Assembly: GCA_000146465.1 (NCBI GenBank) | Contig: CP001951.1 | Strand: one strand, 5' to 3' | Length of the DNA: 64,000 bases | Part shown: positions 1-64,000 of the stretch, piece by piece | Layout of the letters: each line of letters begins with the position of its first letter | Numbering within the stretch: position 1 is the first letter of the stretch | Made by a program: the position numbers and the translations under genes | The notes under the pieces: model-generated | What the model was told of the DNA's origin: nothing | The model's database searches: none | The model's input: only the letters and a program-made list of their open reading frames with translations

Positions 1-221
1 GGGGAAGATTTCTTTAAGAATGAGTCTCTCCTCAAAAAAAGAAGAAAACCATATTGATGTTGTAGATTGCGAAGATTACATAGAGGATGATGGCTAGGCA
101 ACTGGTATTTAGGAGTTTTAGTGGTTTGCCAGTTGTTGGGGCTCGGGAGGGATCTAAAACACTTGGTTTGAAAGTGGTTTGAAACAGAAAGTCATATAAG
201 TTGTGAAGACGGTGGATACTA

Positions 222-1871
222 ATGGAAAAAGAAGATTTTAGATGGTTTGAAGGAGATGGAGAAACAGAGGCAGAAGAATTTGTCCCCGCTCCAAATAGGG
301 TTTCCTCTGTAAGTTATGTGATAGATGCAATAGGAGGGATATTCTATTCTATTTTTGTTCTCTCCTTGGTTGCAAGGGTTACTACATATGTCTTTGGCCT
401 CAAACTGCTTGTGTTTTCTGTTGACCTCAATGTTGTGTTCCTGAGCATAACTGTCGTATCTTTACTGTTCATAGTTCTTGCAATAGCACGGGAGACAATG
501 ACTTTCATGGCCTTGACTCTCGGAATGGTTGAGAACTCGGATGCCTGTGCAAAGCTGCAAAGGCTTGTGATGGTTTCGGTCTGGTTTGGATTGAGTGCAT
601 ACTGGATTAAGTATGTAGGAACGGCCTACGGACACAATTTTTATATCATAAAGAAAGTGTTTATGTCCGGGATGATAACGTCTGCAGCATACTCTATTGT
701 AACAATTGCAATGGCGTACTTCGAGAGTTTTTTCCTAAAGAAGACTCTCAAAAGGAAGTTAGATGATGTTCAAAAGACTGAAAGAATAGTATATGCAATG
801 AAAAACTACAGGTATGATATTTCCGAATCAGGAGGAGGGCCGACCCCAGAGTGTACGTGCAGGGATCTCTTTTGTTTTAGAACTGCAGCCACGGTTGGAA
901 GTAGGGAAACAGGACGAAACGGCGGAGAAGAAGGATTCCATATGTTTACCGGGGGGCTTCTGATTAATGCGCCTGAAATCCGTGGAATCATGGATGCCAA
1001 GACCCTTGCAAGGGATGTTTTCTTCAAGGCTAGTGGAGGAAAGGATGTTCTTTCATATGAAGACTTCAGTGCAATATTCCCAGGGGCACAGGATGCCCAA
1101 AATGCATTCTCTTTCTTTGATTCGAACCATAGCAAGGTGATTTCAAAGAAAGAGTTCCATGACACAACTATATACTTCTACATGGAAAGAGTGAATCTCG
1201 AGAAGGCCATAATGAGAGCAGAAGATTTCATTGGAATAATTCTAGGTACTCTTAATGTGATTACGGGAGTAGTTCTCTGCTTTGTCTATCTTATGATCTT
1301 TGGGGTTCCGCTTCAAGAGCTATTTGCACTGATACTTAGTGGATCTCTTGCCTTTAGCTTTATTGCAAGTGGAATAGCCACTGATATGTATCACAATTTC
1401 ATGATGCTTGCCAGCCATCCGTTTGATATAGGCGATGACGTTATAATTGATGGAGCCGACTATAGAATCTATGAGTTTGGACTTACAAGCACGTCCCTTA
1501 TTGGAGAGAACGGAGGGAAAGTTAAGCTTCTGAACAGCGATCTCCGGAAAAAGAACCTTGTCAACATGACAAGAGCACCTGAAAAGATTATTGTATTCAA
1601 CTTTGATCTGAATCCAGACATAAGGCCTGAGGAGTTTAAAAGGTTCAAGAGCATAATACATGAGTTTATAAAACAAAAGCCGTTTGACTATGACAACGAA
1701 TTTTCCCTCCAAGCTTCCACAGAAAACTTTGTAAGCATTGATGTTCTAAGCTGTACAATGATCCTGAAGTGCAAGAGCTATAAGAATAAGTCAAAAAAGT
1801 TTCTTCTCCGAGTTGAGATGACTTCGTTTCTAAGGTCGCTAATAGCAGAGATGGGTATTGGAGTGAAATAA
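222..1871 (+). CDS. MscS-like mechanosensitive ion channel (eukaryotic Msy type with EF-hand-like loop)
   Basis: 549-aa ORF with ATG at 222. Several N-terminal TM helices and an EF-hand-like stretch (FFDSNHSKVISKKEF). MscS beta-domain signature PFDIGDDVIIDGADYRIYEFGLTSTSLIGENGGKVKLLNSDL. Confidence 0.7.
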   Translation: MEKEDFRWFEGDGETEAEEFVPAPNRVSSVSYVIDAIGGIFYSIFVLSLVARVTTYVFGLKLLVFSVDLNVVFLSITVVSLLFIVLAIARETMTFMALTLGMVENSDACAKLQRLVMVSVWFGLSAYWIKYVGTAYGHNFYIIKKVFMSGMITSAAYSIVTIAMAYFESFFLKKTLKRKLDDVQKTERIVYAMKNYRYDISESGGGPTPECTCRDLFCFRTAATVGSRETGRNGGEEGFHMFTGGLLINAPEIRGIMDAKTLARDVFFKASGGKDVLSYEDFSAIFPGAQDAQNAFSFFDSNHSKVISKKEFHDTTIYFYMERVNLEKAIMRAEDFIGIILGTLNVITGVVLCFVYLMIFGVPLQELFALILSGSLAFSFIASGIATDMYHNFMMLASHPFDIGDDVIIDGADYRIYEFGLTSTSLIGENGGKVKLLNSDLRKKNLVNMTRAPEKIIVFNFDLNPDIRPEEFKRFKSIIHEFIKQKPFDYDNEFSLQASTENFVSIDVLSCTMILKCKSYKNKSKKFLLRVEMTSFLRSLIAEMGIGVK

Positions 1872-1935
1872 GTTCGGAATGCGAGGTGGTAATAAATTAT
1901 CATGGTATTTATTTTAAGAGCCTTGTTTTGAGAAT

Positions 1936-2901
1936 ATGCTTGTCACTGTTTTTTCATGGAATGTAAACAACAGAGAAGGTGTTGCAGATGCTATTCCCGA
2001 AATTCTTGGGGATCAGAAGTCTGACATGATACTTATATCCCTACAAGAACACTTCGACTCCCAGAGTACTGTGGCGAAGTCTATTCAGAAGATGTATCCA
2101 TCCTACAGAATGATCTCGGTTGACAGGATGTTTGGGCTGTTGTCAATAGTATTATCTAAGGAGAGACACACAGTGGAGAGAATAAAGATGGGGTTTGGGA
2201 TTCTAGGTTTCATTAACAAGGGAGTATGTGTGACTAAAATATCGAATGGGATAATGTTCATAAGCTGTCATCTATCTGCGCATCAGGAGAACAACAAAAA
2301 GAGATTGAAAGAAATTAGAAGAATATTTGAGTGTGTTTGTGACTCGGAGTCGGTGAGAAATGTCAAAACTGTTATTTTGGCTGGGGACATGAACTTCAGG
2401 ATTGCAGGAGGTTCAAGAAGTCTCGACTACCTCAAGTCTGGAAAAGACGATCAATGCAACGAGTTTAAGAGAGCCTATCCGATGTTCCTAGAGGGAATGA
2501 TAGATTTCAAGCCAACTTACAAATATATTGCAGGAACCGACGAACTGTGTAAAAAGAGACATCCATCGTGGTGTGATAGAGTATTTGTCTCGTCCTCATA
2601 TGTAAAGTTTAATACATACGACTCTGCTTATGAAGTGAAGATAAGTGATCACAAGCCTATTCTCTGTGCACTGGAAGTGAGTGATAAGAAGACAAGCCGT
2701 GCTGCCATTCCAATGATCGGATATAGTGGGCACCATGTCATACGTGGGCTTACAAGATTTTATTGCATTGTGCACGAGTATCGCAATGCAGTTTCTGCAC
2801 TTCTCTTGATAATAATGCTGTATTTGATGCTTTCCAGATTTAAAACCATTTCGAGGCTCAGAAATCCATTCCGGGTCTTTTATCCGGAGGCAGATTGTTG
2901 A
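1936..2901 (+). CDS. inositol polyphosphate 5-phosphatase (EEP fold), tail-anchored
   Basis: 321 aa. 5-phosphatase motifs ILAGDMNFRI (motif 1) and HPSWCDRVFV (motif 2, P-S-W-C-D-R) plus ISDHKPI. C-terminal hydrophobic segment. Confidence 0.75.
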   Translation: MLVTVFSWNVNNREGVADAIPEILGDQKSDMILISLQEHFDSQSTVAKSIQKMYPSYRMISVDRMFGLLSIVLSKERHTVERIKMGFGILGFINKGVCVTKISNGIMFISCHLSAHQENNKKRLKEIRRIFECVCDSESVRNVKTVILAGDMNFRIAGGSRSLDYLKSGKDDQCNEFKRAYPMFLEGMIDFKPTYKYIAGTDELCKKRHPSWCDRVFVSSSYVKFNTYDSAYEVKISDHKPILCALEVSDKKTSRAAIPMIGYSGHHVIRGLTRFYCIVHEYRNAVSALLLIIMLYLMLSRFKTISRLRNPFRVFYPEADC

Positions 2902-2941
2902 TAAAGGTGTTCTTGTATTTTCGATTCTTCAAAAGCCCCCA

Positions 2942-5900
2942 ATGGAGGAAAGATTTGAGTGGAGATGGATGGGATCCCCTCTTGAGGAAAAGCTGCATGA
3001 ATATATCCGGAGCATGGTTGAAGAGGAAGACCTTGACTGTCTTGCTAAGAAGATCACTGCCTACTTTGACATATGGCCATTCAAAGAATTTTCCCTTAGA
3101 TGCTGGAGAATACTCAGCGACAAACTCATTGATATCATTTCCTCACTGGAGAAGAAATACTTTTCCGAGGGAATACAAATGTTCAAAATGTCTGAGGAAG
3201 ATAAAAGCCTTCTTATTGGAATTTTCAAGCTCTTTCAAAGGATATTTGGGTATTCAAGACAAAGACATCCTCTCGATGTTTCTACACAAGTTATGAAGTT
3301 CATATATGCAATGGATCTAGATGTTGTGATTGAAGCACATAAGATGCTTGTGTTCTGCCTTAATTATTCGATTGGGCTGGATGAGTTTTCTGATGACCAT
3401 GACATTCTGTTCAAATGCCTAGGAATCAACTCGGAGTTAAATGGAGAGAAGATCCTTAGTCTCTCGGAGAAGGCCTTTGTGAGTATACCCAAGGATCTAG
3501 AAGGAGAAGATGTGTTTTGGACTCTTAAGAAGAATGTAGATGAGTATGGAAGAGGGAATCTTGTGTTTGAACTTCGGCAAAGAATAAATAATGAAAACAG
3601 AGATGGCCTGAATGTGTTGAAGGTCCTTGGAACATGTATATTTCTGATCCTTGCAAAGGGAGAAGGAGCTTTTGATGAAATTGTGGAAAAAATAGACTTT
3701 GGAGAAATTTGGAGATTTGCAGGCGAGGAATTATCCGAAAACATGGAATTTGCCATCATGAACCTTCTGGACATATTGATCTATGACGAATTTGACTTTG
3801 GAAGGATCTCACGAATCCTTGAACTAAGCAACACCAAAGGATTTTTCTACAAAAGATTTGTAAATGGATTTGATGAGTGGACGTTTGAAAGACACATGGT
3901 GTTTCTTATTTACAACACACTCGTGGGAAGCCAAAAAACGAAGTACCTCAAGATGAATGTCCTTATGGAAGTACTTCCGAAATTTCATGAATGCTCGCCA
4001 GATGTTCGATATCACTTTCTTCGTACAGTTAGAATGCATTGTAAGGAAACCAATTCCCGTGGAACTGCCGAGTTTATTTCCAGAAACGGCGTAGGGATTT
4101 TAACAGAATACCTTAGACATGCAGAAAAATACGATGTAAATGAAAATGTAAATCTCAAATATTCGTTGAAGATACTAAGTGAGATCTACATGGACGAAAG
4201 GAACAGAGGAGTGGTGGGGAATTTCGAAGACAGTCCTTTTCTTGATGTAATTGTTGCAACTATCCAAAAGCTTTGCCTTTTTGATTCCCGTATTGTATCT
4301 GTTTGTATAGGAATACTATCTTCCTTCATGTTTGAAGAGCCGCTGAATCTGCCCATATTCATGGAAAGAGGAGTGAATGTAGTTCTGAAGACACAACTAT
4401 CTGTTGAGCATACTCTGGAATATGTTTCTGCATTTGTTTCTTATATTGATGCATTTTCCTTGAACCTCTCCTTTCAGAAGGAGATATCTCATGGGGAATA
4501 TCTCTTTAAGCTTCTAGTACTATGCAGAGAGGAAGAGTTCCTTGGTTCAATGAGCAATACAAACAAGATGGTATCCCTTCTGAATGTCCTCATAATGCAT
4601 CATCCGATATTCAAGGAGGACATCTTAAAGTTCTACAGGTTTGAGATTGGGTATCTGAAAAATCTTTTTTCGGAGGAGTCAAGCAGTCTTCTTGTAGAAA
4701 AGGAGTACTGCATCGAAATCTTCAACAACTTTTTCAGTCTTGTGGAAAAAATGGAGGTTTATCCCGAAGAGAAAGACGCCGACGGATTCTTTAACAATGT
4801 ATTTGATCTGGTTACCAATCCGGCGTATTCTTGCAACATGCAAAACTTCTTCAAGGGATCTTTTGGAGAGGTCTACCGAACGATCTATAGAGAATCCCGC
4901 ACATCTCTTGATAAGCCGTTTGAGCAGTTGATATCCGACACAATGAAGATCATAGAGCTTAGTAGAATGAGCGAAGAACAGGATACAAGAGATTGGAAAA
5001 AAGCCATGAAAATGGAGCAGTGGTGCGGGGCAGAGGCTGATGAACTGATATTTTCTTATGAAAGTCAGATTTCCTTGGCCTGCATTCTTTGCGAAGATTT
5101 TATGGAGCTAATAGATAATGGGGTAAAGACAAGACTGTTTAAAGCAATGGCAGACCTGTATCTTATGCTCATCCGATTCTCGGGAGCCTTTATTTCGATC
5201 AGCAACTTTGAAGAGCACAGGTTTTTATCTACATACAGATCTATAAGACTCAAGCTTGAAGAAAGCACCACAAAGGAAAGCATCCGATTGCATTTGCTGC
5301 AGTCTGTGTATCTTTGTAACCTGTTTCTACTCCAGAGAATGTACCTTTTGGAGATCAAGGATTCATTTGACAAGACTCTTGAACTTGTTGAGAGGCTGGT
5401 GGAAGTAATGGCTCTTGAAGGAGATGACTCGATTACCCTTGGACTAAGAGCGATAGAGAGGCTGAGCAAGAACTTTGGGAAAGAGCACTATGAAGCAATA
5501 TCTAGAGAATGGTTTATAAAGAGCTTGCTTAAACCCCACTCTAGAAGCGACAGGTTAATTGCAGTTATAAACTTCCTTTCGTCCCAATTATCATCCAAAA
5601 TAAATAGCGATCCGAAGCTAAGGAGTATGCTTCTGGAGTATCTGGAAGAAATAGACATCAGCGTCTCCTCGGATCTCCGTAAAGTTGAGCTAAGTAATAT
5701 GGTCATTGAGGCCATTGGGAGAATATTTGGAGATGGAGGGTCGCTTTCAGATGACGAAATGGAAATGATTTTCAGAATTTATGAGAGGTTTTATATATCT
5801 CCATTGTGTTCGAGGCTGATGATTAAGAGAATGATAAGACTACCAAGATTTACAATGAGACTGGTTCGGATAAAAGCATTTCCGACATTCCAATATTTCC

Positions 5901-8900
5901 TTATGAAAGATGAGAAAGTGTATGAGCATGCATGCTTTATTGTAAATAGATTCTTTGAGTATTCTGACGAATTCATTGAAATGGCTAGTAATGTTCTTCT
6001 GTTTGGAACGGTTGGGCGATGTCCTCATAGGATAGATATCAAAGAGATCGGAAAGAAGATTTCAGGACTTGTTATGTCTGAAGTTTCGTCGCCAAAGGTA
6101 CTGTTTTTCCTAATTATGTACTTTCGGCTGCTTCATCGGTTGGGGATGCCCAGACATTGTGGATTTGATCTTGGAAAGTTGATTTCACGAGTTAAAACAT
6201 GTGACGAGATGACTTTGATGAGAATACTCATCAGCTACATAATAACCCCGGATATCGATAGTATTTTGGAAAGGTCTGGAATTCCCTCAAGAAGGATTAG
6301 GAGCAAGGATAGAGAATTCTTAAAGTCCCATGATTTCCTTATATACAGAGACTATGATCTTTTTGTTGAGAAATGTCTAAAGAAGTCGGGTCTTGGACCT
6401 ATAGATGGGATCTGCTTCAAACATGGATGCAATAGGACTTTCTCTCTAAAGGGAGAAGAGATATCTGTATCGGACAAGGAAATCGACTGCAGCAAGACTT
6501 TCATTAGAAAGCTCGTTCTTTTGCTGGATACCCAAGAATATTTCGGAATGGTAATTCAGCTTCTCTGCGAAATGATGTTTAACCATCCATCTCTTTTGCA
6601 CGATATATGTAGATATCAGGTTTTGGACATTGTGTATGAAAGATGCATTAGAAAAATGGATGTATCAAGCAAGCACAAGGTGACTGGAGAACTGCATTGG
6701 GGTATAATGCTGTTTGTCATTGGACTCTATTCGGAGGTTCTTTTGTCGAAGTCCAGCACAGGTTCTGAGAAGAAAAGCGAGACTGAGCAAGAAAACACAA
6801 GAAAGAGTCTTCCATCTGTATCTGACTTTCTCCTTGAAAAGATCAAAGATGGATCCAATGAGGACTTTCTGAACGTGTCGTTCATACTTGTTAGAAGCCT
6901 CACACCATTGTTTATTCTAAGGCACGAAGATGAAGAAGATACAACCATGGAGAGGTTCCGAGAGATTTCGATTTTTATGGGATCAGTAGGGATCTTTGAG
7001 AAGATTATCAAGAGAATAATTGCTGTTGATGAAAGCGACCCAAAATACATAACATGCATCCAATGTTCGCTGGACTATCTTGGAAGGGTTTTTAGGCATT
7101 GCTACGGCGACATTCTTCAAGATCTGGACGACTATGGTGACGACGAATCCCGTGAGATTGAATACTATAGTCTCGTTTCCGAGGACCATGGATTTGAGGA
7201 AAGTATTTTTGACTCCGACGAGAGCTATTTTTTTGATGATCCACCATTCCATGAAATTGAAGAGGAGAGGGCCATGGAGTCTGATGAAGCGGAAAGCTCC
7301 TCACAATCGGAAAATACAGTGTTCATCAAAAGCATTGAAAACGATCATGAGATGCCAACGGAAATGTATCTGATTAGCTCCGAGTATTACAATATTTCTG
7401 CAGAAAGTAGAACCGAGATCGAGGCTCTTATGTGCAGAAAGCTCTACGTCGACTTAATTGATAGCAGCACAAGCTGCTATACCTGGATGGTTAATAATTT
7501 CCAAAAGAGTATAGTTTGTGAGCTAAGGGAGCCGAGTGTTCATTGTAAGGAGCCTGAGAGGTCTTTGAATGAAGATGACAAGGATGAGGGCTATGTCACT
7601 GATGGTGAGGAAAAGATGATATGGAATTTCGAACCAACAAACGATGAAGATAATCTGGAAGATACAAATGAAGCCTTGGACACTTCAAATCCACCAGATA
7701 GAGAGGAGATAGAAGAGGAGAATGAGGACGTTGGATCCTCGGAATCTGATGTCGGGTCTCAGAACGGAGAGATTCCGACTCTTGACCCTGATAATCTCAA
7801 CAGAATGGAGGAAGACGAGCTAAACGAAGTTCTGAAAGCCTATTTCGACGAGAGACGATCCCTATCGCTGACTTATATACCTCTCCACACGGGTTTCTAT
7901 GAAAGGCTTTCTTCCCGTGTAAGACCTATGTTTGAGGAGATGGAAAGAGTGTATAGAGAGAGTTTCTTCTACGACATTAGAACCGAGTCTACCAAGGAGA
8001 GTGACGAAGAAATCATGGAAACCAAAGAGAATCTCCTTGAGATGGATCTTTCAACATTTGAAGAATTCATCAAGAAATCTATCGTCGAAAAGGATTTCCC
8101 ATTTGCCAAGAGCTGGAAGTTAGTTGATGCACTTTCCAAGGATACAAAAATGAAGAGTGTTGTCTTCAAAGTATCCAACAGCATGATCTCGTCAATTTCA
8201 TCATCTCAGGAAGGAGACCTTAATAATTACGACGCAGTGAAATTCCGAAGAACTTTGTGCTTTCTTCTTAGCATCGTTAAAAGCTCAATAAGGTACTATG
8301 GCTATTTCCGAGAAAACCCTGAAATTGTAAGAAAAGTTTTTATTCTTCTTGGAAAGGTGAAATTAACCAATGATCTTTTGAGACTAGTGACTGACTTCAG
8401 TGTTATCTTTAGGAAGGACAAGGACTTTGTCTTTGGCCAAGACATCGATTTGGAAAATATTCTCGGTTGCTTTGGAAGAATGGTTGACTCTGAATGCTTC
8501 AACCTTCTTGAGGAGTTCATGGAGAACACCGCCGACCACTTTGGCCCGAGATTCCTAGATATTATTCTGGTAGAGATAAAGCAGCAATTTTCGATCCTCT
8601 CCAAAGACATTGGAAAGGAGTTTCCTTCCGATGCATTTCTAGAAAGTCAAAAGATATTTTTGAGACTTTGGAAGATGATGACAAAAGTTATAGGAAGAAG
8701 CAATTTGTGTAGTGAGGAAAGAGACATTGCACTTCTGAGTCTGATGCTGAATCCTCTCTGGAATGTGTTTTTTGAAAATCAGAAGAACAAGGAATCGATT
8801 GAAGACCTCATTAATGTATCGGATATCTACGAAGCTTTTTTTGTTGTTGGAAAGGTGTTTGAAAATAGGTTCGGGGAAACAGAGAATACAGGTTGCGCAG

Positions 8901-10183
8901 AGATGTGCAACAAGTTCCAAACATTCTATAAAAAGATTATAGAGTTACGGGCCAAGCAGATTAACTTACTTGCCGATGAAAGACCAGAAAAGCTTTTCAG
9001 AAACTTCAACAGCCTCATAAGTCATTCAATACTAACGTTCAGTAACAAAAAGAAATATCTGTCAAGAATGCTCTCTGTGGAAGGAGTGGATAAATCCTCG
9101 TCTTTCTACAGAGTTTATGTAGATAGGAACGATGTTCTGAGGAGTTCTTATTTTCAAGTGATGGCAAAAAGTCCTGAAGAATTCAGAACAAGAAGACTCG
9201 AGATAAAGCTAACTGGAGAAGAAGGCTTGGACTATGGAGGATTGACAAGAGAATGGCTGGTTCTTCTCTCAAAGGATTTTCTTGATCCTAACTTTGCTCT
9301 TTTTGAGTTTTCCACCGAGGACAAGACAGTAGCTGTTCCATGCAAGAACAGTTATGTTAATCCCGAGCACTTGTCTTACTTCAAGTTTGTCGGGCGTATC
9401 ATGGCAAAGGTTATAATGGATGGAAACTTCATCAACTTGTATCTACCGAAGTTTATCTACAAGCATATCCTTGGGAAGAGTTGCGATCTACAGGACCTAG
9501 AATCTGCAGACCCTGAATTCCACAAATCGCTTGTCTGGATAAGAGATAATTCTGTTGGGAAATCTCTAGGACTAACATTTTCGTTCGATGACGTGAGCTT
9601 TGGAGTTCATAGAACTGTCGAATTAGTAAAAGGAGGAGCAAATATCTTTGTGGATGACTCGAACAAGGAAGAATATATAAAGTTGGCGACACAATACAGG
9701 CTATTTGATGGAGTCGAACTTCAATTATCTGCACTAAAGTCAGGACTGTTTGAAATACTTGGAAATAGAGCTCTTGAGATGTTTGACGAGAATGAACTTG
9801 AGCTTCTAATCTGTGGAATTCCTGATATAGACATTGATGACTGGAAGAGTAATACCCTTTATTATGGATATACAGAGAGCTCAAAGACCGTTATTTGGTT
9901 TTGGAAAGCAGTTAAAAGCTTTGACTCTGTCAACAGGGCAAGACTTCTACAATTTGTGACTGGAACATCCACCTTGCCGTTTGAAGGGTTCTCGCATTTA
10001 CAAGGAAACAATGAGATCCAAAAGTTCTCGATCCATAAGATCTCTGACAGAACAGACAGCCTTCCCACTGCGCATACATGCTTTAACCAACTTGTACTTC
10101 CAGAGTATTCCTCCTATGAAAGCCTTCTGAAATATTTGATGTTGGCCATCAATGAATGCTCTACAGGATTTGGTTTTATCTAA
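2942..10183 (+). CDS. giant HECT-domain E3 ubiquitin ligase (HUWE1/Tom1-like)
   Basis: 2413-aa uninterrupted ORF. C-terminal HECT domain (...LPTAHTCFNQLVLPEYSSYESLLKYLMLAINECSTGFGFI with catalytic Cys). Long acidic D/E stretch (DDYGDDESREIEYY...ESDEAESS) as in HUWE1. CCCCC lies 2 nt upstream of the ATG. Confidence 0.85.
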   Translation: MEERFEWRWMGSPLEEKLHEYIRSMVEEEDLDCLAKKITAYFDIWPFKEFSLRCWRILSDKLIDIISSLEKKYFSEGIQMFKMSEEDKSLLIGIFKLFQRIFGYSRQRHPLDVSTQVMKFIYAMDLDVVIEAHKMLVFCLNYSIGLDEFSDDHDILFKCLGINSELNGEKILSLSEKAFVSIPKDLEGEDVFWTLKKNVDEYGRGNLVFELRQRINNENRDGLNVLKVLGTCIFLILAKGEGAFDEIVEKIDFGEIWRFAGEELSENMEFAIMNLLDILIYDEFDFGRISRILELSNTKGFFYKRFVNGFDEWTFERHMVFLIYNTLVGSQKTKYLKMNVLMEVLPKFHECSPDVRYHFLRTVRMHCKETNSRGTAEFISRNGVGILTEYLRHAEKYDVNENVNLKYSLKILSEIYMDERNRGVVGNFEDSPFLDVIVATIQKLCLFDSRIVSVCIGILSSFMFEEPLNLPIFMERGVNVVLKTQLSVEHTLEYVSAFVSYIDAFSLNLSFQKEISHGEYLFKLLVLCREEEFLGSMSNTNKMVSLLNVLIMHHPIFKEDILKFYRFEIGYLKNLFSEESSSLLVEKEYCIEIFNNFFSLVEKMEVYPEEKDADGFFNNVFDLVTNPAYSCNMQNFFKGSFGEVYRTIYRESRTSLDKPFEQLISDTMKIIELSRMSEEQDTRDWKKAMKMEQWCGAEADELIFSYESQISLACILCEDFMELIDNGVKTRLFKAMADLYLMLIRFSGAFISISNFEEHRFLSTYRSIRLKLEESTTKESIRLHLLQSVYLCNLFLLQRMYLLEIKDSFDKTLELVERLVEVMALEGDDSITLGLRAIERLSKNFGKEHYEAISREWFIKSLLKPHSRSDRLIAVINFLSSQLSSKINSDPKLRSMLLEYLEEIDISVSSDLRKVELSNMVIEAIGRIFGDGGSLSDDEMEMIFRIYERFYISPLCSRLMIKRMIRLPRFTMRLVRIKAFPTFQYFLMKDEKVYEHACFIVNRFFEYSDEFIEMASNVLLFGTVGRCPHRIDIKEIGKKISGLVMSEVSSPKVLFFLIMYFRLLHRLGMPRHCGFDLGKLISRVKTCDEMTLMRILISYIITPDIDSILERSGIPSRRIRSKDREFLKSHDFLIYRDYDLFVEKCLKKSGLGPIDGICFKHGCNRTFSLKGEEISVSDKEIDCSKTFIRKLVLLLDTQEYFGMVIQLLCEMMFNHPSLLHDICRYQVLDIVYERCIRKMDVSSKHKVTGELHWGIMLFVIGLYSEVLLSKSSTGSEKKSETEQENTRKSLPSVSDFLLEKIKDGSNEDFLNVSFILVRSLTPLFILRHEDEEDTTMERFREISIFMGSVGIFEKIIKRIIAVDESDPKYITCIQCSLDYLGRVFRHCYGDILQDLDDYGDDESREIEYYSLVSEDHGFEESIFDSDESYFFDDPPFHEIEEERAMESDEAESSSQSENTVFIKSIENDHEMPTEMYLISSEYYNISAESRTEIEALMCRKLYVDLIDSSTSCYTWMVNNFQKSIVCELREPSVHCKEPERSLNEDDKDEGYVTDGEEKMIWNFEPTNDEDNLEDTNEALDTSNPPDREEIEEENEDVGSSESDVGSQNGEIPTLDPDNLNRMEEDELNEVLKAYFDERRSLSLTYIPLHTGFYERLSSRVRPMFEEMERVYRESFFYDIRTESTKESDEEIMETKENLLEMDLSTFEEFIKKSIVEKDFPFAKSWKLVDALSKDTKMKSVVFKVSNSMISSISSSQEGDLNNYDAVKFRRTLCFLLSIVKSSIRYYGYFRENPEIVRKVFILLGKVKLTNDLLRLVTDFSVIFRKDKDFVFGQDIDLENILGCFGRMVDSECFNLLEEFMENTADHFGPRFLDIILVEIKQQFSILSKDIGKEFPSDAFLESQKIFLRLWKMMTKVIGRSNLCSEERDIALLSLMLNPLWNVFFENQKNKESIEDLINVSDIYEAFFVVGKVFENRFGETENTGCAEMCNKFQTFYKKIIELRAKQINLLADERPEKLFRNFNSLISHSILTFSNKKKYLSRMLSVEGVDKSSSFYRVYVDRNDVLRSSYFQVMAKSPEEFRTRRLEIKLTGEEGLDYGGLTREWLVLLSKDFLDPNFALFEFSTEDKTVAVPCKNSYVNPEHLSYFKFVGRIMAKVIMDGNFINLYLPKFIYKHILGKSCDLQDLESADPEFHKSLVWIRDNSVGKSLGLTFSFDDVSFGVHRTVELVKGGANIFVDDSNKEEYIKLATQYRLFDGVELQLSALKSGLFEILGNRALEMFDENELELLICGIPDIDIDDWKSNTLYYGYTESSKTVIWFWKAVKSFDSVNRARLLQFVTGTSTLPFEGFSHLQGNNEIQKFSIHKISDRTDSLPTAHTCFNQLVLPEYSSYESLLKYLMLAINECSTGFGFI

Positions 10184-10204
10184 AGTAAAAATATTCGACA
10201 TGGT

Positions 10205-11692
10205 TTATTTGGAGTCTTGATACAGCTTCGAGATACTTTCCTTCAGTTTCTCTGTATTTCCTGTGTATTTCTTATCTTTTAAGGCATCATTGACAAGATT
10301 TTGGATGTCGGCAGCTAGTTTTTCCCCAAGCTCTGTAGGAAGGCGATACCTGCTCTGATTTTCGATGTTTTTGTCAAGAAAGAAGGTGATGTCTTCTTCT
10401 GTTCTCTTGGATATCTCCTTTTTCCACACATTTAAGATATCTTCGACGTTTATCTCGATCATCTTCTCTATGGGGATTCCCTCAAGACTTTTCAGGTAGT
10501 TCCGGAATATATAGATATTGTTTACAACGTATACAGACTTCGGAATCCCTCTTAGGGTTTCTGCCAGAAATAGGATTTTCTCCATGGTCTTGGTACTGAA
10601 TTTTTCGAAAATGTCCTGGACAGTTTCCAGTTCAAAATCCTTTCCATACTCAGATGCAAATACTTTTGAAACATCTTTGTTGTCGTAGAAGGCTTCTAGT
10701 GCTTTTTCCATCTTCATACATAGCTCCTCAGTGTTACAGTACTTGTTTGGTTCCATTATCATGTCCAGGTCTTCAAAGTATTTTAGAATGCTATTACACA
10801 TGATCTTGTGTATGCTGTCTTTAAACACAAAAAGTTCCTCTACTACTCGGATTCTCTTGTCCCCGGAATACTTGAGTTGGCTGTCCAGAATTATTAGAAG
10901 GCCGATGTTTGCAATGTCCTCTTCCTTCTCCATTTTCAGTAGATTGTCTGCAATTGCTCTTTTGAGCCCAATCACAAACATCTTCAGCAGTCCAATGTTT
11001 GTAATCTTGGAATTTTCCTTTCCAAGCACATTGTCATTCATTTCAATTACATCCAGCAGAAACTTATCCAGATGAGAAGTTCTCTCGATGAGAAGTTCAG
11101 TGTTCATTCCTATGTCATCAAACCCCAATGTAGAATAGACCGTGTCTGTATACTTGCTGATAAATCTTCTTTCGTTACCATTGGAAAGAAGAAAGGTTGC
11201 AAACACTCGGAACTCAGGCTTGTACTCAGGAACTCTTTTCAAAGAAACAAAGAAGGATTCTTCAATCCCGTCGATTGCTCTTTTGACAAAATCATCTAGA
11301 ATATCAATCTCGGTGTCTACAATCTTAACACCCTTGTATTCCTTGAGTACCTCGCCCATGTCGATAAGCCTCCGTGTTGACTCTATTGCCTTCTTTTCTT
11401 GGAGCAGTTTCAAGTCCCTTGGAAGGAATCTTTTCTCGGATTCCCCAAAAACCTCGCCTAGCTTGGACTTTTCCTCCTCTATAATCTCCTTTGTCGACAT
11501 AAATGAATCCAGAAATGTTAAGAGCCTACTAATGTTTTTCTTTGGGTTGATGTAAGGTCTAAATCCGTCCACAGCACTTAATTGGAGTCTTTCCATTAAA
11601 GAACTCAGTGTGTTTGCCTGAGACTCTATTTCTCTCGAAAGCTCAGCGCATTTCTTAAGCTTTGGCAGGATGCTTGGGATCTCCGGCATCAT
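10205..11692 (-). CDS. EXO70: exocyst complex component Exo70-like
   Basis: 495 aa with ATGATG start preceded by CCCC. C-terminal region matches the Exo70 family (YVVNNIYIFRNYLKSLEGIPIEKMIE versus human EXOC7 FLHNNYNYILKSLEKSELIQLV). Otherwise helical and K/E-rich. Confidence 0.5.
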   Translation of the reverse strand: MMPEIPSILPKLKKCAELSREIESQANTLSSLMERLQLSAVDGFRPYINPKKNISRLLTFLDSFMSTKEIIEEEKSKLGEVFGESEKRFLPRDLKLLQEKKAIESTRRLIDMGEVLKEYKGVKIVDTEIDILDDFVKRAIDGIEESFFVSLKRVPEYKPEFRVFATFLLSNGNERRFISKYTDTVYSTLGFDDIGMNTELLIERTSHLDKFLLDVIEMNDNVLGKENSKITNIGLLKMFVIGLKRAIADNLLKMEKEEDIANIGLLIILDSQLKYSGDKRIRVVEELFVFKDSIHKIMCNSILKYFEDLDMIMEPNKYCNTEELCMKMEKALEAFYDNKDVSKVFASEYGKDFELETVQDIFEKFSTKTMEKILFLAETLRGIPKSVYVVNNIYIFRNYLKSLEGIPIEKMIEINVEDILNVWKKEISKRTEEDITFFLDKNIENQSRYRLPTELGEKLAADIQNLVNDALKDKKYTGNTEKLKESISKLYQDSK

Positions 11693-11812
11693 GGGGCTAT
11701 TGGTCTAACAATTCAGAAGTTTGACGTCCTTTAGAATGATTGGTGCTGGAGAGACAAGTGCCAATCACGGCATAGATTGCTTTATTATTACTTTGAGTTT
11801 CAATCCCCAACA

Positions 11813-13498
11813 ATGGTTGACTTCGGTGCTTCCAAGAAGACATTGCTGACAGGATTCATATTGATGGCATATTCAGACATTCTGAATAATAGAACATATG
11901 ACCTTGTTGGAGTAGATCAAGGATATACAACTTTCAAAGGTTACCACTACAATGCGGAAAAAGACATGTATGACGAAGTGTTCAGCCACAAACACAAGGA
12001 AAAGATCCATCTAGTTATCCCTGCGGACTTTACTGGAACCGGAAATGTAAGCTACATTCTTGTCTCGAAGAAAGGCCCGGAAAAGTTTAATATTTACATT
12101 TACTTCCGAGACTATGACGAATCCCGGTATCTCGGAGAATCTATTACAGTTCCGCTGCTTTACGCTTGCCCAGATGACTTACGCCCACAACTACTTGTAC
12201 AGTATAGCGACGGACTTAAGAAAATTAGAATTGACGAGAGCGGAAATATGATCAAAGAACCTGCCGACGAGTATGGAAAGCTTCATAAGGAACATACATC
12301 TGCATTTGTTGAGGTTGATGGGAGTATGAAAGCCTGTCTTTGCCTTGTTCTAGATGATGGCCATGGAGGAAGACTTCTGAGGATTCTGAGCAACAGAAAT
12401 GGAGAGTTTATAAATTACTTTGAGATGAAACTACCTGATGAGATCGGCCCTATAGTTTTTGGAGACTTCAATGGAAATGGGATGAATGACATGGCATTTG
12501 TTCAGAAGAATGGAGAAAAATATCTCCTAAAGATTTACTTTAATACAACCTCTAGAGTTGGTGATGGAGACAAGAGACTTCTTGGAGGATTTCTCCCTCA
12601 CCAGATTGATAGCACCATATTTTCGGAAGGAAACATGAAAGTCATAGACCTAAGCGAAGAATTTCCAAACTGCACACCAGTAATAAGGTCTGAAGATCAC
12701 TTCGAAGGCCTTCCCTACGGGATATTTAATGCAGATCTCAGGGCAAAGGGAAGGCAGGACTTCTTCATTATAATGAAAGACATAGACAGCAGCATCCGGA
12801 TTGGAGTCCTCGAAAACAACTCGAATCCAGATGACATTCGGTTGGGAAAGGCAGAGTATAACGAAGATATCTTTGGCCTCAAAAACATCATCTCGATAAG
12901 TTGTTGCGACTATAACAACAAGGGACGAGAGGCAGTGTTCTTAAATAGAGTTGTGGACAATAATGCTGTTGTGGAGGCATACAAAAATGATCTTTCAAAG
13001 GAAAACCTTAAACTCAGTCTATCAACCATTCATCCTGGACTACAGAAGTATGGATCTGTTGTCCCAGGGGTGTCGTATCTGGTATCCTATGGAGATGGAG
13101 AAAGAATTATCATTTCGAATCAAACACCATACAGTACGTTTGTACATCTAAAGCACCAGGTGGCGTACATTGGACTGGGTACAATGAACCTTATAGTCGA
13201 CAGTCTGATGATAGGAACACCTGGAAAGAACGGGAGTCCATATGCAGGCCCATATGTGATAGATTCGATAGCCATTCCAAACACGGACCTAGTTGTATAT
13301 TTGGAAGAAAACGAGAAATACACTGTAGAGGCACATTTCATTGTTGGAGATCATTTCAAAACTATTATCGGGACATTGCTTATAGTTGCAGGAGTGAATC
13401 TTGCCTTTATACTCTTACTCCAATACAGAGACAGAAGAAGAATTATAAAAGCAAAGAATATGGACAAACTTCATCCACTTTTCTCTACGTTGCAATAG
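11813..13498 (+). CDS. FG-GAP repeat type I membrane protein (ITFG1/TIP-like)
   Basis: ORF-track start 11777 is TTG. The first in-frame ATG is at 11813 and is preceded by CCCC. FG-GAP-like repeats (FGDFNGNGMNDMAF, CCDYNNKGREAVF). Single C-terminal TM (IIGTLLIVAGVNLAFILLLQY) followed by a basic tail. Confidence 0.5.
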   Translation: MVDFGASKKTLLTGFILMAYSDILNNRTYDLVGVDQGYTTFKGYHYNAEKDMYDEVFSHKHKEKIHLVIPADFTGTGNVSYILVSKKGPEKFNIYIYFRDYDESRYLGESITVPLLYACPDDLRPQLLVQYSDGLKKIRIDESGNMIKEPADEYGKLHKEHTSAFVEVDGSMKACLCLVLDDGHGGRLLRILSNRNGEFINYFEMKLPDEIGPIVFGDFNGNGMNDMAFVQKNGEKYLLKIYFNTTSRVGDGDKRLLGGFLPHQIDSTIFSEGNMKVIDLSEEFPNCTPVIRSEDHFEGLPYGIFNADLRAKGRQDFFIIMKDIDSSIRIGVLENNSNPDDIRLGKAEYNEDIFGLKNIISISCCDYNNKGREAVFLNRVVDNNAVVEAYKNDLSKENLKLSLSTIHPGLQKYGSVVPGVSYLVSYGDGERIIISNQTPYSTFVHLKHQVAYIGLGTMNLIVDSLMIGTPGKNGSPYAGPYVIDSIAIPNTDLVVYLEENEKYTVEAHFIVGDHFKTIIGTLLIVAGVNLAFILLLQYRDRRRIIKAKNMDKLHPLFSTLQ

Positions 13499-13568
13499 TG
13501 AATATATTAAAATCCAAAACCTTTATGTATTTTTAATGAAATATAAATATCTTTTCGAAATTTGGCTG

Positions 13569-15122
13569 TTATTCAGTCTCCATCTCCGTTAATGTTTTTC
13601 TATTCAGCCCTAGAGACTGCTTTTTGTTCAAGTAGAAAAGAAGCCCAACTAGAGAAAAGGCCAGCATTCCCACACTTAATATGTAAATCTCGACGTTGTC
13701 ATAGGAGTAGTCCCCGGAGGCAAGGAATGCAACGGCAATTGGAGAAAATGTAAATGCCAGGTTCAGGATGCAATATATGGTGGCAAAGCCTGTTCCCAAG
13801 GACTCCTCTGATACCAAAGATGGAATGCACGGCCAGTAGCATGCTATTAGCGGTCCAGAAAATCCTAAAAATGTAGCAGATGCATATGGAGATAGGAAGT
13901 TAAAGAATATCCCTAGGTGCCCTAAGAGAAAAAGAATGCATCCAGCGCCAATCAGCCATAGCTTAAGTCCATATGCGTCTGTAATTGCACTTGTAAATGT
14001 AACCAATACTAGGGATATCCCTTCGATGATTGCCAGAACGTTTCCAGATGAGACAGGAGATAAACCGTATCTCTTTTGAAATAGCATTGGTGCTATTGTG
14101 TAGAATGGTGCCCATACCAAAGCAAACAAAAAGGACATCCCGACGAGTACATAGAAGGCTGAGTGATGAGTATTCTTTCCTTCAAGCCTCGGCTCGTAAA
14201 ACAATATGCCTGACTCTTCAAAGAGTACTTTGGGCTTTCCCTTTTCAAGTCTACTTTTTATAGATGTGGTCTCTTTTCCATCTGCCTTCCAAGGAGAGAA
14301 GGGATTTTCAAAGAGAATTGGATCTGTTTGAAGAAGTTCCTTGGGCTTTGATTCTTTGTAATCATAGAAAAACGGGTTTTCCGGAATGCTTAGAGAGTTG
14401 GAAGCATCTCTGGGCGTGGGGTCGCTTGCTTTTAGAAGGAATCCCGAGTCCGACTCTTCAAGAAACCCTTCTCCAGGGTACATCTTTTCTTCTTGAACCT
14501 CATCCCCAAATCCATTCTTTTGAAGTTCTATAAGCTTCTGCTTGAGTACCTTGTGAGATCTTTCCGAGTTATTTATTCTAAGACAGACCCAAAGTCCCAG
14601 AAGAGTCAGGAATATCCCAACCACACATGGAAACATCTTTCCAATATAATCTGCCAGGAAGGGAGTGACAAGGAAGTTTGCAACCGTGCCCATCCTGGCA
14701 ATGCATGAAAAGATCCCCATTGCGAATCCTAACTCCTTCCCCTTGAATTCATAAGATATTAGTTTGTTCTGAATGACTGCAAAGCTCTCTCCTCCAATTC
14801 CAAAGAAAAACCTCCCAATAAGCATGATCTTGAAGCTGTGGTTCCAAACTCCTATTGTGAAGATTAGATGTCCGAGAAAGACAAAAGCACATAGAAGCTT
14901 AGCCATGGTAGACTTCCTTACGTGGGTGATCCATCCAAAGAATACAGGGACAATTATGTTTGGTAGAGAGTACACCGAATAGAGTAAAGTTATTTTGTAC
15001 TCTATGCCTGATTCAGAGCCGAAGTCCATGTGATGGCTCAATGCAGACGGGATGTCATATACAAAATAAAATGAAAACAGTATTAATCCCGACAACAGAA
15101 GGATTCTATGTCTTTCTTTCAT
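13569..15122 (-). CDS. major facilitator superfamily transporter (MFSD1-like)
   Basis: 517 aa with about 12 predicted TM helices split by a hydrophilic central loop. MFS-type N-terminal helices (GWITHVRKSTMAKLLCAFVFLG). Confidence 0.6.
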   Translation of the reverse strand: MKERHRILLLSGLILFSFYFVYDIPSALSHHMDFGSESGIEYKITLLYSVYSLPNIIVPVFFGWITHVRKSTMAKLLCAFVFLGHLIFTIGVWNHSFKIMLIGRFFFGIGGESFAVIQNKLISYEFKGKELGFAMGIFSCIARMGTVANFLVTPFLADYIGKMFPCVVGIFLTLLGLWVCLRINNSERSHKVLKQKLIELQKNGFGDEVQEEKMYPGEGFLEESDSGFLLKASDPTPRDASNSLSIPENPFFYDYKESKPKELLQTDPILFENPFSPWKADGKETTSIKSRLEKGKPKVLFEESGILFYEPRLEGKNTHHSAFYVLVGMSFLFALVWAPFYTIAPMLFQKRYGLSPVSSGNVLAIIEGISLVLVTFTSAITDAYGLKLWLIGAGCILFLLGHLGIFFNFLSPYASATFLGFSGPLIACYWPCIPSLVSEESLGTGFATIYCILNLAFTFSPIAVAFLASGDYSYDNVEIYILSVGMLAFSLVGLLFYLNKKQSLGLNRKTLTEMETE

Positions 15123-15246
15123 TGTTGTTAATGAATAGCTATACCTTTTATTTCAGATTCTGTTTCAAAACTATCCAATCAAGTATAAGTGTATGGAAGG
15201 TTCTGGATGGCTGATGGGATCGCAAAACTTAACAGAACAGCTTTAA

Positions 15247-16452
15247 TCATGTAAAGTATAGAAGCTTCGACTTTTTTCTACTGAGAACCTCCTGTATTCC
15301 ATCCATGAAGTCATTTTGGGAGATTTCGGTCTTTTCCCTTCTAAGAGCTGCCATTCCTGCCTCCACACAGACTGCTTTGCATTGTGCCCCGTTAAATCCC
15401 TCGGTACTTCTTGCAAGCTCATCAAAGTTGACATCGTCTCTGACACTCATATTTCTTGCATGGATCTGGAGAATCCTTTTTCTTCCTAGTGCATTTGGAA
15501 GGGGAAATTCAATCTTTCTATCAAGTCTTCCGCTTCTTAACAATGCCGGATCTAAGATATCCACCCTATTGGTTGCAGCAATGATCTTTACCTCCTCGGT
15601 GGAGGAAAAACCGTCAAGCTGGTTGAGAAGCTCCAACATGGTTCTCTGAACCTCTCTGTCTCCAGTCTGATCAGAGTCAGATCTCTTGGCTCCTATCGCG
15701 TCAATTTCATCTATGAAGATAATTGTTGGCTTTTTCTCCTTTGCAAGAGCAAATGCATCCCTGACAAGCCTTGCTCCATCTCCAATATACATTTGTACAA
15801 GCTGAGGGCCTGCGAGCTTCAAAAATGTTGCATTCGTTTTGCTTGCGCATGCTCGTGCCATCAGTGTTTTCCCCGTACCAGGAGGACCGTACATCAAGAC
15901 CCCCTTAGGAGGCTTTATGTTCAGCTTTTCAAATCTTTCTGGATGTGTGAGGGAAAGAACTATTGCCTCATTTAGCTCCTCTATCTGTCTTTCTAGCCCT
16001 CCAATGTCCTCGTAGGTTTCGTCGGGCTTTGCATCAGACTTCAAAACCATTCCCCCGACCTTCATGTCATAGTCGGGTGGAAGCTTCTCAAATACTATGT
16101 TTGTGTCCTTATGTAAAGCTACAAGATCTCCAGGGCGAAGTTCGGAATTGGGAATAAGTCCTGTAATAGGAAGATATGAAGACATCCTTGTAGATGCATT
16201 GACAACAGCACTTTGATTATCAAGAACCTCCACAACGTTCCCAACAAGGTATGGAAGCTGCTTGTTGAGTCTTATTCTTTCCATGTTTTCTGCAATCGAC
16301 GCATTCTTTGTCGAAATATCATGCTTAATAGTATTCACCCGGCTCTGAAGAATCCTAGTCTCCGAATTCAGCATCCGGATCTTCTCCCGCACCTTTTCAA
16401 GAAACTCTTCGGGATTACTTTGATCCATCATTTCAAGCTCCTCCAGAGACAT
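15247..16452 (-). CDS. RPT5: 26S proteasome regulatory ATPase subunit Rpt5 (PSMC3 / 6A)
   Basis: 401 aa. Near-identity blocks to PSMC3: [106 protein letters not shown]. The C-terminus KKSKLLYFT resembles KKANLQYYA. Confidence 0.9.
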
Positions 16453-16523
16453 CTTAGGGCCTCAGCCTCCAATTTTTTATCTTTCAAAACAATATCAAAA
16501 ACAAGGCTTTTCTCCAAAACAAT

Positions 16524-17732
16524 TCAATTGATTTCTTTTTTTTTCGGAAGTTTGTCAACCACATGCTTGTAAAACTCAAGTCTTCTATTGAAATGGTTCA
16601 GGAGTTTTTGTGCACATTTATAATATTGTGTGTCTTTACCATTGTATGTAAAGCAATTATTCACCATTAAGTTCACGTCTTCAACAAACGCTTCAATGAA
16701 TTTGTATTCATTGTTTTTTAACTTAGATGACATCGTAGACAGATCCATAGGTTTGGATATACATTTGTAGTAGTTAGGGACTTCCTTAGGATCCACAGGC
16801 TTCAAAAATGGCCAGGCATATGCATTGATGCAAAGATCAGATATAAGATACGAAATAAACCTGTCCTGGCACCTCTGATCATTGGTCTCCTCTGCAGAAT
16901 ACCTTGCATTCAAGACTCCTGGAATATCGTTGACGTCTTTAATTTCCGAGTAGTCATCTATCTTCCGAATAATATGATATTCATTGACCTTCTTCATCTC
17001 TTCAAACAACTTTCTTTTCCTATCTTGAATAATCTCCTGCTTTTTCAAATAGTTAATTTCCCAGAGTACACAGCACTCTACTATTGTGCCCCCTTCATAG
17101 TCCTTAATAAACCCAATCCATCCTCCAAATCTTATCTCTGTTGTAAATCCTTGTTTCTTGAAGTACCCTATTGCAAAGTTGTCTGCATATGTTACCAAGT
17201 AGAGGGATGGGGCATTGCTTTCAGGAGTTCTGCATAGAAGCGGGGTGAGATCTTCTATAACCCTATTCTTCTGTTTAGGGCTCCCTGAAAGGCCATTTGA
17301 TGGTTTCTCAAAATAGCTTCTTATCTCTTCCTTAATGACCTCCTTAAAGAGATCCATCATAAATCCTCCAATTCCTTTTACTTGGAAATCATAGTCTACA
17401 GCTAAGAACACAATTTCTACAAAGTTTCTCTCAAAAAACGGTCTGTAACATATTCCGCCAACCACTTCTCCTACGGAGTTCAGCAGTACCAGGTTGGCAT
17501 GCTTTGTGTCGAATACTTGTCTGAGAATGTATTCCCCAGGCATCTTGGAGAGCTGATTCTGGAAAAGATACTTGGTTCTCAGAAGAAGTATCTTGTCTAC
17601 ACATGGATCCGACGACGACACAACAACAGCCTTCAGCTCCCCATTCTTGAACTTCGCATACAACATTTCTTTTTCATTTCTCCATGTTTGGTTTCTTTCC
17701 AATCCAAAAAGATTCGTTTCAACACTATCCAT
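16524..17732 (-). CDS. GCN5: histone acetyltransferase GCN5 (GNAT domain + bromodomain)
   Basis: The GNAT core (LLLRTKYLFQNQLSKMPGEYILRQVFD, VDYDFQVKGIGGFMM, YADNFAIGYFKKQGFT) aligns with yeast Gcn5. C-terminal bromodomain (FLKPVDPKEVPNYYKCISKPMDLSTMSSKL...CFTYNG). Start moved to the internal ATG (MDSVETN) because the longer ORF-track frame overlaps the upstream PAP2 gene by 83 nt. Confidence 0.85.
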   Translation of the reverse strand: MDSVETNLFGLERNQTWRNEKEMLYAKFKNGELKAVVVSSSDPCVDKILLLRTKYLFQNQLSKMPGEYILRQVFDTKHANLVLLNSVGEVVGGICYRPFFERNFVEIVFLAVDYDFQVKGIGGFMMDLFKEVIKEEIRSYFEKPSNGLSGSPKQKNRVIEDLTPLLCRTPESNAPSLYLVTYADNFAIGYFKKQGFTTEIRFGGWIGFIKDYEGGTIVECCVLWEINYLKKQEIIQDRKRKLFEEMKKVNEYHIIRKIDDYSEIKDVNDIPGVLNARYSAEETNDQRCQDRFISYLISDLCINAYAWPFLKPVDPKEVPNYYKCISKPMDLSTMSSKLKNNEYKFIEAFVEDVNLMVNNCFTYNGKDTQYYKCAQKLLNHFNRRLEFYKHVVDKLPKKKEIN

Positions 17733-17766
17733 CCTTTCTGCCCTAGTTAATCTCCGGTTTATATCC

Positions 17767-18465
17767 TTACCCTTCGTTCCTCTTGTATCTTTCCGCCACA
17801 ATTGTTGTTTCAAGGTGCTTGAGCCTTGCAATTCCTGCAAGAGCTCCAATAATTCCCCCTCCTACCACGTCAGAGGCAAAGTGCTTGTTATCTATCACAC
17901 GGCTTGCTCCCACAGCAATAGGAACCATTAAAAATAGAGAGTAAAGCATAAAAACAATCCCCCGGTTCACCTTTGCTCTAAGTTCGGGAAGACTAAGCTC
18001 CTTGTATATGAAGAAAGCTAGAAACATAAACCCACATGCAGCAATCGAGGTGTGTCCAGACGGGAAACTCTTTCTTCCCTCCATCACAATAGAGGGATCT
18101 CCAGTACACTTTCCTCCAACAGGAATGCATCTGTCCAAAAAATCAGGTCTGAGTCTTCCAACAACATTCTTCATGTTCTCAACAATGGCGGATGTGAAGA
18201 GACAAGCCACTAGAAATGACATATAAAAGTATATCTCATCAACTCTCTTTACTATGTTGATCCGAAAAGTTCCAAACATAATTCCAAGAGGTGCAAGAAT
18301 AGATATGGCTGCAATCTCTACAAATGTTATTGTATCGTGGTATAAATACGACTTAGATATTGACCTGTCGTTTACATTAAAGGGCCGTTCATATGGCTCT
18401 ACTGTACTTGAGAGAAATAAGAGGCCTATGGACACAATCGTGATGGCAAGCATTTCTCTTGTCAT
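17767..18465 (-). CDS. lipid phosphate phosphatase (PAP2 family)
   Basis: 232 aa, multi-TM. PAP2 tripartite motif: K...GRLRPDFLDRC, SFPSGHTS, SRVIDNKHFASDVVGG. Confidence 0.7.
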   Translation of the reverse strand: MTREMLAITIVSIGLLFLSSTVEPYERPFNVNDRSISKSYLYHDTITFVEIAAISILAPLGIMFGTFRINIVKRVDEIYFYMSFLVACLFTSAIVENMKNVVGRLRPDFLDRCIPVGGKCTGDPSIVMEGRKSFPSGHTSIAACGFMFLAFFIYKELSLPELRAKVNRGIVFMLYSLFLMVPIAVGASRVIDNKHFASDVVGGGIIGALAGIARLKHLETTIVAERYKRNEG

Positions 18466-18539
18466 TGTTGATCGATCCCTTGCAATTATTTGTAGTTATA
18501 ACAAATAAAGAAAAGCCCAAAAATCAACATAAACGGAGT

Positions 18540-19148
18540 TTATTGAAGCACTTTGTCTCCGGGATAGAAATATCTTTGGACCCCATTCCTAGAAATTGCA
18601 GACATTCTTATGCATCCTCCAGAAGCATTGTCTCTGTTTATTGCACACGAAACTGCGTTTTTGATAAATCCAATTCCTTCCTCAAGACTCATCCCATTTT
18701 TCCAATTAACATCGCAATAGCCATATATAAACGCAGATCCAGAGCCTCCAATTGCCCAATCGCACTCCACAAGCGTCCCTCCGAGAGATATGTTGAAGAT
18801 CCTTGGCTTATCGTCGTATCCAGCAACTATGAGACCTGCCAAGAGGCTTGGATTCTCATATATGATCTTACTAGCCAGTGTTGCTGCTCTTTGAACCAAA
18901 GGAATAGAGCTTTCAAGATGTGAATACAGAGTAAGATACATCTTTAGGTACTCAGAAATCATTTGTGTATCTGCCGAGCTCCCTGACCTACAAACAAATA
19001 TGTTATTTGTAATCGGTGTAAGCTTGTCAGTCACTCTGCTTGGGATATATGCTCCCATCGATGTTCTTGAGTCTGCTCCAATCAATACTCCATCATCATA
19101 CTTTATTGCAATAATGGTGGTGCCTGTCATCTCCTTCTTATTAAACAT
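18540..19148 (-). CDS. PRE3: proteasome subunit beta type-6 (beta1, Pre3-like, catalytically active)
   Basis: 202 aa with a short propeptide before Thr1 (MFNKKEMTG|TTIIAIKYDDGVLIGADSRTSMGAYIPSRVTDKLTPITNNIFVCRSGSSADTQ). Closely matches PSMB6. Confidence 0.85.
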   Translation of the reverse strand: MFNKKEMTGTTIIAIKYDDGVLIGADSRTSMGAYIPSRVTDKLTPITNNIFVCRSGSSADTQMISEYLKMYLTLYSHLESSIPLVQRAATLASKIIYENPSLLAGLIVAGYDDKPRIFNISLGGTLVECDWAIGGSGSAFIYGYCDVNWKNGMSLEEGIGFIKNAVSCAINRDNASGGCIRMSAISRNGVQRYFYPGDKVLQ

Positions 19149-19220
19149 CTTCCAAGGGCAAGGCTATCTTTCTTTTGTTATCAAAGATACCAAAAACACC
19201 TCGATAGAAATGTATCACTC

Positions 19221-21311
19221 CTAGACAATGTTCTTAAGAGGGAGTGTGAGATTAACAACAATGTTCTCTTCAGTTGTGTCTCTGTCCACACAGAAATACC
19301 CAATGCGTTGGAATTGGAATCTATCCTCGACACCGGCTTCACTAATTCTTTTGTCGCAAAGCCCGTGGACAATTTTTAGACTATCTTTGTTCATCTCCTC
19401 AAGATAGGTAGAGTCCTTTGGACTGAATGATGTCCAGAGTGGAGAATACATCCTCATCTCTACTCGGACACAGTCCGAACTAACCCAGTGGATGAACTTT
19501 TTAGGAATCCCATCCCATCTTTCTGCAAGGATCCCGTCTTCAGTTACCTTTACAACCCTTATTGGATAAAGCATGTACAACCCAACAGGCTGATCAAGTG
19601 TAAGTCTTAAAAAGTCTCCATCTCCCTTATCCATAAAGTCCGACTTCTCTATGTATATGACTGGAGTAAAGGGAACATTTCTGCTTACCTCTGATCCAGG
19701 GAAATCTGGAATAGATACACTACAGGGCTCGGCGTTCATTATTGTTACCTTTAAAGGATCTCTTACACACATGATCCTTCTAGAAGTTCTGTTGAGATTG
19801 TCTCTAACAAAATTCTCGAGTTTCTTTACATCCACTATTGTTTCAGCAAAAGTAAGTCCAAGACTCTTACAGAACTCGTTGATGGCTTCAGGAGGGAATC
19901 CTCTCCTTCTCATGCCCTTTATTGTAAAAAGACGGGGATCGTCCAACTCTATCCCATACTTCTTCAGAGGGACCAGCTTCCTCTTGCTCAAAACCGTATT
20001 ACTTATGTTCAGACGGCTAAACTCCCATTGGATTGGTTTGTAAATCTCGAGCTGGTCAAGCAGCCAATGATAGCTCTCCTGCCGTGTAAAGAACTCTCTC
20101 GTGCAGAAGGAGTGTGTTACATCTTCCAGGCTGTCAGACACGCAAAGAGCGAACTCATATGTTGGATACACGGTATATCTCACCTTTTTCATAGGATGCA
20201 CTGCATTCAGTATTCGAATCCCTATCAAGTCAAGCATTAGAGGATTCTTTGTATTCGTATCCATTTTGAATCGAAGACATGCTGTTCCTTCTTCCCACTT
20301 ACCATCAACCATCTCCTGAAAGATTCTTAAATTCTCCTCGACCGACCTGTTTCTGTATTGGCTTAGATGTGATCTTTCATTCATGTTGTCTGATGTGTAT
20401 TGTCTTCTTCTCTCACATATTTCCTCCTGGCTTAAGTGGCAGACATATGCTTTTCCCTTTTTTATAAGCTGAAATCCAAACTCAACCATCTTGTCGAAGT
20501 AATCGCTTGATGCAGTAACCTTATAGGGCTCAAACCCAAGCCATCGAACGTCCTCATAAATCGAATCAAAGTACTCCACTTCTTCGTTCTTTGGATTTGT
20601 ATCATCATATCTCAAATAAGTATATCCTCCAAATTTCTTGGCATATTCAAAGCTCAAATTTATTGCCTTTGCATGCCCAATATGGAGAATCCCGTTAGGT
20701 TCAGGAGGAAATCTGGTAACCACTCTCCCTCCTGTTCTCTTTAAGTGCGCTTGCCTTATCTCTTCACTGACCTGTGGGGTTTCCCCAGGTTTTGGAAGTT
20801 TCCTGATCTCTCCTTCTTCCAGCCAGTCTCCTCCTTCTAGGTTTTCCTCATGCTCTTCCACATCATCGGGGATCTTATTTATTTCTTCCATCACAATTCT
20901 GAAATCCGCGCAAGGCATGGTATTTCTTGCTTTGCTAAGCATATCTTTCTTTGATAATCCCTCTCTCCTCATCTTAGCAATGTTATTCTTTATACTCTCC
21001 TCGTCAACTTCATTGGACTTTACAAAGGAAACCATTTCCTCGGCCGAAACCTCTTTTTTCCCCATATGTTTTAAGCACTCCTTCAGCATACTCTCGTTCT
21101 TTATGGTTCCAGACTCAATGAGATTGGCTAGCAACTCAACATTGGCATTTCTTGAAGCTGTGCAGGCAAGAGTATATAAAAGTCTGTTGGAGAAGGATCT
21201 TCCAGAAAAAATCTTCTCCATATTCTTCACAACCTGTTCCTTTTTCATCACTTCATGTCTCTTTTCAGAGGAAATCTCTAACTTCTCAAAAACCTCTTCA
21301 AGATTTAGCAT
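19221..21311 (-). CDS. QARS: glutaminyl-tRNA synthetase with eukaryotic N-terminal extension
   Basis: Class I HIGH region RFPPEPNGILHIGHAKAI in a Gln/Glu-type catalytic core, with an about 190-aa N-terminal domain. ORF-track start 21326 is TTG. The first ATG (MLNLEEV) is preceded by AAATTT- and CCC-like motifs. Confidence 0.8.
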   Translation of the reverse strand: MLNLEEVFEKLEISSEKRHEVMKKEQVVKNMEKIFSGRSFSNRLLYTLACTASRNANVELLANLIESGTIKNESMLKECLKHMGKKEVSAEEMVSFVKSNEVDEESIKNNIAKMRREGLSKKDMLSKARNTMPCADFRIVMEEINKIPDDVEEHEENLEGGDWLEEGEIRKLPKPGETPQVSEEIRQAHLKRTGGRVVTRFPPEPNGILHIGHAKAINLSFEYAKKFGGYTYLRYDDTNPKNEEVEYFDSIYEDVRWLGFEPYKVTASSDYFDKMVEFGFQLIKKGKAYVCHLSQEEICERRRQYTSDNMNERSHLSQYRNRSVEENLRIFQEMVDGKWEEGTACLRFKMDTNTKNPLMLDLIGIRILNAVHPMKKVRYTVYPTYEFALCVSDSLEDVTHSFCTREFFTRQESYHWLLDQLEIYKPIQWEFSRLNISNTVLSKRKLVPLKKYGIELDDPRLFTIKGMRRRGFPPEAINEFCKSLGLTFAETIVDVKKLENFVRDNLNRTSRRIMCVRDPLKVTIMNAEPCSVSIPDFPGSEVSRNVPFTPVIYIEKSDFMDKGDGDFLRLTLDQPVGLYMLYPIRVVKVTEDGILAERWDGIPKKFIHWVSSDCVRVEMRMYSPLWTSFSPKDSTYLEEMNKDSLKIVHGLCDKRISEAGVEDRFQFQRIGYFCVDRDTTEENIVVNLTLPLKNIV

Positions 21312-21354
21312 AGAGGGTAAACACAAATTTTTATTAAATGGTCTCTAGATCTCT

Positions 21355-21519
21355 CTAATCATGGCGGGTAAGTCTCTTTTTCCTCTGTTCCAACTCCTTC
21401 AGATATTCATCCACAGCCCTTATTTCATCGATTATTGCTTTTCTTCTTTTCTCAGCTCTTCTCAAAAGAATATTGACAATCTCTAATATTCTCTTAATCT
21501 TCTTGTTATTGTCATACAT
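21355..21519 (-). CDS. small basic coiled-coil protein (hypothetical, 54 aa)
   Basis: In-frame ATG with CCC 9 nt upstream. K/R/E-rich helical sequence. No recognised family. Confidence 0.3.
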   Translation of the reverse strand: MYDNNKKIKRILEIVNILLRRAEKRRKAIIDEIRAVDEYLKELEQRKKRLTRHD

Positions 21520-21880
21520 CTCGCAGGGATTCTTCAAAACGGTTTCTTCTCCTAAGATCTCACTTCATAGTAGGAGGGATTGTTAGCGCTCAACCAGGGG
21601 CTGGGAAATAGATAATCATTCAAGACTTCAAACCACTCCGGCCCGTCACTTTCCAAAACTTCATGCATCTAAACTAAATAATAAATTAATTATTCCATAG
21701 CAATGAATCGGCCTGCTTCATCAATTCATAGTATTTGACAGATCGAGCGATGAGTATTCAGATTTATCCATAAACATGATATGATAAATTCATCTTATGA
21801 TATATGGGAGATTCCTTTTATGGAAATGACATTTATGGAGAGGATAGGGCTTCTAATTGTGTCTATAGTTGCTTTAAGGT

Positions 21881-22372
21881 ATGGGATATAATTTGGCAAT
21901 GACCCCAGCTTTGTTCATGTCAAGGTTGCCCAATCTTGCCTCCTCTCGTATGAATGAAATAAGAAAAGTCTACATAGAAGCCAACAATAGAATTGTTGAG
22001 GAAATAGATGCAGTAACAGAAAAGTTCTCAAAAGAAGTTGAGACCATTCCTAACATCTCGGCCAGCGTAAGGATATATCTTGAAGAAAAAATCAGATCTA
22101 TACGTGAGTTTGTTGTCGATAGTATTGGATTTTCAATAGGCGAGTTTAGAGCCTTATACAATCCCGATGGAAATGAAAGCATAAAAACGAGAAGATTTCC
22201 AAAGTTCATAACCGAGGCACTAGAAAGGAGCTTTGAGATTGACCAATATCCGTCCGAAGCCGAAAAGTCAAGACTTGCAAAAATATGTAAACTTTCGACA
22301 AAGCAAATAAACAACTGGTTTACGAACAAAAGAAATAGAAGCAAAAGCCATGATGGGGGTAGGCAGTACTAG
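21881..22372 (+). CDS. homeobox protein, typical (60-aa) homeodomain at C-terminus (HD1-like)
   Basis: 163 aa. Homeodomain IKTRRFPKFITEALERSFEIDQYPSEAEKSRLAKICKLSTKQINNWFTNKRNRSK, with WF-N-R in helix 3 and no 3-aa loop extension. Unusually long 5' (343 bp) and 3' (517 bp) intergenic regions. Confidence 0.8.
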   Translation: MGYNLAMTPALFMSRLPNLASSRMNEIRKVYIEANNRIVEEIDAVTEKFSKEVETIPNISASVRIYLEEKIRSIREFVVDSIGFSIGEFRALYNPDGNESIKTRRFPKFITEALERSFEIDQYPSEAEKSRLAKICKLSTKQINNWFTNKRNRSKSHDGGRQY

Positions 22373-22800
22373 GCTGTGAATGGGAGGCGCATATGATTTT
22401 AATATAATCCATGTATGTATTTCTTTGAAGTAAAGTAAGAGACTAAATTAGTATAACTCTTCTTAAAGCCCCAATGGCAAGTAATATAAGTTATTCTTGA
22501 TACGAAGATCAATCTCACCTCGATTCTCTATTTTAGGAAAGGTGAAATTTTCGTGGTAGGAAGATCTTTGACGACCTAAATTTCGTAGGAGAAAGATACG
22601 ACAGAATCGACCGAGTGTGAATGAGATAACATAGTATTTTAATTGTTAATTTAAACAATTAGTTTTCGATGTAATATACAAAACCACCGATGTGTAGAGG
22701 AAATTGGTTCCAAGACAGAACACTAGAAAAGGATGTTACAAGACAACATGAGACTGTAGACTTCTATGCGCGCTTGGATAGGCCAGATTCTATTTATTTC

Positions 22801-22813
22801 TGTCATATTGACA
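22801..22813. promoter_or_regulatory. inverted repeat of TALE-homeodomain half-site TGTCA-tat-TGACA upstream of the TALE homeobox gene
   Basis: TGTCATATTGACA read directly, about 95 bp upstream of the HD2 ATG. TGACA is the core site bound by MEIS/KNOX/TGIF-class TALE homeodomains. Confidence 0.25.
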
Positions 22814-22908
22814 CAATTGAAATATTAAATTATAAAACCTCTATCAAACAAGATTAATTAAGCTATCGCGAGACAATTAGATAAAACAGAGTGAATGGAG
22901 CGGTAGCC

Positions 22909-23478
22909 ATGAACATGATAATGGATATATTGAATCAAGTTATGTATGCTGAAGAATGCTATTTCTCCAACAGAGTTAGCAGAGAGAAATTAATGGAAGA
23001 CATAAGACGTCTTCGGAGTGAATACGAGATTGGAATAATGAGAGACTCTGGAAGAGAAGGAATAAAATTCAAAATGGCATTGCTATTTATTCTTAGAAGA
23101 GTGAGACACAAGATTATACTTGAAGACAGACTCATGGAGATGATTGATTCCGAGGTTGCTTTCGTTAGAGGATGTGTAAGCAGTATCATCTCTGAGCCCT
23201 TCGGAGTCAAGCCTGTAGAAACCATGAGGCCTACACAACAAGAAGCAGAGACCAGGTGTGCCAAACCAAGGACAAGGGCCAACTTCCCTATGGACACTTC
23301 ACAGCTTCTGAGATCTTGGCTTAAAGAGAATATGGATAACCCATATCCATCGGATGCCGAAAAGGCATATCTTTGCCAGAAGACTGGCCTTGGTCCTGCA
23401 CAGATTAATAATTGGTTTATAAATGCTAGGAGAAGAATCTTACCTTTCATGAAAGGAAAGCGTGCGAGTTTCAAATAA
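22909..23478 (+). CDS. TALE-class homeobox protein (HD2-like)
   Basis: ORF-track start 22891 is GTG. The first ATG is at 22909. Homeodomain KPRTRANFPMDTSQLLRSWLKENMDNPYPSDAEKAYLCQKTGLGPAQINNWFINARRR, with a PYP three-amino-acid loop extension and WFINARRR, which defines TALE class. Confidence 0.8.
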   Translation: MNMIMDILNQVMYAEECYFSNRVSREKLMEDIRRLRSEYEIGIMRDSGREGIKFKMALLFILRRVRHKIILEDRLMEMIDSEVAFVRGCVSSIISEPFGVKPVETMRPTQQEAETRCAKPRTRANFPMDTSQLLRSWLKENMDNPYPSDAEKAYLCQKTGLGPAQINNWFINARRRILPFMKGKRASFK

Positions 23479-23799
23479 ATTTATATGGGAGTTTATTGGT
23501 TAATTATCTTATCCATCGGTAGCCACACATTTAGAACTCCAAATAAAGGCTCGAAAGATTCTGAACAACTGTATTAGAGTCTGGTTCGGATGTGTCTAGA
23601 AGCCAACTACTGCCCACCCCGAGATAACTAGTAAAAATGGAAAATCCATATGAAATAAAATTATGGGTAGCTATTAATTAAAATAAGTTTAAATTTCATA
23701 GATATAAAACGACCTTATTGCTTTTAATGGATTATTGTGAGCATTTATTTCTTCTATAAGATCATCATGCAAAAAGTTTGAAAAAGAAGGCTGCTCATG

Positions 23800-24948
23800 T
23801 CAGCTACTTTCCTTAAGCTCAAACTTTATTCCCTTTGATGATAGTCTCGGGATGATGTCTGTATTGTACAACACACAGGCCGGTGTTATAACCCCTCCCC
23901 GGAAAAGAGTTACGCCTGTCCCTCTTTCTTTCTGATTAAGGCTTCTCAAAAATGTAACTGCCGTCTGAGTCAAGCATACCGAAGTCACTATATATGCAGG
24001 GTCTGGGCCGGTTATTGTGAGCAATTTCCCAACTATCTCATTCCCCTTTTCCCCTCTGGCTCTTATTTCAATTGTAAAGTCTGCATTTCTGATCTCTTCG
24101 AAGGAAGGCCTCCTTTTAATGGTTCGGAAAGCAAACATCTTGGCTAGACTCGTGATAATCCATCTTCCAAATGAAAATCCAGAGAAAAGCCATATTACCC
24201 AAGCAAGGATTCGATATTTTATCATCTCAATCCGCCCCCCGACATCTAGATATGCAGAGTACTTCGCCCCATTGATCCCTATAGACTCCATTAGCTCCTG
24301 GCTTCTTCTCACAACAGAATAGTCTATTCCCCGAAAGATCACCTGGTAGGAATTTTTCTTTACAACCCGGAGAGATCGCCTTTTCTTTCCCTGACCGTAT
24401 CTCTTCTCTCTGAGGGCGTTCATCTCTCTGAAATTTGCAACCGATGCAAGAAGAGATTCCCAAGTGGTCAAGTTCACAACAACATTACTGACCTTGAGAA
24501 CACTCTCTATCTCTACATAGTACTCAAACATATCTCGGAGATACATAACTCCAATGTCTGAAGGGACAGATTCAAAGCCGCAGCAGTTGATGATGTATAC
24601 ACCCTTCCTCACGGCTTCGTCATGGTATTTGTTGATGATAAGTTCAAAGAAATATACCTCTCCAGATATGTCCATGTAATGTGTTCCATTTCTTATACAT
24701 GACTTGACAATGCATTCTCCATGGATGGAATAAGGTCCAACACAGTTTATTAGAACCTTTGTCATGGATGCAATTTCATCAATATTATCTATCTTGCATT
24801 CGTAAACAGGAAATGCCTTATCCTTTATTTTGCTTATGTTTCTTGATGCCAAGGCCAACCTAACGTTTTCGGCCTTGAAGGCTTCTATGATGTATCTTGC
24901 AGCATATCCCGAGGCACCGTAGATTATGAAGTCAAACTCTCTTTCCAT
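23800..24948 (-). CDS. saccharopine dehydrogenase-like NAD(P)-binding oxidoreductase (SCCPDH family)
   Basis: 382 aa. N-terminal Rossmann motif DFIIYGASGYAARYIIE. Overall length and architecture match SCCPDH, with a C-terminal hydrophobic segment. Confidence 0.55.
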   Translation of the reverse strand: MEREFDFIIYGASGYAARYIIEAFKAENVRLALASRNISKIKDKAFPVYECKIDNIDEIASMTKVLINCVGPYSIHGECIVKSCIRNGTHYMDISGEVYFFELIINKYHDEAVRKGVYIINCCGFESVPSDIGVMYLRDMFEYYVEIESVLKVSNVVVNLTTWESLLASVANFREMNALREKRYGQGKKRRSLRVVKKNSYQVIFRGIDYSVVRRSQELMESIGINGAKYSAYLDVGGRIEMIKYRILAWVIWLFSGFSFGRWIITSLAKMFAFRTIKRRPSFEEIRNADFTIEIRARGEKGNEIVGKLLTITGPDPAYIVTSVCLTQTAVTFLRSLNQKERGTGVTLFRGGVITPACVLYNTDIIPRLSSKGIKFELKESS

Positions 24949-25039
24949 GTATGGGCACTTTAAAAAACATTATTTATCATTGAAAAGGGGGTAGTGGAAT
25001 TTCTAAGGTTCCATAGACGAAAATTCTTCTCCAAGGCTC

Positions 25040-26584
25040 ATGTGCTTGGTGATTGGACATTCCCATACCAACGGCACAAAATGGACCAATAGAACTGGTG
25101 CAAGTCAAGGCAATTGGTTTCGAGGAATGTATGAATTAAGTACATATATGAAGGTAGGAAGAATCTTGGGAATGGATGGACTGTCTGGCAAGGACAAGGA
25201 TAAGATGTCCGGAAAGAAAGAAAAGGAAGTTGGGACTCCCATATCAGCCGAGGGATCTAATGGAGAGGGAGAGGAATCTTTTGAATCTGATGTTATGAAG
25301 CATGTAATTGGGGCAGCATGTATGCTAAGCCATAAGTCTTCTGATGAAGATGTGACTGAGTGTAGCGAAGAGAAAATCTCTACGTTTGATGTTTATATAG
25401 TTAATGAAGATGGGAAAGTTAACGGATATGAACTTAAGCACATAGGTCCTGCTGGGGGAGTTGAGTGTTCCAACTCTCCTCAAAGCTCTCCTTCAAACGA
25501 AATGATAAGGTCAAGATCTTTCCATTTTGATCGCAAAAACAAGGGACTTCCACCCCAAGAATTCTACAGAAGAAAAAAGTCTAGCGAGCAACTTCCTTGG
25601 AAGATCAATGGGAATTGTAGCAATGGATCCAAGGAAAAGTGTGAACCCATAATTCTTGAGATATCCGAAATTTCCGATGGATATAGTGTTGACGGGACGG
25701 ATGAACATCAAGATATCAACGCTAGTGTCTGTAGCCAAGATACGGGCTCGAGCAAAATTTCGTTGAAGTGTGAAAATGAAACGTCAAACACCTTTGTTGA
25801 TTTGAATTTTTCTAACAGACAAGAAACTTCAGAGAAGTCAGATTGCAGGGGTCTCCAATCGGACAAAGGCTCCCAAGACGAGATTTTGCTGCCATTTCCT
25901 TCACAAGACAAGGATTATACCTCCTCTGGATCGGCTTCTCCAGAGTCCAGAAATGGACCATCAAGAAATTCTGACCTTGAAAAGATAGCACTGTCTATTG
26001 TTAAGATAACAGAGCCTGGGGAATCTGGGAAGGAGAAAGAACACGAATCTGATGCTCCTAAGGCCATGGGAAACATCATAAAAGCTATTCAAGCACAAGA
26101 GTCTGAAGATAAGCTTGTCATAAACCAGAAGATTGGATTAAATAGCCCCTGTCCAATTAACGAAGAGAAATGTCTTGGGGAAGATGCAATGATGACCTCT
26201 GAGGATCTTTCTAGGGAGTTGAAGACTGCTCTGCTTGCAGCATTCATTCCTTCCATGGAGACGTCTGAAATGTCGGAAACATCGGAAAAGTCGTTCGTAG
26301 AAACCAGCATCACTCGAAACATCGGTGGAAAGCCGGATTCAACAGAAGAGGTTGAAAAGTTTAGGACCGTTCTTAATATTGGCGATAGTGTTCCTCCTCT
26401 TTTGGATGTAAAAGATTTGGCCGGGAAAAAAGGTAAGGATGATGAAATGATAATCTTTGTTGAAGCCGAAGACATTGGGAAGAAAAGGAATGTGGCCACA
26501 AGAAATAATAGGGTTGGAAGATTGGTTAAATTCTTTGAAAGCTTAGAGGAAAGAAATAAGGAAAGAGATCCAAAAGAAGAATGA
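25040..26584 (+). CDS. Ser/Glu-rich low-complexity protein (hypothetical)
   Basis: 514-aa ORF, acidic and serine-rich throughout, with no recognisable domain. Start ambiguous (several in-frame ATGs, none with a clear CCC motif). Confidence 0.4.
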   Translation: MCLVIGHSHTNGTKWTNRTGASQGNWFRGMYELSTYMKVGRILGMDGLSGKDKDKMSGKKEKEVGTPISAEGSNGEGEESFESDVMKHVIGAACMLSHKSSDEDVTECSEEKISTFDVYIVNEDGKVNGYELKHIGPAGGVECSNSPQSSPSNEMIRSRSFHFDRKNKGLPPQEFYRRKKSSEQLPWKINGNCSNGSKEKCEPIILEISEISDGYSVDGTDEHQDINASVCSQDTGSSKISLKCENETSNTFVDLNFSNRQETSEKSDCRGLQSDKGSQDEILLPFPSQDKDYTSSGSASPESRNGPSRNSDLEKIALSIVKITEPGESGKEKEHESDAPKAMGNIIKAIQAQESEDKLVINQKIGLNSPCPINEEKCLGEDAMMTSEDLSRELKTALLAAFIPSMETSEMSETSEKSFVETSITRNIGGKPDSTEEVEKFRTVLNIGDSVPPLLDVKDLAGKKGKDDEMIIFVEAEDIGKKRNVATRNNRVGRLVKFFESLEERNKERDPKEE

Positions 26585-26663
26585 ATGAATTAAATTTAAA
26601 ATTTGTTTATCAACAGTTGATTAAAATTGTCTTCTGGCGTCTGAGGAGAGGAGGAAAATATTT

Positions 26664-27020
26664 TTAGAGCAAAGTAGACTTAAAAAACGAAGTAGATTCT
26701 TCTTGCTTCTCACTAATAATTTCTTCCATTTCCTTATCGGTTGGAGGTTCATGAGAAAAAGGACAATCCTTCCTTGTGCAGTTTCCCTTTATGTGAAATG
26801 CTTTACATGGAAACTTGCTTGTATCATGCGAATATGTACAGTTATCCCCATGCTTACAGGAATTCATCAGAAAAAACTTACAAAGTATGGTACGATAGTT
26901 AGAAGCCGATCTTTCGACTTCCCGAGGTTTTGGGGTGGTCTTTGGGACGATCTTGTGTACTCGGTATTCTAACAGATAGCTCTTATTAAGACGGGTAGGA
27001 ACATTTAGTTTCGGAAGCAT
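26664..27020 (-). CDS. tandem CCCH zinc-finger protein
   Basis: 118 aa. Two C-x8-C-x5-C-x3-H fingers (CKFFLMNSCKHGDNCTYSH, CKAFHIKGNCTRKDCPFSH). CCC lies upstream of the ATG. Confidence 0.6.
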   Translation of the reverse strand: MLPKLNVPTRLNKSYLLEYRVHKIVPKTTPKPREVERSASNYRTILCKFFLMNSCKHGDNCTYSHDTSKFPCKAFHIKGNCTRKDCPFSHEPPTDKEMEEIISEKQEESTSFFKSTLL

Positions 27021-27095
27021 TTTGATGGGTTACATAAAAATCCTTTTCTTTGTTAGAAACTAAGATGGGTATATAGAAAGAGAACCCCTTAATAA

Positions 27096-28154
27096 ATGGA
27101 TCCAAAGATAGAGTTCAGGGTACCTGGGAAGGTAATTGTGAATGGGTCATATATAGTATTGGAAGGAGAAACATGCAGAGCCATAGCTCTTAAGGAATAC
27201 ATGATATCGGAGGCGATTAGGATGGAGTCTAGCAAACAGAAGATAGTAGTGGAGGTAGAAGGACAAGAAAAGATTACATACTACCATAACCGTAGCGATT
27301 TGCCAGAAGACAAAGGCAAATCTTCATATTACTTACTCAAAGTTGTCGATTCCTTCTTTGAGGTTACGGGAATCATACCTAAAAACCAAATACAAATCAG
27401 AATGAAGGCTGGGAATGGATTCTTTGTCAATGGGCCTACAAGTGAGAAGACGGGGATTGGGTCATCAGTTTGTATCCTTGTATCCATAGTATATGCTCTC
27501 TTGAAATTCCATCAGGAAGACCTCAACCAAATAATTTCTCTCAAGGGCTTTGAAAGATGGGGACGATCTCCCGTCTTCCGAGGGAATTTAGAGTCACATC
27601 TAGGCCATCTTTCTCTTTCCAAAGAAATTCTGAATCACCTTTTGTCTATAACATATCAGGTGCATCAGAAAACCAATCAAGGTGGATCTGGGTCTGATGC
27701 AATGTGTTGTCTCTTAGGGTCCATATACTCCAATCGAGAAGCATGCATTCCAATAGAAAAAGTTCCTCGGTATTTGATTCTTGGATCCTTTGGAAAGAGC
27801 ACTTCGACAAGAGAAATGCTTAAGAAAATCGACCTTTCCGACTCCAAATGGAAATCTCTTAAAGATATGAATTCCAGAATTAACAAAGAAAGGAGAAATC
27901 CAAAGAAACTCTATATAGAATATCTGAACATTATAAGAAATATTAGTACAGCAATAGTCCCTGAAAAACAATATGAAATACTTATAAAAACCAATGAGTA
28001 TGACATTTGGGGATGTGGAATTTCTGGTGCAGGGGGAGATGATTGTGTGTGGGTTCTTACGGATGATTATAAGAGTGTATATGAATATTGGCAGAAGGCC
28101 TTCGCCTTTACATTTATAACAGAAGTATCCTACAAAGGAATTTGTTTATTGTAA
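27096..28154 (+). CDS. ERG8: phosphomevalonate kinase (ERG8-type GHMP kinase)
   Basis: N-terminus VPGKVIVNGSYIVLE aligns with yeast Erg8 APGKALLAGGYLVLD. GHMP motif KTGIGSSVCILVSIV, then GSGSDAMCCLLGSIYS and GAGGDDCVWVL all align with Erg8. Confidence 0.7.
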   Translation: MDPKIEFRVPGKVIVNGSYIVLEGETCRAIALKEYMISEAIRMESSKQKIVVEVEGQEKITYYHNRSDLPEDKGKSSYYLLKVVDSFFEVTGIIPKNQIQIRMKAGNGFFVNGPTSEKTGIGSSVCILVSIVYALLKFHQEDLNQIISLKGFERWGRSPVFRGNLESHLGHLSLSKEILNHLLSITYQVHQKTNQGGSGSDAMCCLLGSIYSNREACIPIEKVPRYLILGSFGKSTSTREMLKKIDLSDSKWKSLKDMNSRINKERRNPKKLYIEYLNIIRNISTAIVPEKQYEILIKTNEYDIWGCGISGAGGDDCVWVLTDDYKSVYEYWQKAFAFTFITEVSYKGICLL

Positions 28155-28239
28155 AGTATTTCTTAGTGTGGAGTTCTCTAGCATCTCGGAAACCTATGCT
28201 TAATTGAATTATTAAAGTCAGGAGATAAAGGAGAGATTT

Positions 28240-30333
28240 ATGTCGTTTATAGTTGATTTGGAAATTGAAAGTTATTATATGTTACATAGTAAACAGCCCA
28301 TGGAAATGCAAGAAAAAGACCTCGGACCCATAGTAGGATATAATCTTGAACTCAAAGATATTTTTCTTGAGGCTCCCAACAAAGATTTATCCTCAAGCAC
28401 CAAGTATGTTAGGCTGATAAACGGCATATCTACAACTTTTGAATCAGGGAAATTGTCAGTTATCATGGGACCTAGTGGAAGTAGTAAAACAACATTGATA
28501 AATTTGATTGTAGGAATAATTCAAGAAAACTCGAAGGTCTCGGGAAATGTGCTTCTTCGTGGGAAATCAAGAAACCCAAAGACATGGTTAACCCAGGTTG
28601 CCTATCTAAATCAGGATGACTGCATAGTTCCCTACATAACTATCCACGAATATATTTACTTTTGTGTGAGTTGCAGAACAACGAAAAAACAAAGAGGAGG
28701 AAGAAGTATTAATGAGATCATCAATAAGGTGATGAAAAAACTTCATATCGAGGATCTTAAGGACGTAGTTATGACGGCGATTTCAGGAGGGGAGAGGAAA
28801 AGGGTAATGATAGCTGTTGAGTTTGCAGTTTCTCCAGAAGTATTGATTCTAGATGAGCCAACAAGTGGATTGGATTCACATCTTGCATTTGAATTAATTC
28901 AAATGATCAAGGAATATGCTGTTGAAAACAACAAGATTGTGATCACAACAGTCCATCAGCCAGGTCCGGGATTGTTTGATATGTTTGATTATCTCCTGTT
29001 TCTTAATAAGGGATCTTTGGTGTATTCGGGGTCTGCTGATCAATGCGAAAGATTTTTTGATTCTAAAGGAATTCATAGAGTCGGAAATCTGTCTGTGAGT
29101 GAATTTTTATTTGAGCTTTTTTCTGGACAGTCGTATATCTCTGGAATTGAGGAGTATAGAGAGGCCATCAACAAAATGATAGAGTCTGCCGTCCAAGAGG
29201 GAGACTTGAAAATCGAAAACAAAACAATGAGCCAGATCTCTGGCTCTGTAGTTAAGCTTCCATTTAGTTTCTCAAAGGCACTCAAGATAGCTAAAAGAAA
29301 ATGGATTATGGAATGGAGATCTTGGAGGATGATGAGGAATTGGATTTTCGAGATCGTTTTTCTTTTTGTCTATGTCTATTTCTTGTATCCAATGATCTTT
29401 TCTATAGAATTTTTGAATTTTAAAAATCTCCTAAATCTAAACATAAACGAACGTGATGAAACAGAATCAGTTTTTCGTTGGCTTATAGGCTCCTTAAAAT
29501 CCATGATTGATGAATCTCTAGTGGGCAATGTAGATGAGGCAATCAAGTGGGAGATATGTTCATTTCTACTAATTACACTTTCCCTTTTCGGTTCGACAGA
29601 CATACTTGATGGCTTAAATTATGTCCACAGAGAAACATCCAAGGCAACATATGGCATATCCACACTTTACTTCTCGACATGGATTGCCGAAACACCTATA
29701 ACCATTCTAAAATGCTTTGTATTTCTGGGGATTTCATCATCCATAGGAATTCATGGGGGAAATACGTTTGAACTAATCACTTACATAATTGTAGGAAGTC
29801 TTTTAATACTGGCATTTGATATTATGATGAGAAGCATTACATCTTCTAGTGCGTTTAGAAAGTTTCTCTCGATGATCACTTTCATATTTCTGACATCTCT
29901 TACTCCGGAGATTTCATATACATTTACAAAAATACTCTCGGTTCCTTCGGCCGGAAATCTCAGACTTCTGAAACTTTTAAAGTATCCCTCTATACTTCTT
30001 TGGCCTCAAATCTTCTTTCAAGGATTCATGAGGCTGTCTTTCTTTGAAAGGGTGATGTTCCCTAAGGAACCAAACGAGAAGTTTACTTTTATATACAAGG
30101 CCATTATGGGTTCAATAGTGACTCCACGTCTTTATGACCTACATCTTAGTGATGAAGAAAACAGAGAAAAGCTCCTCAATCCTCAGACCAGGTTTCTAGT
30201 AGATCAAAACTACTCTAAATATATTCTATTGCCTCTTGGAGCTACTTCTCTCATAATAGTTATCCTTTTAAGTAATTACTTTCTTGTGAGAAGATTTTCT
30301 CCTCGCTTACAGCTTAACCTATCCAATAAATAA
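28240..30333 (+). CDS. ABC transporter, ABCG (White-type) half transporter NBD-TMD
   Basis: 697 aa. Walker A GPSGSSKTTL, ABC signature ISGGERKRV, Walker B VLILDEPTSGLD, followed by six TM helices. Confidence 0.85.
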   Translation: MSFIVDLEIESYYMLHSKQPMEMQEKDLGPIVGYNLELKDIFLEAPNKDLSSSTKYVRLINGISTTFESGKLSVIMGPSGSSKTTLINLIVGIIQENSKVSGNVLLRGKSRNPKTWLTQVAYLNQDDCIVPYITIHEYIYFCVSCRTTKKQRGGRSINEIINKVMKKLHIEDLKDVVMTAISGGERKRVMIAVEFAVSPEVLILDEPTSGLDSHLAFELIQMIKEYAVENNKIVITTVHQPGPGLFDMFDYLLFLNKGSLVYSGSADQCERFFDSKGIHRVGNLSVSEFLFELFSGQSYISGIEEYREAINKMIESAVQEGDLKIENKTMSQISGSVVKLPFSFSKALKIAKRKWIMEWRSWRMMRNWIFEIVFLFVYVYFLYPMIFSIEFLNFKNLLNLNINERDETESVFRWLIGSLKSMIDESLVGNVDEAIKWEICSFLLITLSLFGSTDILDGLNYVHRETSKATYGISTLYFSTWIAETPITILKCFVFLGISSSIGIHGGNTFELITYIIVGSLLILAFDIMMRSITSSSAFRKFLSMITFIFLTSLTPEISYTFTKILSVPSAGNLRLLKLLKYPSILLWPQIFFQGFMRLSFFERVMFPKEPNEKFTFIYKAIMGSIVTPRLYDLHLSDEENREKLLNPQTRFLVDQNYSKYILLPLGATSLIIVILLSNYFLVRRFSPRLQLNLSNK

Positions 30334-30370
30334 AGGTACTTTAATTTTAAGCCTTGGATTTTTTCCCTGA

Positions 30371-30703
30371 ATGGAGTCTTTGATTCTTTGGGATGGAAGA
30401 AGCATCTGTGGGCTTAAAAAGATTCCAAAGACAATACTAATAGTTGATGAATACAACACAATAACACCCGAGAAAAAAAGTAAGATAAAAGACTCCGTGG
30501 CTGAAATGGACATAGACTTTGAAGAGGAGGCAACACGTTATTCTCTTGTGATCCTTTGCAACACTGTCTTGAGGTTTAACCTAAAGAACCCACTCGTCTT
30601 GGCAGAATGTGAGATTTGGTTTACTAGAAAGACCTTTTCCTCAAAAGTATTTGAAGATGCTCTTATTCACTATTCGGAATGTGAAATAAGAAATGGAGTG
30701 TAA
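30371..30703 (+). CDS. hypothetical protein (110 aa)
   Basis: ATG preceded by TTCCC. The ORF ends (TAA) 8 nt before the corrected UBC12 start. No family recognised. Confidence 0.35.
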   Translation: MESLILWDGRSICGLKKIPKTILIVDEYNTITPEKKSKIKDSVAEMDIDFEEEATRYSLVILCNTVLRFNLKNPLVLAECEIWFTRKTFSSKVFEDALIHYSECEIRNGV

Positions 30704-30710
30704 ACAACCC

Positions 30711-31172
30711 ATGAACCCCCGAGAAGATTCCTCGTTTGCAGCTTTCCGGTTAAAGACCGAGATTGAATCTATCCAACTTCTCCCAGGATCACTGTTGAAT
30801 GTGGATAGGTCTTCTGAGGATAAATACGCTATGGAAATAAAATATTCCATGATGATCACAGAAGGAATATATAAAAATCGCTTGTTTCGATTCAAGATAA
30901 AGATACCGCATGCCTATCCATTTAAGCCTCCAAAGCTTTTGTGTCTGGATAAAGTGTTCCATCCAAATATTGATGATGATGGAAATGTTTGCATGGAGAT
31001 TTTGAGGCTAGGGTGGAGGCCTAGCCATGGGTTGGAGAGCATACTTGTTAATCTTTATGTTATATTTGTTGAAATCACAGGAGAAGATGCATTAAACACA
31101 CAGGCAGGAGATTTATTCAAGCTAGACTATGAAAGGTTTGTAAGAATTGCAAGGGGCCAGGAAAGAATCTAA
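30711..31172 (+). CDS. UBC12: ubiquitin-like (NEDD8) conjugating enzyme E2, Ubc12/UBE2M-like
   Basis: UBC fold with HPNIDDDGNVCMEILRLGWRP (active-site Cys). Best resemblance to UBE2M ([22 protein letters not shown]). Start moved to the ATG at 30711, which is immediately preceded by CCC and removes the overlap with the upstream ORF. Confidence 0.7.
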   Translation: MNPREDSSFAAFRLKTEIESIQLLPGSLLNVDRSSEDKYAMEIKYSMMITEGIYKNRLFRFKIKIPHAYPFKPPKLLCLDKVFHPNIDDDGNVCMEILRLGWRPSHGLESILVNLYVIFVEITGEDALNTQAGDLFKLDYERFVRIARGQERI

Positions 31173-31187
31173 GACTTTCAACAGGAT

Positions 31188-31490
31188 CTAGCGTTTGTGT
31201 ATTATTGCTGCATATTCTTCTTTTGCATCTTCAGACACCTCTTTTAGAACAAAATCAAAAGGTAGAGAAGCCTTATGTCCATCCACCACAATAAAATCCA
31301 AGTTCTTTAGAATTTTCTTATTTAGGGTTTTTTCAACGAACTGGTATGAGGATTTCGGATCAAGTAGTACAACTCCGATATTATTCGGAGAGATTAATAC
31401 TCTCAAAGGTCCATGGACTTCCTCTTTAAATATCCTATTCAAAGTTCCTTTTAGGGAAGAATTCTTCCAGAGGTTTATGGATGCCTCCAT
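31188..31490 (-). CDS. hypothetical small protein (100 aa)
   Basis: Clean ATG. Weak resemblance to the L7Ae/Snu13 fold region (DFIVVDGHKASLPFDFVLKEVSEDAKEEY), not confident. Confidence 0.35.
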   Translation of the reverse strand: MEASINLWKNSSLKGTLNRIFKEEVHGPLRVLISPNNIGVVLLDPKSSYQFVEKTLNKKILKNLDFIVVDGHKASLPFDFVLKEVSEDAKEEYAAIIHKR

Positions 31491-31528
31491 CTCAAGGATT
31501 CATATTGAAGAATTTTTCTATCCATGAT

Positions 31529-31798
31529 ATGGATCTCTCGGGAATGAATAGACTATTTGAAGTTCTCGATAAAATCAAAAATAAAGTAGAAAAGGAGGAA
31601 AGGCCACCCAACCCAAAGGAAGCGTTGGAAAGAGAGCTTCACAAGTTATATCTATGCATATCCTTAGAAATATGCAAGCAAAAGCTTCAAGGATCTGTTG
31701 GTAAGGAAGTTCTTGACAAGGTGAAGGAAATTAAACAATATTTCAAGCACATAGAGAACATCCGGGGTAAAGATCGAAATGATCCTGTACAAAAATAA
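31529..31798 (+). CDS. hypothetical small coiled-coil protein (about 89 aa)
   Basis: The ORF-track start at 31481 would overlap the divergent neighbour's ATG. The internal ATG at 31529 has an AATTTTT/CC context upstream. Helical, K/E-rich. Confidence 0.3.
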   Translation: MDLSGMNRLFEVLDKIKNKVEKEERPPNPKEALERELHKLYLCISLEICKQKLQGSVGKEVLDKVKEIKQYFKHIENIRGKDRNDPVQK

Positions 31799-31806
31799 GA
31801 TGATAC

Positions 31807-32232
31807 TTATTTATTCTTTTTCTCTGCCTTCTTCATTGCTCTCTTGATAGTACCAAAGATCTTATAGCGCTTCTTCCTTTCGTCCTTTCTTACCCTTCTA
31901 GGTGTTATTTGAAGCTCCTTTCCAGTGATCTTTGCTACAACATGCTTCTTCTCAACTGAAGAAAGAACTTCAGCATTTGAATAAATCTTTGCTCTGAGTG
32001 TGGTTCTGTGTGTTCCATACCTATTCTTAAGATTTCCAACTACAATGTTCTTCTTGCTTGTTTGATAGAGCTCAGATATCTTGTCTGTTATTTCCTCTCT
32101 GCTGGGAATAGGCATTCCAGGATGGTATGCAACCACATCCAATTCTTTCCTGGAAAGCAGTTTGTTCTCCTTAAGGCCAGAAATCTCAAGTTCCAAACTC
32201 TATAAGTTAGCTTCAAATACCTCACTTACCAT
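31807..32232 (-). CDS. RPS24: 40S ribosomal protein S24, two exons: join(32232..32230, 32199..31807)
   Basis: Exon 2 matches RPS24 (VVAYHPGMPIPSREEITDKISELY...KKHVVAKITGKELQITPRRVRKDERKKR). The ORF-track frame starts at TTG with an in-frame TAG immediately upstream. An ATG lies 33 nt upstream, followed directly by GTAAGTGAGGTATTTGAAGCTAACTTATAG. Removing this 30-nt intron gives M-SLELEISGLKENKLL... AAAATTTTATCCC lies upstream of the ATG. Confidence 0.75.
32200..32229 (-). other. spliceosomal intron (30 nt) immediately after the RPS24 start codon
   Basis: Minus-strand sequence GTAAGTGAGGTATTTGAAGCTAACTTATAG: canonical GTAAGT 5' site, CTAAC branch point 6 nt from the 3' AG. Confidence 0.7.
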
Positions 32233-32320
32233 TTCGTGAGGGATAAAATTTTCGGAAATATCTGTCTTTCAGGCCTCTCGACCTTCGAAAATATTTTCCT
32301 TAACAGAAAGGCCCTTTGAA
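32233..32320. promoter_or_regulatory. 88-bp bidirectional promoter region of the divergent RPS24/RPS30 pair
   Basis: Contains AAAATTTTATCCC on the RPS24 side and GGCCCTTTGAA on the RPS30 side. These are AAATTT-like and CCC-like signals of the kind reported upstream of microsporidian start codons. Confidence 0.5.
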
Positions 32321-32536
32321 ATGGTAAGTGGAACTTCGGAGTCCTGGAAATAACTTTAGGCAACTATTACAATCAACAAAGCTGGAAAGGTTAGGAATCA
32401 AACACCAAAGGATCCTGTTGTCGAAAAGGAAAGGAAGAAGTGCGGGCGCTGCAGACAACGCTTGAAGTTTGAGAAGAGAAACGAGATGGGATATTTTGAT
32501 GTGATGGGAAAGATGAAGCTGAATCCTCAGTCATGA
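32321..32536 (+). CDS. RPS30: 40S ribosomal protein S30, two exons: join(32321..32323, 32360..32536)
   Basis: Not in the ORF track. ATG followed directly by GTAAGTGGAACTTCGGAGTCCTGGAAATAACTTTAG (36 nt). The spliced product is [59 protein letters not shown]. It matches yeast Rps30 (AGKVKSQTPK...GKMRMNPGPS). An in-frame TAG immediately precedes exon 2, so no unspliced ORF exists. Confidence 0.75.
32324..32359 (+). other. spliceosomal intron (36 nt) immediately after the RPS30 start codon
   Basis: GTAAGTG...AAATAACTTTAG. Same 5' site and branch/3' architecture as the RPS24 intron. Confidence 0.7.
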
Positions 32537-32704
32537 AAGATAAAATAAAATCTTATTAGCCTCTATGGCCGAATTTTCCGTTATAAAACATATCTAATGG
32601 ATTACCCTTGCTATTTTCGAAGCTTTCTTGGTTTTTACCAAGGATGTCAAAGAGTAGCAGATAGAAAGCTGCAGGCACCAAGGGTGCTAGGCACACATTT
32701 TAAT

Positions 32705-33115
32705 TTAGACTTTACTATTAGTTTGACACTCCTCCTGTGTCAAATCTGTGTTTTTCTTCTCGTCATTCTCCATACTATTTTTTTCCGGCTCTTCGGCCTC
32801 AGCTCCTACTGCAACAAGTATAACGGTGTCTCCCCTGATAAAGACATTTCCAAGCTTTCTAGAAAACTCGCTACCCTGCCTTTTCTTTCTTCCCTTATTT
32901 CTACCTCGCGCAGTCCCAAACTCCCTAGCTTCTCTTACCAATAAGTTATAATGCCGATCATATGCTACCACTTTTCCTGTGACCTTTCTGTTGTTTCGTA
33001 AAGAAATCAACACAGGAATCATCTTAACCATGGCCCGGCGAACAAGTGAAAGAGGCCCTTTCATTTCCATCGACTCCTTCTCCCCAGGATTATCTGGATT
33101 GTTCGGAAGAAACAT
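32705..33115 (-). CDS. SMD2: small nuclear ribonucleoprotein Sm D2
   Basis: Sm fold with the SmD2-specific insertion. PVLISLRNNRKVTGKVVAYDRHYNLLVREAREF...RKLGNVFIRGDTVILV matches human SNRPD2 [33 protein letters not shown]...ISKMFLRGDSVIVV. Confidence 0.75.
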   Translation of the reverse strand: MFLPNNPDNPGEKESMEMKGPLSLVRRAMVKMIPVLISLRNNRKVTGKVVAYDRHYNLLVREAREFGTARGRNKGRKKRQGSEFSRKLGNVFIRGDTVILVAVGAEAEEPEKNSMENDEKKNTDLTQEECQTNSKV

Positions 33116-33172
33116 CTATGGGCCCATCCAAACATTAAAATAACCAAATATTTATTACATGTCTTAAGACAA

Positions 33173-34009
33173 TTATTCATTCTTTCTCTTAAGCTTCACA
33201 AACTCCACTAGGCGATCAATAAACCTGCCAGAAGTCTTTCCATGGTAAAAGTTTTCTATAAATCCAGAAATAATCTCGTTGGACACTCTTTCCCAGTACC
33301 TCATTGCAATTCTTATTTCTCGCCTTATGTCTTCAATCTCTCTTTGAATGTCAACATTCTTGATCATCTCATTCATTTTCTTACTCATCTTTATTCTCTT
33401 CATATGAAGGAACGATATATTCAGGTCCTTTGCAGAAACTCCTCTCTCAAGGTTTCTTCGGACATATACATCATAGTTCCTCACTATGTCTGTTATTATT
33501 CCACTAGTACTAATTCCCTTTGTTCTTTTGATCGGTATAAACATCCCCATGTCTTTTACAAACTTGTAGATATCGTCCTTATTCTCTCCCTTGTACGGAA
33601 TGTCATCATGCGCAACAAAATCTATTCTATGCTTTTGAAGGAATTCCGATGTTAACTCCCATGGTGCACTTGTTATAACTTCATCAACATATCTGCAATG
33701 GATTAGTCCTTCAGCTCTTTCTTTTTCGTTCATGACAAGATTTCCCTTAAGTCTTATAGTTATGTCGTCATCTGTAACCCCAACCAGCAAGTAGACATTT
33801 GGAAAAAGATTCTTTGCTTGTTTCAAACTTCGGGCATGTCCATAATGAAATAGATCGTACACCCCATCGCAGTATATTCTAACAGGCCTATTCACAGGGA
33901 CCTTATACATCCCAACTTCAGAGGTCATCTCTTCATACTCGAAGGTATTTCTGTCGGGATATGTGGGAGCCATCATCTTGTATTTCTCTGTGTCGTTTCT
34001 CTTCATCAT
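33173..34009 (-). CDS. PCT1: choline-phosphate cytidylyltransferase (CCT/Pct1)
   Basis: [38 protein letters not shown] (HxGH motif), [34 protein letters not shown] and [26 protein letters not shown] are near-identical to PCYT1. Confidence 0.85.
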
Positions 34010-34128
34010 GGGCTAGGTTTGCAGAACGAAAAATAAAACCAAACAAATTCTCTGTCTGTGTAAGGTTTCTTCACAGTAATCAGAAACAATCAAAGTTACT
34101 AAATCTTTGCCTTTGTTTATTAGAATTA

Positions 34129-34740
34129 TCATTGGATATAGTCCAAGTCCTGAGGAATCCCAAAGCTACTGTTAAACTCTGACTTTTCCATTGCAAACTT
34201 GTTACAGATATAATCTTGTATAACAAAAATGTTGTCAACAATCTTATTATACTCGTCGATTACTTTCTTTCTATCTCCGATAAGCTTGTCATAGACTATA
34301 GGATCTGTTTCTTCGAACTTCTTTAGCTCTTTTTTTTGTTCTTCCTCCATCTTCTCTAGGGAATTCAGCCTTTCTTCCAGCCTGCTTCTCTCTTCCGTGT
34401 AGTTCTTGGACTTTCTTTCGTCTTCTAAGTGTTTTCTCTTGTTAGAAATGTCTTCAGACATTCTTTTACATTCGTCCATAAGCTCTTTACACTTCAACTT
34501 CTTCTTTTGGACTCCTTCAGATGCAAACGACCAATACAGATTGGAGGTTCCAACCTTCTCGACAGTGACAAGACCTTCGTCAACAAGCTGTTGTAGAATT
34601 TCTTTGATCGTATTTACCACTATCCCCTTCTTCGAGCCCAGAGTTTCCAATTCCTGTAACTTGAAGAATGACTTACTTGTTCTTATTATCTCCAATAGAA
34701 TGCTTTTCTTCTGGTCTGCTTTCATCTTGACTGTTGCCAT
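34129..34740 (-). CDS. MND1: meiotic nuclear division protein 1 (Mnd1, Hop2-Mnd1 recombination cofactor)
   Basis: 203 aa from the internal ATG (MATVKMKADQKKSILLEIIRTSKSFFKLQELETLGSKKGIV..GTSNLYWSF...SSFGIPQDLDYIQ). This aligns end-to-end with human MND1 (..KDLEKIAPKEKGI..GTSNYYWAF...RTFGIPEDFDYID). The longer ORF-track frame would overlap the divergent downstream gene. Confidence 0.8.
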   Translation of the reverse strand: MATVKMKADQKKSILLEIIRTSKSFFKLQELETLGSKKGIVVNTIKEILQQLVDEGLVTVEKVGTSNLYWSFASEGVQKKKLKCKELMDECKRMSEDISNKRKHLEDERKSKNYTEERSRLEERLNSLEKMEEEQKKELKKFEETDPIVYDKLIGDRKKVIDEYNKIVDNIFVIQDYICNKFAMEKSEFNSSFGIPQDLDYIQ

Positions 34741-34810
34741 GACTACAGGGCTCCTCTCGAAGTAGCTTATTAGTGTTTCCAATACTTTATTTCCATAGGA
34801 TCTATACCCC

Positions 34811-36076
34811 ATGATGTCGTTAGAGCTGACCAAAGAGAATATCAATGCAGTTTCTCTTGAGCTTGTGAAGAACAAAAAGATGTTTGACAAGAACGTGAAT
34901 TATGTAATGGGTTTCATGCTTAAATCTTTTCCCGAGAAAAACGAGCTTCTTAGTAGAATCAAAGTCCTCAATATTAAATCAAGATCAGCAAAGAAGATAG
35001 ACCCCGAGTCCGATGTTATGGAACAGATAGCTATGAATGTCTTTGCCATAAAGAATCTTGACGAAGGAAGTTTCACCAAGAACATGCTAGCCCTCTTCAG
35101 GGACCCAAGTTCCTTTTCTCAAGCATTCCTTACCTACTTCTATTCTAACTTAAATCTTAGCACTACGAAGACAGATGAGATCTTGAACGGGCTCGTAGAA
35201 TTACTCTTATCTGAGTCCAAACTCAAAAAAAGCTTCATGAATTTTATGAATTCGATTGAACTCTCGGAGGATTCTGAATCTATTTCCCTGGAGGAGGCCA
35301 AAAGTCTACACAAAGCCTCAGATGATCACACCTTTGAAAAGATAATAAATAAGGAAAGTTATGATGAGTCATCAAGCACAGTGATGTCTCTAGTCTCCCT
35401 GGACGACTCTGAAGAAATCAAAAGAATCGATACATCTATTTCCCTGCTGTTTGAAGGAAAGAGAGAAAAGATGTCTATGCTGTCGATACTAGTGTGCACT
35501 AGAGTATTGAACATTATAAGGATCATACTGGAAAACAACTACCCAAGAGATGTAGATGTTATTCCTGTTCTTATGTACATCGCAGAGATAGACCAGACAA
35601 TTTTCAAGAAATCAATGTCTGCTATCAAGATAATATTAAGGAAAACAGATTATAGAGACAAAGAAAAGCTGTTTGAAATGTTCTGTGCTCTACTCGAACG
35701 AAACCCAGGCATTATAAGAATGGCAATGCTTTTTGTGGATACTTGTGGAAAACACTTCAACTGGCCGAGATTCCTTGAAATTATAGATGGGAACGAAGAG
35801 ATTGATCTGGATGTCGTGGATAGGTCTTACATTCCAAATTCTTCCTTCTATGAATTTATATTGTTTGCCGAGGATCCAAGGAGATACATGAAGACAATCA
35901 AAAGCATGATTAGAAACGAGTTAGACTCTTCTCTTCTTAGAGATTTAAAAGAAAAGATTAATGGAAGACCTGATCTAAAAGATATAAAGCCGATCAAAGA
36001 TGCTATAAGCTCCCGTCTTAAGCTATTAAGCCAAAAAAAGTGTTCTAAAAAGGAAAGGAAAGATAACAGTAACTAA
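34811..36076 (+). CDS. hypothetical protein (421 aa), helical repeat-like
   Basis: Clean ATG 70 bp from the divergent MND1 start. No recognised motif. Confidence 0.4.
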   Translation: MMSLELTKENINAVSLELVKNKKMFDKNVNYVMGFMLKSFPEKNELLSRIKVLNIKSRSAKKIDPESDVMEQIAMNVFAIKNLDEGSFTKNMLALFRDPSSFSQAFLTYFYSNLNLSTTKTDEILNGLVELLLSESKLKKSFMNFMNSIELSEDSESISLEEAKSLHKASDDHTFEKIINKESYDESSSTVMSLVSLDDSEEIKRIDTSISLLFEGKREKMSMLSILVCTRVLNIIRIILENNYPRDVDVIPVLMYIAEIDQTIFKKSMSAIKIILRKTDYRDKEKLFEMFCALLERNPGIIRMAMLFVDTCGKHFNWPRFLEIIDGNEEIDLDVVDRSYIPNSSFYEFILFAEDPRRYMKTIKSMIRNELDSSLLRDLKEKINGRPDLKDIKPIKDAISSRLKLLSQKKCSKKERKDNSN

Positions 36077-36125
36077 AGAACATATTTAATTCTATCCATT
36101 TGTGTTTGGCTGCTGTTTTGAGAAT

Positions 36126-37040
36126 CTATGAAACACATTTTCGATGGCAAAAACTCGTTCTCCCTCCCTTTTCAAGAGAAACAGCATCCTTTAGTATCCA
36201 TCTGTCTTCCTGATCATCCCATTCAACTTCTATTCTGCTACGGCAAACATCACAAAGTGCTGGGCCTCCGGAATGGACAATCTTCTCGACTTTTTCAACC
36301 TCTAGCCTGAGTTTAATCTTCTCGATGTTTTTTGTCCATGCTTCTAGAGTTGGAAAGAATTCTCTGCTTATACAATCCTTTTCTCCTAGAACCCTTGCTT
36401 TTCTTCGATGCTCGTCGATGTGAACTCCCATTTGCTCATCGCCTTCTGGAGTATCTTTATACCTCAGACCGCATAGTTTGCATTGGTTTGGATAGTATAG
36501 AATAGAGGGATCCATCTCAGTCTTCAAGTACTCGTTATTCAAAATATCCGATTCCTGCTCTTTTTTATCCCATAGGTTTTTTGTTCTTGCCTCCTCAAGC
36601 ACACTTCTGCTTGTTTTTTTACTGGCCACTTCCTTTGGTTTGGAATCAGTTTCTCCCTCCTCATCAATGAGTGTATTTCTTTCATTAATGCTGGCCTTGA
36701 TCATATCCTCCGAGCTGGAAGAACTTTCTTCGTCTATTCTAGGTCTTTTGGGTTTTTCCTCCTGGCTTTCTCCAGATAAAAGTTTGAATATCTTGTGATT
36801 TCTATTAAATTCATCTTTGTACTTTTCAAAAAGACTCAGATACCTAGTATCCTTGCTACAAAGTAGAAAAAGAAAATCCAAAACCGCCTCTTTTCCAAGC
36901 AGGCTTCTATGATTCTTGATCAATGCATCACTCACAGCTTCTTCATTGTATCGAAAGCTTTCAGAAATCATAAGCAAAACATTCTGTGTAATCTTGTCGT
37001 TCTTTTTGAGGGCCTTCAGGAGGGAAACAAACTCATCCAT
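36126..37040 (-). CDS. PCF11: Pcf11-like mRNA 3'-end cleavage factor (CID domain + C-terminal zinc knuckles)
   Basis: ORF-track start 37079 is TTG. The ATG at 37040 has CCC upstream. N-terminal CID-like helical domain. C-terminal Cys/His pairs (CKLCGLRYKDTPEGDEQMGVHIDEH, CDVCRSRIE...CHRKC) as in Pcf11. Confidence 0.45.
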   Translation of the reverse strand: MDEFVSLLKALKKNDKITQNVLLMISESFRYNEEAVSDALIKNHRSLLGKEAVLDFLFLLCSKDTRYLSLFEKYKDEFNRNHKIFKLLSGESQEEKPKRPRIDEESSSSSEDMIKASINERNTLIDEEGETDSKPKEVASKKTSRSVLEEARTKNLWDKKEQESDILNNEYLKTEMDPSILYYPNQCKLCGLRYKDTPEGDEQMGVHIDEHRRKARVLGEKDCISREFFPTLEAWTKNIEKIKLRLEVEKVEKIVHSGGPALCDVCRSRIEVEWDDQEDRWILKDAVSLEKGGRTSFCHRKCVS

Positions 37041-37103
37041 GAGGGTCTGCCAGATTGGCTTTTTATCGCTTGTCTGCAATCATACATCAAGTGGATATTT
37101 ATA

Positions 37104-38273
37104 CTAGAAACCCCCAAGGTTTTTTTCGGAATATTTGATTTTCTTCTTGGGCATCGATTTGACACTTTCGTCTTCTTTTTCTGTGATTTGTTTGATAATT
37201 TCATAGAGAGTAGAAACCACTTTTCCAGGCCTAAAAACCCCCTTTGGTGTCTGTCTTGTTTCATACACCTCCTTAAGCATCTCGAGGTTGTCGGGGAATT
37301 TTACAAGATAATTTCTATTCTTCTCCAAGCCTATCTTGATCTCCTTTACACATCCTTTGTTCCACATCACAAATTTCTCTTTAAAGAAGAAATAGCTCTT
37401 TTCTTCAACAAAGAAGAAACCTATAAGGTTCTCAACCTCGTATACAACGGTTTTGGAGTTGATTAGATCAAATCGGTCGCAGAATAAAAACTCTCCACCT
37501 CTCTTGTATAGCGCCAGCATTGATTTCCCTACAGAAATTTTCATGAAGTCCTCCAAAAAGATAGACTCTGCAGTCCTATCTTCTATGTTCAGAGATGTAA
37601 CCCTGAAACCCTTGCTGGTCCCCTCCTGTATGTAAAGCCGATCCTTTAAAATAGTTAACTGTATTCTCAAGGGAGTTGAGTATATAGTGCTTACCTTGAG
37701 GTTATTGAGATTCAAATGGAACACTTGCTTCACTCCCACAACTATCAGTTCCCGGAACAGATAGAAGTGTATGAAATTGACTCGGCCAGTATATGGAAAT
37801 ACTTTTTTGATCCCGTCCTCGTCAAACAACAGAATCTCCTTGGAAGTCAGAACAAATACCTCTCCAAAAGAGGATGTGGACAAATCTATGGCGCTAATGG
37901 AAAACATGCTTACTTTCTTCTTCTCGTAAATATACATGTGTTTTTCTGTAAGAATAAATGCCTTTTGGTGCCCAGTCACTAGTCTTTTGCAAGTATCCTC
38001 TATTCGGAAGCTATACTTATACTTTCCAAGAACGTTAAAGAAATGGCCGTCACTCGAATATATCACGCTATCGTTATCTATTTTCTCCATGAAAGCTACT
38101 TGCGGTGGGCTCTTTGATTTAACGGCAGTCTTTCTAAATGGAAATGCTAAAGGAATATCCAACTCCTTCCTGCTAAAGTCGAACTTGCCATTATATTTTG
38201 GAGCTCCAAGCATCTTAAGCGCAAACGAATCGTTCAAGTACTTGGTTGGTTTCTCCTCAGGAAAAATTATCAT
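37104..38273 (-). CDS. hypothetical protein (389 aa), probable beta-propeller with lysine-rich C-terminus
   Basis: CCC immediately precedes the ATG. Beta-rich composition with a KK-rich tail (MPKKKIKYSEKNL). Family not recognised. Confidence 0.4.
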   Translation of the reverse strand: MIIFPEEKPTKYLNDSFALKMLGAPKYNGKFDFSRKELDIPLAFPFRKTAVKSKSPPQVAFMEKIDNDSVIYSSDGHFFNVLGKYKYSFRIEDTCKRLVTGHQKAFILTEKHMYIYEKKKVSMFSISAIDLSTSSFGEVFVLTSKEILLFDEDGIKKVFPYTGRVNFIHFYLFRELIVVGVKQVFHLNLNNLKVSTIYSTPLRIQLTILKDRLYIQEGTSKGFRVTSLNIEDRTAESIFLEDFMKISVGKSMLALYKRGGEFLFCDRFDLINSKTVVYEVENLIGFFFVEEKSYFFFKEKFVMWNKGCVKEIKIGLEKNRNYLVKFPDNLEMLKEVYETRQTPKGVFRPGKVVSTLYEIIKQITEKEDESVKSMPKKKIKYSEKNLGGF

Positions 38274-38404
38274 GGGTGTCTAGTGGAGTAAGGAAATGAG
38301 TTGGACGGTAGTGCTCGATATCAAGAGGTTATAGATCTGCTTTATAGTGCATTGGATATTTTGTACGAGATCTTCTAGAAGAGGATAGGAAGAGACCCCA
38401 GGAA

Positions 38405-40744
38405 ATGAAATGCCAATACTGCGAAGTGGAGGAACTGCTCATAGAGTGTGTGGGGTGTGGAAAGCATTTCTGTAACTCGCGTAGTGCTTCATCGATATCT
38501 CATATAGTATTTCATCTTGTAAAGGCAAAGCATAAGTCAATCCGAATTGGTGGAGACATCAAGTGCAGAAAGTGCGGAGAAGATAATTTGTTCAAACTCC
38601 TTGAGAACAATGGGAAGATTTTCTGCAATGGATGCAGCTCGGGTAGAATGGTGGTTGAAGAGAGATGTCTCACTATAATCAAAAGCCCTGAAGTACAAGG
38701 AAAAAGATTGACGAAGCAACAGATGGCAGAGATGGAAGAGAAGAGTATGGCGTCTCTTCCCTATGTTAAATCAAGGTTTGAAGCCAAGGAGTATGTTGAA
38801 GTGTTTTCTTCGCTAATTGAAGCTGAGTGCAAGAAGGAAAGAGAGATAAAGGAATCGATGAGGCAAGAGAATGTATTTGTTCGATGGGAGAAACTAAAGT
38901 ACTGCTATTTTTACTTTCAGAATGGAGATAGTGAGCTGAAGATCAACATTGGAGATGAAATTAGATTGACACATAAGAGTGGATTTGTCCTACACGGATT
39001 TGTCAGTGGGGAGACTTTTAGCGAGGAGCTGAAAGTGGAGATAGAAACACCTGGAGACTATCCAAGAAGTGGATATACTGTGGAGTATCTCTGGAGAGGA
39101 ATATGCTACGAGAGAATGGAATGGGCCTTAAGAAAGTTATACAATACATATAAGAAGGAGACAGACAAAATCAAAAGAAATAAGAATAAGAATGACGAAA
39201 GAAAGCCATGCGACAAAGGAATAGATGTCTGTAGGGATTTGAGTGTACAAAGACCAACGAATAGAGGCGATATCGGGGCTATGGGGGATGAAGGAAAGAT
39301 GCAGAAAGGAAGGAAAAGTCTTAATGAAGGCCCATCGATATTTGAATATATCTTAAAAGGATATAAGGAAGGGATTGGGAATTCGGGGCATATTTTTCCG
39401 GTGCCGGATCTTCCCAGACTTAATGCTTCTCAAGAAATAGCTGTAAGAGCAGCTCTTGGAAGGAAGGTGACTCTGATACAGGGGCCTCCGGGGACAGGAA
39501 AGACCTTGGTCTCGTCTGCTATTGTTTATAACCTAGTAAAACACTACGGGGGAAAGGTTCTTGTTGTTGCTCCCAGCAACACTGCTGTAGATCAACTTAC
39601 CTTAAAGATACATAAGACGGGACTAAGAGTTCTGCGAGTGATGAGTAGGAGAAGGGAATGCGGGCAATCGGATGTGAACTTTCTTTCTCTTCATGAAAAC
39701 TTGAAGGAGCTGCAAGAGGGAAGAAAGAAAAAAGATGAGTGCTATGGAGACCATAATAGATACAACAGCATTTACAACGATGAAACCAACGAGTCATTGA
39801 AAAAACACCTTTTGAATCAAGCAGAAGTTATCACTTGCACGTGTGTAACATCTGGCCAAAAGATGTTCAATAAGTTCCGATTCCACTATGTATTGATTGA
39901 CGAAGCAGTCCAATCGACAGAGCCCTTGAGCCTTATCCCATTAGTGTATGGGTGTAAAAAGCTTGTGCTTGTTGGAGACCACAAGCAGCTGGGGCCCACT
40001 ATTCTTTGCAAGAAGGTAGCACAAGCGGGATTCAAGCAAAGCTTGTTTGAAAGACTGATTTCAATTGGTGTGGTTCCCTATGTACTATCGGTTCAGTACA
40101 GGATGGATGCGGATCTTTGCGAATGGCCTTCTGAGATGTTTTACAACGGAGAACTTCTTACTGGAGGAAAGAACTTCTGCAGATTTGATCTTGGGATTCC
40201 AACGAACTTCTTCTATGTATGTTATGGAAGAGAAGAAGTCAGCCCAAGCGGAACCTCGTTTGTTAATCAGGCCGAAGCCTTGCATTGTGAAAGCATAATA
40301 AGACATCTGTTCAAGTGTGGTGTTACAGAGAATCAAATAGGAGTGATAACACCATATGAGGGACAAAGATCTTATATTCTAAATAGAATATTTGGAGCCG
40401 AGCCTGGAAATCTTGAGATAAGCAATGTCGATGGTTTTCAGGGAAGAGAAAAGGACTTTATAATTGTTAGTCTTGTCCGAAGTAACCTATACCAGGGAAT
40501 AGGGTTTGTTGGTGACAAGAGAAGAATGAATGTGATGCTGACAAGAGCAAAGCATGGGTTGGTAATAATAGGAAATCCAATGACTTTGATGAGACACGAT
40601 ATGTGGAGTAATCTCTTGTCCTTCTATGATAGGAAAGGCCTTGTGATGGAGGGCCCTTTACACAATCTCAGACGAGTTGTTATAAAGCCCCCCAAGCTCT
40701 TCGACTTTAGAGAGATAAGCAGATCTCTTATGAATCAAATATAA
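38405..40744 (+). CDS. UPF1: UPF1 RNA helicase (nonsense-mediated decay)
   Basis: N-terminal CH zinc-knuckle domain (CQYCEV...CVGCGKHFCNSR...SHIVFHLVKAKHKSI...CRKCGEDNLF). SF1 helicase motifs [13 protein letters not shown] and LVGDHKQLGP, plus the motif VI region. Confidence 0.9.
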   Translation: MKCQYCEVEELLIECVGCGKHFCNSRSASSISHIVFHLVKAKHKSIRIGGDIKCRKCGEDNLFKLLENNGKIFCNGCSSGRMVVEERCLTIIKSPEVQGKRLTKQQMAEMEEKSMASLPYVKSRFEAKEYVEVFSSLIEAECKKEREIKESMRQENVFVRWEKLKYCYFYFQNGDSELKINIGDEIRLTHKSGFVLHGFVSGETFSEELKVEIETPGDYPRSGYTVEYLWRGICYERMEWALRKLYNTYKKETDKIKRNKNKNDERKPCDKGIDVCRDLSVQRPTNRGDIGAMGDEGKMQKGRKSLNEGPSIFEYILKGYKEGIGNSGHIFPVPDLPRLNASQEIAVRAALGRKVTLIQGPPGTGKTLVSSAIVYNLVKHYGGKVLVVAPSNTAVDQLTLKIHKTGLRVLRVMSRRRECGQSDVNFLSLHENLKELQEGRKKKDECYGDHNRYNSIYNDETNESLKKHLLNQAEVITCTCVTSGQKMFNKFRFHYVLIDEAVQSTEPLSLIPLVYGCKKLVLVGDHKQLGPTILCKKVAQAGFKQSLFERLISIGVVPYVLSVQYRMDADLCEWPSEMFYNGELLTGGKNFCRFDLGIPTNFFYVCYGREEVSPSGTSFVNQAEALHCESIIRHLFKCGVTENQIGVITPYEGQRSYILNRIFGAEPGNLEISNVDGFQGREKDFIIVSLVRSNLYQGIGFVGDKRRMNVMLTRAKHGLVIIGNPMTLMRHDMWSNLLSFYDRKGLVMEGPLHNLRRVVIKPPKLFDFREISRSLMNQI

Positions 40745-40846
40745 AGGGATTTCCAATCAGAGGAGGGAAAGAACTACTGTTTGGAATTACTAAGAAATAA
40801 AAATTCTTGAATTATTTTTATGTTCTTCTTTATGCTTTAAGAGGTT

Positions 40847-42781
40847 TTACAAGGTCTCTTTCTTAGGTATTTTGCTTTCACTGCCTACATCAATCTCTTC
40901 CTTTATGTCCAAAGCAGTCCTTCTGACTATAAACACAGGATCCTTTGTAAAGCTGTCAATGTTTAAGATCTCTCCAAAAAACTTAGGCCATTCTCTATAC
41001 GAATGGAGTAGTGCTCTTCGATACCTCCAGTCATTCTCATAGTTCGTGCACAGAGTCTTGGATATTTTCAATAGGAATTCGTTATCTGGGAAGTGGTCTA
41101 GAACCCTGATCTGAGAAAGAAAAGCCTTCCTGTAGCGTTTGCATACCTCAAGAACGATTCTTTCCAATTCTTGCTCTATACAAAACTCGGGGGAATTAAG
41201 CCGCTTGGCGTTCTTAAACGTCTTTTCGTCGCCCAGCATAGACATCTTCTCTTCATCCTTCGAGAGTTTGTTATTCTCCTCTGTGCTGTTAAATAAATTA
41301 AGAAGGATTTTGACTATCTCTTCCAGATCTTCGGCAATGTGTGCATAGACAGCATCCGAGACTCTTTCGATCTTGCTTTCGCATATCTCCTCAAGGATAA
41401 GGAACATTTTCTTGTGGGGAAAAGACCGGAGAAACTTGATGTACAGCTTGCTTATGTTGGAATAGTCGTTGACAGACGAAATAGATATCGATCCAAAAGT
41501 GTCTGCACACCATTCGATGTAAAGCCCGAAAGTTGTGTCTGTTACAGGTAGATTATCAGACTTCAGCATCTCTCTTTTTGAATTCCTCATTCTCCCAATC
41601 ATAGCCTCCAAGACTCCAGAATCTATTGCTTTTAACTTGAATATGTGGGAGGCACATACAGGTTCGTACTCTGTGCCTATATACTTCTCAAACAAATCTA
41701 GAAGTTCCTTGTCAAAAGACAAGCTAAGATATAAGGCAACATTCTCAAGGAAAAACCTCGGAGAAACAGACTCAATGTCCAGCAGATACTTCTTAGCCTC
41801 CTTCAGACATCGGCTTTCATCCGAGGGCTTATAGGAAGCACACAGACAAGTCTTGTCTTCCGATTCTTCAACTCTACATCTACAAACTCCATCATGACAT
41901 TCCTCTTCATATGGTCTTTGGTGAGGTCGGCACTCAAGAGTGTCCCCTTCCAACTTGTTTTTAGCTTCCTCCCGATCTTTACTGTTATTTGATGGCGAAG
42001 TAGTAGATTCAAAAAATGGCTTGTCTTGGCTAAAACTTAGTTCCTCAGGGAGTCCCTCCATTCCATCTTCTCTTCTGCCTCCCCCCGCACTATCAATCGA
42101 ATAGAAATCCGTTTTCTTTTCGCATTCTACTCCTTTATCGTCCCCAAGCTCCCCTACCGAGGATATTTTCATGTTTTTGATCCACTCTTCCATTTCCAAA
42201 CTGCTCATTTCCCTGGCGTCCTTGCATCGCCCACACTTATACTTCAAGCTTCTTTCCCTCATAAGCCTGACCTTCAAGAGATACAGCTCCACAAGAAAAT
42301 CCTTTTTCTTCTCAAACATTTCAAACAGCTCGTCAAACTCCGCCCTGCTTGTTCTGGTAAATAGGAAGGCTACAATATCAACCACCTGTTTTGTGCATAT
42401 TCTGGCAAACGGAAGAATAAGCTTGTAAAGGTAGTCTATGTATCCTGTAGAGACTTTATTTTCCCCACTGCTGATTGAAAGACCGCATTTACTGGCAACA
42501 AAACTTATTTCTTCATCTTCTTTTTGTTTTTCAAAATGGTCTTGTAAAGCATTTCCAACCATCTCCAACACAATCAGACTTGTGTTAAAATCCAATAGCT
42601 TGGTCCCCATCATAATCTTGACCATCTTCTCAAAATCTACTGCCGAGTGGCTATACACCTGCTGAATATTTCTGTATGCCCACACAACATTCTCCGGGTC
42701 GTTCATATTCAAGCTGTCGATCCGGAAAGAAAAGTCCTGGATGTCTGTACAGCCAGCTCCCTTGATCTTGCTGTCCCCCAT
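40847..42781 (-). CDS. hypothetical protein (about 644 aa) with internal cysteine cluster
   Basis: ORF-track start 42793 is TTG. The ATG at 42781 has CCCC upstream. Helical repeat-like, with a Cys cluster ECHDGVCRCRVEESEDKTCLC. Family not recognised. Confidence 0.4.
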   Translation of the reverse strand: MGDSKIKGAGCTDIQDFSFRIDSLNMNDPENVVWAYRNIQQVYSHSAVDFEKMVKIMMGTKLLDFNTSLIVLEMVGNALQDHFEKQKEDEEISFVASKCGLSISSGENKVSTGYIDYLYKLILPFARICTKQVVDIVAFLFTRTSRAEFDELFEMFEKKKDFLVELYLLKVRLMRERSLKYKCGRCKDAREMSSLEMEEWIKNMKISSVGELGDDKGVECEKKTDFYSIDSAGGGRREDGMEGLPEELSFSQDKPFFESTTSPSNNSKDREEAKNKLEGDTLECRPHQRPYEEECHDGVCRCRVEESEDKTCLCASYKPSDESRCLKEAKKYLLDIESVSPRFFLENVALYLSLSFDKELLDLFEKYIGTEYEPVCASHIFKLKAIDSGVLEAMIGRMRNSKREMLKSDNLPVTDTTFGLYIEWCADTFGSISISSVNDYSNISKLYIKFLRSFPHKKMFLILEEICESKIERVSDAVYAHIAEDLEEIVKILLNLFNSTEENNKLSKDEEKMSMLGDEKTFKNAKRLNSPEFCIEQELERIVLEVCKRYRKAFLSQIRVLDHFPDNEFLLKISKTLCTNYENDWRYRRALLHSYREWPKFFGEILNIDSFTKDPVFIVRRTALDIKEEIDVGSESKIPKKETL

Positions 42782-43118
42782 CAATGGGGTCAAAAATCAA
42801 CATTTATTTCGAGATCTGCCGCTCACCAGATTTAAAATTATGTATATCTTTATACCTTTTCATTACCATCATGGTCTTAAGATACTCCAATTAATACTCC
42901 ATTAATCTACTGTATGATAAATTCTATTGATTTTGGATATGTCATAAGGAACTTTTCATCACATGATTTTACACTCAGACTACAAAGGATATATAATAGA
43001 CTCTAGTAGTATCAGATTAATTACGAATATTTCCAAAACAAGAAAAAGAACACGTCTCTAGAACATATTCTTTGTAGTTTAAATGTATAAATAGAATGCA
43101 ATAGGAAGGAAATTAAAG

Positions 43119-44285
43119 ATGATAAAGCTCTCACTTCTCCTAAGTCTAGCGAGCTTCACTGCAGTTCTTGCAAACCAAAGGCCTCGCTGCCAAAGATGCC
43201 CAGTGAGCAGCAGTAAGTACTTCCAACAAAATAATCTTCTTGGAAGCAGGTTCCAAAACGAGGTACAGAGACTTTGCGCCCGCCGTGTGCGAGAAGAAAG
43301 TTCTTCTGAATCATCCTCTTCCTCTAGCTCTGAAGACTGCTCCCGAAGAAGGAGAAGACCCCACAGAGAATGGGAGGACAGCTGTTCATCATCATATTCT
43401 TCTTGCAGTAGCACAGATAGCTGCTCTTCAAGCGCCCCCTGCCCACCTCCAGTGGCTCAAAGGTGTGATATCGAACTCAAGACTCCTATAATCCTGATGG
43501 GAGAAAGGATCTACGAATTCCTCAAGAACTACGAGGACCAGTACAAGAAGGCTGTTCTTCTTTTCTTGACCAATATCCTTTCGCAGATCTCAGGATTCAA
43601 CCCAGTCTTCCCTGGTGGAGACTACGATGCTCTGATTGAACAACTCAAGACACTTGGAGTCACTGTCCCAGCAAACACTGCTGCCGAGCTTGCCGCCATA
43701 GATGCTGCTGAGTCGTCAGCCCTCACAAGGGCCATTCAGGCCAATGCACAGAAGGTAATTAGCGATCTACTTACCAGGGTCAGTGCCATGTGCTACTTGG
43801 ACATCATGAGCCTTGTCAACAGTGGTCTTCTAGCCAGCCAAGTCTCAAGTGTTTTCAACAACATCCAGCCAATAATCACCATTGCCGGAAATGATTTGTT
43901 TGCCAAACAGATGGCAGTGTTCCAGAAGATACCAGGAACTCTGCCCTCCGCTGCCATCACAGCTATCACCAATGCTCTCCAAGGCAACAGGACCAACTTT
44001 GTCACATTCTTTACAACTCAGACAAGCAATCTGCAAACAAGCGTCCAGAACTCTCTTACAACCCTGATTTCTGAGCTTGAGAAGCTGGCCACCGACACGG
44101 AGACTGCCTTCACAGCTTTTGCAAATGCAGAAATTTCAGCACTTATAAGCAGAATCTTCCCAACATCCACCACATCTTCGGGATCCGGAGACTCTACAGG
44201 GTCTGGAAGCACGGGAGATGCAGGAGATGCGGGAGATACAGGAGAGGACGGCGGAGATGATGAGGGTACAGAAGGAACTGGTTAG
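43119..44285 (+). CDS. secreted Cys/Ser-rich protein with acidic Gly/Ser/Asp-rich C-terminal tail; candidate spore wall (SWP1-like) protein
   Basis: 388 aa. Clear signal peptide [18 protein letters not shown]|NQ. N-terminal region with about 11 Cys and poly-Ser runs. Central Ala/Thr/Gln-rich domain. C-terminus [36 protein letters not shown]. Confidence 0.6.
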
Positions 44286-44480
44286 AACTACCTATCCTAA
44301 TGTCTGAGTCCGGAATCGGCTGTTATAAAGCATAGCAAAATATCAGCCAGGACTCAAATGGCCTCGTGGTTAGAATATGCCCATATACTATCTTCGCTGA
44401 TATCAAGGCTTTTCACAAGGCTGTAAATAAAACTGATTTCCAAACTAGTGTATTTTAACGATGTGTGGTTGGGAAGACCC

Positions 44481-45833
44481 ATGAAGTTTGAGGATTTGAA
44501 AATCGACCAAAGAATTGAGAAAGGATTAAGAGAAAGTGGATTTGTAGATATGAAAGAAATTCAGCAGAAGGTTATTCCAATGGCACTGGAAGGACATGAC
44601 ATAATTGGATCTTCGCAGACCGGAACGGGAAAAACGCTTGCTTTTCTTGTTCCCATTTTGCAGAAGTTAACCGATCTCCAATGGAGCGGAGGAGATGGTC
44701 TTGGATGCGTGATAATCACTCCAACACGTGAACTGGCCTTACAGATATTCGACGTCCTCAGTAAAGTTGGAAAATACACTGTATTGAGCACAGGATTGAT
44801 TATGGGGGGACTTGAGACAGAAAACGAATCTTTAAGATTGAGCAATATGAACATTCTAGTATGCACACCGGGGAGGTTTCTCCAGCATCTGCAGGAGAAT
44901 CCTTATCTAAATACCGGGGGGATCCAGATACTGGTTCTTGATGAGGCCGACAAGATGATAGAGATGGGGTTCAAAGAGACTTTGGAAGATATACTTGGGT
45001 ACATTCCTTCTAAGAAGCAGACCTTGCTGTTTTCTGCAACACCCAAAGCCTCAACGGCTAGAATCCTAAGGTTAGAAGATCCCAAGATCGTTTCTATGTA
45101 TAAGGAAGAGGGATTTCCATCTCAACTACACCAATATTTCTATATGATGAGGATGGAAGACAAGGTCAATTATCTACATACGTTTATTGGAAGTAATCCT
45201 GGAGTTAAAGGAATTGTATTCTTTAGTACTTGCAAAGAAGTTAAGTTTCATTATCTTTTGTTTGAAAAGCTTAAGCTTCGCAATAGAATCTTTTGTCTCA
45301 GCGGTGGTATGTCGCAAAAGCAAAGAATAGATACGTTCAAAAAGTTTGTGAGAGAGAAAAACGGAATTCTGTTCTGCACGGATCTGGGCTCCAGAGGACT
45401 GGATTTTCCTAAAGTTGATGTGGTTATACAATATGATTGCCCATGCAATATTGAAACGTACGTCCATCGTGTGGGAAGAACAGCCCGAAATAATGAGGGT
45501 GGAGAGTCCTATGTGTATCTTGTTTATGGAGAGGAAAAACTTCTTGGGGATATTCAGAAGAAAGGATGGATTAAAAAACAAGAAACTGAAAGTAAAGATG
45601 AAGAAGACAGAGGTAGCTCTGAAGAAATTGTAGAGGGGCCAAATATCCGTATCAAGTCCATTGATAGGATGATTAAAGGCCTTATAAAGTCAAACAAGGA
45701 ACTTAATGAGTATTGTAGGAAGTATCTTACTACATACGAGAAGTTCCTTACATTCAGTAGTAAAAGATATTCCGAGAGCATAATAAGAAAGATCTCAATC
45801 CTATACGAATATTTTGGGATTTCAAAAGATTAG
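44481..45833 (+). CDS. DBP4: DEAD-box ATP-dependent RNA helicase Dbp4/DDX10
   Basis: ORF-track start is GTG. ATG at 44481. Motifs GSSQTGTGKTLAFLVPIL, PTRELA, VLDEAD, SAT, HRVGRTAR. The long match LQWSGGDGLGCVIITPTRELALQIFDVL...NILVCTPGRFLQHL is specific to DDX10/Dbp4. Confidence 0.85.
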   Translation: MKFEDLKIDQRIEKGLRESGFVDMKEIQQKVIPMALEGHDIIGSSQTGTGKTLAFLVPILQKLTDLQWSGGDGLGCVIITPTRELALQIFDVLSKVGKYTVLSTGLIMGGLETENESLRLSNMNILVCTPGRFLQHLQENPYLNTGGIQILVLDEADKMIEMGFKETLEDILGYIPSKKQTLLFSATPKASTARILRLEDPKIVSMYKEEGFPSQLHQYFYMMRMEDKVNYLHTFIGSNPGVKGIVFFSTCKEVKFHYLLFEKLKLRNRIFCLSGGMSQKQRIDTFKKFVREKNGILFCTDLGSRGLDFPKVDVVIQYDCPCNIETYVHRVGRTARNNEGGESYVYLVYGEEKLLGDIQKKGWIKKQETESKDEEDRGSSEEIVEGPNIRIKSIDRMIKGLIKSNKELNEYCRKYLTTYEKFLTFSSKRYSESIIRKISILYEYFGISKD

Positions 45834-45887
45834 AGACCTGTTTATTTATTAAACAAACATCAGCATTTTGTATTTTTAGCAGTAGAG

Positions 45888-47126
45888 CTAATACTCGTTT
45901 AATCTCAAGAGCTGATTATATTTGCTAACTCTTTCTCCCCGACAGGGTGCACCTGACTTTATGTATTCTGCCCCAACACCCACCGAGAGATCGCTTATAA
46001 AATGATCCTCTGTTTCTCCGCTCCTATGAGAAACCATGATTTTCATTCCATGTCTTCGAGCCACCTTTATTGCATTTATTGTTTCGCTAACTGTTCCTAT
46101 CTGGTTAGGTTTTACTAAGAGTGTATTGCACATTTTTCTTATTCCTGCATTCTCGACAAGTTGCGGATTGGTGACAGTCAAGTCATCCCCAACAATATTG
46201 ATTTTGTTTCCAACCTCGGAGTTTATCCATGTCCATCCATCATAATCCTCTTCAGAGAATGGATCCTCGAGACTATATATCTGAGGATATTCCCTAAGAA
46301 TTCTCATGTATTTTTCTCCTAGATCTCTTGTTGTATAAACTTCACCATCGAGATGGTATTTCCCGTCTCTTAGGAATTCGTTGGCTGCAAAATCAATGGC
46401 AATTTTCATTTCTGTTCTTTTGCATCTTCTGGATGCCTCTAACACCAGCTCCAATCCTTCTTCTAGCTTCTCGATTGGCGGTGCAAACCCCCCTTCATCT
46501 CCCACCGAGGTATATAAGGCACCGTACCTTTCAGATATTGTTTTCTTTAGAGATTCGTAAAACACGCATCCGGACTCTATATTTTTCTCTAAGTCATCGT
46601 ATTGATATACAACCATTATTTCCTGGACATCCATTTTATTTCCAGAATGAATCCCTCCATTTAAAACATTGAAGTGAGGAATGGGAATCTTTCTTTTGAA
46701 CATTCCTATGTCCGAAAGGAATTCGTCAACTCGTCTATTTGAATATGCTGCACCCATTTTGCAGAATGCAGTGGAAAGTGCGATTATTCCATTTCCTCCA
46801 ATTCTCGACTTGTCTTTTGTCCCATCCAGCTTCAATAAGCAATCGTCTATCCCTTGCAGATCATCAACAGGACACTCCAGCTCAAATATACTTTTTGTTG
46901 CAACCTCATTAATATTGTTTATTACAGTCTTAACTCCTCTTCCATTATAGGACTTCCCTCCGTCAGAAACCACCACGGCTTCTTTGGAGCCTCGAGAAGC
47001 ACCTGACGGACAAGAAGACCTATAAACACCTTTTGATGTTATCAAATCAACCTCAATTGTTGGATGCCCTCGGCTTGTTAGTATCATTCTTGGCTTGATT
47101 TCTTCTAAAGCATCTTTGACTTTCAT
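45888..47126 (-). CDS. ENO1: enolase (phosphopyruvate hydratase)
   Basis: SRGHPTIEVDL...PSGAS, the SHRSGETEDHFISDLSVGVGAEYIKSGAPCRGERVSKYNQLLR signature and the active-site region are all present. ORF-track start 47177 is TTG. The first ATG is at 47126. Confidence 0.9.
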   Translation of the reverse strand: MKVKDALEEIKPRMILTSRGHPTIEVDLITSKGVYRSSCPSGASRGSKEAVVVSDGGKSYNGRGVKTVINNINEVATKSIFELECPVDDLQGIDDCLLKLDGTKDKSRIGGNGIIALSTAFCKMGAAYSNRRVDEFLSDIGMFKRKIPIPHFNVLNGGIHSGNKMDVQEIMVVYQYDDLEKNIESGCVFYESLKKTISERYGALYTSVGDEGGFAPPIEKLEEGLELVLEASRRCKRTEMKIAIDFAANEFLRDGKYHLDGEVYTTRDLGEKYMRILREYPQIYSLEDPFSEEDYDGWTWINSEVGNKINIVGDDLTVTNPQLVENAGIRKMCNTLLVKPNQIGTVSETINAIKVARRHGMKIMVSHRSGETEDHFISDLSVGVGAEYIKSGAPCRGERVSKYNQLLRLNEY

Positions 47127-47193
47127 CTTGGTTTTGTTTTTAGATCTTGGATTGAGTCTATAAATGGTATTATCCAATTCCCTTTGACAGGAA

Positions 47194-47484
47194 ATGAAGA
47201 AAGACTTTTCAAAACACTTGAAGTATCTTTATATTACGGCACTCAATATGATTGGAATTCCATCATTACATAGAAGAAAAACCAAGAAAATGAAAATGAT
47301 ATCCAACAAATACCAGGTAAGACTGTCCCGAGAAATAAAGAGGACATTATGTTCTACTTGTCTCTCGATTCTTGTTCCAGGATTCAATTGCACATCAAGA
47401 ATAGTGAGGAAAGAGAACGGTCTATGTCTTAAAACTGTATGTGGATGTGGAAGTGAGAAAATCTTTGTGGCCCAAGGAAGATAA
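47194..47484 (+). CDS. RPR2: RNase P protein subunit Rpr2/Rpp21 (reduced, 96 aa)
   Basis: Zinc-ribbon core RLSREIKRTLCSTCLSILVPGFNCTSRIVRKENG...CGCGSEKIF. This matches the RPP21 pattern (RRDPSVKRTLCRGCSSLLVPGLTCTQRQ). Confidence 0.6.
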   Translation: MKKDFSKHLKYLYITALNMIGIPSLHRRKTKKMKMISNKYQVRLSREIKRTLCSTCLSILVPGFNCTSRIVRKENGLCLKTVCGCGSEKIFVAQGR

Positions 47485-47530
47485 TTCCAAGGTCTTCTAT
47501 CTGACAATAGATCAATTATGAAACACGGCC

Positions 47531-49468
47531 ATGTTTCATAACTTAGATATAAAGATTTGGGCTTCACAGCGTATGGCAGTCATGGACCTGTTGATAGAAA
47601 AGATAAATGACCTCCAGGACATATGTACAGAAAACAACATATCAAATAGAATCGAGCTTCCGCAAATAGTAGTTGTCGGTAGCCAAAGCTCTGGAAAAAG
47701 TAGCGTGCTTGAAAACATAGTGGGAAGAGACATTCTTCCGAGAGGAACAGGGATCGTCACCCGAAGGCCATTGATATTGCAGCTTATTTACAGCAAAACA
47801 GAAGACTATGCTGTCTTCAATCACCTTCCAGAAACAAAATTTACAAACTTCGAGGAAGTAAAGAAGGAAATCATCAAGGAAACAAACAGAATCCTAAAAT
47901 CAAAGAATGACGTTTCCCCACTTCCGATCACACTTAAGTACTATTCCTCAAAAGTTCTCACGCTTACACTGGTCGATCTTCCAGGATTGGTAAGGGTTCC
48001 AACAAACGATCAGCCTAAGGATATATGTACCAAGATAACAGAGATATGTAGAAAGTACGTATCGAATAGGAATGCACTAATCCTTGCAGTATCTTCCGCA
48101 AATACAGACATATCGAATTCGGATGCCTTACAGCTTGCAAGGGAAGTGGATCATAATTATGAAAGAACAATCGGAGTTCTTACCAAGGTAGATCTGATGG
48201 ATTCGGGAACAGATGTTGTAGACATACTAGCTGGAAGAATCATATGCTTAAGACTAGGGTTTGTTCCTGTTGTAAATAGGAGCCAGCAGGATATCGAAAG
48301 AAATAAAAGCATACAACAAGCATTAAAGGACGAGGAGGTGTTTTTCCTATCTCATGAGTCTTACAAGAGGAACAGAGCGTACTGTGGAACAGGATATTTG
48401 ATAACAAAGCTTCATAACATTCTTCACGAACACATAAAACAATGCTTACCAGAACTTCAAGAAAGAATCAACAGTGGAATGATTGATGCTCAAAACAACC
48501 TTCGAGATCTTGGAAACATATGCTTGAGCCCGAAAGAAAATGTAATGCGAATCATCAACACTGTTTCCAAAAGATTCAGCGATATTCTCTCAGGAAACAT
48601 CGAGTCTAAGGGAAACGAGCTGATGGGGGGAGCAAGGCTGAACTATGCATTCAATCACCACTTTTCAAAGTTCATAAATAGGCTTGGTGCTCTTGACAAC
48701 ATTCATGACGAGCAAATAAGGGCACTACTGTATAACTCTAGTGGATCGTCATCTGTACTGCTATTTGGACATGTAGCCTTTGAAAAGCTAGCAAGGGTTT
48801 CTGTGGAATCCTTCAAGTTGCATAGCTTAAAGCTTGTGAGCATAGTATTTTCCGAGCTGGTTAGAATGATTAAGCACATTGTAGATGTTTCCACAGCAAG
48901 TAGGTATCCTGTACTTGGAGAAAGGATTATAGCCTGTGCGATCGGAATGTTTAAGGAAAGATGTGATGCAACACATAAACTGGTTGAGTCATTCGTTGAC
49001 TGGAATACAGGATACATCAGTACCAGGCACCCCGACTTTATACGATGGAATGAAATGTTATCAAGGGAAATGGAGGATTCTGTACTTGAAAGAAAGGCAG
49101 AAAAGATAGACTTCTACAAGGGAATGGAAAGCAAAGCCACTCTTGATTCCATTCCTAATACGTTAAGGATTCGCGATGGGCTTTCCGAGCAAGAGGTTAT
49201 AGAGATAAACATGATTAAGTCCATGGTTGAGTCTTATTTCGAAATAACCAAGAAGATAATTGTTGATCAAGTTCCAAAAGCAATAATGTGTGAGTTAGTC
49301 AAAAAGGCCGAAAACTCACTTCAGGAGACACTATTCATGGAGATATACAACAGGGAAGACCTGGATTCAATAGCGTCAGAGTCGGAAGAAGTGAAGTTAG
49401 AAAGAAGTAGAATAGAATCCATGTTAAAGGCCTTGAAGCAAGCCTATGATATAATATGCTCTTTATGA
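47531..49468 (+). CDS. dynamin-family large GTPase (Vps1/Dnm1-like)
   Basis: G1 VVVGSQSSGKSSVLENIVGRDILPRGTGIVTRRPLILQL, G3 DLPGL, G4 TKVD. Middle domain and C-terminal GED. No PH or PRD domain (Vps1-like architecture). An alternative in-frame ATG is at 47573. Confidence 0.85.
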   Translation: MFHNLDIKIWASQRMAVMDLLIEKINDLQDICTENNISNRIELPQIVVVGSQSSGKSSVLENIVGRDILPRGTGIVTRRPLILQLIYSKTEDYAVFNHLPETKFTNFEEVKKEIIKETNRILKSKNDVSPLPITLKYYSSKVLTLTLVDLPGLVRVPTNDQPKDICTKITEICRKYVSNRNALILAVSSANTDISNSDALQLAREVDHNYERTIGVLTKVDLMDSGTDVVDILAGRIICLRLGFVPVVNRSQQDIERNKSIQQALKDEEVFFLSHESYKRNRAYCGTGYLITKLHNILHEHIKQCLPELQERINSGMIDAQNNLRDLGNICLSPKENVMRIINTVSKRFSDILSGNIESKGNELMGGARLNYAFNHHFSKFINRLGALDNIHDEQIRALLYNSSGSSSVLLFGHVAFEKLARVSVESFKLHSLKLVSIVFSELVRMIKHIVDVSTASRYPVLGERIIACAIGMFKERCDATHKLVESFVDWNTGYISTRHPDFIRWNEMLSREMEDSVLERKAEKIDFYKGMESKATLDSIPNTLRIRDGLSEQEVIEINMIKSMVESYFEITKKIIVDQVPKAIMCELVKKAENSLQETLFMEIYNREDLDSIASESEEVKLERSRIESMLKALKQAYDIICSL

Positions 49469-49489
49469 GATTAAATATCCTTATCTTAT

Positions 49490-50281
49490 TTAATTAGCTT
49501 CTTTCAACAATACAAACATATCTTTCTTGTAATAGTTCGAATTCATATGCAGGTTGTGGATGACATCGTGTAATGGGATGGCCCTTATGGAGGAAACCGT
49601 TCCCTCATGAGCTATTTTTATATTTATGATATGAATGTGAAGTCTAAGATATGTTGGCCTATAGTGGAAGAACATAAATACATGCTTAGGATCCAAAGCA
49701 AACTTTGTTGCCAAGATGGTGTTTGCGTTTTCCTGGGCTCTTATCAGAAGATTGTGAGAATTTATGTCTCTTATTGTTTTGAGGGCAGGATCTTTGAATA
49801 TCACCAAAAGGTGGAGATGGTCTATCAATTGCTTATTCCACTTATAGTCTGGAATAATCATTATCTCTTGGTCCTCATACAAGATTTCCTCATTTACATT
49901 TCTTTTACTTGGATCGATGATATTATCCATCCAACTAGTACTTATGTGGCCGTAGTTTTTTAGAAAATCCAAGTATTCCTCGTAAGTTTCTCTGATGTAA
50001 ATGGGACTCGAAGAGTATTTCCTGATGTGCTCTTCTGTTGCCGGATATATGAGTCTAAAACTGATGGGCATATTCCCTAAGACTTTATAGGTATAGTACA
50101 CATCGTTTGACTGAATTCTTTCCATTGGAAGAGATAGGAACTGGGAAAAGGTGTCTTGTGGAACGGGTTGATTTGGAAATATCAATATAGCCTTTTGGCC
50201 TTCAACCTTGCCTATGTAAAGATGTCCCTCGGAGCTTGTAAGACTTTCCTCTAGAATGAATTTCTTGATTACATTTTCCAT
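49490..50281 (-). CDS. DCS1: scavenger mRNA decapping enzyme DcpS (HIT family)
   Basis: The C-terminal HIT domain aligns with human DcpS (IIPDYKWNKQ..DLHLLVIFKD...FFHYRPTYLRLHIHII versus LIFPDLKYP..DLHLLAIYHR...YLHYLPSYYHLHVHF). Histidine motif present as R-L-H-I-H. Confidence 0.7.
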   Translation of the reverse strand: MENVIKKFILEESLTSSEGHLYIGKVEGQKAILIFPNQPVPQDTFSQFLSLPMERIQSNDVYYTYKVLGNMPISFRLIYPATEEHIRKYSSSPIYIRETYEEYLDFLKNYGHISTSWMDNIIDPSKRNVNEEILYEDQEIMIIPDYKWNKQLIDHLHLLVIFKDPALKTIRDINSHNLLIRAQENANTILATKFALDPKHVFMFFHYRPTYLRLHIHIINIKIAHEGTVSSIRAIPLHDVIHNLHMNSNYYKKDMFVLLKEAN

Positions 50282-50320
50282 AGCAGGGTTTAGATTTTTA
50301 CGTGTAATGTCTAATCCCTA

Positions 50321-51508
50321 ATGAAAGATTCTAACCAAAAAGCCAACGAAAAAGCAAAAGAGTTACTAAAAAAGATGGAAGAGTGCATGGGTATAAAGAT
50401 TGAGGGAATTTGTTCACAAGAGGATTATTCTGACGTCATAAACAGATGCTGCGAAAATCTGATTGGTTATAAAAAGGTACCCTTAGGGGTTTCAAATAGA
50501 GGGGTATTAATAAACAACCGCATGTTCTTTATTCCAATAGCAACGACAGAAGGTGCATTGGTTGCATCAATGTGCCGTGGAATCAAACTTATAAATGCAT
50601 GCGGAGGAGTTGAAGGGTATGCAGAAAACGTCGGGATTACAAGAGGATTTACTATGAGGTTTGAAAGTTTTAGGGAGGCCATGAGGTTCTACCAGTGGAT
50701 AAAAATGGAAAAGTCAATTGCAAATCTCAAAAGAATTGGAAATGAAGGAAGCAGGTATATGAGAATCAGTAAGATTGAATCCAAGCATGTTATAGGGGAA
50801 GATGTATACATTAAGGTACATGGGTACTCGGGAGATGCCATGGGAATGAATATGATAACAAAGTCATGTGTTCAAATATCTAATGAAATAGTTCGTTTAT
50901 TTCCAAACTCTAGTCTTGTGTGCATAAGCTCTAACACATGCACTGACAAAAAGTGGTCTGCAGAAAACTATTGTAATGGAAGAGGAAGAAAGATATTTAT
51001 GAATCTGAGAGTAGACAATCGAAACTGTGAAGAGATACTTGGAGTTAACATAGATAGAATTCTAGATGTATATCATGCGAAAGTTGTGGTTGGGGGATCT
51101 CTTGTGCTAGGGGGATTTAATTGCCAAGCAGCCAACTACGTTGCAGGGATATTTCTAGCTCTAGGACAGGATCTAGGACAAATTATTGAAAGTAGCAATT
51201 GTATATTGAGCATGAAAAAACTTGAAAGTGAAGTTCTGAGTGTTTCTTTGTTTATGCCTTCGGTTACAGTGGGTGTGGTTGGTGGGGGTACACACCTGGA
51301 ACCTTCCAAAAGCTTTTTAAGGCAATTTAGCAATGTGAATGATGAATACATAATAACGAATAAAGATGAAGACAAGTCGGTGGCACCTGGATACTTGGGA
51401 CTAGCTCTAGGAGCAGCAGTACTTGGAGGAGAGCTATCTCTTTTGGGATCTCTTGCGGATAACACATTAATGGAAAGTCACTTGAGATTGAATAGAAGAC
51501 AAGGGTAG
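50321..51508 (+). CDS. HMG1: HMG-CoA reductase, catalytic domain only (no membrane/sterol-sensing domain)
   Basis: 395 aa. ENLIGYKKVPLGVSNRGVLINNRMFFIPIATTEGALVASMCRG matches the HMGR catalytic core (ENVIGYMPIPVGVAG...VPMATTEGCLVAS), and the downstream dimerisation and NADPH regions are present. The ORF starts directly with the catalytic domain. Confidence 0.9.
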   Translation: MKDSNQKANEKAKELLKKMEECMGIKIEGICSQEDYSDVINRCCENLIGYKKVPLGVSNRGVLINNRMFFIPIATTEGALVASMCRGIKLINACGGVEGYAENVGITRGFTMRFESFREAMRFYQWIKMEKSIANLKRIGNEGSRYMRISKIESKHVIGEDVYIKVHGYSGDAMGMNMITKSCVQISNEIVRLFPNSSLVCISSNTCTDKKWSAENYCNGRGRKIFMNLRVDNRNCEEILGVNIDRILDVYHAKVVVGGSLVLGGFNCQAANYVAGIFLALGQDLGQIIESSNCILSMKKLESEVLSVSLFMPSVTVGVVGGGTHLEPSKSFLRQFSNVNDEYIITNKDEDKSVAPGYLGLALGAAVLGGELSLLGSLADNTLMESHLRLNRRQG

Positions 51509-51637
51509 GATTGAAATGATGGTTTAGGGGCTTGTATTAACATGCCCTGGAGCCAATAGTTTATAATGGTCTCCTTTTGATCTATCAATGATTTTTCTTG
51601 TATCAAAAGAATAAAAATAAAGGCCCATCATATTCGG

Positions 51638-52465
51638 ATGTCAATTAGGCTGACGATAAGATACCGAACAGATTCCATAGAAGCAAGTGTAATGATGACG
51701 GATACTCTAGAATCCTTGAAACTAAGAATTCAGGAAATTACAGGAGTGCCAGTGGATTCTCAGGTGCTTCTGTTCAATGACAGAGTCCTTAACGACAACA
51801 ACAAGGAACTGAAGGAGCTTGGAATAGAGAACGACTCCACTTTGTATCTTAAAAAAAGATCTGGAGCTCGGAAGGAAGGAAAGCGACAAGATTTTACTGC
51901 TTCCATGATGAAAAACCCTTTAGTTAAGAATTTTCTGAAGAATCCAGATGCCATGAAGAGCATTGTTGAGATGTTCCCTGGGCTCAAGGAAGAAATGAGC
52001 AATAATCCAGAACTACGAATGATGATGAATAGCTCAAATCTCCAAGAAGAACTCGAAATGTTTTCCATGAATCCGGAATACATGAACACCCAGCTTAAAA
52101 ACCTGGACATAACAATGTCCAAGCTAGAGAACATCCCTGGCGGCCTCAATATGATAAATAGCATGATTAAGGACGTTCAAGATCCTCTGTCGTCAGCATT
52201 GAAAGAAGGAATGGGAAGAGGATATAGAGTGAAGGAGGGAAGAAAGATAGACAAGCCCATTAATGAAGCAATTCCAGGTGCCCGTAAAGAAGAGAGTCAA
52301 TTGGTGAAATATAGAGATAAACTGGCAGAGCTTAAGCAGATTGGATTCAGTAATACTAGAAAAAACTTCACGGCTCTTATCGCATGTAACGGGGATTTAG
52401 AGAGATCAATAATGTATTTACGAGAGCTGGACAGTAAATCATCCCCGACACAGAGGGCAAAATAA
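51638..52465 (+). CDS. DSK2: ubiquilin/Dsk2-like UBL-UBA shuttle factor
   Basis: N-terminal ubiquitin-like domain, STI1-like repeats (NPELRMMMNS, NPEYMNTQL), C-terminal UBA (LAELKQIGFSNTRKNFTALIACNGDLERSIMYL). Confidence 0.75.
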   Translation: MSIRLTIRYRTDSIEASVMMTDTLESLKLRIQEITGVPVDSQVLLFNDRVLNDNNKELKELGIENDSTLYLKKRSGARKEGKRQDFTASMMKNPLVKNFLKNPDAMKSIVEMFPGLKEEMSNNPELRMMMNSSNLQEELEMFSMNPEYMNTQLKNLDITMSKLENIPGGLNMINSMIKDVQDPLSSALKEGMGRGYRVKEGRKIDKPINEAIPGARKEESQLVKYRDKLAELKQIGFSNTRKNFTALIACNGDLERSIMYLRELDSKSSPTQRAK

Positions 52466-52558
52466 AAATAAAGGCGAGGCCTTACTGCATTCTTCTTTCC
52501 CTAGGGTTGTTGTGTCTGTTAGAAGCCATTTCGAAATTGTTTTTAATAGCAAGGTACA

Positions 52559-55500
52559 CTAAACTTCGCTCCCAATATACTTAGAATTCACGAGGTCAAT
52601 AAATCTACATACGCTAAACGAGCATATCCCTGCTATGTCACAGATGTTGTTTCCATTCTTCCTTAGCTTAAGAAGATCATCAAACCTGAACGAGACAGGA
52701 TGGGAAACCAAAATATTCTGGACATAAATCTCCACGCTAAAGAGAAGAGGAGTGTCGGAGAGAAATAGGAAGAATATCTCGGAGATATCGGGAGAGTCAT
52801 ATATTTGGACCAATACTCCCATGTTCATTAACTTCTCAGCACTGTACTTATGAGTCCCATATTTAGAATCCCTAATGATATCGTCAACACCGTTAAATCC
52901 AAACAAGGACCTCCTCTTGATAGCCAATTTTGCAGCGAAAGAGTTGAGATAGTTCTGATAAAGCTCTATCTTTCCTGATAGGTAATCATCTTTGTAGCAT
53001 AGATTGTCGTAACTTATCTCATTTATCCTGAGCTCTTTGCTTCTTTCTTCAGACATGAATCTCAGAATGACTATATCTTGAGCTAGCATAAAGAGGAGTT
53101 CTGAATACAGGTTATGTCTACTAGTGATCTTCTTATCTTCCAAGAAGTTCAAATCATCAATGATGGACTCTTTCAGCTGGTCGATAGTTTCGTATTGCTT
53201 TGGTGGAGATGCTATTGACAAGCCGTCATCCTCCTCCTTGGTGCAAATAGCACTCTTCTTCATTTCCAAGTATCGGGATCTCTCCTCTTCATCGGATTCC
53301 TTTAAAAGCATCTCAAGCAAGTTTCTTCCCTTGCACACCGATATGGCATATATAAGCTTTCTCTTTAAACCTCTTACAAAGTTCTCCAACGCTATCTTTT
53401 CGGGATCCTGAGAACATATCCATTCAGGCCCAAAGAAAGTGAATGAGAGTGTTTTGTTTTGATCGTCTGGGAACAAAGGTAGGGTCTCAAGAATCTCACA
53501 CAACTCCGAACCAAGTATCCTAGTGTTGCTTAGGAGGAGAGTTATTAATTGGTTTGCAGTACTACTTGGAAGATGTACGGTTGCCCGCTTGAGCTTTCCC
53601 AACTCATTCATCGACTCAAACTGGAAGTAATGATCAAGTCCAGAGACGTTTGTAAGTTTGGAAAGAATAGATTGATATCTTTCGTGGCACCTTCTGAAAA
53701 AGGGATAAAGAGGGGAATAGAACCTAAGTTCAAAGTTCTTTTTCTCCCCACTTATAAAGGACATGTACTTACTCATTCCGTCCCCGTCTTTTTCCTCTTC
53801 ACCGTTGTCTGATTCCTCGAAGAACATTACTCTGTCTGCTATATGTTCCAGAATCTTGGATATTATAAAGCACTTATTTCTAAGAGATTTCCCAACCTCA
53901 AATGATTCAATAAATGCATCCGGAGCAAGAATGAAAGGCATTACAAATTCCGAATAGAATGTCCTAGGGCCGTATAGCTTAAGGAAGTATCTAAGGATAT
54001 AAGGAATTGATTCAACACTAGACTCCAGAAGATCCAGCGCCGATGCAATCACTCCACGAACCACCATAAGCCTTGTCTGCACCGCTTCCCTAACTCTCTC
54101 ATTCTCCAATGCTTTGTCCGCAGACGTACTTTGGTTGAATAGCATTTTGTATATGAGAACCGGATTCGCATCCACTTCGATGTTTTCCAGGTTCTTTACA
54201 ACTTGAAGAATCTTGTCTCGAAGAACAAAGCTCCCCTGGGATATCCTGAAATAGTTAACCATTAACTTGTGGGAAATCGATCCAGGCATCAAAGTATGGT
54301 GAACTGGGAATTCCACTTCTCTAAATAACTCGAGAGAGAAAAAGGTACTAGAATGGATTCCTAAAGACATGTCTATCGGGACGAGTTTCCTTACATCAAG
54401 TCCATTATCGAGAAGCTCTTTCCTGAATATCTCCAGCACAAGGTTTATAAACATGTATTCCTCTTTCTTTGAAGAAACATTGGAGAAGATAGGAATAATG
54501 ATGGAGACTATAAAAGAATCTGGGTCGTTAACGTTTCTAAGAAGCTCAGAAAGATACTTAGGGTTGTTCTGCAAAAACAGTAATACTCTTTCAAAGTCTC
54601 TGGTGTCTTCATCCTCTGGAATCGGATTTTTGATTGTTATGTTTCCTACTTCCATCCTGTTCTGAACTATTAGTCTAATTCTTGTCTCAATGTCCTTTAT
54701 CTGTGCTTCCTTGGCATAGATACTGTCAAACTTCCGTGATATCTTGTGATGAAGATTTTCTATAAGATTTTCCTTGACCATCTCGGATGAATTACTGAAG
54801 AAAATAAACGCAAACCTTCGGATCGAAAACAGAGAGACCTCCTTCCTATAGTAGATATCATCAAAACATTTTTTGTACAAAAAGGTCCGAAGAGTCAGCT
54901 TGAGAATATCAAAAGATTCGTCACAAACACTTATGTCCTCCGATAGAAAACTCCCTTCCTTTTCTTCTACATTCTCCTGATCTAAAATCTCTTTTCTTAC
55001 TTTATTTTCCCCATTACCTGCTGCTTCCTCCATAGCTATCTTTTCCTTTAGCACATCTTCAATGTTGTCAAACTTAGGCATGTTCATCTTCTCAACCTGA
55101 ACATCAGCTCTTGCCATATCATCATAGGAAAAGATCTTCCCTTTAGCACTCTTGATATTCTTGGAAATTCCCTTTGAACTCAAAAGATGTGCTAAAGCAT
55201 GGATGCAGTATATGACCTTAACAAAGTTTTTCTTTTCATATAAGTCGATAACCTCGAAATGGAAGTATTCCGGCAGTCCAATATGCGATACTCCACTTAA
55301 AAAGTAGTTGATATTGTCCGTGTGCCTGTATTGCAAAGTACAATCAACAAAAACATTTTTTACAGAGTTAGGTGCAAATACTTTGCATATATCAGTAAGA
55401 ATCACTCCTTTCCTCATTTCCTCTTCAAACTCTTCAAATGATTCAGGTACAGAGGTAAAATCTCCCAACCACGACTTCGCCTCCTCAAGCCTGCATAGGT

Positions 55501-55624
55501 ACTCGTATGCCCGAGTGTTTCTTCTCTCTAAGTCCATGTCTTCAGACGACACATGAACATCGGTACCTAACCTTTGGTGAACATTAATACTATTTTTCTT
55601 GAGCTCTTCTTTTTTGCTTTCCAT
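52559..55624 (-). CDS. IQG1: IQGAP-like Ras GTPase-activating-like scaffold protein
   Basis: The N-terminal calponin-homology domain aligns with IQGAP1 (AYEYLCRLEEAKSWLGD...FEEEMRKGVILTDICKVFAP...YRHTDNINYF...IYCIHALAHLL versus YEYLCHLEEAKRWMEACLGE...LEEGLRNGVYLAKL...FRHTDNVIQW...IYCIHALSLYL). 1021 aa with a RasGAP-related region downstream. Confidence 0.75.
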   Translation of the reverse strand: MESKKEELKKNSINVHQRLGTDVHVSSEDMDLERRNTRAYEYLCRLEEAKSWLGDFTSVPESFEEFEEEMRKGVILTDICKVFAPNSVKNVFVDCTLQYRHTDNINYFLSGVSHIGLPEYFHFEVIDLYEKKNFVKVIYCIHALAHLLSSKGISKNIKSAKGKIFSYDDMARADVQVEKMNMPKFDNIEDVLKEKIAMEEAAGNGENKVRKEILDQENVEEKEGSFLSEDISVCDESFDILKLTLRTFLYKKCFDDIYYRKEVSLFSIRRFAFIFFSNSSEMVKENLIENLHHKISRKFDSIYAKEAQIKDIETRIRLIVQNRMEVGNITIKNPIPEDEDTRDFERVLLFLQNNPKYLSELLRNVNDPDSFIVSIIIPIFSNVSSKKEEYMFINLVLEIFRKELLDNGLDVRKLVPIDMSLGIHSSTFFSLELFREVEFPVHHTLMPGSISHKLMVNYFRISQGSFVLRDKILQVVKNLENIEVDANPVLIYKMLFNQSTSADKALENERVREAVQTRLMVVRGVIASALDLLESSVESIPYILRYFLKLYGPRTFYSEFVMPFILAPDAFIESFEVGKSLRNKCFIISKILEHIADRVMFFEESDNGEEEKDGDGMSKYMSFISGEKKNFELRFYSPLYPFFRRCHERYQSILSKLTNVSGLDHYFQFESMNELGKLKRATVHLPSSTANQLITLLLSNTRILGSELCEILETLPLFPDDQNKTLSFTFFGPEWICSQDPEKIALENFVRGLKRKLIYAISVCKGRNLLEMLLKESDEEERSRYLEMKKSAICTKEEDDGLSIASPPKQYETIDQLKESIIDDLNFLEDKKITSRHNLYSELLFMLAQDIVILRFMSEERSKELRINEISYDNLCYKDDYLSGKIELYQNYLNSFAAKLAIKRRSLFGFNGVDDIIRDSKYGTHKYSAEKLMNMGVLVQIYDSPDISEIFFLFLSDTPLLFSVEIYVQNILVSHPVSFRFDDLLKLRKNGNNICDIAGICSFSVCRFIDLVNSKYIGSEV

Positions 55625-55702
55625 GGGTGAAAAAAAACTGCAGAATTTATAAGGATTATCAAAGGTATCGAGTCTTAGAGCCTAAAAACATTTCCCCCTT
55701 AG

Positions 55703-57556
55703 ATGCAGGAGTTACTACTTAACTTTATTCATACTTTCTTTGGAATCCACGGGAAGTCTCCTTCTCCTTTATTTCTGGAAAGTGCAATGAGGTACCTGAA
55801 GCCATCCAAATTTGAAGCCATGGAGGATGACGAAATAGAGAATGCAATCAAAATCAAATCATACAGAGCATATTTGGCATACAGAAGAATGAAAAAAAAC
55901 ATCATTGCCAAGATGCTTTGTTATGTACTAGCTAATGTGGCTGACTCCGAGATTTCAGTAATGTCAGAGCTAGATAGAAATGTGAAGAAAGGAGCGTTAG
56001 GGATTGAGATTTCCTATTTTTCAGAAGCAAGTCTTCCTTTACTCAAAGAAAGTGTTGGTACACACATATACGGAATTGCATTTCAGGTGTACCAAAATGC
56101 ATGTATATATAGAAAGCTTAGATCAGAAACATCTTTTTCTTCTAAGGCACACTCATACTTTTACGAAATCGTAAGAGAGGAATTGGAAAAGTATGAAAGA
56201 TCAGTAATTGAGCAGGATGAGGAACTTCTCTCTTTTTATGTCGGTATGTATTCTCGGTACATAAGGATTCAGATAATTCACCAGCTAAACGAATGTTTTA
56301 GAGATAATCCTAAGAAACCCTTTGAGTTCCTTAAATTCAATTTTCTCTCCAATCATCCATTTTACAGACAGGTTTTGGAATCCAGCTGTTTGCATATCGA
56401 CAGCTGCCTCCAAGAGTTTCTATTGACAGGATCCTTTAAAGACGATACTAACGAGTTTTTCATATGCCGCAAAGTAACCATCGATCCTTGGGAGGAGTTC
56501 ACTATTGATTTTGGCCTTGTCCCATATTTTATTAGCAACAGAGTAGTTCAAAAGATCTTGTATATAGGGAAGTGCTCATCTCTTATAAGAAGATATGACT
56601 TGGAGAGAATTGGAAGCCTAGATACCTTTCAAGCTTCACAAATTGAATCCAGAATGGAGAAGACCACCGAAGGAGTTAATTTCAGAAACCTGGTTGAAGA
56701 AGAACTAGAGAACATTGCAAGACAAATTAATATTTTAAATCCCAACCTTGAAGAAAACATAGATCTAATTCTCCATAAGATCAACAAAAAGATAAGACAT
56801 GACTTTCTCAGTTGCCCTGCCATATGCAGTCAGATTGAAGGAATCAAAAACACCTTTTTGTTTAGAAGATGTGATTTTATTGAAACACTCTTTCTTTACC
56901 TAAAAGACAGTAGGGATCTTACTAGAAAGAGTTTTAGCTACGTTCTGGACCTTGCAATTAGAAACACTTATGGAGATGTTGACGAATTTACTTCGGGATT
57001 GGGCGTATATATCGTGGACGACGAAAACAAATACGAGAACTTTGCACTATTTTGCCAGGTAAGCTATCCAGCAAGCATAATAATTACAAAGGAAAGTGTC
57101 CTCAAGCTTGTAGCAATATTCCAATTTCTCTGGAAGCTGAAGAGAGTCGAACATCTTCTTCTGAGAATTTCAAAGATGAAAATGGAGGGTAAAACCAAGA
57201 TTAAGATTGCTTCCTACAAGACTTTGGTATATAAAATAAGCTATTTTGTTTTCCAAGAAGTGATTGAAAAAAAATGGAACTTCTTCTCTGCATCCGGCGA
57301 AATGCCTTTGAACAAACTAAGGTTAGGAATGGAGAAGGTATTGGATGAGGTCATAAACATATGCCAAATTGGAGGAAAAATGGAAGCTCTTCTTGACTCC
57401 ATGAAAGATTCTCTAATAGATACAGGAGCCAGATCCTCTTCGTTTAGCGATGAAGAGATTCAAAGAAAACTATCGGAGCTTGTGAAAGAGCATGGAAATA
57501 GTTTTATTGGAACGTCTCTATATGACCTCCACAAATATTCTAAGGCCATCAACTAG
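55703..57556 (+). CDS. gamma-tubulin complex component (GCP2/3, Spc97/Spc98 family)
   Basis: 617 aa. C-terminal GRIP2-like motif VSYPASIIITKESVLKLVAIFQFLWKLKRVEHLL (compare the GCP consensus PWPLSL.FT...L.KY..IFRFL...K..E..L). CCCCC lies upstream of the ATG. Confidence 0.55.
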   Translation: MQELLLNFIHTFFGIHGKSPSPLFLESAMRYLKPSKFEAMEDDEIENAIKIKSYRAYLAYRRMKKNIIAKMLCYVLANVADSEISVMSELDRNVKKGALGIEISYFSEASLPLLKESVGTHIYGIAFQVYQNACIYRKLRSETSFSSKAHSYFYEIVREELEKYERSVIEQDEELLSFYVGMYSRYIRIQIIHQLNECFRDNPKKPFEFLKFNFLSNHPFYRQVLESSCLHIDSCLQEFLLTGSFKDDTNEFFICRKVTIDPWEEFTIDFGLVPYFISNRVVQKILYIGKCSSLIRRYDLERIGSLDTFQASQIESRMEKTTEGVNFRNLVEEELENIARQINILNPNLEENIDLILHKINKKIRHDFLSCPAICSQIEGIKNTFLFRRCDFIETLFLYLKDSRDLTRKSFSYVLDLAIRNTYGDVDEFTSGLGVYIVDDENKYENFALFCQVSYPASIIITKESVLKLVAIFQFLWKLKRVEHLLLRISKMKMEGKTKIKIASYKTLVYKISYFVFQEVIEKKWNFFSASGEMPLNKLRLGMEKVLDEVINICQIGGKMEALLDSMKDSLIDTGARSSSFSDEEIQRKLSELVKEHGNSFIGTSLYDLHKYSKAIN

Positions 57557-57571
57557 CACCCTCAGGCTGTA

Positions 57572-58174
57572 CTAAAGATACTCCTTCCTATCTTTCTCCA
57601 TTATTCCCGATTTGACTATTTTTACAGGAGGTATGGGTCTAGTGCTATAGATATCTACCTTTTCTATATCCTTGATCAGTGAAATGCAGTCTTCATTGAC
57701 ATTCCCAAAGACTACGTGCTTTCGATCAAGATGAGGTTGTGGAGAAAAGGTAATAAAGAACTGAGACCCATTGGAATTTGGCCCACTATTGGCCATGGAT
57801 AATTTACCGATTCCATCATGGCCAAATATGAATTTTTCGTCCTCAAAAGGTTGGCCGTCATATATAGAAATAGACCCGGTGCCATTTCCTTTGACAATAT
57901 CTCCTCCTTGCATCATGAACTCGGGAATAATTCTATGAAATATGGAACCTTCATATTTATAAAATTCGTTTCCAATATGTGTTCCCTCAACAAGTTTATA
58001 GAAATTAGCAGCTGTTTTCGGAGCAGCATCCCAGTATAATTCAAATGTAATTCTTCCGGATTTCTTTGTTCCATTAACCACATACTCCACGTCTAAATAC
58101 GGAGTTCCTCTGTTTGGCGATGTATTTACTCCCATACAAAGTAATACCAGTAAGACAGCACCATGGATTTTCAT
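57572..58174 (-). CDS. peptidyl-prolyl cis-trans isomerase, cyclophilin B-type with signal peptide
   Basis: Signal peptide MKIHGAVLLVLLCMGVNT. Cyclophilin core FHRIIPEFMMQGGD...GHDGIGKLSMANSGPNSNGSQFFITF...HVVFG. Confidence 0.9.
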   Translation of the reverse strand: MKIHGAVLLVLLCMGVNTSPNRGTPYLDVEYVVNGTKKSGRITFELYWDAAPKTAANFYKLVEGTHIGNEFYKYEGSIFHRIIPEFMMQGGDIVKGNGTGSISIYDGQPFEDEKFIFGHDGIGKLSMANSGPNSNGSQFFITFSPQPHLDRKHVVFGNVNEDCISLIKDIEKVDIYSTRPIPPVKIVKSGIMEKDRKEYL

Positions 58175-58218
58175 GATGGGCTTGGGCCAAAAACCTTAAA
58201 TTATTAATAAAATTTTTA

Positions 58219-59688
58219 ATGCCCTTAAAAATGGAACTTCTAGACTATGGAAAGCTTAAAGTTACAGGTGAGACAAACCAGGAGTCAACAAAGGTCAGGA
58301 TTATACTTTACAGTCCCTCTAAGGAAGGAGTTGATATAAAAAGCGAGAAAAAAGATTCCAGCCATCAAGCCTTTCTTAATAGAATGGGCGCAAAAGGAAA
58401 TTCAGGTGAAAGTTATGTGCTTCCAGAAGAGAATGGAAAAATAACCGTGTTTGTAGGAATAGGAAAGGAGGACGAAAATGTTTTTCTTGTTAAAAATAAT
58501 GCAAAGAAGGCAGGAGCCTTGGCATACAAAGCCGTTTCCCAATTCAAAAACTTGGAGATCTTTTTAGAATCGGAATTTATGGGAAAAGAGGTTGCATCTG
58601 GAGTAACACTGGCTTCATACAAATATCAATTCTTGAACAAAGAGAAAGGAGAACCTAAGAAGGTGGCGATAAACACTCAGTTTCCTTCTGTTAAAAAGGC
58701 AATAATGATAGGCAATGCTCAGAATTTCGCTAGGTTTTTAGGAGATACACCAGCAAACCTCATGAATCCAACATTGTTTACCGAATATGCTGCCAAGTAT
58801 CTGCATGGAAAGAAGAATGTTACATTTGAGGTTTTTGGAAAGGAATTTATGAAGAGTAAGTCCATGAATCTCCTCTTGAGTGTTTCCCAAGGATCGGTTC
58901 AAGAGCCAAAGCTCTTTGTTGCTAAGTACAGAGGAAAAGGAGGGGATGGCGTAGATATTGCACTGGTTGGAAAGGGAGTTTGCTTTGATTCTGGAGGAAT
59001 ATCATTAAAACCATCTGCACGGATGTCCCTCATGAAGGGAGATATGCTTGGGGCAGCTTCTGTCCTAAGCGTCTTTGGGCTTGCAGCAGATATGGAAATT
59101 AAGATAAACATTGACCTTGTAATTCCGTTGGTAGAGAATCTTCCTAGTGGTACTGCAACAAAACCAGGAGATGTTTACATAGGAATGAATGGAAAAAGTG
59201 TGGAGATTGACAATACAGATGCAGAAGGGAGACTCATTCTTGCAGACGCGCTTGTGTATGCACAGGAAGGGCATCCTACATATATATTTGATGTTGCCAC
59301 CCTAACAGGTGCTATGGCCGTTGCTCTTGGAGATGCATTCATTGGATATTTTACTTCTGATGACAAACTTTCGGAAATAATCTATCAAAGCGGAATTGAT
59401 GCTAGTGACCCTACCTGGAGAATGCCTTTGTCACAACTGTATTTACCTACAATGAAGTCTGATGTTGCGGATCTAAAGAATACCGGAGAAGGAAGATACG
59501 GCGGATCTGCAAGTGCAGCAATCTTTTTGAATGAATTTGTTGGAAAGGAATACAAATGGGTTCATTTCGATATCGCCGGAGTAATGAATAGTAATAACAG
59601 CAAAGGAATTTATGGAGATGGAATGACTGGATGCTCCGTTTCTGCATTGATTGAGACAATTGAAAAGCTATCTACAATAGTTAATTAA
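58219..59688 (+). CDS. leucyl aminopeptidase (M17 family, cytosol aminopeptidase)
   Basis: M17 signatures VGKGVCFDSGGISLKP and NTDAEGRL. Full 489-aa domain architecture. By my own reading of the sequence the ATG may sit 1 nt to the right of the track coordinate. Confidence 0.85.
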   Translation: MPLKMELLDYGKLKVTGETNQESTKVRIILYSPSKEGVDIKSEKKDSSHQAFLNRMGAKGNSGESYVLPEENGKITVFVGIGKEDENVFLVKNNAKKAGALAYKAVSQFKNLEIFLESEFMGKEVASGVTLASYKYQFLNKEKGEPKKVAINTQFPSVKKAIMIGNAQNFARFLGDTPANLMNPTLFTEYAAKYLHGKKNVTFEVFGKEFMKSKSMNLLLSVSQGSVQEPKLFVAKYRGKGGDGVDIALVGKGVCFDSGGISLKPSARMSLMKGDMLGAASVLSVFGLAADMEIKINIDLVIPLVENLPSGTATKPGDVYIGMNGKSVEIDNTDAEGRLILADALVYAQEGHPTYIFDVATLTGAMAVALGDAFIGYFTSDDKLSEIIYQSGIDASDPTWRMPLSQLYLPTMKSDVADLKNTGEGRYGGSASAAIFLNEFVGKEYKWVHFDIAGVMNSNNSKGIYGDGMTGCSVSALIETIEKLSTIVN

Positions 59689-59755
59689 ATATGGTGTCTC
59701 GTAGGAGGATTTGGTCGTCGGAAAGTGACCTTGAGATCACGAACTTAGCTAAATT

Positions 59756-61027
59756 TCAATTACTAATCATATCCTCGATTATTCTTCCTATATCTTTCAT
59801 TGCATTGCCCAAACATTTTTTCTTGTAATTATTTCTTTTTTTGAGAAAGCGATCCATTATGTAGGAGAAATCATATTTCGAAAACACAAGGTTTTCCTTA
59901 ACAGCCTCTAATATAGAGTCAGTGTACTTCACATCATATCCCTTATTAAACACTCTACTCTCCAGCATTTCAATACATCTAACCAGCTGCTCTTCTATGA
60001 GAAAAACCATCCCACTCCTTTTGATGCTTTCTATTTTCTCCAGGTCCTTCACAAGAATGGTTTGTTCTTCTAAAAACACCCTGAAATATCCAAAGATATC
60101 TTCAATGAAACTTTTAAGAGGTTGGATTTTGTTTATCCTCTTGAGTCCATCTTTGAATCTTTCCTCTAAAAACGAAAATACGTAAGGAGATATTCCTTTT
60201 TTTCCCTTTGAAATAACAGAAAGATATCTTACCATTTCTGTTTTATCGTGAAACAGAACCTTGGGCGAATGGAAACACTCATCGGCTTCAATATATTCGT
60301 ATTGCTCTGTAAATACGAGATAATCAATAAGCTCTTTATCAATTACAGGCTTTTGTACAGTGGAATCTGTTTTTTTCTTGTAGGTGTAGGTTAATTCTTG
60401 GTAAATTCTAAGTATATATTCTACACTTTCCTTATTCTTTTCAAATACATACACTGTTGGACTCACCTTTATCTCTAATAAATCATCTTTAATCTGAATT
60501 TGAATGATGCTATAACTATAAGCATTCAAGAGCCTGTATTTCTTGGCTCCTTCTTGAACTATACCGATCAGAAGGATATCATTTGTCATGATAAGAATAC
60601 ATTCCTTTCCGCTTTTTTCCCTGAGAATATCAAAGTGAACCAAGTATCTTCCTTCCGTAGCAAACACATCAACTTCATTGTCAAAATTATCCAGAACTCG
60701 TCTAAATTTCCTTACAAGATCCTTGTCAACAAAGACTTCCTCTTCTACGCCTCCGTCCATGTTATACCTAACTAGCTCTTTGGTTAAATCAACCATACTA
60801 GTAACCATTCTATAGGACTCTTCATAGACATTAAGAATATCGAGCAAAGAATCACTATTGAGAAGGAATGTTTTAAGCAACTCAGTATCCACTTCATGTT
60901 CTATCTTAGATATGTTATGTCTTTCGTTTTCCAGAATAAAACCTTCGTACCTCTGGAAGGTGTTATTTAAATAGGACTCCAAGTCAAAGGAGTTGAACCT
61001 TGATATTTTACTTGTTAAATCTGGCAT
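59756..61027 (-). CDS. hypothetical protein (423 aa), possibly a vesicle-tethering complex subunit
   Basis: GCCC upstream of the ATG. N-terminal SFDLESYLNNTF motif loosely resembles the FD-x-x-x-YL start of Vps51/Exo84/Cog-type tethers. Weak. Confidence 0.35.
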   Translation of the reverse strand: MPDLTSKISRFNSFDLESYLNNTFQRYEGFILENERHNISKIEHEVDTELLKTFLLNSDSLLDILNVYEESYRMVTSMVDLTKELVRYNMDGGVEEEVFVDKDLVRKFRRVLDNFDNEVDVFATEGRYLVHFDILREKSGKECILIMTNDILLIGIVQEGAKKYRLLNAYSYSIIQIQIKDDLLEIKVSPTVYVFEKNKESVEYILRIYQELTYTYKKKTDSTVQKPVIDKELIDYLVFTEQYEYIEADECFHSPKVLFHDKTEMVRYLSVISKGKKGISPYVFSFLEERFKDGLKRINKIQPLKSFIEDIFGYFRVFLEEQTILVKDLEKIESIKRSGMVFLIEEQLVRCIEMLESRVFNKGYDVKYTDSILEAVKENLVFSKYDFSYIMDRFLKKRNNYKKKCLGNAMKDIGRIIEDMISN

Positions 61028-61087
61028 TAAGGGCTTAGTACATGGTTCATAATAATCGTTTGTTTATGCCAAAATGTTTTTATCCCC

Positions 61088-62827
61088 ATGAGGAAATTCG
61101 ATCAACAGCAAATCGATCAAGTTTTAAAAAAGAGATTCTTTCTGGCTCAATCAGCACATATATATGGAGGAATTTCGGGACTATACGACTTAGGCCCACC
61201 AGGATTGTCAATAAAAACAAATATCTTGGCATTGTGGAGAAAGCACTTTGTACTTGAAGAAGACATGCTTGAGATAGAAACGACCACCATGCTGCCTTAT
61301 GATGTTTTGAAGGCTAGCGGGCATGTAGATAAATTCTGTGACATCTTGGTTTTTGACGAGGTGACCGGAGACTGCTTCAGGGCGGACCACTTGGTTGAGG
61401 AAACTCTAGAAAAAATGAGTCCCACAGAAGAAGTTATTCGAGACCTTCAAAGAGTTGATTGCATGACATGCCAGGAAATCGACGCAGTTATATCAAAGTA
61501 CAACATAAAGAGTGTTTTGGGTAATAAGCTAAGCAAATCACAGCAGTTTAATCTTATGTTTGGAACACAGATAGGTTATAAAGGAGGCCAAACCATGTTC
61601 TTAAGGCCTGAAACGGCACAAGGGCAGTTTTTGAATTTTAAAAAGCTTTACGAATATAATAACGAGAAGCTTCCATTTGCATCTGCCTCAATAGGAAAAT
61701 CATACAGAAATGAGATAAGCCCGAGATCAGGCCTCATTAGAGTTAGAGAATTTGACCAGGCAGAAATCGAACACTTCGTTCTCCCCGACGAAAAAAAACA
61801 TCCGAAATTTTCCTCAGTAAAAGAAATCAAATTGAAGTTTATACAAGAAGATTCAAGTGAGGAAATCTCCTTGGGAGAAGCAGTAGAGAGAAAAATGGTA
61901 TGTAATGAAACCATCGGGTACTATATTGGAAGAACTGCTTTATTTCTTATAGAAGTAGGAATTGACAAAGAATTGCTCAGGTTTAGACAGCATAAAAAAG
62001 AGGAAATGGCTCACTATGCTAAAGACTGCTGGGACGCGGAGATATACACATCTTATGGATGGATCGAATGTGTAGGAATAGCAGATAGATCGTGTTATGA
62101 TCTAAAATGCCATGAAGATGGGTCAAAAGTTGATTTGAGATGCAAAAGAAGACTCACCAATCCAAAAGAGGTTGAAGAATGGATTCTAAAGCTAGATAAG
62201 AAGGAATGGGGAGCAAGGCTCAGAGACAGATTTTCTACTCTAATAGAAATGATCAACGGCTTTTCCCAAGAGTATATTGAAAAAAACATCTCAGCTCTTG
62301 ATGGTAACAAAAACTACCTAAATGTGGAATTCGATGGACATGGCATCAATGTTGAGTGTTCCAAAGAGAAGAAAAAGATATTTGTTGAAAACGTAATCCC
62401 CGATGTAATCGAACCATCTTTTGGTATTGGAAGGATTCTTTACGCATTACTTGAGCATTCGTTCTACCAGAGAGAAGATTTAAGACCTGTACTTAAGTTA
62501 AAGCCAATGATTGCGCCAATCCAATGTGCTATCGGATACCTAATATACTACAACGAATTTGAGGAACATATTTTGAAGATAAAAAGGTCTCTGGCAGAAA
62601 ATGGACTAGTGGTTCATGTAAACGAACGGTCGTGCAGTATCGGGAGAAAATATTCTTCATACGATGAATTAGGTGTCCCATTTTTTATCACATTCGACCC
62701 CGACTTTCTTAAAGACAGCATGGTAACCATAAGAGAGAGAGACACAATGAACCAGATAAGGGTTGATGTTGAAAAATGTCCCTCTATCATCCTGGAATAT
62801 ATCAGAGGGGAATCTAAATGGAATTAA
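61088..62827 (+). CDS. GRS1: glycyl-tRNA synthetase (eukaryotic/archaeal alpha2 class II type)
   Basis: RFFLAQSAHIYGGISGLYDLGPPGLSIKTNILALWRKHFVLEEDMLEIETTTMLPYDVLKASGHVDKFCDILV is near-identical to eukaryotic GlyRS motif 1 and the upstream region. Class II motifs 2 and 3 and the anticodon-binding domain are present. Confidence 0.9.
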   Translation: MRKFDQQQIDQVLKKRFFLAQSAHIYGGISGLYDLGPPGLSIKTNILALWRKHFVLEEDMLEIETTTMLPYDVLKASGHVDKFCDILVFDEVTGDCFRADHLVEETLEKMSPTEEVIRDLQRVDCMTCQEIDAVISKYNIKSVLGNKLSKSQQFNLMFGTQIGYKGGQTMFLRPETAQGQFLNFKKLYEYNNEKLPFASASIGKSYRNEISPRSGLIRVREFDQAEIEHFVLPDEKKHPKFSSVKEIKLKFIQEDSSEEISLGEAVERKMVCNETIGYYIGRTALFLIEVGIDKELLRFRQHKKEEMAHYAKDCWDAEIYTSYGWIECVGIADRSCYDLKCHEDGSKVDLRCKRRLTNPKEVEEWILKLDKKEWGARLRDRFSTLIEMINGFSQEYIEKNISALDGNKNYLNVEFDGHGINVECSKEKKKIFVENVIPDVIEPSFGIGRILYALLEHSFYQREDLRPVLKLKPMIAPIQCAIGYLIYYNEFEEHILKIKRSLAENGLVVHVNERSCSIGRKYSSYDELGVPFFITFDPDFLKDSMVTIRERDTMNQIRVDVEKCPSIILEYIRGESKWN

Positions 62828-62886
62828 AGAGCTATAACACCCCCGTTCATTTCTAATTTGATATTTCGAAAAGTGATGGCCCTTTT

Positions 62887-63894
62887 ATGAGAACAAAAAG
62901 AAAAATTGTAATTCTGATAGTTACCTTTGTAGTACTTCTCATACTCTTTACAACACTCATTGTAAGAAGGAAAAGATCATATATAAATTCTAGAAACGCC
63001 AGCGGCTTAGTGAAGTCTAATATAATTACCAATGAGAACTCGGGAATTCCCTCTACCAAGGATAGAGGCCTTTCCTTTGGTCTTACAAGCTGGCAATTGA
63101 AAGAAAATGGATCTTTAAAAAAGATAGATAGCATTTTCATGCCAATTCTTGAAAAGGCCTATAATTTAGAGAAAAAAGAAGATCCTGAGTCTAAAAATAA
63201 GGATGAAACCATCGAAGATGAGCTATTCAGGCATAATCAAAGACTAATCTCCTTTAAAATCGAAGGAAAGCATTCGATAGGAAATTATCTATTTGGTTTA
63301 CTGAGAAAAACCATCGATAACATTTGTGCTTGTTCTCCTCCCGATGGGAAAAAACACGAAACATTTGGGATCAGTTCGGAGCATACAGCACTCATTAGAC
63401 ATTATATTAAGTATTTCAAAACATTCGTTTGCATGCCCAAAGTAATTTATCACGGTAATACTGAGCCAGAAGACATTTATAAATTGCATTTCGACTCAAT
63501 CAATTGCTTCATCGGAGCTCGGCTAACAAAATACCATACCGCAAGTTCCTTCACTAAAGGAGAAGAAAAGTACATGACATATATAGAGCAATTCATAGAT
63601 ACAGAAGCAAGTGATATTCCTATAGAAATTCTATCAGAGGGAAGGGAGAGATTGAGTGTTAAAGATCACATATTATATACGCTACTTCATTACATTTGTC
63701 TCTTTTATTCAAAATCCCAAGAGACTAGAGACATGCTCTATACAAAGATGAAAATAGAAAAAATGGGTATATCTTCTATCAATTTATCAAAGATAATCAA
63801 TGATTATAGATACAGTGACATAGTTGAGAGTATAAGACCTATTCACTTTGTAAATGATAGTTCTTGCATAGTAAAGCCATTAATAGTAAAATAA
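62887..63894 (+). CDS. hypothetical type II membrane protein (335 aa)
   Basis: N-terminal signal anchor IVILIVTFVVLLILFTTLIV following a basic MRTKRK start. GGCCC upstream of the ATG. Lumenal domain with several Cys. No family recognised. Confidence 0.4.
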   Translation: MRTKRKIVILIVTFVVLLILFTTLIVRRKRSYINSRNASGLVKSNIITNENSGIPSTKDRGLSFGLTSWQLKENGSLKKIDSIFMPILEKAYNLEKKEDPESKNKDETIEDELFRHNQRLISFKIEGKHSIGNYLFGLLRKTIDNICACSPPDGKKHETFGISSEHTALIRHYIKYFKTFVCMPKVIYHGNTEPEDIYKLHFDSINCFIGARLTKYHTASSFTKGEEKYMTYIEQFIDTEASDIPIEILSEGRERLSVKDHILYTLLHYICLFYSKSQETRDMLYTKMKIEKMGISSINLSKIINDYRYSDIVESIRPIHFVNDSSCIVKPLIVK

Positions 63895-64000
63895 AAATAT
63901 CAGAATTTATTAAATGGTTACGGAAAGTAAAAAAAGAGAGCAAATATATATTGCTAAAGATTTGCAGTTAGGGCTGAAATAGTGTATTCCAAATGTAAGT

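Follow-up and report, generated by a model that had tools for sequence, protein, structure and literature searches.

Two ribosomal protein genes that lie head to head in a stretch of 64,000 nt of contig CP001951.1 (assembly GCA_000146465.1; the whole stretch is referred to as the window) raise the question of how their reading frames are connected to a start codon. An earlier note, made from the letters of the window, had proposed that RPS24 (eS24) and RPS30 (eS30) are each interrupted by an ultra-short intron directly behind the ATG. From the sequence and its comparison with related genomes, we consider it very probable (about 0.96) that eS24 on the minus strand and eS30 on the plus strand form a divergent pair with ATGs 88 nt apart, each carrying a single U2-type mini-intron immediately after the ATG.

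The features of the locus are collected in Table 1. In both genes the ATG is followed by GTAAGTG and the intervening segments measure 30 and 36 nt, exactly as the earlier note had it, to the base. Both segments also end with AG, and the strict 5' splice site of the short-intron class is present in each. The RPS24 intron has the form GTAAGTG...GCTAACTTATAG with the branch A at 32207, and the RPS30 intron the form GTAAGTG...ATAACTTTAG with the branch A at 32353. The distance from the A of the TAAC motif to the 3' junction, given beforehand as 5–7 nt, amounts to 7 nt in S24 and 6 nt in S30. An in-frame stop had also been placed just upstream of exon 2: in both introns this is a TAG that serves as the 3' splice site as well, and the RPS30 intron holds an additional TAA within its branch motif. 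Translated without splicing, each gene runs into a stop at codon 11.

Table 1. Position of the eS24/eS30 genes, their introns and their upstream signals in the window.
Feature	Position	Strand	Remarks
RPS24 (eS24) exon 2	32199-31807	-	TAA stop 31807-31809 included
RPS24 intron	32229-32200	-	GTAAGTGAGGTATTTGAAGCTAACTTATAG; 30 nt, phase 0, GT-AG
RPS24 initiator ATG	32232-32230	-	whole coding part of exon 1
Spacer between the RPS24 and RPS30 ATGs	32233-32320		88 nt; putative bidirectional promoter
RPS24-side signals	32240-32252	-	CCC-like motif 32240-32242 (GGG on the plus strand); AAATTT-like AAAATTTT 32245-32252
RPS30-side signals	32287-32314	+	GAAAATATTTTCC 32287-32299; CCC-like motif 32312-32314
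RPS30 initiator ATG	32321-32323	+	whole coding part of exon 1
RPS30 intron	32324-32359	+	GTAAGTGGAACTTCGGAGTCCTGGAAATAACTTTAG; 36 nt, phase 0, GT-AG
RPS30 (eS30) exon 2	32360-32536	+	TGA stop 32534-32536 included

Removal of the two introns yields predicted products of 131 aa (MSLELEISGLKENKLLSRKELDVVAYHPG...) for RPS24 and of 59 aa for RPS30. They are identical to the entries ADM12478.1 (S24) and ADM12479.1 (40S ribosomal protein S30) of Encephalitozoon intestinalis ATCC 50506. The spliced RPS24 product matched the Pfam profile PF01282 (Ribosomal_S24e) with 87 bits against a gathering cut-off of 24.5 (E = 9.1e-25, profile positions 4–90 of 95), and the spliced RPS30 product matched PF04758 (Ribosomal_S30) with 62.7 bits against a cut-off of 27 (E = 3.6e-17, profile positions 4–58 of 58). 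Among solved structures, RPS24 matched the eS24 chain of the E. cuniculi ribosome (7qep_D4, E = 1.2e-66), a chain of 131 aa whose deposited sequence begins with MSLELEI. For RPS30 the top matches in the PDB search came from 6rm3, 7qca and 6zu5, the best being eS30 of 6rm3 (E = 8e-17); an E. cuniculi eS30 chain, for which an identity of about 95% would be expected, was not found in this search. Pfam scores above the cut-offs together with exact GenBank matches thus bear out the identities that the two genes had been given. The assignment to an Encephalitozoon-type genome stands as well, the window being nuclear DNA of E. intestinalis: the spliced proteins equal the E. intestinalis ATCC 50506 entries and the architecture matches the literature (PMC6349667).

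It had further been stated that both genes are missed by ORF-based calling. This applies to a naive listing of open reading frames only, whereas the curated annotation contains both introns. Even in the mechanical list the body of RPS24 is present (31807–32196, 129 aa), although only by way of a bacterial TTG start; beginning at the first in-frame ATG would cost 29 residues. RPS30, described as absent, is indeed lacking as a full gene, but a fragment of 24 aa with a TTG start is listed.

The public record of the locus leaves little room for novelty. Between 29321 and 35536 the window is identical at 6216 of 6216 nt to two E. intestinalis assemblies, and the neighboring genes are exact E. intestinalis matches too (SmD2, ADM12480.1; choline-phosphate cytidylyltransferase, ADM12481.1). 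The public gene ranges comprise 426 nt for the 131 aa of S24 and 216 nt for the 59 aa of S30; the public models therefore already hold introns of 30 and 36 nt. The spliceosomal introns of E. intestinalis were found manually, and the intron complement is common with E. cuniculi (PMC4355639). The RPS24 and RPS30 introns are thus already known, as their class is published and both are annotated in E. intestinalis ATCC 50506.

We next consider how often such signals are expected without any function. In first-order Markov simulations the composite of an ATG and GTAAGT...TAAC...AG had an expectation of 0.017 per 64-kb window, but it was found twice, 88 nt apart. For ATGGTAAGT by itself the expectation was 0.39, and 3 copies are present. 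That both matches to the splice consensus are accidental could be argued from the loose pattern GTAAGT...TAAC...AG, for which about 0.5 occurrences per window are expected. However, each of the two composites abuts a ribosomal-protein exon that has no start codon of its own, and the composite is conserved in six taxa; with the comparative data refuting it, a coincidence has a negligible probability. The scan GTAAGT(N15-40)TAAC(N3-7)AG suggested in the earlier note recovers the S30 intron but misses that of S24, because only 14 nt precede the TAAC there and N15-40 demands more; about 0.5 chance matches per window are expected for it.

With a relaxed intron pattern we obtained 17 matches in the window. 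Just those of RPS24 and RPS30 follow an ATG, and where any of the others falls inside a gene, the public model of that gene is intron-free. The third ATGGTAAGT (20297–20305, minus strand) is located inside a class-I tRNA-synthetase reading frame and is not an intron. A GTAAGT...TAAT...AG candidate at 8969–8926 on the minus strand is antisense to a HECT ligase ORF of 2413 aa and was attributed to chance. When a public model was taken as intron-free if the gene length equals 3 x (residues + 1), no introns other than those of S24 and S30 were found in the public models for 3569–25122, 29321–35536 and 37531–59468. A search of the 64-kb window for snRNA genes gave no Rfam match at gathering scores, which is uninformative for a genome of 2.3 Mb.

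The sequence elements suggest the following course of expression. Transcription would start a few nucleotides upstream of the AUG; as 5' UTRs in E. cuniculi are shorter than 7 nt (PMC2803860), exon 1 can be put at about 5–10 nt here. The 5' end of U1, ACUUACC, would pair perfectly with G|GUAAGU, the first G being supplied by the AUG, and U2 would recognize the YUAAC branch site 6–7 nt from the 3' AG. Splicing would then link the AUG to AGU... in eS24 and to GCA... in eS30, while translation of unspliced RNA would end after 10 codons and give no protein. In the DNA, the last letter of the ATG and the GTAAGT behind it complement the Encephalitozoon U1 motif exactly. A full set of U1, U2, U4, U5 and U6 has been described in four Encephalitozoon species, E. 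intestinalis included, with ACUUACC as the U1 motif (PMC5499648). RNA sequencing confirmed the splicing of every annotated intron in E. cuniculi (PMC3629993); in that study the S24 and S30 orthologues are named only on a figure axis. Since sequence alone gives no proof of splicing, we infer splicing in E. intestinalis from the comparison of relatives and from these E. cuniculi data.

This comparison covered the locus in three strains of E. cuniculi, in four of E. hellem and in E. romaleae, and a protein search added further relatives. Gene order is unchanged between E. intestinalis and these three species. Aligned with one another, the four species show little or no variation in the ATG, in the 5' splice site, in the branch/3' motif and in the codons that open exon 2, and the TAAC motif is invariant in all of them; the intron interiors diverge and contain indels. 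The S24 and S30 introns measure 30 and 36 nt in E. intestinalis, 29 and 45 nt in both E. cuniculi and E. hellem, and 30 and 35 nt in E. romaleae. Ordospora colligata has introns of 30 nt (S24, starting with GTAGGT) and 45 nt (S30). An Encephalitozoon-like relative from SRR21633403 (Logan, L017; GC 56%, gene order unchanged) has an S24 intron of 27 nt whose branch motif is TAAT and whose 3' end is AAG, and an S30 intron of 45 nt starting with GTAGGT. All six taxa thus keep the ATG, the 5' splice site, a TAAC or TAAT branch motif and the AG at the same intron position. Across them the lengths differ by non-multiples of 3 (27–30 nt in S24, 35–45 nt in S30), and still the predicted spliced products begin with MSLELE... 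and MA(G/T)... in 6 of 6 cases; in the four Encephalitozoon species the N-termini read MSLELEI... for S24 and MAT(I/T)TINKAGK... for S30.

These data also bear on a reading in which the segments are never removed, the proteins start elsewhere (for eS24 for example at the TTG at 32196) and the ATG-GTAAGT motifs are relics. In its favor, the TTG-started ORF spans nearly all of eS24, and one predicted ribosomal-protein intron of 27 nt was found to be unspliced by 5' RACE in E. cuniculi (PMC2803860). It fails to explain the S24 intron of E. cuniculi and E. hellem, whose 29 nt shift the frame of the ATG and yet leave all signals in place: as ATG and body lie in different frames, only splicing joins them. 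In eS30 no start at all precedes the conserved N-terminus, and exon 2 runs for 34 codons before it offers a TTG. Promoter signals stand exactly before the intron-proximal ATGs, and intron-free relatives encode the spliced form. We regard this reading as highly improbable and retain that of two spliced mini-introns.

Two of the relatives lack the S24 intron. In the genome from SRR21023573 (Logan, L016 1440–1896, GC 50%) the reading frame passes straight from the ATG into NLELEV..., and the encoded eS24 is 66% identical; the signal AAAATTTTATCCC is located immediately 5' of this ATG, which directly follows AAAATTTTATCCCTTACGG. Within 1.5 kb of this eS24 gene no eS30 was found, and the upstream neighbor is a different gene of 438 aa, so loss of the S24 intron and break-up of the gene pair occur together in this genome. 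Vairimorpha necatrix (L015) carries an intron-free S24 as well. Such genes are naturally occurring counterparts of the product that splicing is predicted to yield.

The eS30 introns of 45 nt of E. cuniculi (L005 3004–3048) and E. hellem (L007 3004–3048) each contain a small perfect hairpin. The hairpins read GTCTC-TCG-GAGAC and GAGTCT-TGG-AGACTC, their arms differing between the two species, and their folding energies are not significant. The eS30 introns of E. intestinalis (32324–32359) and E. romaleae lack 9–10 nt in and around the hairpin.

The spacer between the two ATGs has a variable center and, in the alignment, a conserved block beside each ATG. Signals of the AAATTT-like and CCC-like type have been described upstream of microsporidian ribosomal-protein genes (PMC2803860), and on both sides of the spacer an AAATTT-like box precedes a CCC triplet that stands a few nucleotides from the ATG, all within about 15–35 nt upstream of it. 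On the minus strand the RPS24 side reads AAAATTTTATCCCTCACGAA-ATG, the initiator lying directly downstream of the conserved signal, and the RPS30 side reads GAAAATATTTTCC / AAAATATTTTCC...GGCCCTTTGAA-ATG. Both are near-identical to the upstream entries for E. cuniculi, 'AAAAATTTATCCCTCGCGAA (intron)' for S24 and 'AAAATATTTTCCTTGAAAGAAAGGCCCTTTGAA (intron)' for S30, in Additional file 3 of PMC2803860, where the orthologues of Nosema ceranae and Anncaliia algerae carry no intron mark. The signals of the two genes stand in mirror orientation, and the spacer may act as a bidirectional promoter.

A further question concerns the purpose of the introns and leaves their status as introns untouched. 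They might be spliced but mostly retained and act chiefly as a throttle, in which case inefficient or autoregulated splicing instead of the promoter would set the output of eS24 and eS30 from the shared spacer. For 30 of 37 E. cuniculi introns less than 50% of the transcripts had undergone splicing, with very low levels for the short ones, and a regulatory role was suggested by the authors in analogy to the autoregulation of yeast ribosomal-protein genes (PMC3629993). With in-frame stops in both introns, retained transcripts would be dead, and genes for UPF1 and DcpS are present in the window. On the other hand, a regulator would have neither structure nor a conserved interior to act on, as we detected no structured RNA inside the two introns (folding z-scores of -1.4 to +0.9) and their interiors vary freely. 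Relatives manage without the S24 intron, and low splicing is explained equally well by a degenerate spliceosome, the view preferred by the authors of the E. cuniculi study (PMC3629993). Overall such control of output by splicing appears unlikely. Still less likely is an extended version in which both introns and the shared 88-nt two-way promoter form one joint throttle that co-tunes eS24 and eS30 through inefficient or feedback-controlled removal of both; if it were true, the in-frame stops in the branch and 3' motifs would be kept on purpose and silence unspliced RNA, but nothing in this analysis points specifically to it. The preferred reading thus remains that of two ordinary post-ATG mini-introns.

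The UPF1 helicase gene is located at 38405–40744 on the plus strand (UPF1_Zn_bind and AAA_11/12 domains) and the gene of the scavenger decapping enzyme DcpS at 49490–50281 on the minus strand. Few RNA-decay factors have been noted in E. cuniculi; UPF1 (ECU10_1640) is one of them and is relevant to what becomes of transcripts that retain an intron and have a stop at codon 11.

Short 5'-biased introns in ribosomal-protein genes of Encephalitozoon were reportedly described by Biderre in 1998 and Katinka in 2001, and the work of Lee et al. from 2010 is said to be their key catalogue; Grisdale treated them in 2013 (PMC3629993). The class comprises extremely short GT-AG introns, mainly in ribosomal-protein genes and usually located right after the initiator ATG (PMC6349667); later counts arrive at 36 introns of 23–76 nt for each Encephalitozoon species, compared with 30 for Ordospora (PMC4313915). 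The introns of RPS24 and RPS30 share its boundaries, motifs, length, position and the stop or frameshift upon retention, their lengths falling inside the published range of 22–76 nt (PMC3629993). They display every testable sequence feature of the class, and as we found no difference from it they are ordinary members. The closest known counterpart is the S24/S30 locus of E. cuniculi GB-M1 (AL590449.1), with the same divergent pair, neighbors and intron position after the ATG, the same branch/3' motifs (CTAACTT.TAG, TAACTTTAG) and the same AAATTT-like and CCC-like signals. There the introns are 29 and 45 nt long instead of 30 and 36 nt, the 5' splice site of S30 is GTAGGT instead of GTAAGT, and the interiors are partly unalignable.

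A second group of microsporidian introns is likewise spliceosomal, of the GT-AG type and found in a reduced genome: the long introns (about 76 nt) of the genes for the poly-A-binding protein and S23, which have a conserved interior with a stem-loop and are about 80% spliced (PMC6349667). They are two to three times as long as the introns of RPS24 and RPS30, whose interiors are variable and unstructured. In Saccharomyces cerevisiae, ribosomal-protein genes are enriched in introns, which take an extreme 5' position at the start codon or close behind it; in RPS24 and RPS30 of yeast, too, an intron directly follows the ATG. These yeast introns comprise hundreds of nucleotides and are efficiently spliced.

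Several observations were made on the surroundings of the locus. The gene of SmD2, a core spliceosomal Sm protein, lies at 32705–33115 on the minus strand (Pfam LSM domain) and is convergent with RPS30, with 168 nt between the stops; that a part of the spliceosome adjoins two of its few substrates is probably a coincidence. On the other side the stop of RPS24 is 8 nt away from that of a convergent gene of 89 aa ending at 31798, and the 3' ends of both transcripts therefore overlap or abut. The stop codon of RPS24 shares letters with an AATAAA (AATAAATAA). The longest ATG ORFs at 30693–31172 (159 aa) and 31481–31798 (105 aa) exceed the public models (153 and 89 aa), which begin at downstream ATGs. 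For the ubiquitin-conjugating enzyme the choice of start codon varies among species (159 aa in E. romaleae). Farther away, two adjacent homeodomain genes (21917–22372 and 22909–23478, both on the plus strand; Pfam Homeodomain / Homeobox_KN) are located within intergenic stretches that are unusually long for this genome.

Given that the introns are in GenBank for this strain and that their class was studied from 1998 to 2013, the finding carries little weight as a discovery. As a positive control it serves well: a reading made without tools recovered two mini-introns, the right genes and the right type of organism. In relatives the architecture of RPS24 and RPS30 still defeats automated annotation. 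The public eS24 of E. romaleae has 122 aa and begins at an internal ATG (L010 2483–2851), with the upstream ATG and the 30-nt intron intact. In the O. colligata assembly GCA_052575955.1 (L014 957–1872) eS24 is called as a 'hypothetical protein' of 123 aa and eS30 is not called, yet both introns and the full eS30 are present; the eS24 model in E. cuniculi CP091432.1 (L004 2489–2913) has 126 aa. A search for ATG+GTAAGT...TAAC...AG combined with the AAATTT/CCC signal would mend the calls of eS24 in E. romaleae and of eS24 and eS30 in Ordospora.

What the first reader, a model, noticed from the sequence alone, without database searches (positions are those of the whole stretch)
34129..34740. Meiosis-specific recombination cofactor MND1 retained, 11 kb from the homeobox pair
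The 203-aa product aligns end-to-end with Mnd1 (winged-helix GTSNLYWSF, C-terminal FGIPQDLDYIQ). Mnd1 acts only with Hop2 in Dmc1/Rad51-mediated meiotic strand invasion. Its retention in a drastically reduced genome, with an intact frame and a CCC-containing promoter, argues for a cryptic sexual or meiotic cycle. That is consistent with a functional MAT-like HD locus nearby.
Basis: partly seen in the sequence, partly recalled or inferred. Interest (0 to 1): 0.5.

Follow-up and report, generated by a model that had tools for sequence, protein, structure and literature searches.

The report
Known MND1 gene of Encephalitozoon intestinalis
This is the intact, already annotated MND1 recombination-cofactor gene of the tiny-genome parasite Encephalitozoon intestinalis; its retention has been cited as a hint of hidden sex since 2005, it does not prove meiosis, and it has no demonstrable link to the homeobox pair 11 kb away.

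Summary
Window 34129..34740 (minus strand) encodes a 203-aa protein with both Mnd1 Pfam domains. It aligns end to end with the crystallised Giardia Mnd1. It is 100% identical to GenBank ADM12482.1, "putative meiotic recombination protein", of Encephalitozoon intestinalis ATCC 50506 (Eint_101570; E. cuniculi orthologue ECU10_1600).

All seven orthologues I retrieved are exactly 203 aa, with no indels or stops. Uncorrected pN/pS is 0.12-0.15, and omega is 0.06 in the least saturated pair. Constraint is strongest on the winged helix and the C-terminal zipper, so the gene is functional and not decaying.

- "Meiotic genes retained, so cryptic sex" is a published argument (Ramesh 2005, Malik 2008, Desjardins 2015).
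- By those papers, E. intestinalis has SPO11, HOP1, HOP2, MND1 and RAD51 but lacks DMC1 and MSH4/5.
- MND1 is kept in every microsporidian surveyed and is expressed outside meiotic stages in two of them. Hop2-Mnd1 also has somatic roles elsewhere.
- The CCC motif is a generic start signal (28 of 43 window genes).
- The homeobox pair includes the EcHD-2 orthologue (ECU10_1480) of the ECU10_1470/1480 cluster. It is tandem, non-idiomorphic, and separated from MND1 by 13 housekeeping genes.

Verdict: already known, low interest.

The parts
34129..34740 (-). MND1 coding sequence: 203 codons plus TGA stop. Equals E. intestinalis Eint_101570 / GenBank ADM12482.1.
34522..34698 (-). Winged-helix DNA-binding domain (Mnd1 HTH, residues 15-73). 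This is the most constrained part of the protein (mean pN 0.064).
   Evidence: Pfam PF03962, E=8.3e-25. AF2 model shows three helices and a beta hairpin. Domain pN.
34306..34503 (-). Leucine zippers LZ1 and LZ2 (residues about 80-145). These coiled-coil segments would pair with Hop2 and are the least constrained part (mean pN 0.184).
   Evidence: AF2 helices 80-111 and 116-145. Alignment to 4y66 Mnd1. Domain pN.
34135..34287 (-). LZ3 with capping helix (LZ3wCH, residues 152-202), including the invariant DLDY near the C-terminus.
   Evidence: Pfam PF18517, E=6.4e-14. AF2 helices 147-182 and 186-193. Conservation; pN 0.105.
34741..34810 (.). 70-bp head-to-head intergenic spacer shared with the 421-aa HEAT/ARM-like gene at 34811..36076 (+). 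It holds both genes' CCC start signals.
   Evidence: The spacer is 42-70 bp in six other species or contigs.
34748..34750 (-). CCC-like motif at -10 to -8 of the MND1 ATG, conserved as AGCCCT in Encephalitozoon. It is a generic microsporidian transcription/start signal.
34116..34121 (-). AATAAA polyadenylation-type signal, starting 8 nt after the stop codon.
   Evidence: Read from the sequence. AAUAAA is the signal reported for E. cuniculi.
21881..23478 (+). Context only, not part of the MND1 unit. Tandem homeobox pair: a typical homeodomain gene of 163 aa at 21881..22372, and a TALE gene of 189 aa at 22909..23478. The TALE gene is the orthologue of EcHD-2 / ECU10_1480.

Best explanation
This is the bona fide, functional MND1 orthologue of Encephalitozoon intestinalis (chromosome 10, Eint_101570).

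Shown here:
- It encodes an N-terminal winged-helix domain, three leucine-zipper helices and a C-terminal capping helix, collinear with crystallised Giardia Mnd1.
- It has the normal Encephalitozoon gene signals: CCC at -10, and AATAAA starting 8 nt after the stop.
- It is identical in all E. intestinalis assemblies held.
- It has stayed at exactly 203 aa under purifying selection across Encephalitozoon, Ordospora and relatives.

Inferred from knowledge of the family:
- The protein heterodimerises through its zippers with Hop2, which the literature reports as Eint_010870.
- The two juxtaposed winged helices bind DNA.
- The complex stimulates strand invasion by a RecA-family recombinase.
- Because DMC1 is reported absent from Encephalitozoon, the partner must be Rad51 (Eint_110690).

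Whether this activity is used in a rare, unobserved meiosis or in other homologous recombination cannot be decided from sequence. A meiosis would be initiated by Spo11, use a Hop1 axis, and lack the Msh4/5 crossover pathway. Retention is compatible with cryptic sex but is not proof of it. The gene has no demonstrable functional link to the homeobox pair 10.65 kb away.
For: Identity:
- Both Pfam domains score well above their curated cut-offs.
- Full-length phmmer alignment to 4y66_A, E=1.9e-23.
- The AF2 model has the winged helix, three long helices and a capping helix. Its only Foldseek PDB hit below E=1e-3 is 4y66_C Mnd1, E=7.7e-10, 197 aligned columns.
- 100% identity to ADM12482.1, and the same protein in three further E. 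intestinalis records.

Functional constraint:
- Seven orthologues are all 203 aa with no indels or stops.
- E. hellem versus E. romaleae: dN 0.075, dS 1.19, omega 0.063.
- Uncorrected pN/pS is 0.12-0.15, with bootstrap upper bounds of 0.21 or less.
- dN against E. intestinalis is 0.106-0.122. That is higher than PCT1 and UPF1 (0.046-0.077) and lower than five other neighbours (0.22-0.29).
- Constraint is concentrated on the winged helix and LZ3wCH.
- E. cuniculi strains are 99-100% identical and intact.

Partners:
- Desjardins 2015 Supplementary Data 5 lists E. intestinalis SPO11, HOP1, HOP2, MND1 and RAD51, and no DMC1, MSH4 or MSH5.
- Malik 2008 reports the same pattern for E. cuniculi.

Transcription: 5'RACE products for ECU10_1600 are cited in Peyretaillade 2009.
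Against: - Nothing argues against the identity.
- On the mechanism, HOP2, RAD51 and SPO11 were not verified by me in this genome. They lie outside the window, and the tools could not reach the rest of the genome.
- dS is saturated in most species pairs, so omega values are rough.
- No expression data for E. intestinalis were found.
- In budding and fission yeast, Hop2-Mnd1 works specifically through Dmc1. A Rad51-only partnership is therefore inferred by elimination, not shown.
Confidence: 0.88

Rival explanations
1. MND1 (with Hop2) is kept mainly for non-meiotic, Rad51-dependent homologous recombination. Examples are double-strand-break repair, gene conversion or loss of heterozygosity in a diploid with a stripped-down repair system. 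On this reading its presence says little about sex.
For: - MND1 is the one meiosis-toolkit gene present in all 14 microsporidian genomes surveyed. That includes genomes where HOP2, HOP1 or SPO11 were not detected.
- In E. aedis and V. culicis, MND1 and HOP2 are expressed in all stages and are up-regulated in spores. The authors propose an alternate function.
- Somatic roles are documented in human cells, Arabidopsis and Tetrahymena.
- E. cuniculi lacks many homologous-recombination accessory factors.
- DMC1, the meiosis-specific partner, is absent.
- E. intestinalis is a diploid with exceptionally high homozygosity.
Against: - SPO11 and HOP1, which have no accepted mitotic role in fungi, are also retained in Encephalitozoon. 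That is hard to explain without meiosis-like break formation and an axis.
- E. aedis also lacks DMC1 yet has a cytologically defined meiosis, so loss of DMC1 does not exclude meiosis.
Confidence: 0.3
2. The gene is a relic of a recently lost sexual cycle, still intact by chance but no longer used.
For: Sex has never been observed in Encephalitozoon. Malik 2008 mentions a secondarily asexual state as an alternative.
Against: - Synonymous sites are saturated between species (pS 0.6-0.9), while the protein keeps 73-80% identity, exact length and no stops in seven lineages.
- pN/pS is 0.12-0.15, and the functional domains are the most conserved parts.
- An unused gene in the most compact eukaryotic genomes would have been deleted or disrupted over that divergence.
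Confidence: 0.03
3. MND1 and the homeobox pair form parts of one extended MAT-like region.
For: - An adjacent TALE plus typical homeodomain gene pair exists.
- Burglin 2003 proposed it as a putative mating-type locus (cited).
- Both the pair and MND1 lie on chromosome 10, 10.65 kb apart.
Against: - The pair is tandem on one strand, not divergent.
- Lee 2010 sequenced ECU10_1470/1480 in E. cuniculi isolates and found no alleles or idiomorphs.
- The E. intestinalis TALE protein is identical in four GenBank records, and each species gives a single cluster.
- The 13 intervening genes are housekeeping. They include saccharopine-dehydrogenase-like, zf-CCCH, ABC, E2, S24e, S30, SmD2 and PCT1 genes.
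- The same order is kept in all Encephalitozoon genomes as part of general synteny.
Confidence: 0.03

Closest known systems
Mnd1 of the Hop2-Mnd1 complex (Giardia lamblia crystal structure 4Y66; S. cerevisiae YGL183C; human MND1)
   Same: - Same length as Giardia Mnd1: both are 203 aa.
- Same order of winged helix, LZ1, LZ2, LZ3 and capping helix.
- 31% identity over 197 aligned columns.
- Both Pfam domains score above their cut-offs.
   Different: In Encephalitozoon the canonical meiotic partner Dmc1 is reported missing, along with Msh4 and Msh5. Rad51 is therefore the only available recombinase. No biochemical or expression data exist for this species.
E. cuniculi ECU10_1600 and the MND1 genes of other microsporidia (Ramesh 2005; Malik 2008; Desjardins 2015 inventories)
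   Same: - Direct orthologue: 78% identity, the same 203 aa and the same neighbours.
- The adjacency with PCT1 is also reported in V. culicis and, with one gene between, in E. aedis.
   Different: None of substance. E. aedis has two MND1 copies and E. bieneusi has 14. I retrieved a single form from Encephalitozoon, and the literature lists one.
Basidiomycete HD1/HD2 mating-type loci (U. maydis b, C. cinerea A), as the model for the nearby homeobox pair
   Same: One TALE-class and one typical homeodomain gene lie next to each other.
   Different: - They are tandem, not divergently transcribed.
- No allelic diversity was found.
- There is no evidence that MND1 belongs to the locus.

Membership tests
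Mnd1 (PF03962 + PF18517) | N-terminal winged-helix (Mnd1 HTH) domain | tested here: met
   PF03962, E=8.3e-25, 87.3 bits against a cut-off of 23.5, profile positions 1-60 of 60. The AF2 model gives three helices and a beta hairpin at residues 8-70.
Mnd1 (PF03962 + PF18517) | Three consecutive leucine-zipper helices ending in a capping helix (LZ3wCH) | tested here: met
   PF18517, E=6.4e-14, 52.1 bits against a cut-off of 26.1. AF2 helices at 80-111, 116-145, 147-182 and 186-193.
Mnd1 (PF03962 + PF18517) | Full-length collinearity with a structurally solved Mnd1, and a better match to Mnd1 than to its paralogue-like partner Hop2 | tested here: met
   phmmer against 4y66_A: residues 7-203 to 7-203, E=1.9e-23. 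Foldseek gives 4y66_C (Mnd1) E=7.7e-10, against 4y66_F (Hop2) 3.1e-3 and 2mh2 (Hop2 winged helix) 2.6e-3.
Mnd1 (PF03962 + PF18517) | Obligate heterodimer with Hop2 | not testable with these tools
   HOP2 is not in the window. The literature lists Eint_010870 and ECU01_0960 as HOP2. I did not verify this independently.
Mnd1 (PF03962 + PF18517) | Stimulates Dmc1/Rad51 strand invasion | not testable with these tools
   This needs biochemistry. DMC1 is reported absent and RAD51 present as Eint_110690.
Functional (non-pseudogene) member | Intact frame and purifying selection across orthologues | tested here: met
   Seven orthologues of 203 aa with no indels or stops. Omega is 0.063 (E. hellem versus E. 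romaleae). pN/pS is 0.12-0.15 with confidence-interval upper bounds of 0.21 or less.
Complete meiotic toolkit (evidence for meiosis) | Presence of SPO11, HOP1, HOP2, DMC1, MSH4, MSH5 and REC8 alongside MND1 | not tested
   Literature only.
- Reported present in E. intestinalis: SPO11, HOP1 and HOP2.
- Reported absent: DMC1, MSH4 and MSH5.
- REC8 is disputed: absent in Desjardins 2015, present in Malik 2008.
- None of these genes is in the window.
Complete meiotic toolkit (evidence for meiosis) | Meiosis-restricted expression | not testable with these tools
   No E. intestinalis expression data were found. In E. aedis and V. culicis, MND1 expression is not stage-restricted.
Fungal HD-type MAT locus (for the nearby homeobox pair) | Adjacent TALE-class and typical-class homeodomain genes | tested here: met
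   21881..22372: Homeodomain E=2.8e-13. 22909..23478: Homeobox_KN E=3.9e-21. The TALE gene is the orthologue of EcHD-2 / ECU10_1480.
Fungal HD-type MAT locus (for the nearby homeobox pair) | Divergent transcription of the two homeodomain genes | tested here: not met
   Both genes are on the + strand.
Fungal HD-type MAT locus (for the nearby homeobox pair) | Distinct alleles or idiomorphs among isolates | tested here: not met
   - The E. intestinalis TALE protein is identical in four GenBank records.
- Each species gives one cluster.
- Lee 2010 found no idiomorphs at ECU10_1470/1480.
- Sampling of E. intestinalis isolates is small.

The most novel reading that the evidence does not exclude
Encephalitozoon keeps Hop2-Mnd1 without Dmc1 and without the Msh4/5 crossover pathway. 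The complex may have been repurposed as a Rad51 cofactor. It could act in a non-canonical, Rad51-only meiosis-like process. Alternatively it could act in mitotic gene conversion or loss of heterozygosity, which would help explain the extreme homozygosity of these diploids. That would also explain why MND1 is the single 'meiotic' gene retained by every microsporidian examined.
Probability: 0.3. Interest if true: 0.5.

Novelty: already known. Interest (0 to 1): 0.12.

Why it matters
Whether microsporidia, including the human pathogens of the genus Encephalitozoon, have sex is still open. [quoted passage not shown]

MND1 retention is one of the oldest arguments for cryptic sex in these organisms. 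This window adds nothing new to that argument. It does confirm that the gene is under real constraint, so some Hop2-Mnd1-type activity is being used.

The useful caution is that MND1 on its own is a weak marker of meiosis in this phylum. Proximity to the homeobox pair should not be read as a MAT linkage.

Tried and rejected
1. Other meiotic genes in the window. I scanned all plausible ORFs in the 64 kb against Pfam and found only housekeeping genes.
2. The divergent neighbour as a hidden meiotic factor. The 421-aa gene at 34811..36076 shares a 70-bp promoter region with MND1.
   - It has no Pfam hit, either alone or across 10 orthologues.
   - The AF2 model is good (pLDDT 80.7, pTM 0.74).
   - UniRef labels an orthologue 'Symplekin C-terminal'.
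   - Nothing about it looks meiotic.
3. Independent verification of HOP2 in E. intestinalis.
   - I recalled human HOP2 from memory. It matched the Hop2 chains 2mh2_A (3.7e-42) and 4y66_B (8.8e-14), so it is a usable Hop2 query.
   - I ran no further search on it. The word-index search was unlikely to reach a roughly 25%-identical microsporidian protein. I used the last search for the homeobox question instead.
4. The afdb50 fold library was unavailable.
5. Papers on Encephalitozoon heterozygosity and mode of reproduction (Selman 2013, Pelin 2016) are not held.
6. A full-text search for Eint_101570 found nothing.
7. The CCC promoter as a specific signal was rejected, because it is generic.
8. 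The upstream ATG at 34812 (227-aa version) was rejected as the start.

Full report
**Observation**

The window is about 40% G+C and densely packed with short-spacer genes. On the minus strand, an ATG at 34740 opens a 203-codon frame that ends in TGA at 34131-34129.

It matches Pfam Mnd1 HTH (PF03962, E=8.3e-25, residues 15-73). It also matches the 'leucine zipper with capping helix' domain (PF18517, E=6.4e-14, residues 152-202). Both scores are far above the curated cut-offs. Against PDB sequences it aligns from residue 7 to 203 with residues 7 to 203 of Giardia Mnd1 (4y66_A, E=1.9e-23).

An AlphaFold2 model built from ten orthologues (pLDDT 77) shows a winged helix, three long helices (80-111, 116-145, 147-182) and a short capping helix. 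Its only Foldseek hit in the PDB below E=1e-3 is the Giardia Mnd1 chain (4y66_C, E=7.7e-10, 197 columns, 31% identity). The Hop2 chains follow far behind.

**Origin**

The protein is 100% identical to 'putative meiotic recombination protein [Encephalitozoon intestinalis ATCC 50506]'. That record is GenBank ADM12482.1, and the same protein occurs in three further E. intestinalis records. Desjardins et al. 2015 list it as MND1 = Eint_101570 and list the E. cuniculi orthologue as ECU10_1600. The gene is therefore already annotated and already counted in published meiotic-gene inventories.

**Is it functional?**

I fetched the orthologous loci from E. cuniculi, E. hellem, E. romaleae, Ordospora pajunii and two unnamed Logan assemblies.

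- All seven genes are exactly 203 codons, with no indels or internal stops.
- Synonymous sites are saturated between most species (pS 0.57-0.89).
- In the least saturated pair, E. hellem versus E. romaleae, dN is 0.075 and dS is 1.19, giving omega 0.063.
- The conservative uncorrected pN/pS is 0.12-0.15, with bootstrap upper limits of 0.21 or less.
- MND1's dN against E. intestinalis is 0.106-0.122. That sits between the strongly conserved PCT1 and UPF1 (0.046-0.077) and five faster neighbours (0.22-0.29).
- Constraint is highest in the winged helix (pN 0.064) and LZ3wCH (0.105). It is lowest in the middle zippers (0.184), which is the pattern expected for a working Hop2-Mnd1 subunit.
- E. cuniculi strains differ by 1% or less and are all intact.

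**Gene signals**

- CCC lies at -10 to -8 of the ATG and is conserved as AGCCCT in all Encephalitozoon orthologues.
- AATAAA starts 8 nt after the stop.
- The CCC motif is not specific to this gene. 28 of 43 window genes have CCC within 20 nt of their ATG, against 11% of random 20-mers.
- Peyretaillade et al. 2009 describe the motif upstream of essentially all E. cuniculi genes and say it cannot explain differential expression.
- The same paper cites 5'RACE products for ECU10_1600, so the orthologue is transcribed.
- An in-frame upstream ATG at 34812 (a 227-aa version) is used in one automated gene call. It lies in sequence that is not conserved in frame and overlaps the neighbour's start.

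**Does retention argue for meiosis?**

The argument is published.

- Gill and Fast 2007, citing Ramesh et al. 2005, note that E. cuniculi has Hop2, Mnd1 and Spo11. They also note Burglin's putative mating locus.
- Malik et al. 2008 find Spo11, Hop1, Hop2, Mnd1 and Rec8 but no Dmc1, Msh4 or Msh5. They conclude that it 'may be sexual' or secondarily asexual.
- Desjardins et al. 2015 list SPO11, HOP1, HOP2, MND1 and RAD51 for E. intestinalis, and no DMC1, MSH4, MSH5 or REC8.

I could not check those genes myself, because they are outside the window and no other meiotic gene lies within it.

Several facts weaken MND1 as a marker of meiosis:

- It is present in all 14 microsporidian genomes in that table. 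That includes genomes where HOP2, HOP1 or SPO11 were not found.
- In E. aedis, which has a known meiosis, and in V. culicis, HOP2 and one MND1 copy are expressed in all stages and rise in spores. The authors suggest an alternate function.
- Hop2-Mnd1 has somatic roles in human cells, Arabidopsis and Tetrahymena.
- E. intestinalis is a diploid with exceptionally high homozygosity.

The combination 'Hop2-Mnd1 without Dmc1' implies that Rad51 is the partner. E. aedis shows the same combination and does undergo meiosis, so loss of Dmc1 does not exclude meiosis.

**The homeobox pair**

Two homeodomain genes lie at 21881..22372 and 22909..23478, both on the + strand. The second is a TALE protein, 75% identical to E. 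cuniculi 'Homeobox protein HD-2 (EcHD-2)', ECU10_1480.

Lee et al. 2010 sequenced the ECU10_1470/1480 cluster and two other homeobox clusters in E. cuniculi isolates. These had been proposed as candidate mating-type loci. They found no alleles or idiomorphs.

In the protein database, the E. intestinalis TALE protein is identical in four GenBank records, and each species gives one cluster.

Thirteen genes separate the pair from MND1. They include saccharopine-dehydrogenase-like, zf-CCCH, ABC transporter, E2 enzyme, S24e, S30, SmD2 and PCT1 genes. The same order holds in every Encephalitozoon genome. GenBank numbering agrees, running from ADM12468 to ADM12482. In a genome with about one gene per kb, 10.65 kb of distance is not evidence of linkage to a MAT-like region.

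**Neighbour check**

The divergently transcribed 421-aa gene shares the 70-bp spacer, and this arrangement is conserved in all loci fetched. The protein is a HEAT/ARM-type solenoid with no meiotic signature.

**Verdict**

The identification is right and the gene is functional. The inference to cryptic meiosis is reasonable but old, incomplete and not decisive. The link to the homeobox pair is unsupported. The finding is already known and of low interest.

The only mildly novel reading left open is that Hop2-Mnd1 serves Rad51 in a Dmc1-less, Msh4/5-less recombination process that need not be canonical meiosis.

Noticed in passing
[not shown]
   Followed up: partly
window 32705..34740 (-): The tandem block MND1 - PCT1 (cholinephosphate cytidylyltransferase, 33173..34009) - SmD2 (32705..33115) is conserved in all loci fetched. 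The MND1-PCT1 adjacency also appears in the gene numbering of Vavraia culicis (VCUG_01233/01234) and, with one gene between, Edhazardia aedis (EDEG_01364/01366). That is unusually deep microsynteny for a fast-rearranging phylum.
   Followed up: partly
window 32200..32359: Two head-to-head ribosomal protein genes each carry a tiny intron directly after the ATG.
- S24e (-): ATG at 32232-32230, then a 30-nt intron at 32229-32200 (GTAAGT...CTAACTTATAG).
- S30 (+): ATG at 32321-32323, then a 36-nt intron at 32324-32359 (GTAAGT...AACTTTAG).
S24e is preceded by AAAATTTTATCCC, the AAATTT-plus-CCC signal described for ribosomal protein genes.
   Followed up: partly
window 21881..23478 (+): Tandem homeobox pair whose TALE member is the orthologue of EcHD-2 (ECU10_1480; cluster ECU10_1470/1480). 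The TALE member is 73-75% identical across Encephalitozoon species, and the same protein is found in four E. intestinalis GenBank records. There is no sign of idiomorphs.
   Followed up: partly
whole window (43 genes): CCC occurs within 20 nt upstream of the ATG in 28 of 43 genes, against 11% of random 20-mers. Several of the ORF starts that the ORF listing placed at TTG or GTG resolve to a downstream ATG preceded by CCC. The motif is therefore a practical start-codon guide here.
   Followed up: yes
literature (Desjardins 2015, Supplementary Data 5), not in the window: Enterocytozoon bieneusi is listed with 14 MND1 copies but no SPO11 or HOP1. Nematocida species are listed with MND1 but no HOP2. 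Both are odd for a protein thought to act only as an obligate Hop2 partner in meiosis.
   Followed up: no
window 2942..10183 (+): A 2413-aa HECT-domain E3 ligase (HUWE1-like, with a DUF913 match) takes up 7.2 kb. That is more than 11% of this window in one of the smallest eukaryotic genomes.
   Followed up: no

Follow-up and report, generated by a model that had tools for sequence, protein, structure and literature searches.

The window analyzed here is a stretch of 64,000 nucleotides from contig CP001951.1 (assembly GCA_000146465.1). On its forward strand, it carries the swp1 coding sequence (43119 to 44285), which starts with the ATG at 43119, ends with the stop codon at 44283 to 44285, and specifies a protein of 388 amino acids. 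The translated product is an exact match to GenBank ADM12488.1, annotated as [quoted passage not shown] which assigns the window to E. intestinalis, and the same gene is called, with the same neighbors, in the deposited E. intestinalis assembly GCA_051312795.1. When we compared the product with UniProt Q95WA3 (SWP1_ENCIN), a cDNA-derived entry (AF355750, Hayman et al. 2001), 387 of 388 residues were identical. The sole amino-acid difference lies at codon 256 (43884 to 43886), which specifies Ala in the genome strain and Thr in Q95WA3 (A256T); it may reflect strain polymorphism or an old difference in sequencing. The computed mass of 41.5 kDa agrees with the values given for EiSWP1 in reviews (388 aa, 41.5 kDa; PMC7040029), and the computed pI of about 4.8 to 4.9 indicates a protein that is acidic overall.

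The initial annotation, made from the sequence alone, had proposed for this gene a product of the SWP1/SWP2 kind, as known from the spore wall (exospore) of Encephalitozoon. The exact match to ADM12488.1, the near-identity to Q95WA3, and the placement of the protein in the exospore by reviews all bear this out, and in a homologue search, every named protein was SWP1-type. Each defining feature of the SWP1 family that could be tested was found, including a conserved N-terminal portion of approximately 350 aa with conserved cysteines, and the gene is the E. intestinalis type member of the family. We encountered no evidence contrary to this identity, and a mismatch with AF355750 or ADM12488 is excluded. 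We conclude with very high confidence that 43119 to 44285 is swp1 of E. intestinalis and that SWP1 has a structural role in the exospore, the protein layer on the outside of the spore wall. The identification is not new as a discovery, because a 2001 publication had already described the gene, the protein, and where in the spore it is located. In this opportunistic pathogen of humans, SWP1 is a major surface antigen, and it serves as a target for diagnosis and strain typing.

Gene order around swp1

E. intestinalis, E. cuniculi, and E. hellem have the same genes in the same order at this locus: UPF1-like helicase, a 644-aa gene, SWP1, DEAD-box helicase, enolase, and Rpr2. In a fourth Encephalitozoon genome, this order holds as far as enolase, where the sequence examined ends. 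Overall, gene order indicates SWP1 orthology in four genomes of Encephalitozoon and in that of a more distant microsporidian. The 644-aa gene, which is divergent from swp1 (40847 to 42781, reverse strand), has no Pfam family, and its position is the same in each of the five genomes examined.

The more distant microsporidian is represented by a 52.9-kb Logan contig (DRR353006) on which two tandem SWP1-like genes, at 6001 to 7107 (368 aa) and 7480 to 8817 (445 aa), fill the swp1 slot, flanked by the upstream gene on one side and the DEAD helicase on the other. The presence of a tandem pair in the same slot indicates that the locus is old and was duplicated in at least one lineage.

Domain architecture of SWP1

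SWP1 is composed of four parts: a signal peptide, a region rich in Cys, Ser, and Arg, a conserved domain of 233 aa, and an acidic tail of Gly, Thr, Asp, and Ser. The signal peptide comprises residues 1 to 18 (43119 to 43172), which are strongly hydrophobic (Kyte-Doolittle 11-residue means of 1.6 to 2.1) and end in a V-L-A cleavage context, with V at -3 and A at -1 before N19. The N-termini of the homologues are conserved as well, and a published table lists the signal peptide of EiSWP1 as "yes/18" (PMC5697631), in agreement with the signal peptide that had been recognized in the initial annotation.

The next region (residues 19 to 115, 43173 to 43463) is predicted to be disordered (pLDDT <50). 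By composition, residues 19 to 117 include 9 of the 10 cysteines in the protein, 27% Ser, 15% Arg, and one run of seven Ser; the cysteines and poly-Ser are kept in distant homologues. Within this region lies a basic patch (residues 76 to 87, 43344 to 43379) that contains RRRRRPHR at 76 to 83 and in which R77, R78, and R83 are invariant in Encephalitozoon. The earlier description of an N-terminal domain rich in Cys and poly-Ser with a basic patch is thus accurate.

At the other end of the protein, the tail (residues 349 to 388, 44163 to 44282) is lineage-specific and also predicted to be disordered (pLDDT <50). Residues 351 to 388 consist of 34% G, 18% T, 18% D, and 16% S and have a net charge of -10. 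A repeat scan detected a weak 9-nt tandem repeat, GGAGATGCA, present in 3.6 copies at 44214 to 44245 on the forward strand and encoding GDA/GDT units. The tail had been characterized as strongly acidic and repeat-like, with G, S, D, and T as its main residues, and both its charge and this weak repeat support that characterization. C-terminal tails vary between species in length and sequence.

The central helical domain

The family-defining module of SWP1 is the conserved domain at residues 116 to 348 (43464 to 44162), which we characterized by alignment, an AlphaFold2 model, and a profile search. It is the best conserved segment of the protein, with 70 to 73% identity and a mean column identity of 83% across four species. 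AlphaFold2 predicted an all-alpha domain of seven helices with pLDDT mostly between 80 and 96, in a model built from only seven sequences and with two of the five models scoring poorly. Residues 118 to 350 consist of 12% A, 12% L, 10% T, 9% I, 8% S, and about 6% Q. The initial annotation had seen here a 200-aa domain rich in Ala, Thr, and Gln, which is only roughly right given this composition: Ala and Thr are indeed abundant, but Leu and Ile are prominent too and Gln is not. The middle part of SWP1 is a conserved domain, confidently predicted to be all-alpha, rather than a low-complexity or compositionally biased spacer.

We searched for relatives of this domain at several levels. In a Pfam scan of SWP1, no family passed the threshold and the weaker hits were helical noise (e.g., Baculo_PEP_C and ApoLp-III), and a sequence-profile search of the PDB returned no related solved structure, only noise. 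Fold comparison likewise detected no solved relative beyond generic helical bundles; the only likeness was to long bundles such as those of apolipoprotein A-IV, BAR domains, ClyA, and designed proteins. When a profile of the helical domain was searched against 1.84 billion cluster representatives, only 14 proteins matched, among them an Ordospora pajunii protein and several metagenome or read-archive proteins. Modest results that specialists may find useful are a folded domain that has no Pfam model or solved relative, a tiny family, an Ordospora orthologue that still carries the label "hypothetical," and a gene whose position and unusual promoter context are conserved across species.

SWP1 homologues and SWP2

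The close homologues of SWP1 are 61 to 67% identical to it and comprise E. cuniculi Swp1b (416 aa), E. hellem proteins of the SWP1a/b type (506 to 533 aa), and a 411-aa protein. In the alignment, conservation extends from the signal peptide to approximately residue 348, with C27, C53, C74, C116, and C225 invariant, and the tails are species-specific. The E. cuniculi protein (EcSWP1/Swp1b, ECU10_1660; Bohne et al. 2000) and the E. hellem proteins (EhSWP1a/b; Polonais et al. 2010) are encoded by orthologues in the same gene order. They share with EiSWP1 the signal peptide, the Cys/Ser-rich N-region, Cys116, and Cys225, and the overall identity of 61 to 67% rises to 70 to 73% in the helical domain. 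The tails differ: E. cuniculi has Gly/Ser repeats and E. hellem has long repeats rich in Glu, Lys, and Thr, whereas the tail of EiSWP1 is a short stretch of 40 aa composed of Gly, Asp, and Thr.

Several tail variants are found within E. hellem, where proteins of 506, 509, 529, and 533 aa have the N-terminal 350 aa or so in common and differ in their Glu/Lys/Thr-rich repeat tails. The 533-aa form occupies the syntenic locus in one assembly (CP075156). This variation fits the use of the gene for strain typing that is named in the title of a published study (Polonais 2010).

Considering all eight full-length members together, the Cys/Ser-rich N-region contains 6 to 10 cysteines and keeps its poly-Ser, the helical domain measures about 233 aa, and Cys116 and Cys225 are invariant (8 of 8). 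Seven of the eight have a signal-peptide-like N-terminus; the remaining protein, P0016, is seemingly extended at the N-terminus before its hydrophobic stretch. Most members, but not all, have an Arg/Lys-rich patch, P0010 and P0013 having R/K runs of 3 and 7, and the longest such run in P0016 being only 2. P0010 is the 389-aa Ordospora pajunii protein HK407_05g10460, which is annotated as "hypothetical protein." It has a signal peptide, a Cys/Ser-rich region, the helical domain (E value of 2.8e-52 to the domain profile), and a Pro-rich tail, and judging by its sequence, it is clearly a member of the SWP1 family.

The published partner of SWP1 is EiSWP2 (Q95WA4, 1002 aa, AF355749; Hayman et al. 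2001), which, like EiSWP1, is an exospore protein with an 18-aa signal peptide (PMC7040029; PMC5697631). Unlike EiSWP1, it is much longer and has a repeat-rich, very acidic C-terminus and a pI of 3.68 (PMC5697631). EiSWP2 was absent from the homologues recovered by either of our protein searches (the homologue search and the profile search of 1.84 billion representatives). It reportedly has an N-terminal domain with 10 conserved cysteines in common with SWP1, a feature said to have been described by Hayman and colleagues in 2001. Within the window, a tblastn search with SWP1 detected no SWP1 paralogue, and we detected no repeat-rich SWP2-like gene; the tandem-repeat scan of the whole window was empty. 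We considered an open reading frame of 1021 aa (52559 to 55624) as an SWP2-like candidate and rejected it, given that it encodes an IQGAP-type RasGAP.

The upstream spacer and promoter context

The divergent spacer upstream of swp1 (42782 to 43118) is a candidate promoter region. Its length is 337 bp when measured to the annotated ATG of the neighboring gene and 325 bp when measured to a TTG-extended form of that neighbor's open reading frame, and in four species it ranges from 335 to 355 bp. The initial annotation had taken the 325-bp spacer for the longest ordinary intergenic region of the window, but two spacers of 605 and 536 bp, each preceding a homeobox gene (21917 to 23478), exceed it. 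Neither an Rfam scan nor a tRNA scan of the window returned a hit, so the long swp1 spacer gives no hint of an RNA gene.

Most genes of E. cuniculi carry a CCC-like motif immediately ahead of the start codon and have very short 5'UTRs, whereas abundant proteins are often encoded by genes with AAATTT-like or adenine-rich sequences in place of CCC (PMC2803860). In the window, CCC is present in the 25 nt before the start codon in 25 of 40 crude gene models. There is none within that distance of the swp1 ATG, as had been noted before, and this absence is conserved in four species. In its place, directly before the ATG, swp1 has the A-rich, AAATTT-like start context AAATTAAAG (43110 to 43118, forward strand), which is invariant in the four species. 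The neighboring DEAD helicase has kept (G/A)CCC-ATG in all four. The start context of swp1 appears to fit the AAATTT-like or A-rich class described for abundant-protein genes.

A putative TATA-like element, TATAAATA, lies at -33 to -26 (43086 to 43093, forward strand) and is also invariant in four species. It is not enriched in the window, where we counted 5 occurrences compared to 3.5 expected. The four-species alignment revealed two further conserved blocks in the spacer, at -220 to -184 (42899 to 42935) and at -106 to -67 (43013 to 43052). Conservation is about equal in the downstream and upstream spacers (74% and 79%, respectively), so these blocks alone are no proof of regulation, and we rejected upstream conservation by itself as a special feature of the locus.

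The spacer between swp1 and the helicase contains two sequences that are conserved in four species: TCCTAATGTCTGAGTCC at 44295 to 44311, just past the stop codon, and TGTAAATAAAACTGATT at 44420 to 44440, which contains AATAAA. The polyadenylation signal is AAUAAA (PMC2803860). These two sequences may be 3'-end signals of swp1 or promoter elements of the helicase gene.

SWP1 in the exospore and alternative readings

EiSWP1 is listed as an exospore protein in several publications (PMC7040029; PMC10381864; PMC5697631). It has been described at the meront-to-sporont transition and in the mature spore's exospore, and it was identified as the target of monoclonal antibodies against the spore surface (PMC5680761). 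Reviews and later papers describe a protein that is present from that transition through to mature spores and that is a major target of antibodies.

The architecture suggests how SWP1 might contribute to the wall. The 18-residue signal peptide would direct the protein into the secretory pathway, so that it could be deposited at the surface of the parasite at the onset of wall formation. The conserved helical domain of 233 residues may be the assembly module, and disulfides formed by the Cys-rich, probably disordered N-region could cross-link the layer. The tail, variable and acidic with Gly, Ser, and Asp, would be surface-exposed, antigenic, and fast-evolving. Transcription probably proceeds from a TATA-like, A-rich promoter that lacks CCC, as described for genes of abundant proteins (PMC2803860).

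A broader reading of the locus can be offered only tentatively. The helical domain, with its two invariant cysteines, might define a small family without a Pfam model or solved structure, restricted to the Encephalitozoon/Ordospora branch of microsporidia, whose members self-assemble into a lattice in the exospore; the position of the gene would be an old syntenic slot that was duplicated in some lineages, and conserved CCC-less, TATA-like promoter blocks would switch on wall genes in the sporont. If true, this reading refines our picture of a known protein and does not add a new kind of system.

SWP1 might also act as a host-adhesion ligand, with RRRRRPHR (76 to 83) and ARRVRE (54 to 59) binding sulfated glycosaminoglycans of the host as EnP1 does. 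Among Cardin-Weintraub motifs, we detected one strict XBBXBX of the heparin-binding type (ARRVRE, 54 to 59) and no XBBBXXBX, in addition to the run of five Arg. A role in adhesion would be consistent with the invariance of R77, R78, and R83 in Encephalitozoon, with the Arg/Lys-rich stretches that are also found in Ordospora P0010 and in P0013, and with the host-exposed position of the exospore; sulfated glycans matter for adherence of E. intestinalis, according to a study cited in a review (Hayman 2005, cited in PMC7040029). However, tables in the literature assign a heparin-binding motif or functional domain to the spore wall adhesin EnP1 and not to EiSWP1 (PMC7040029; PMC5697631). SWP1 is acidic overall (pI about 4.8), the basic patch lies in a predicted disordered region and adjoins acidic residues, and the Arg run is shortened to RRR in E. 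hellem, with P0016 having no R/K run longer than 2. We regard an additional role in host adhesion through the basic patch as unlikely and, on these motifs, weakly supported.

The initial annotation had also named a polar-tube-associated protein as an alternative to a wall protein. SWP1 is secreted, acidic, and Cys-containing, and it is similar in size to PTP1; moreover, certain SWPs of Nosema are reported from the polar tube as well as from the wall (PMC7040029). Nevertheless, the protein is SWP1 by sequence, every homologue with a name is SWP1-type, and the wider profile search yielded SWP1-type proteins alone, with no PTP name among the matches that were looked up, an indirect comparison based on homologue names. 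Given this sequence identity and the published exospore localization of EiSWP1, we rejected the polar-tube reading and assign only the slightest probability to a polar-tube association in place of the wall. The notion of a chance low-complexity open reading frame has nothing in its favor beyond the poly-Ser and Gly/Asp stretches and can be dismissed, given the cDNA-derived entry Q95WA3, orthologues at the syntenic position in five or more genomes, the strongly conserved central domain, and the detection of E. cuniculi SWP1 by mass spectrometry (PMC5680761).

Elsewhere in the window, the two homeobox genes that follow the longer spacers are arranged in tandem on the forward strand. The first (21917 to 22372, 151 aa) encodes a Homeodomain protein, and the second (22909 to 23478, 189 aa) encodes a TALE-type protein with a Homeobox_KN domain. 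The adjacent homeobox pair of E. cuniculi was reportedly proposed by Burglin, in 2003, to be a mating-type-like locus.
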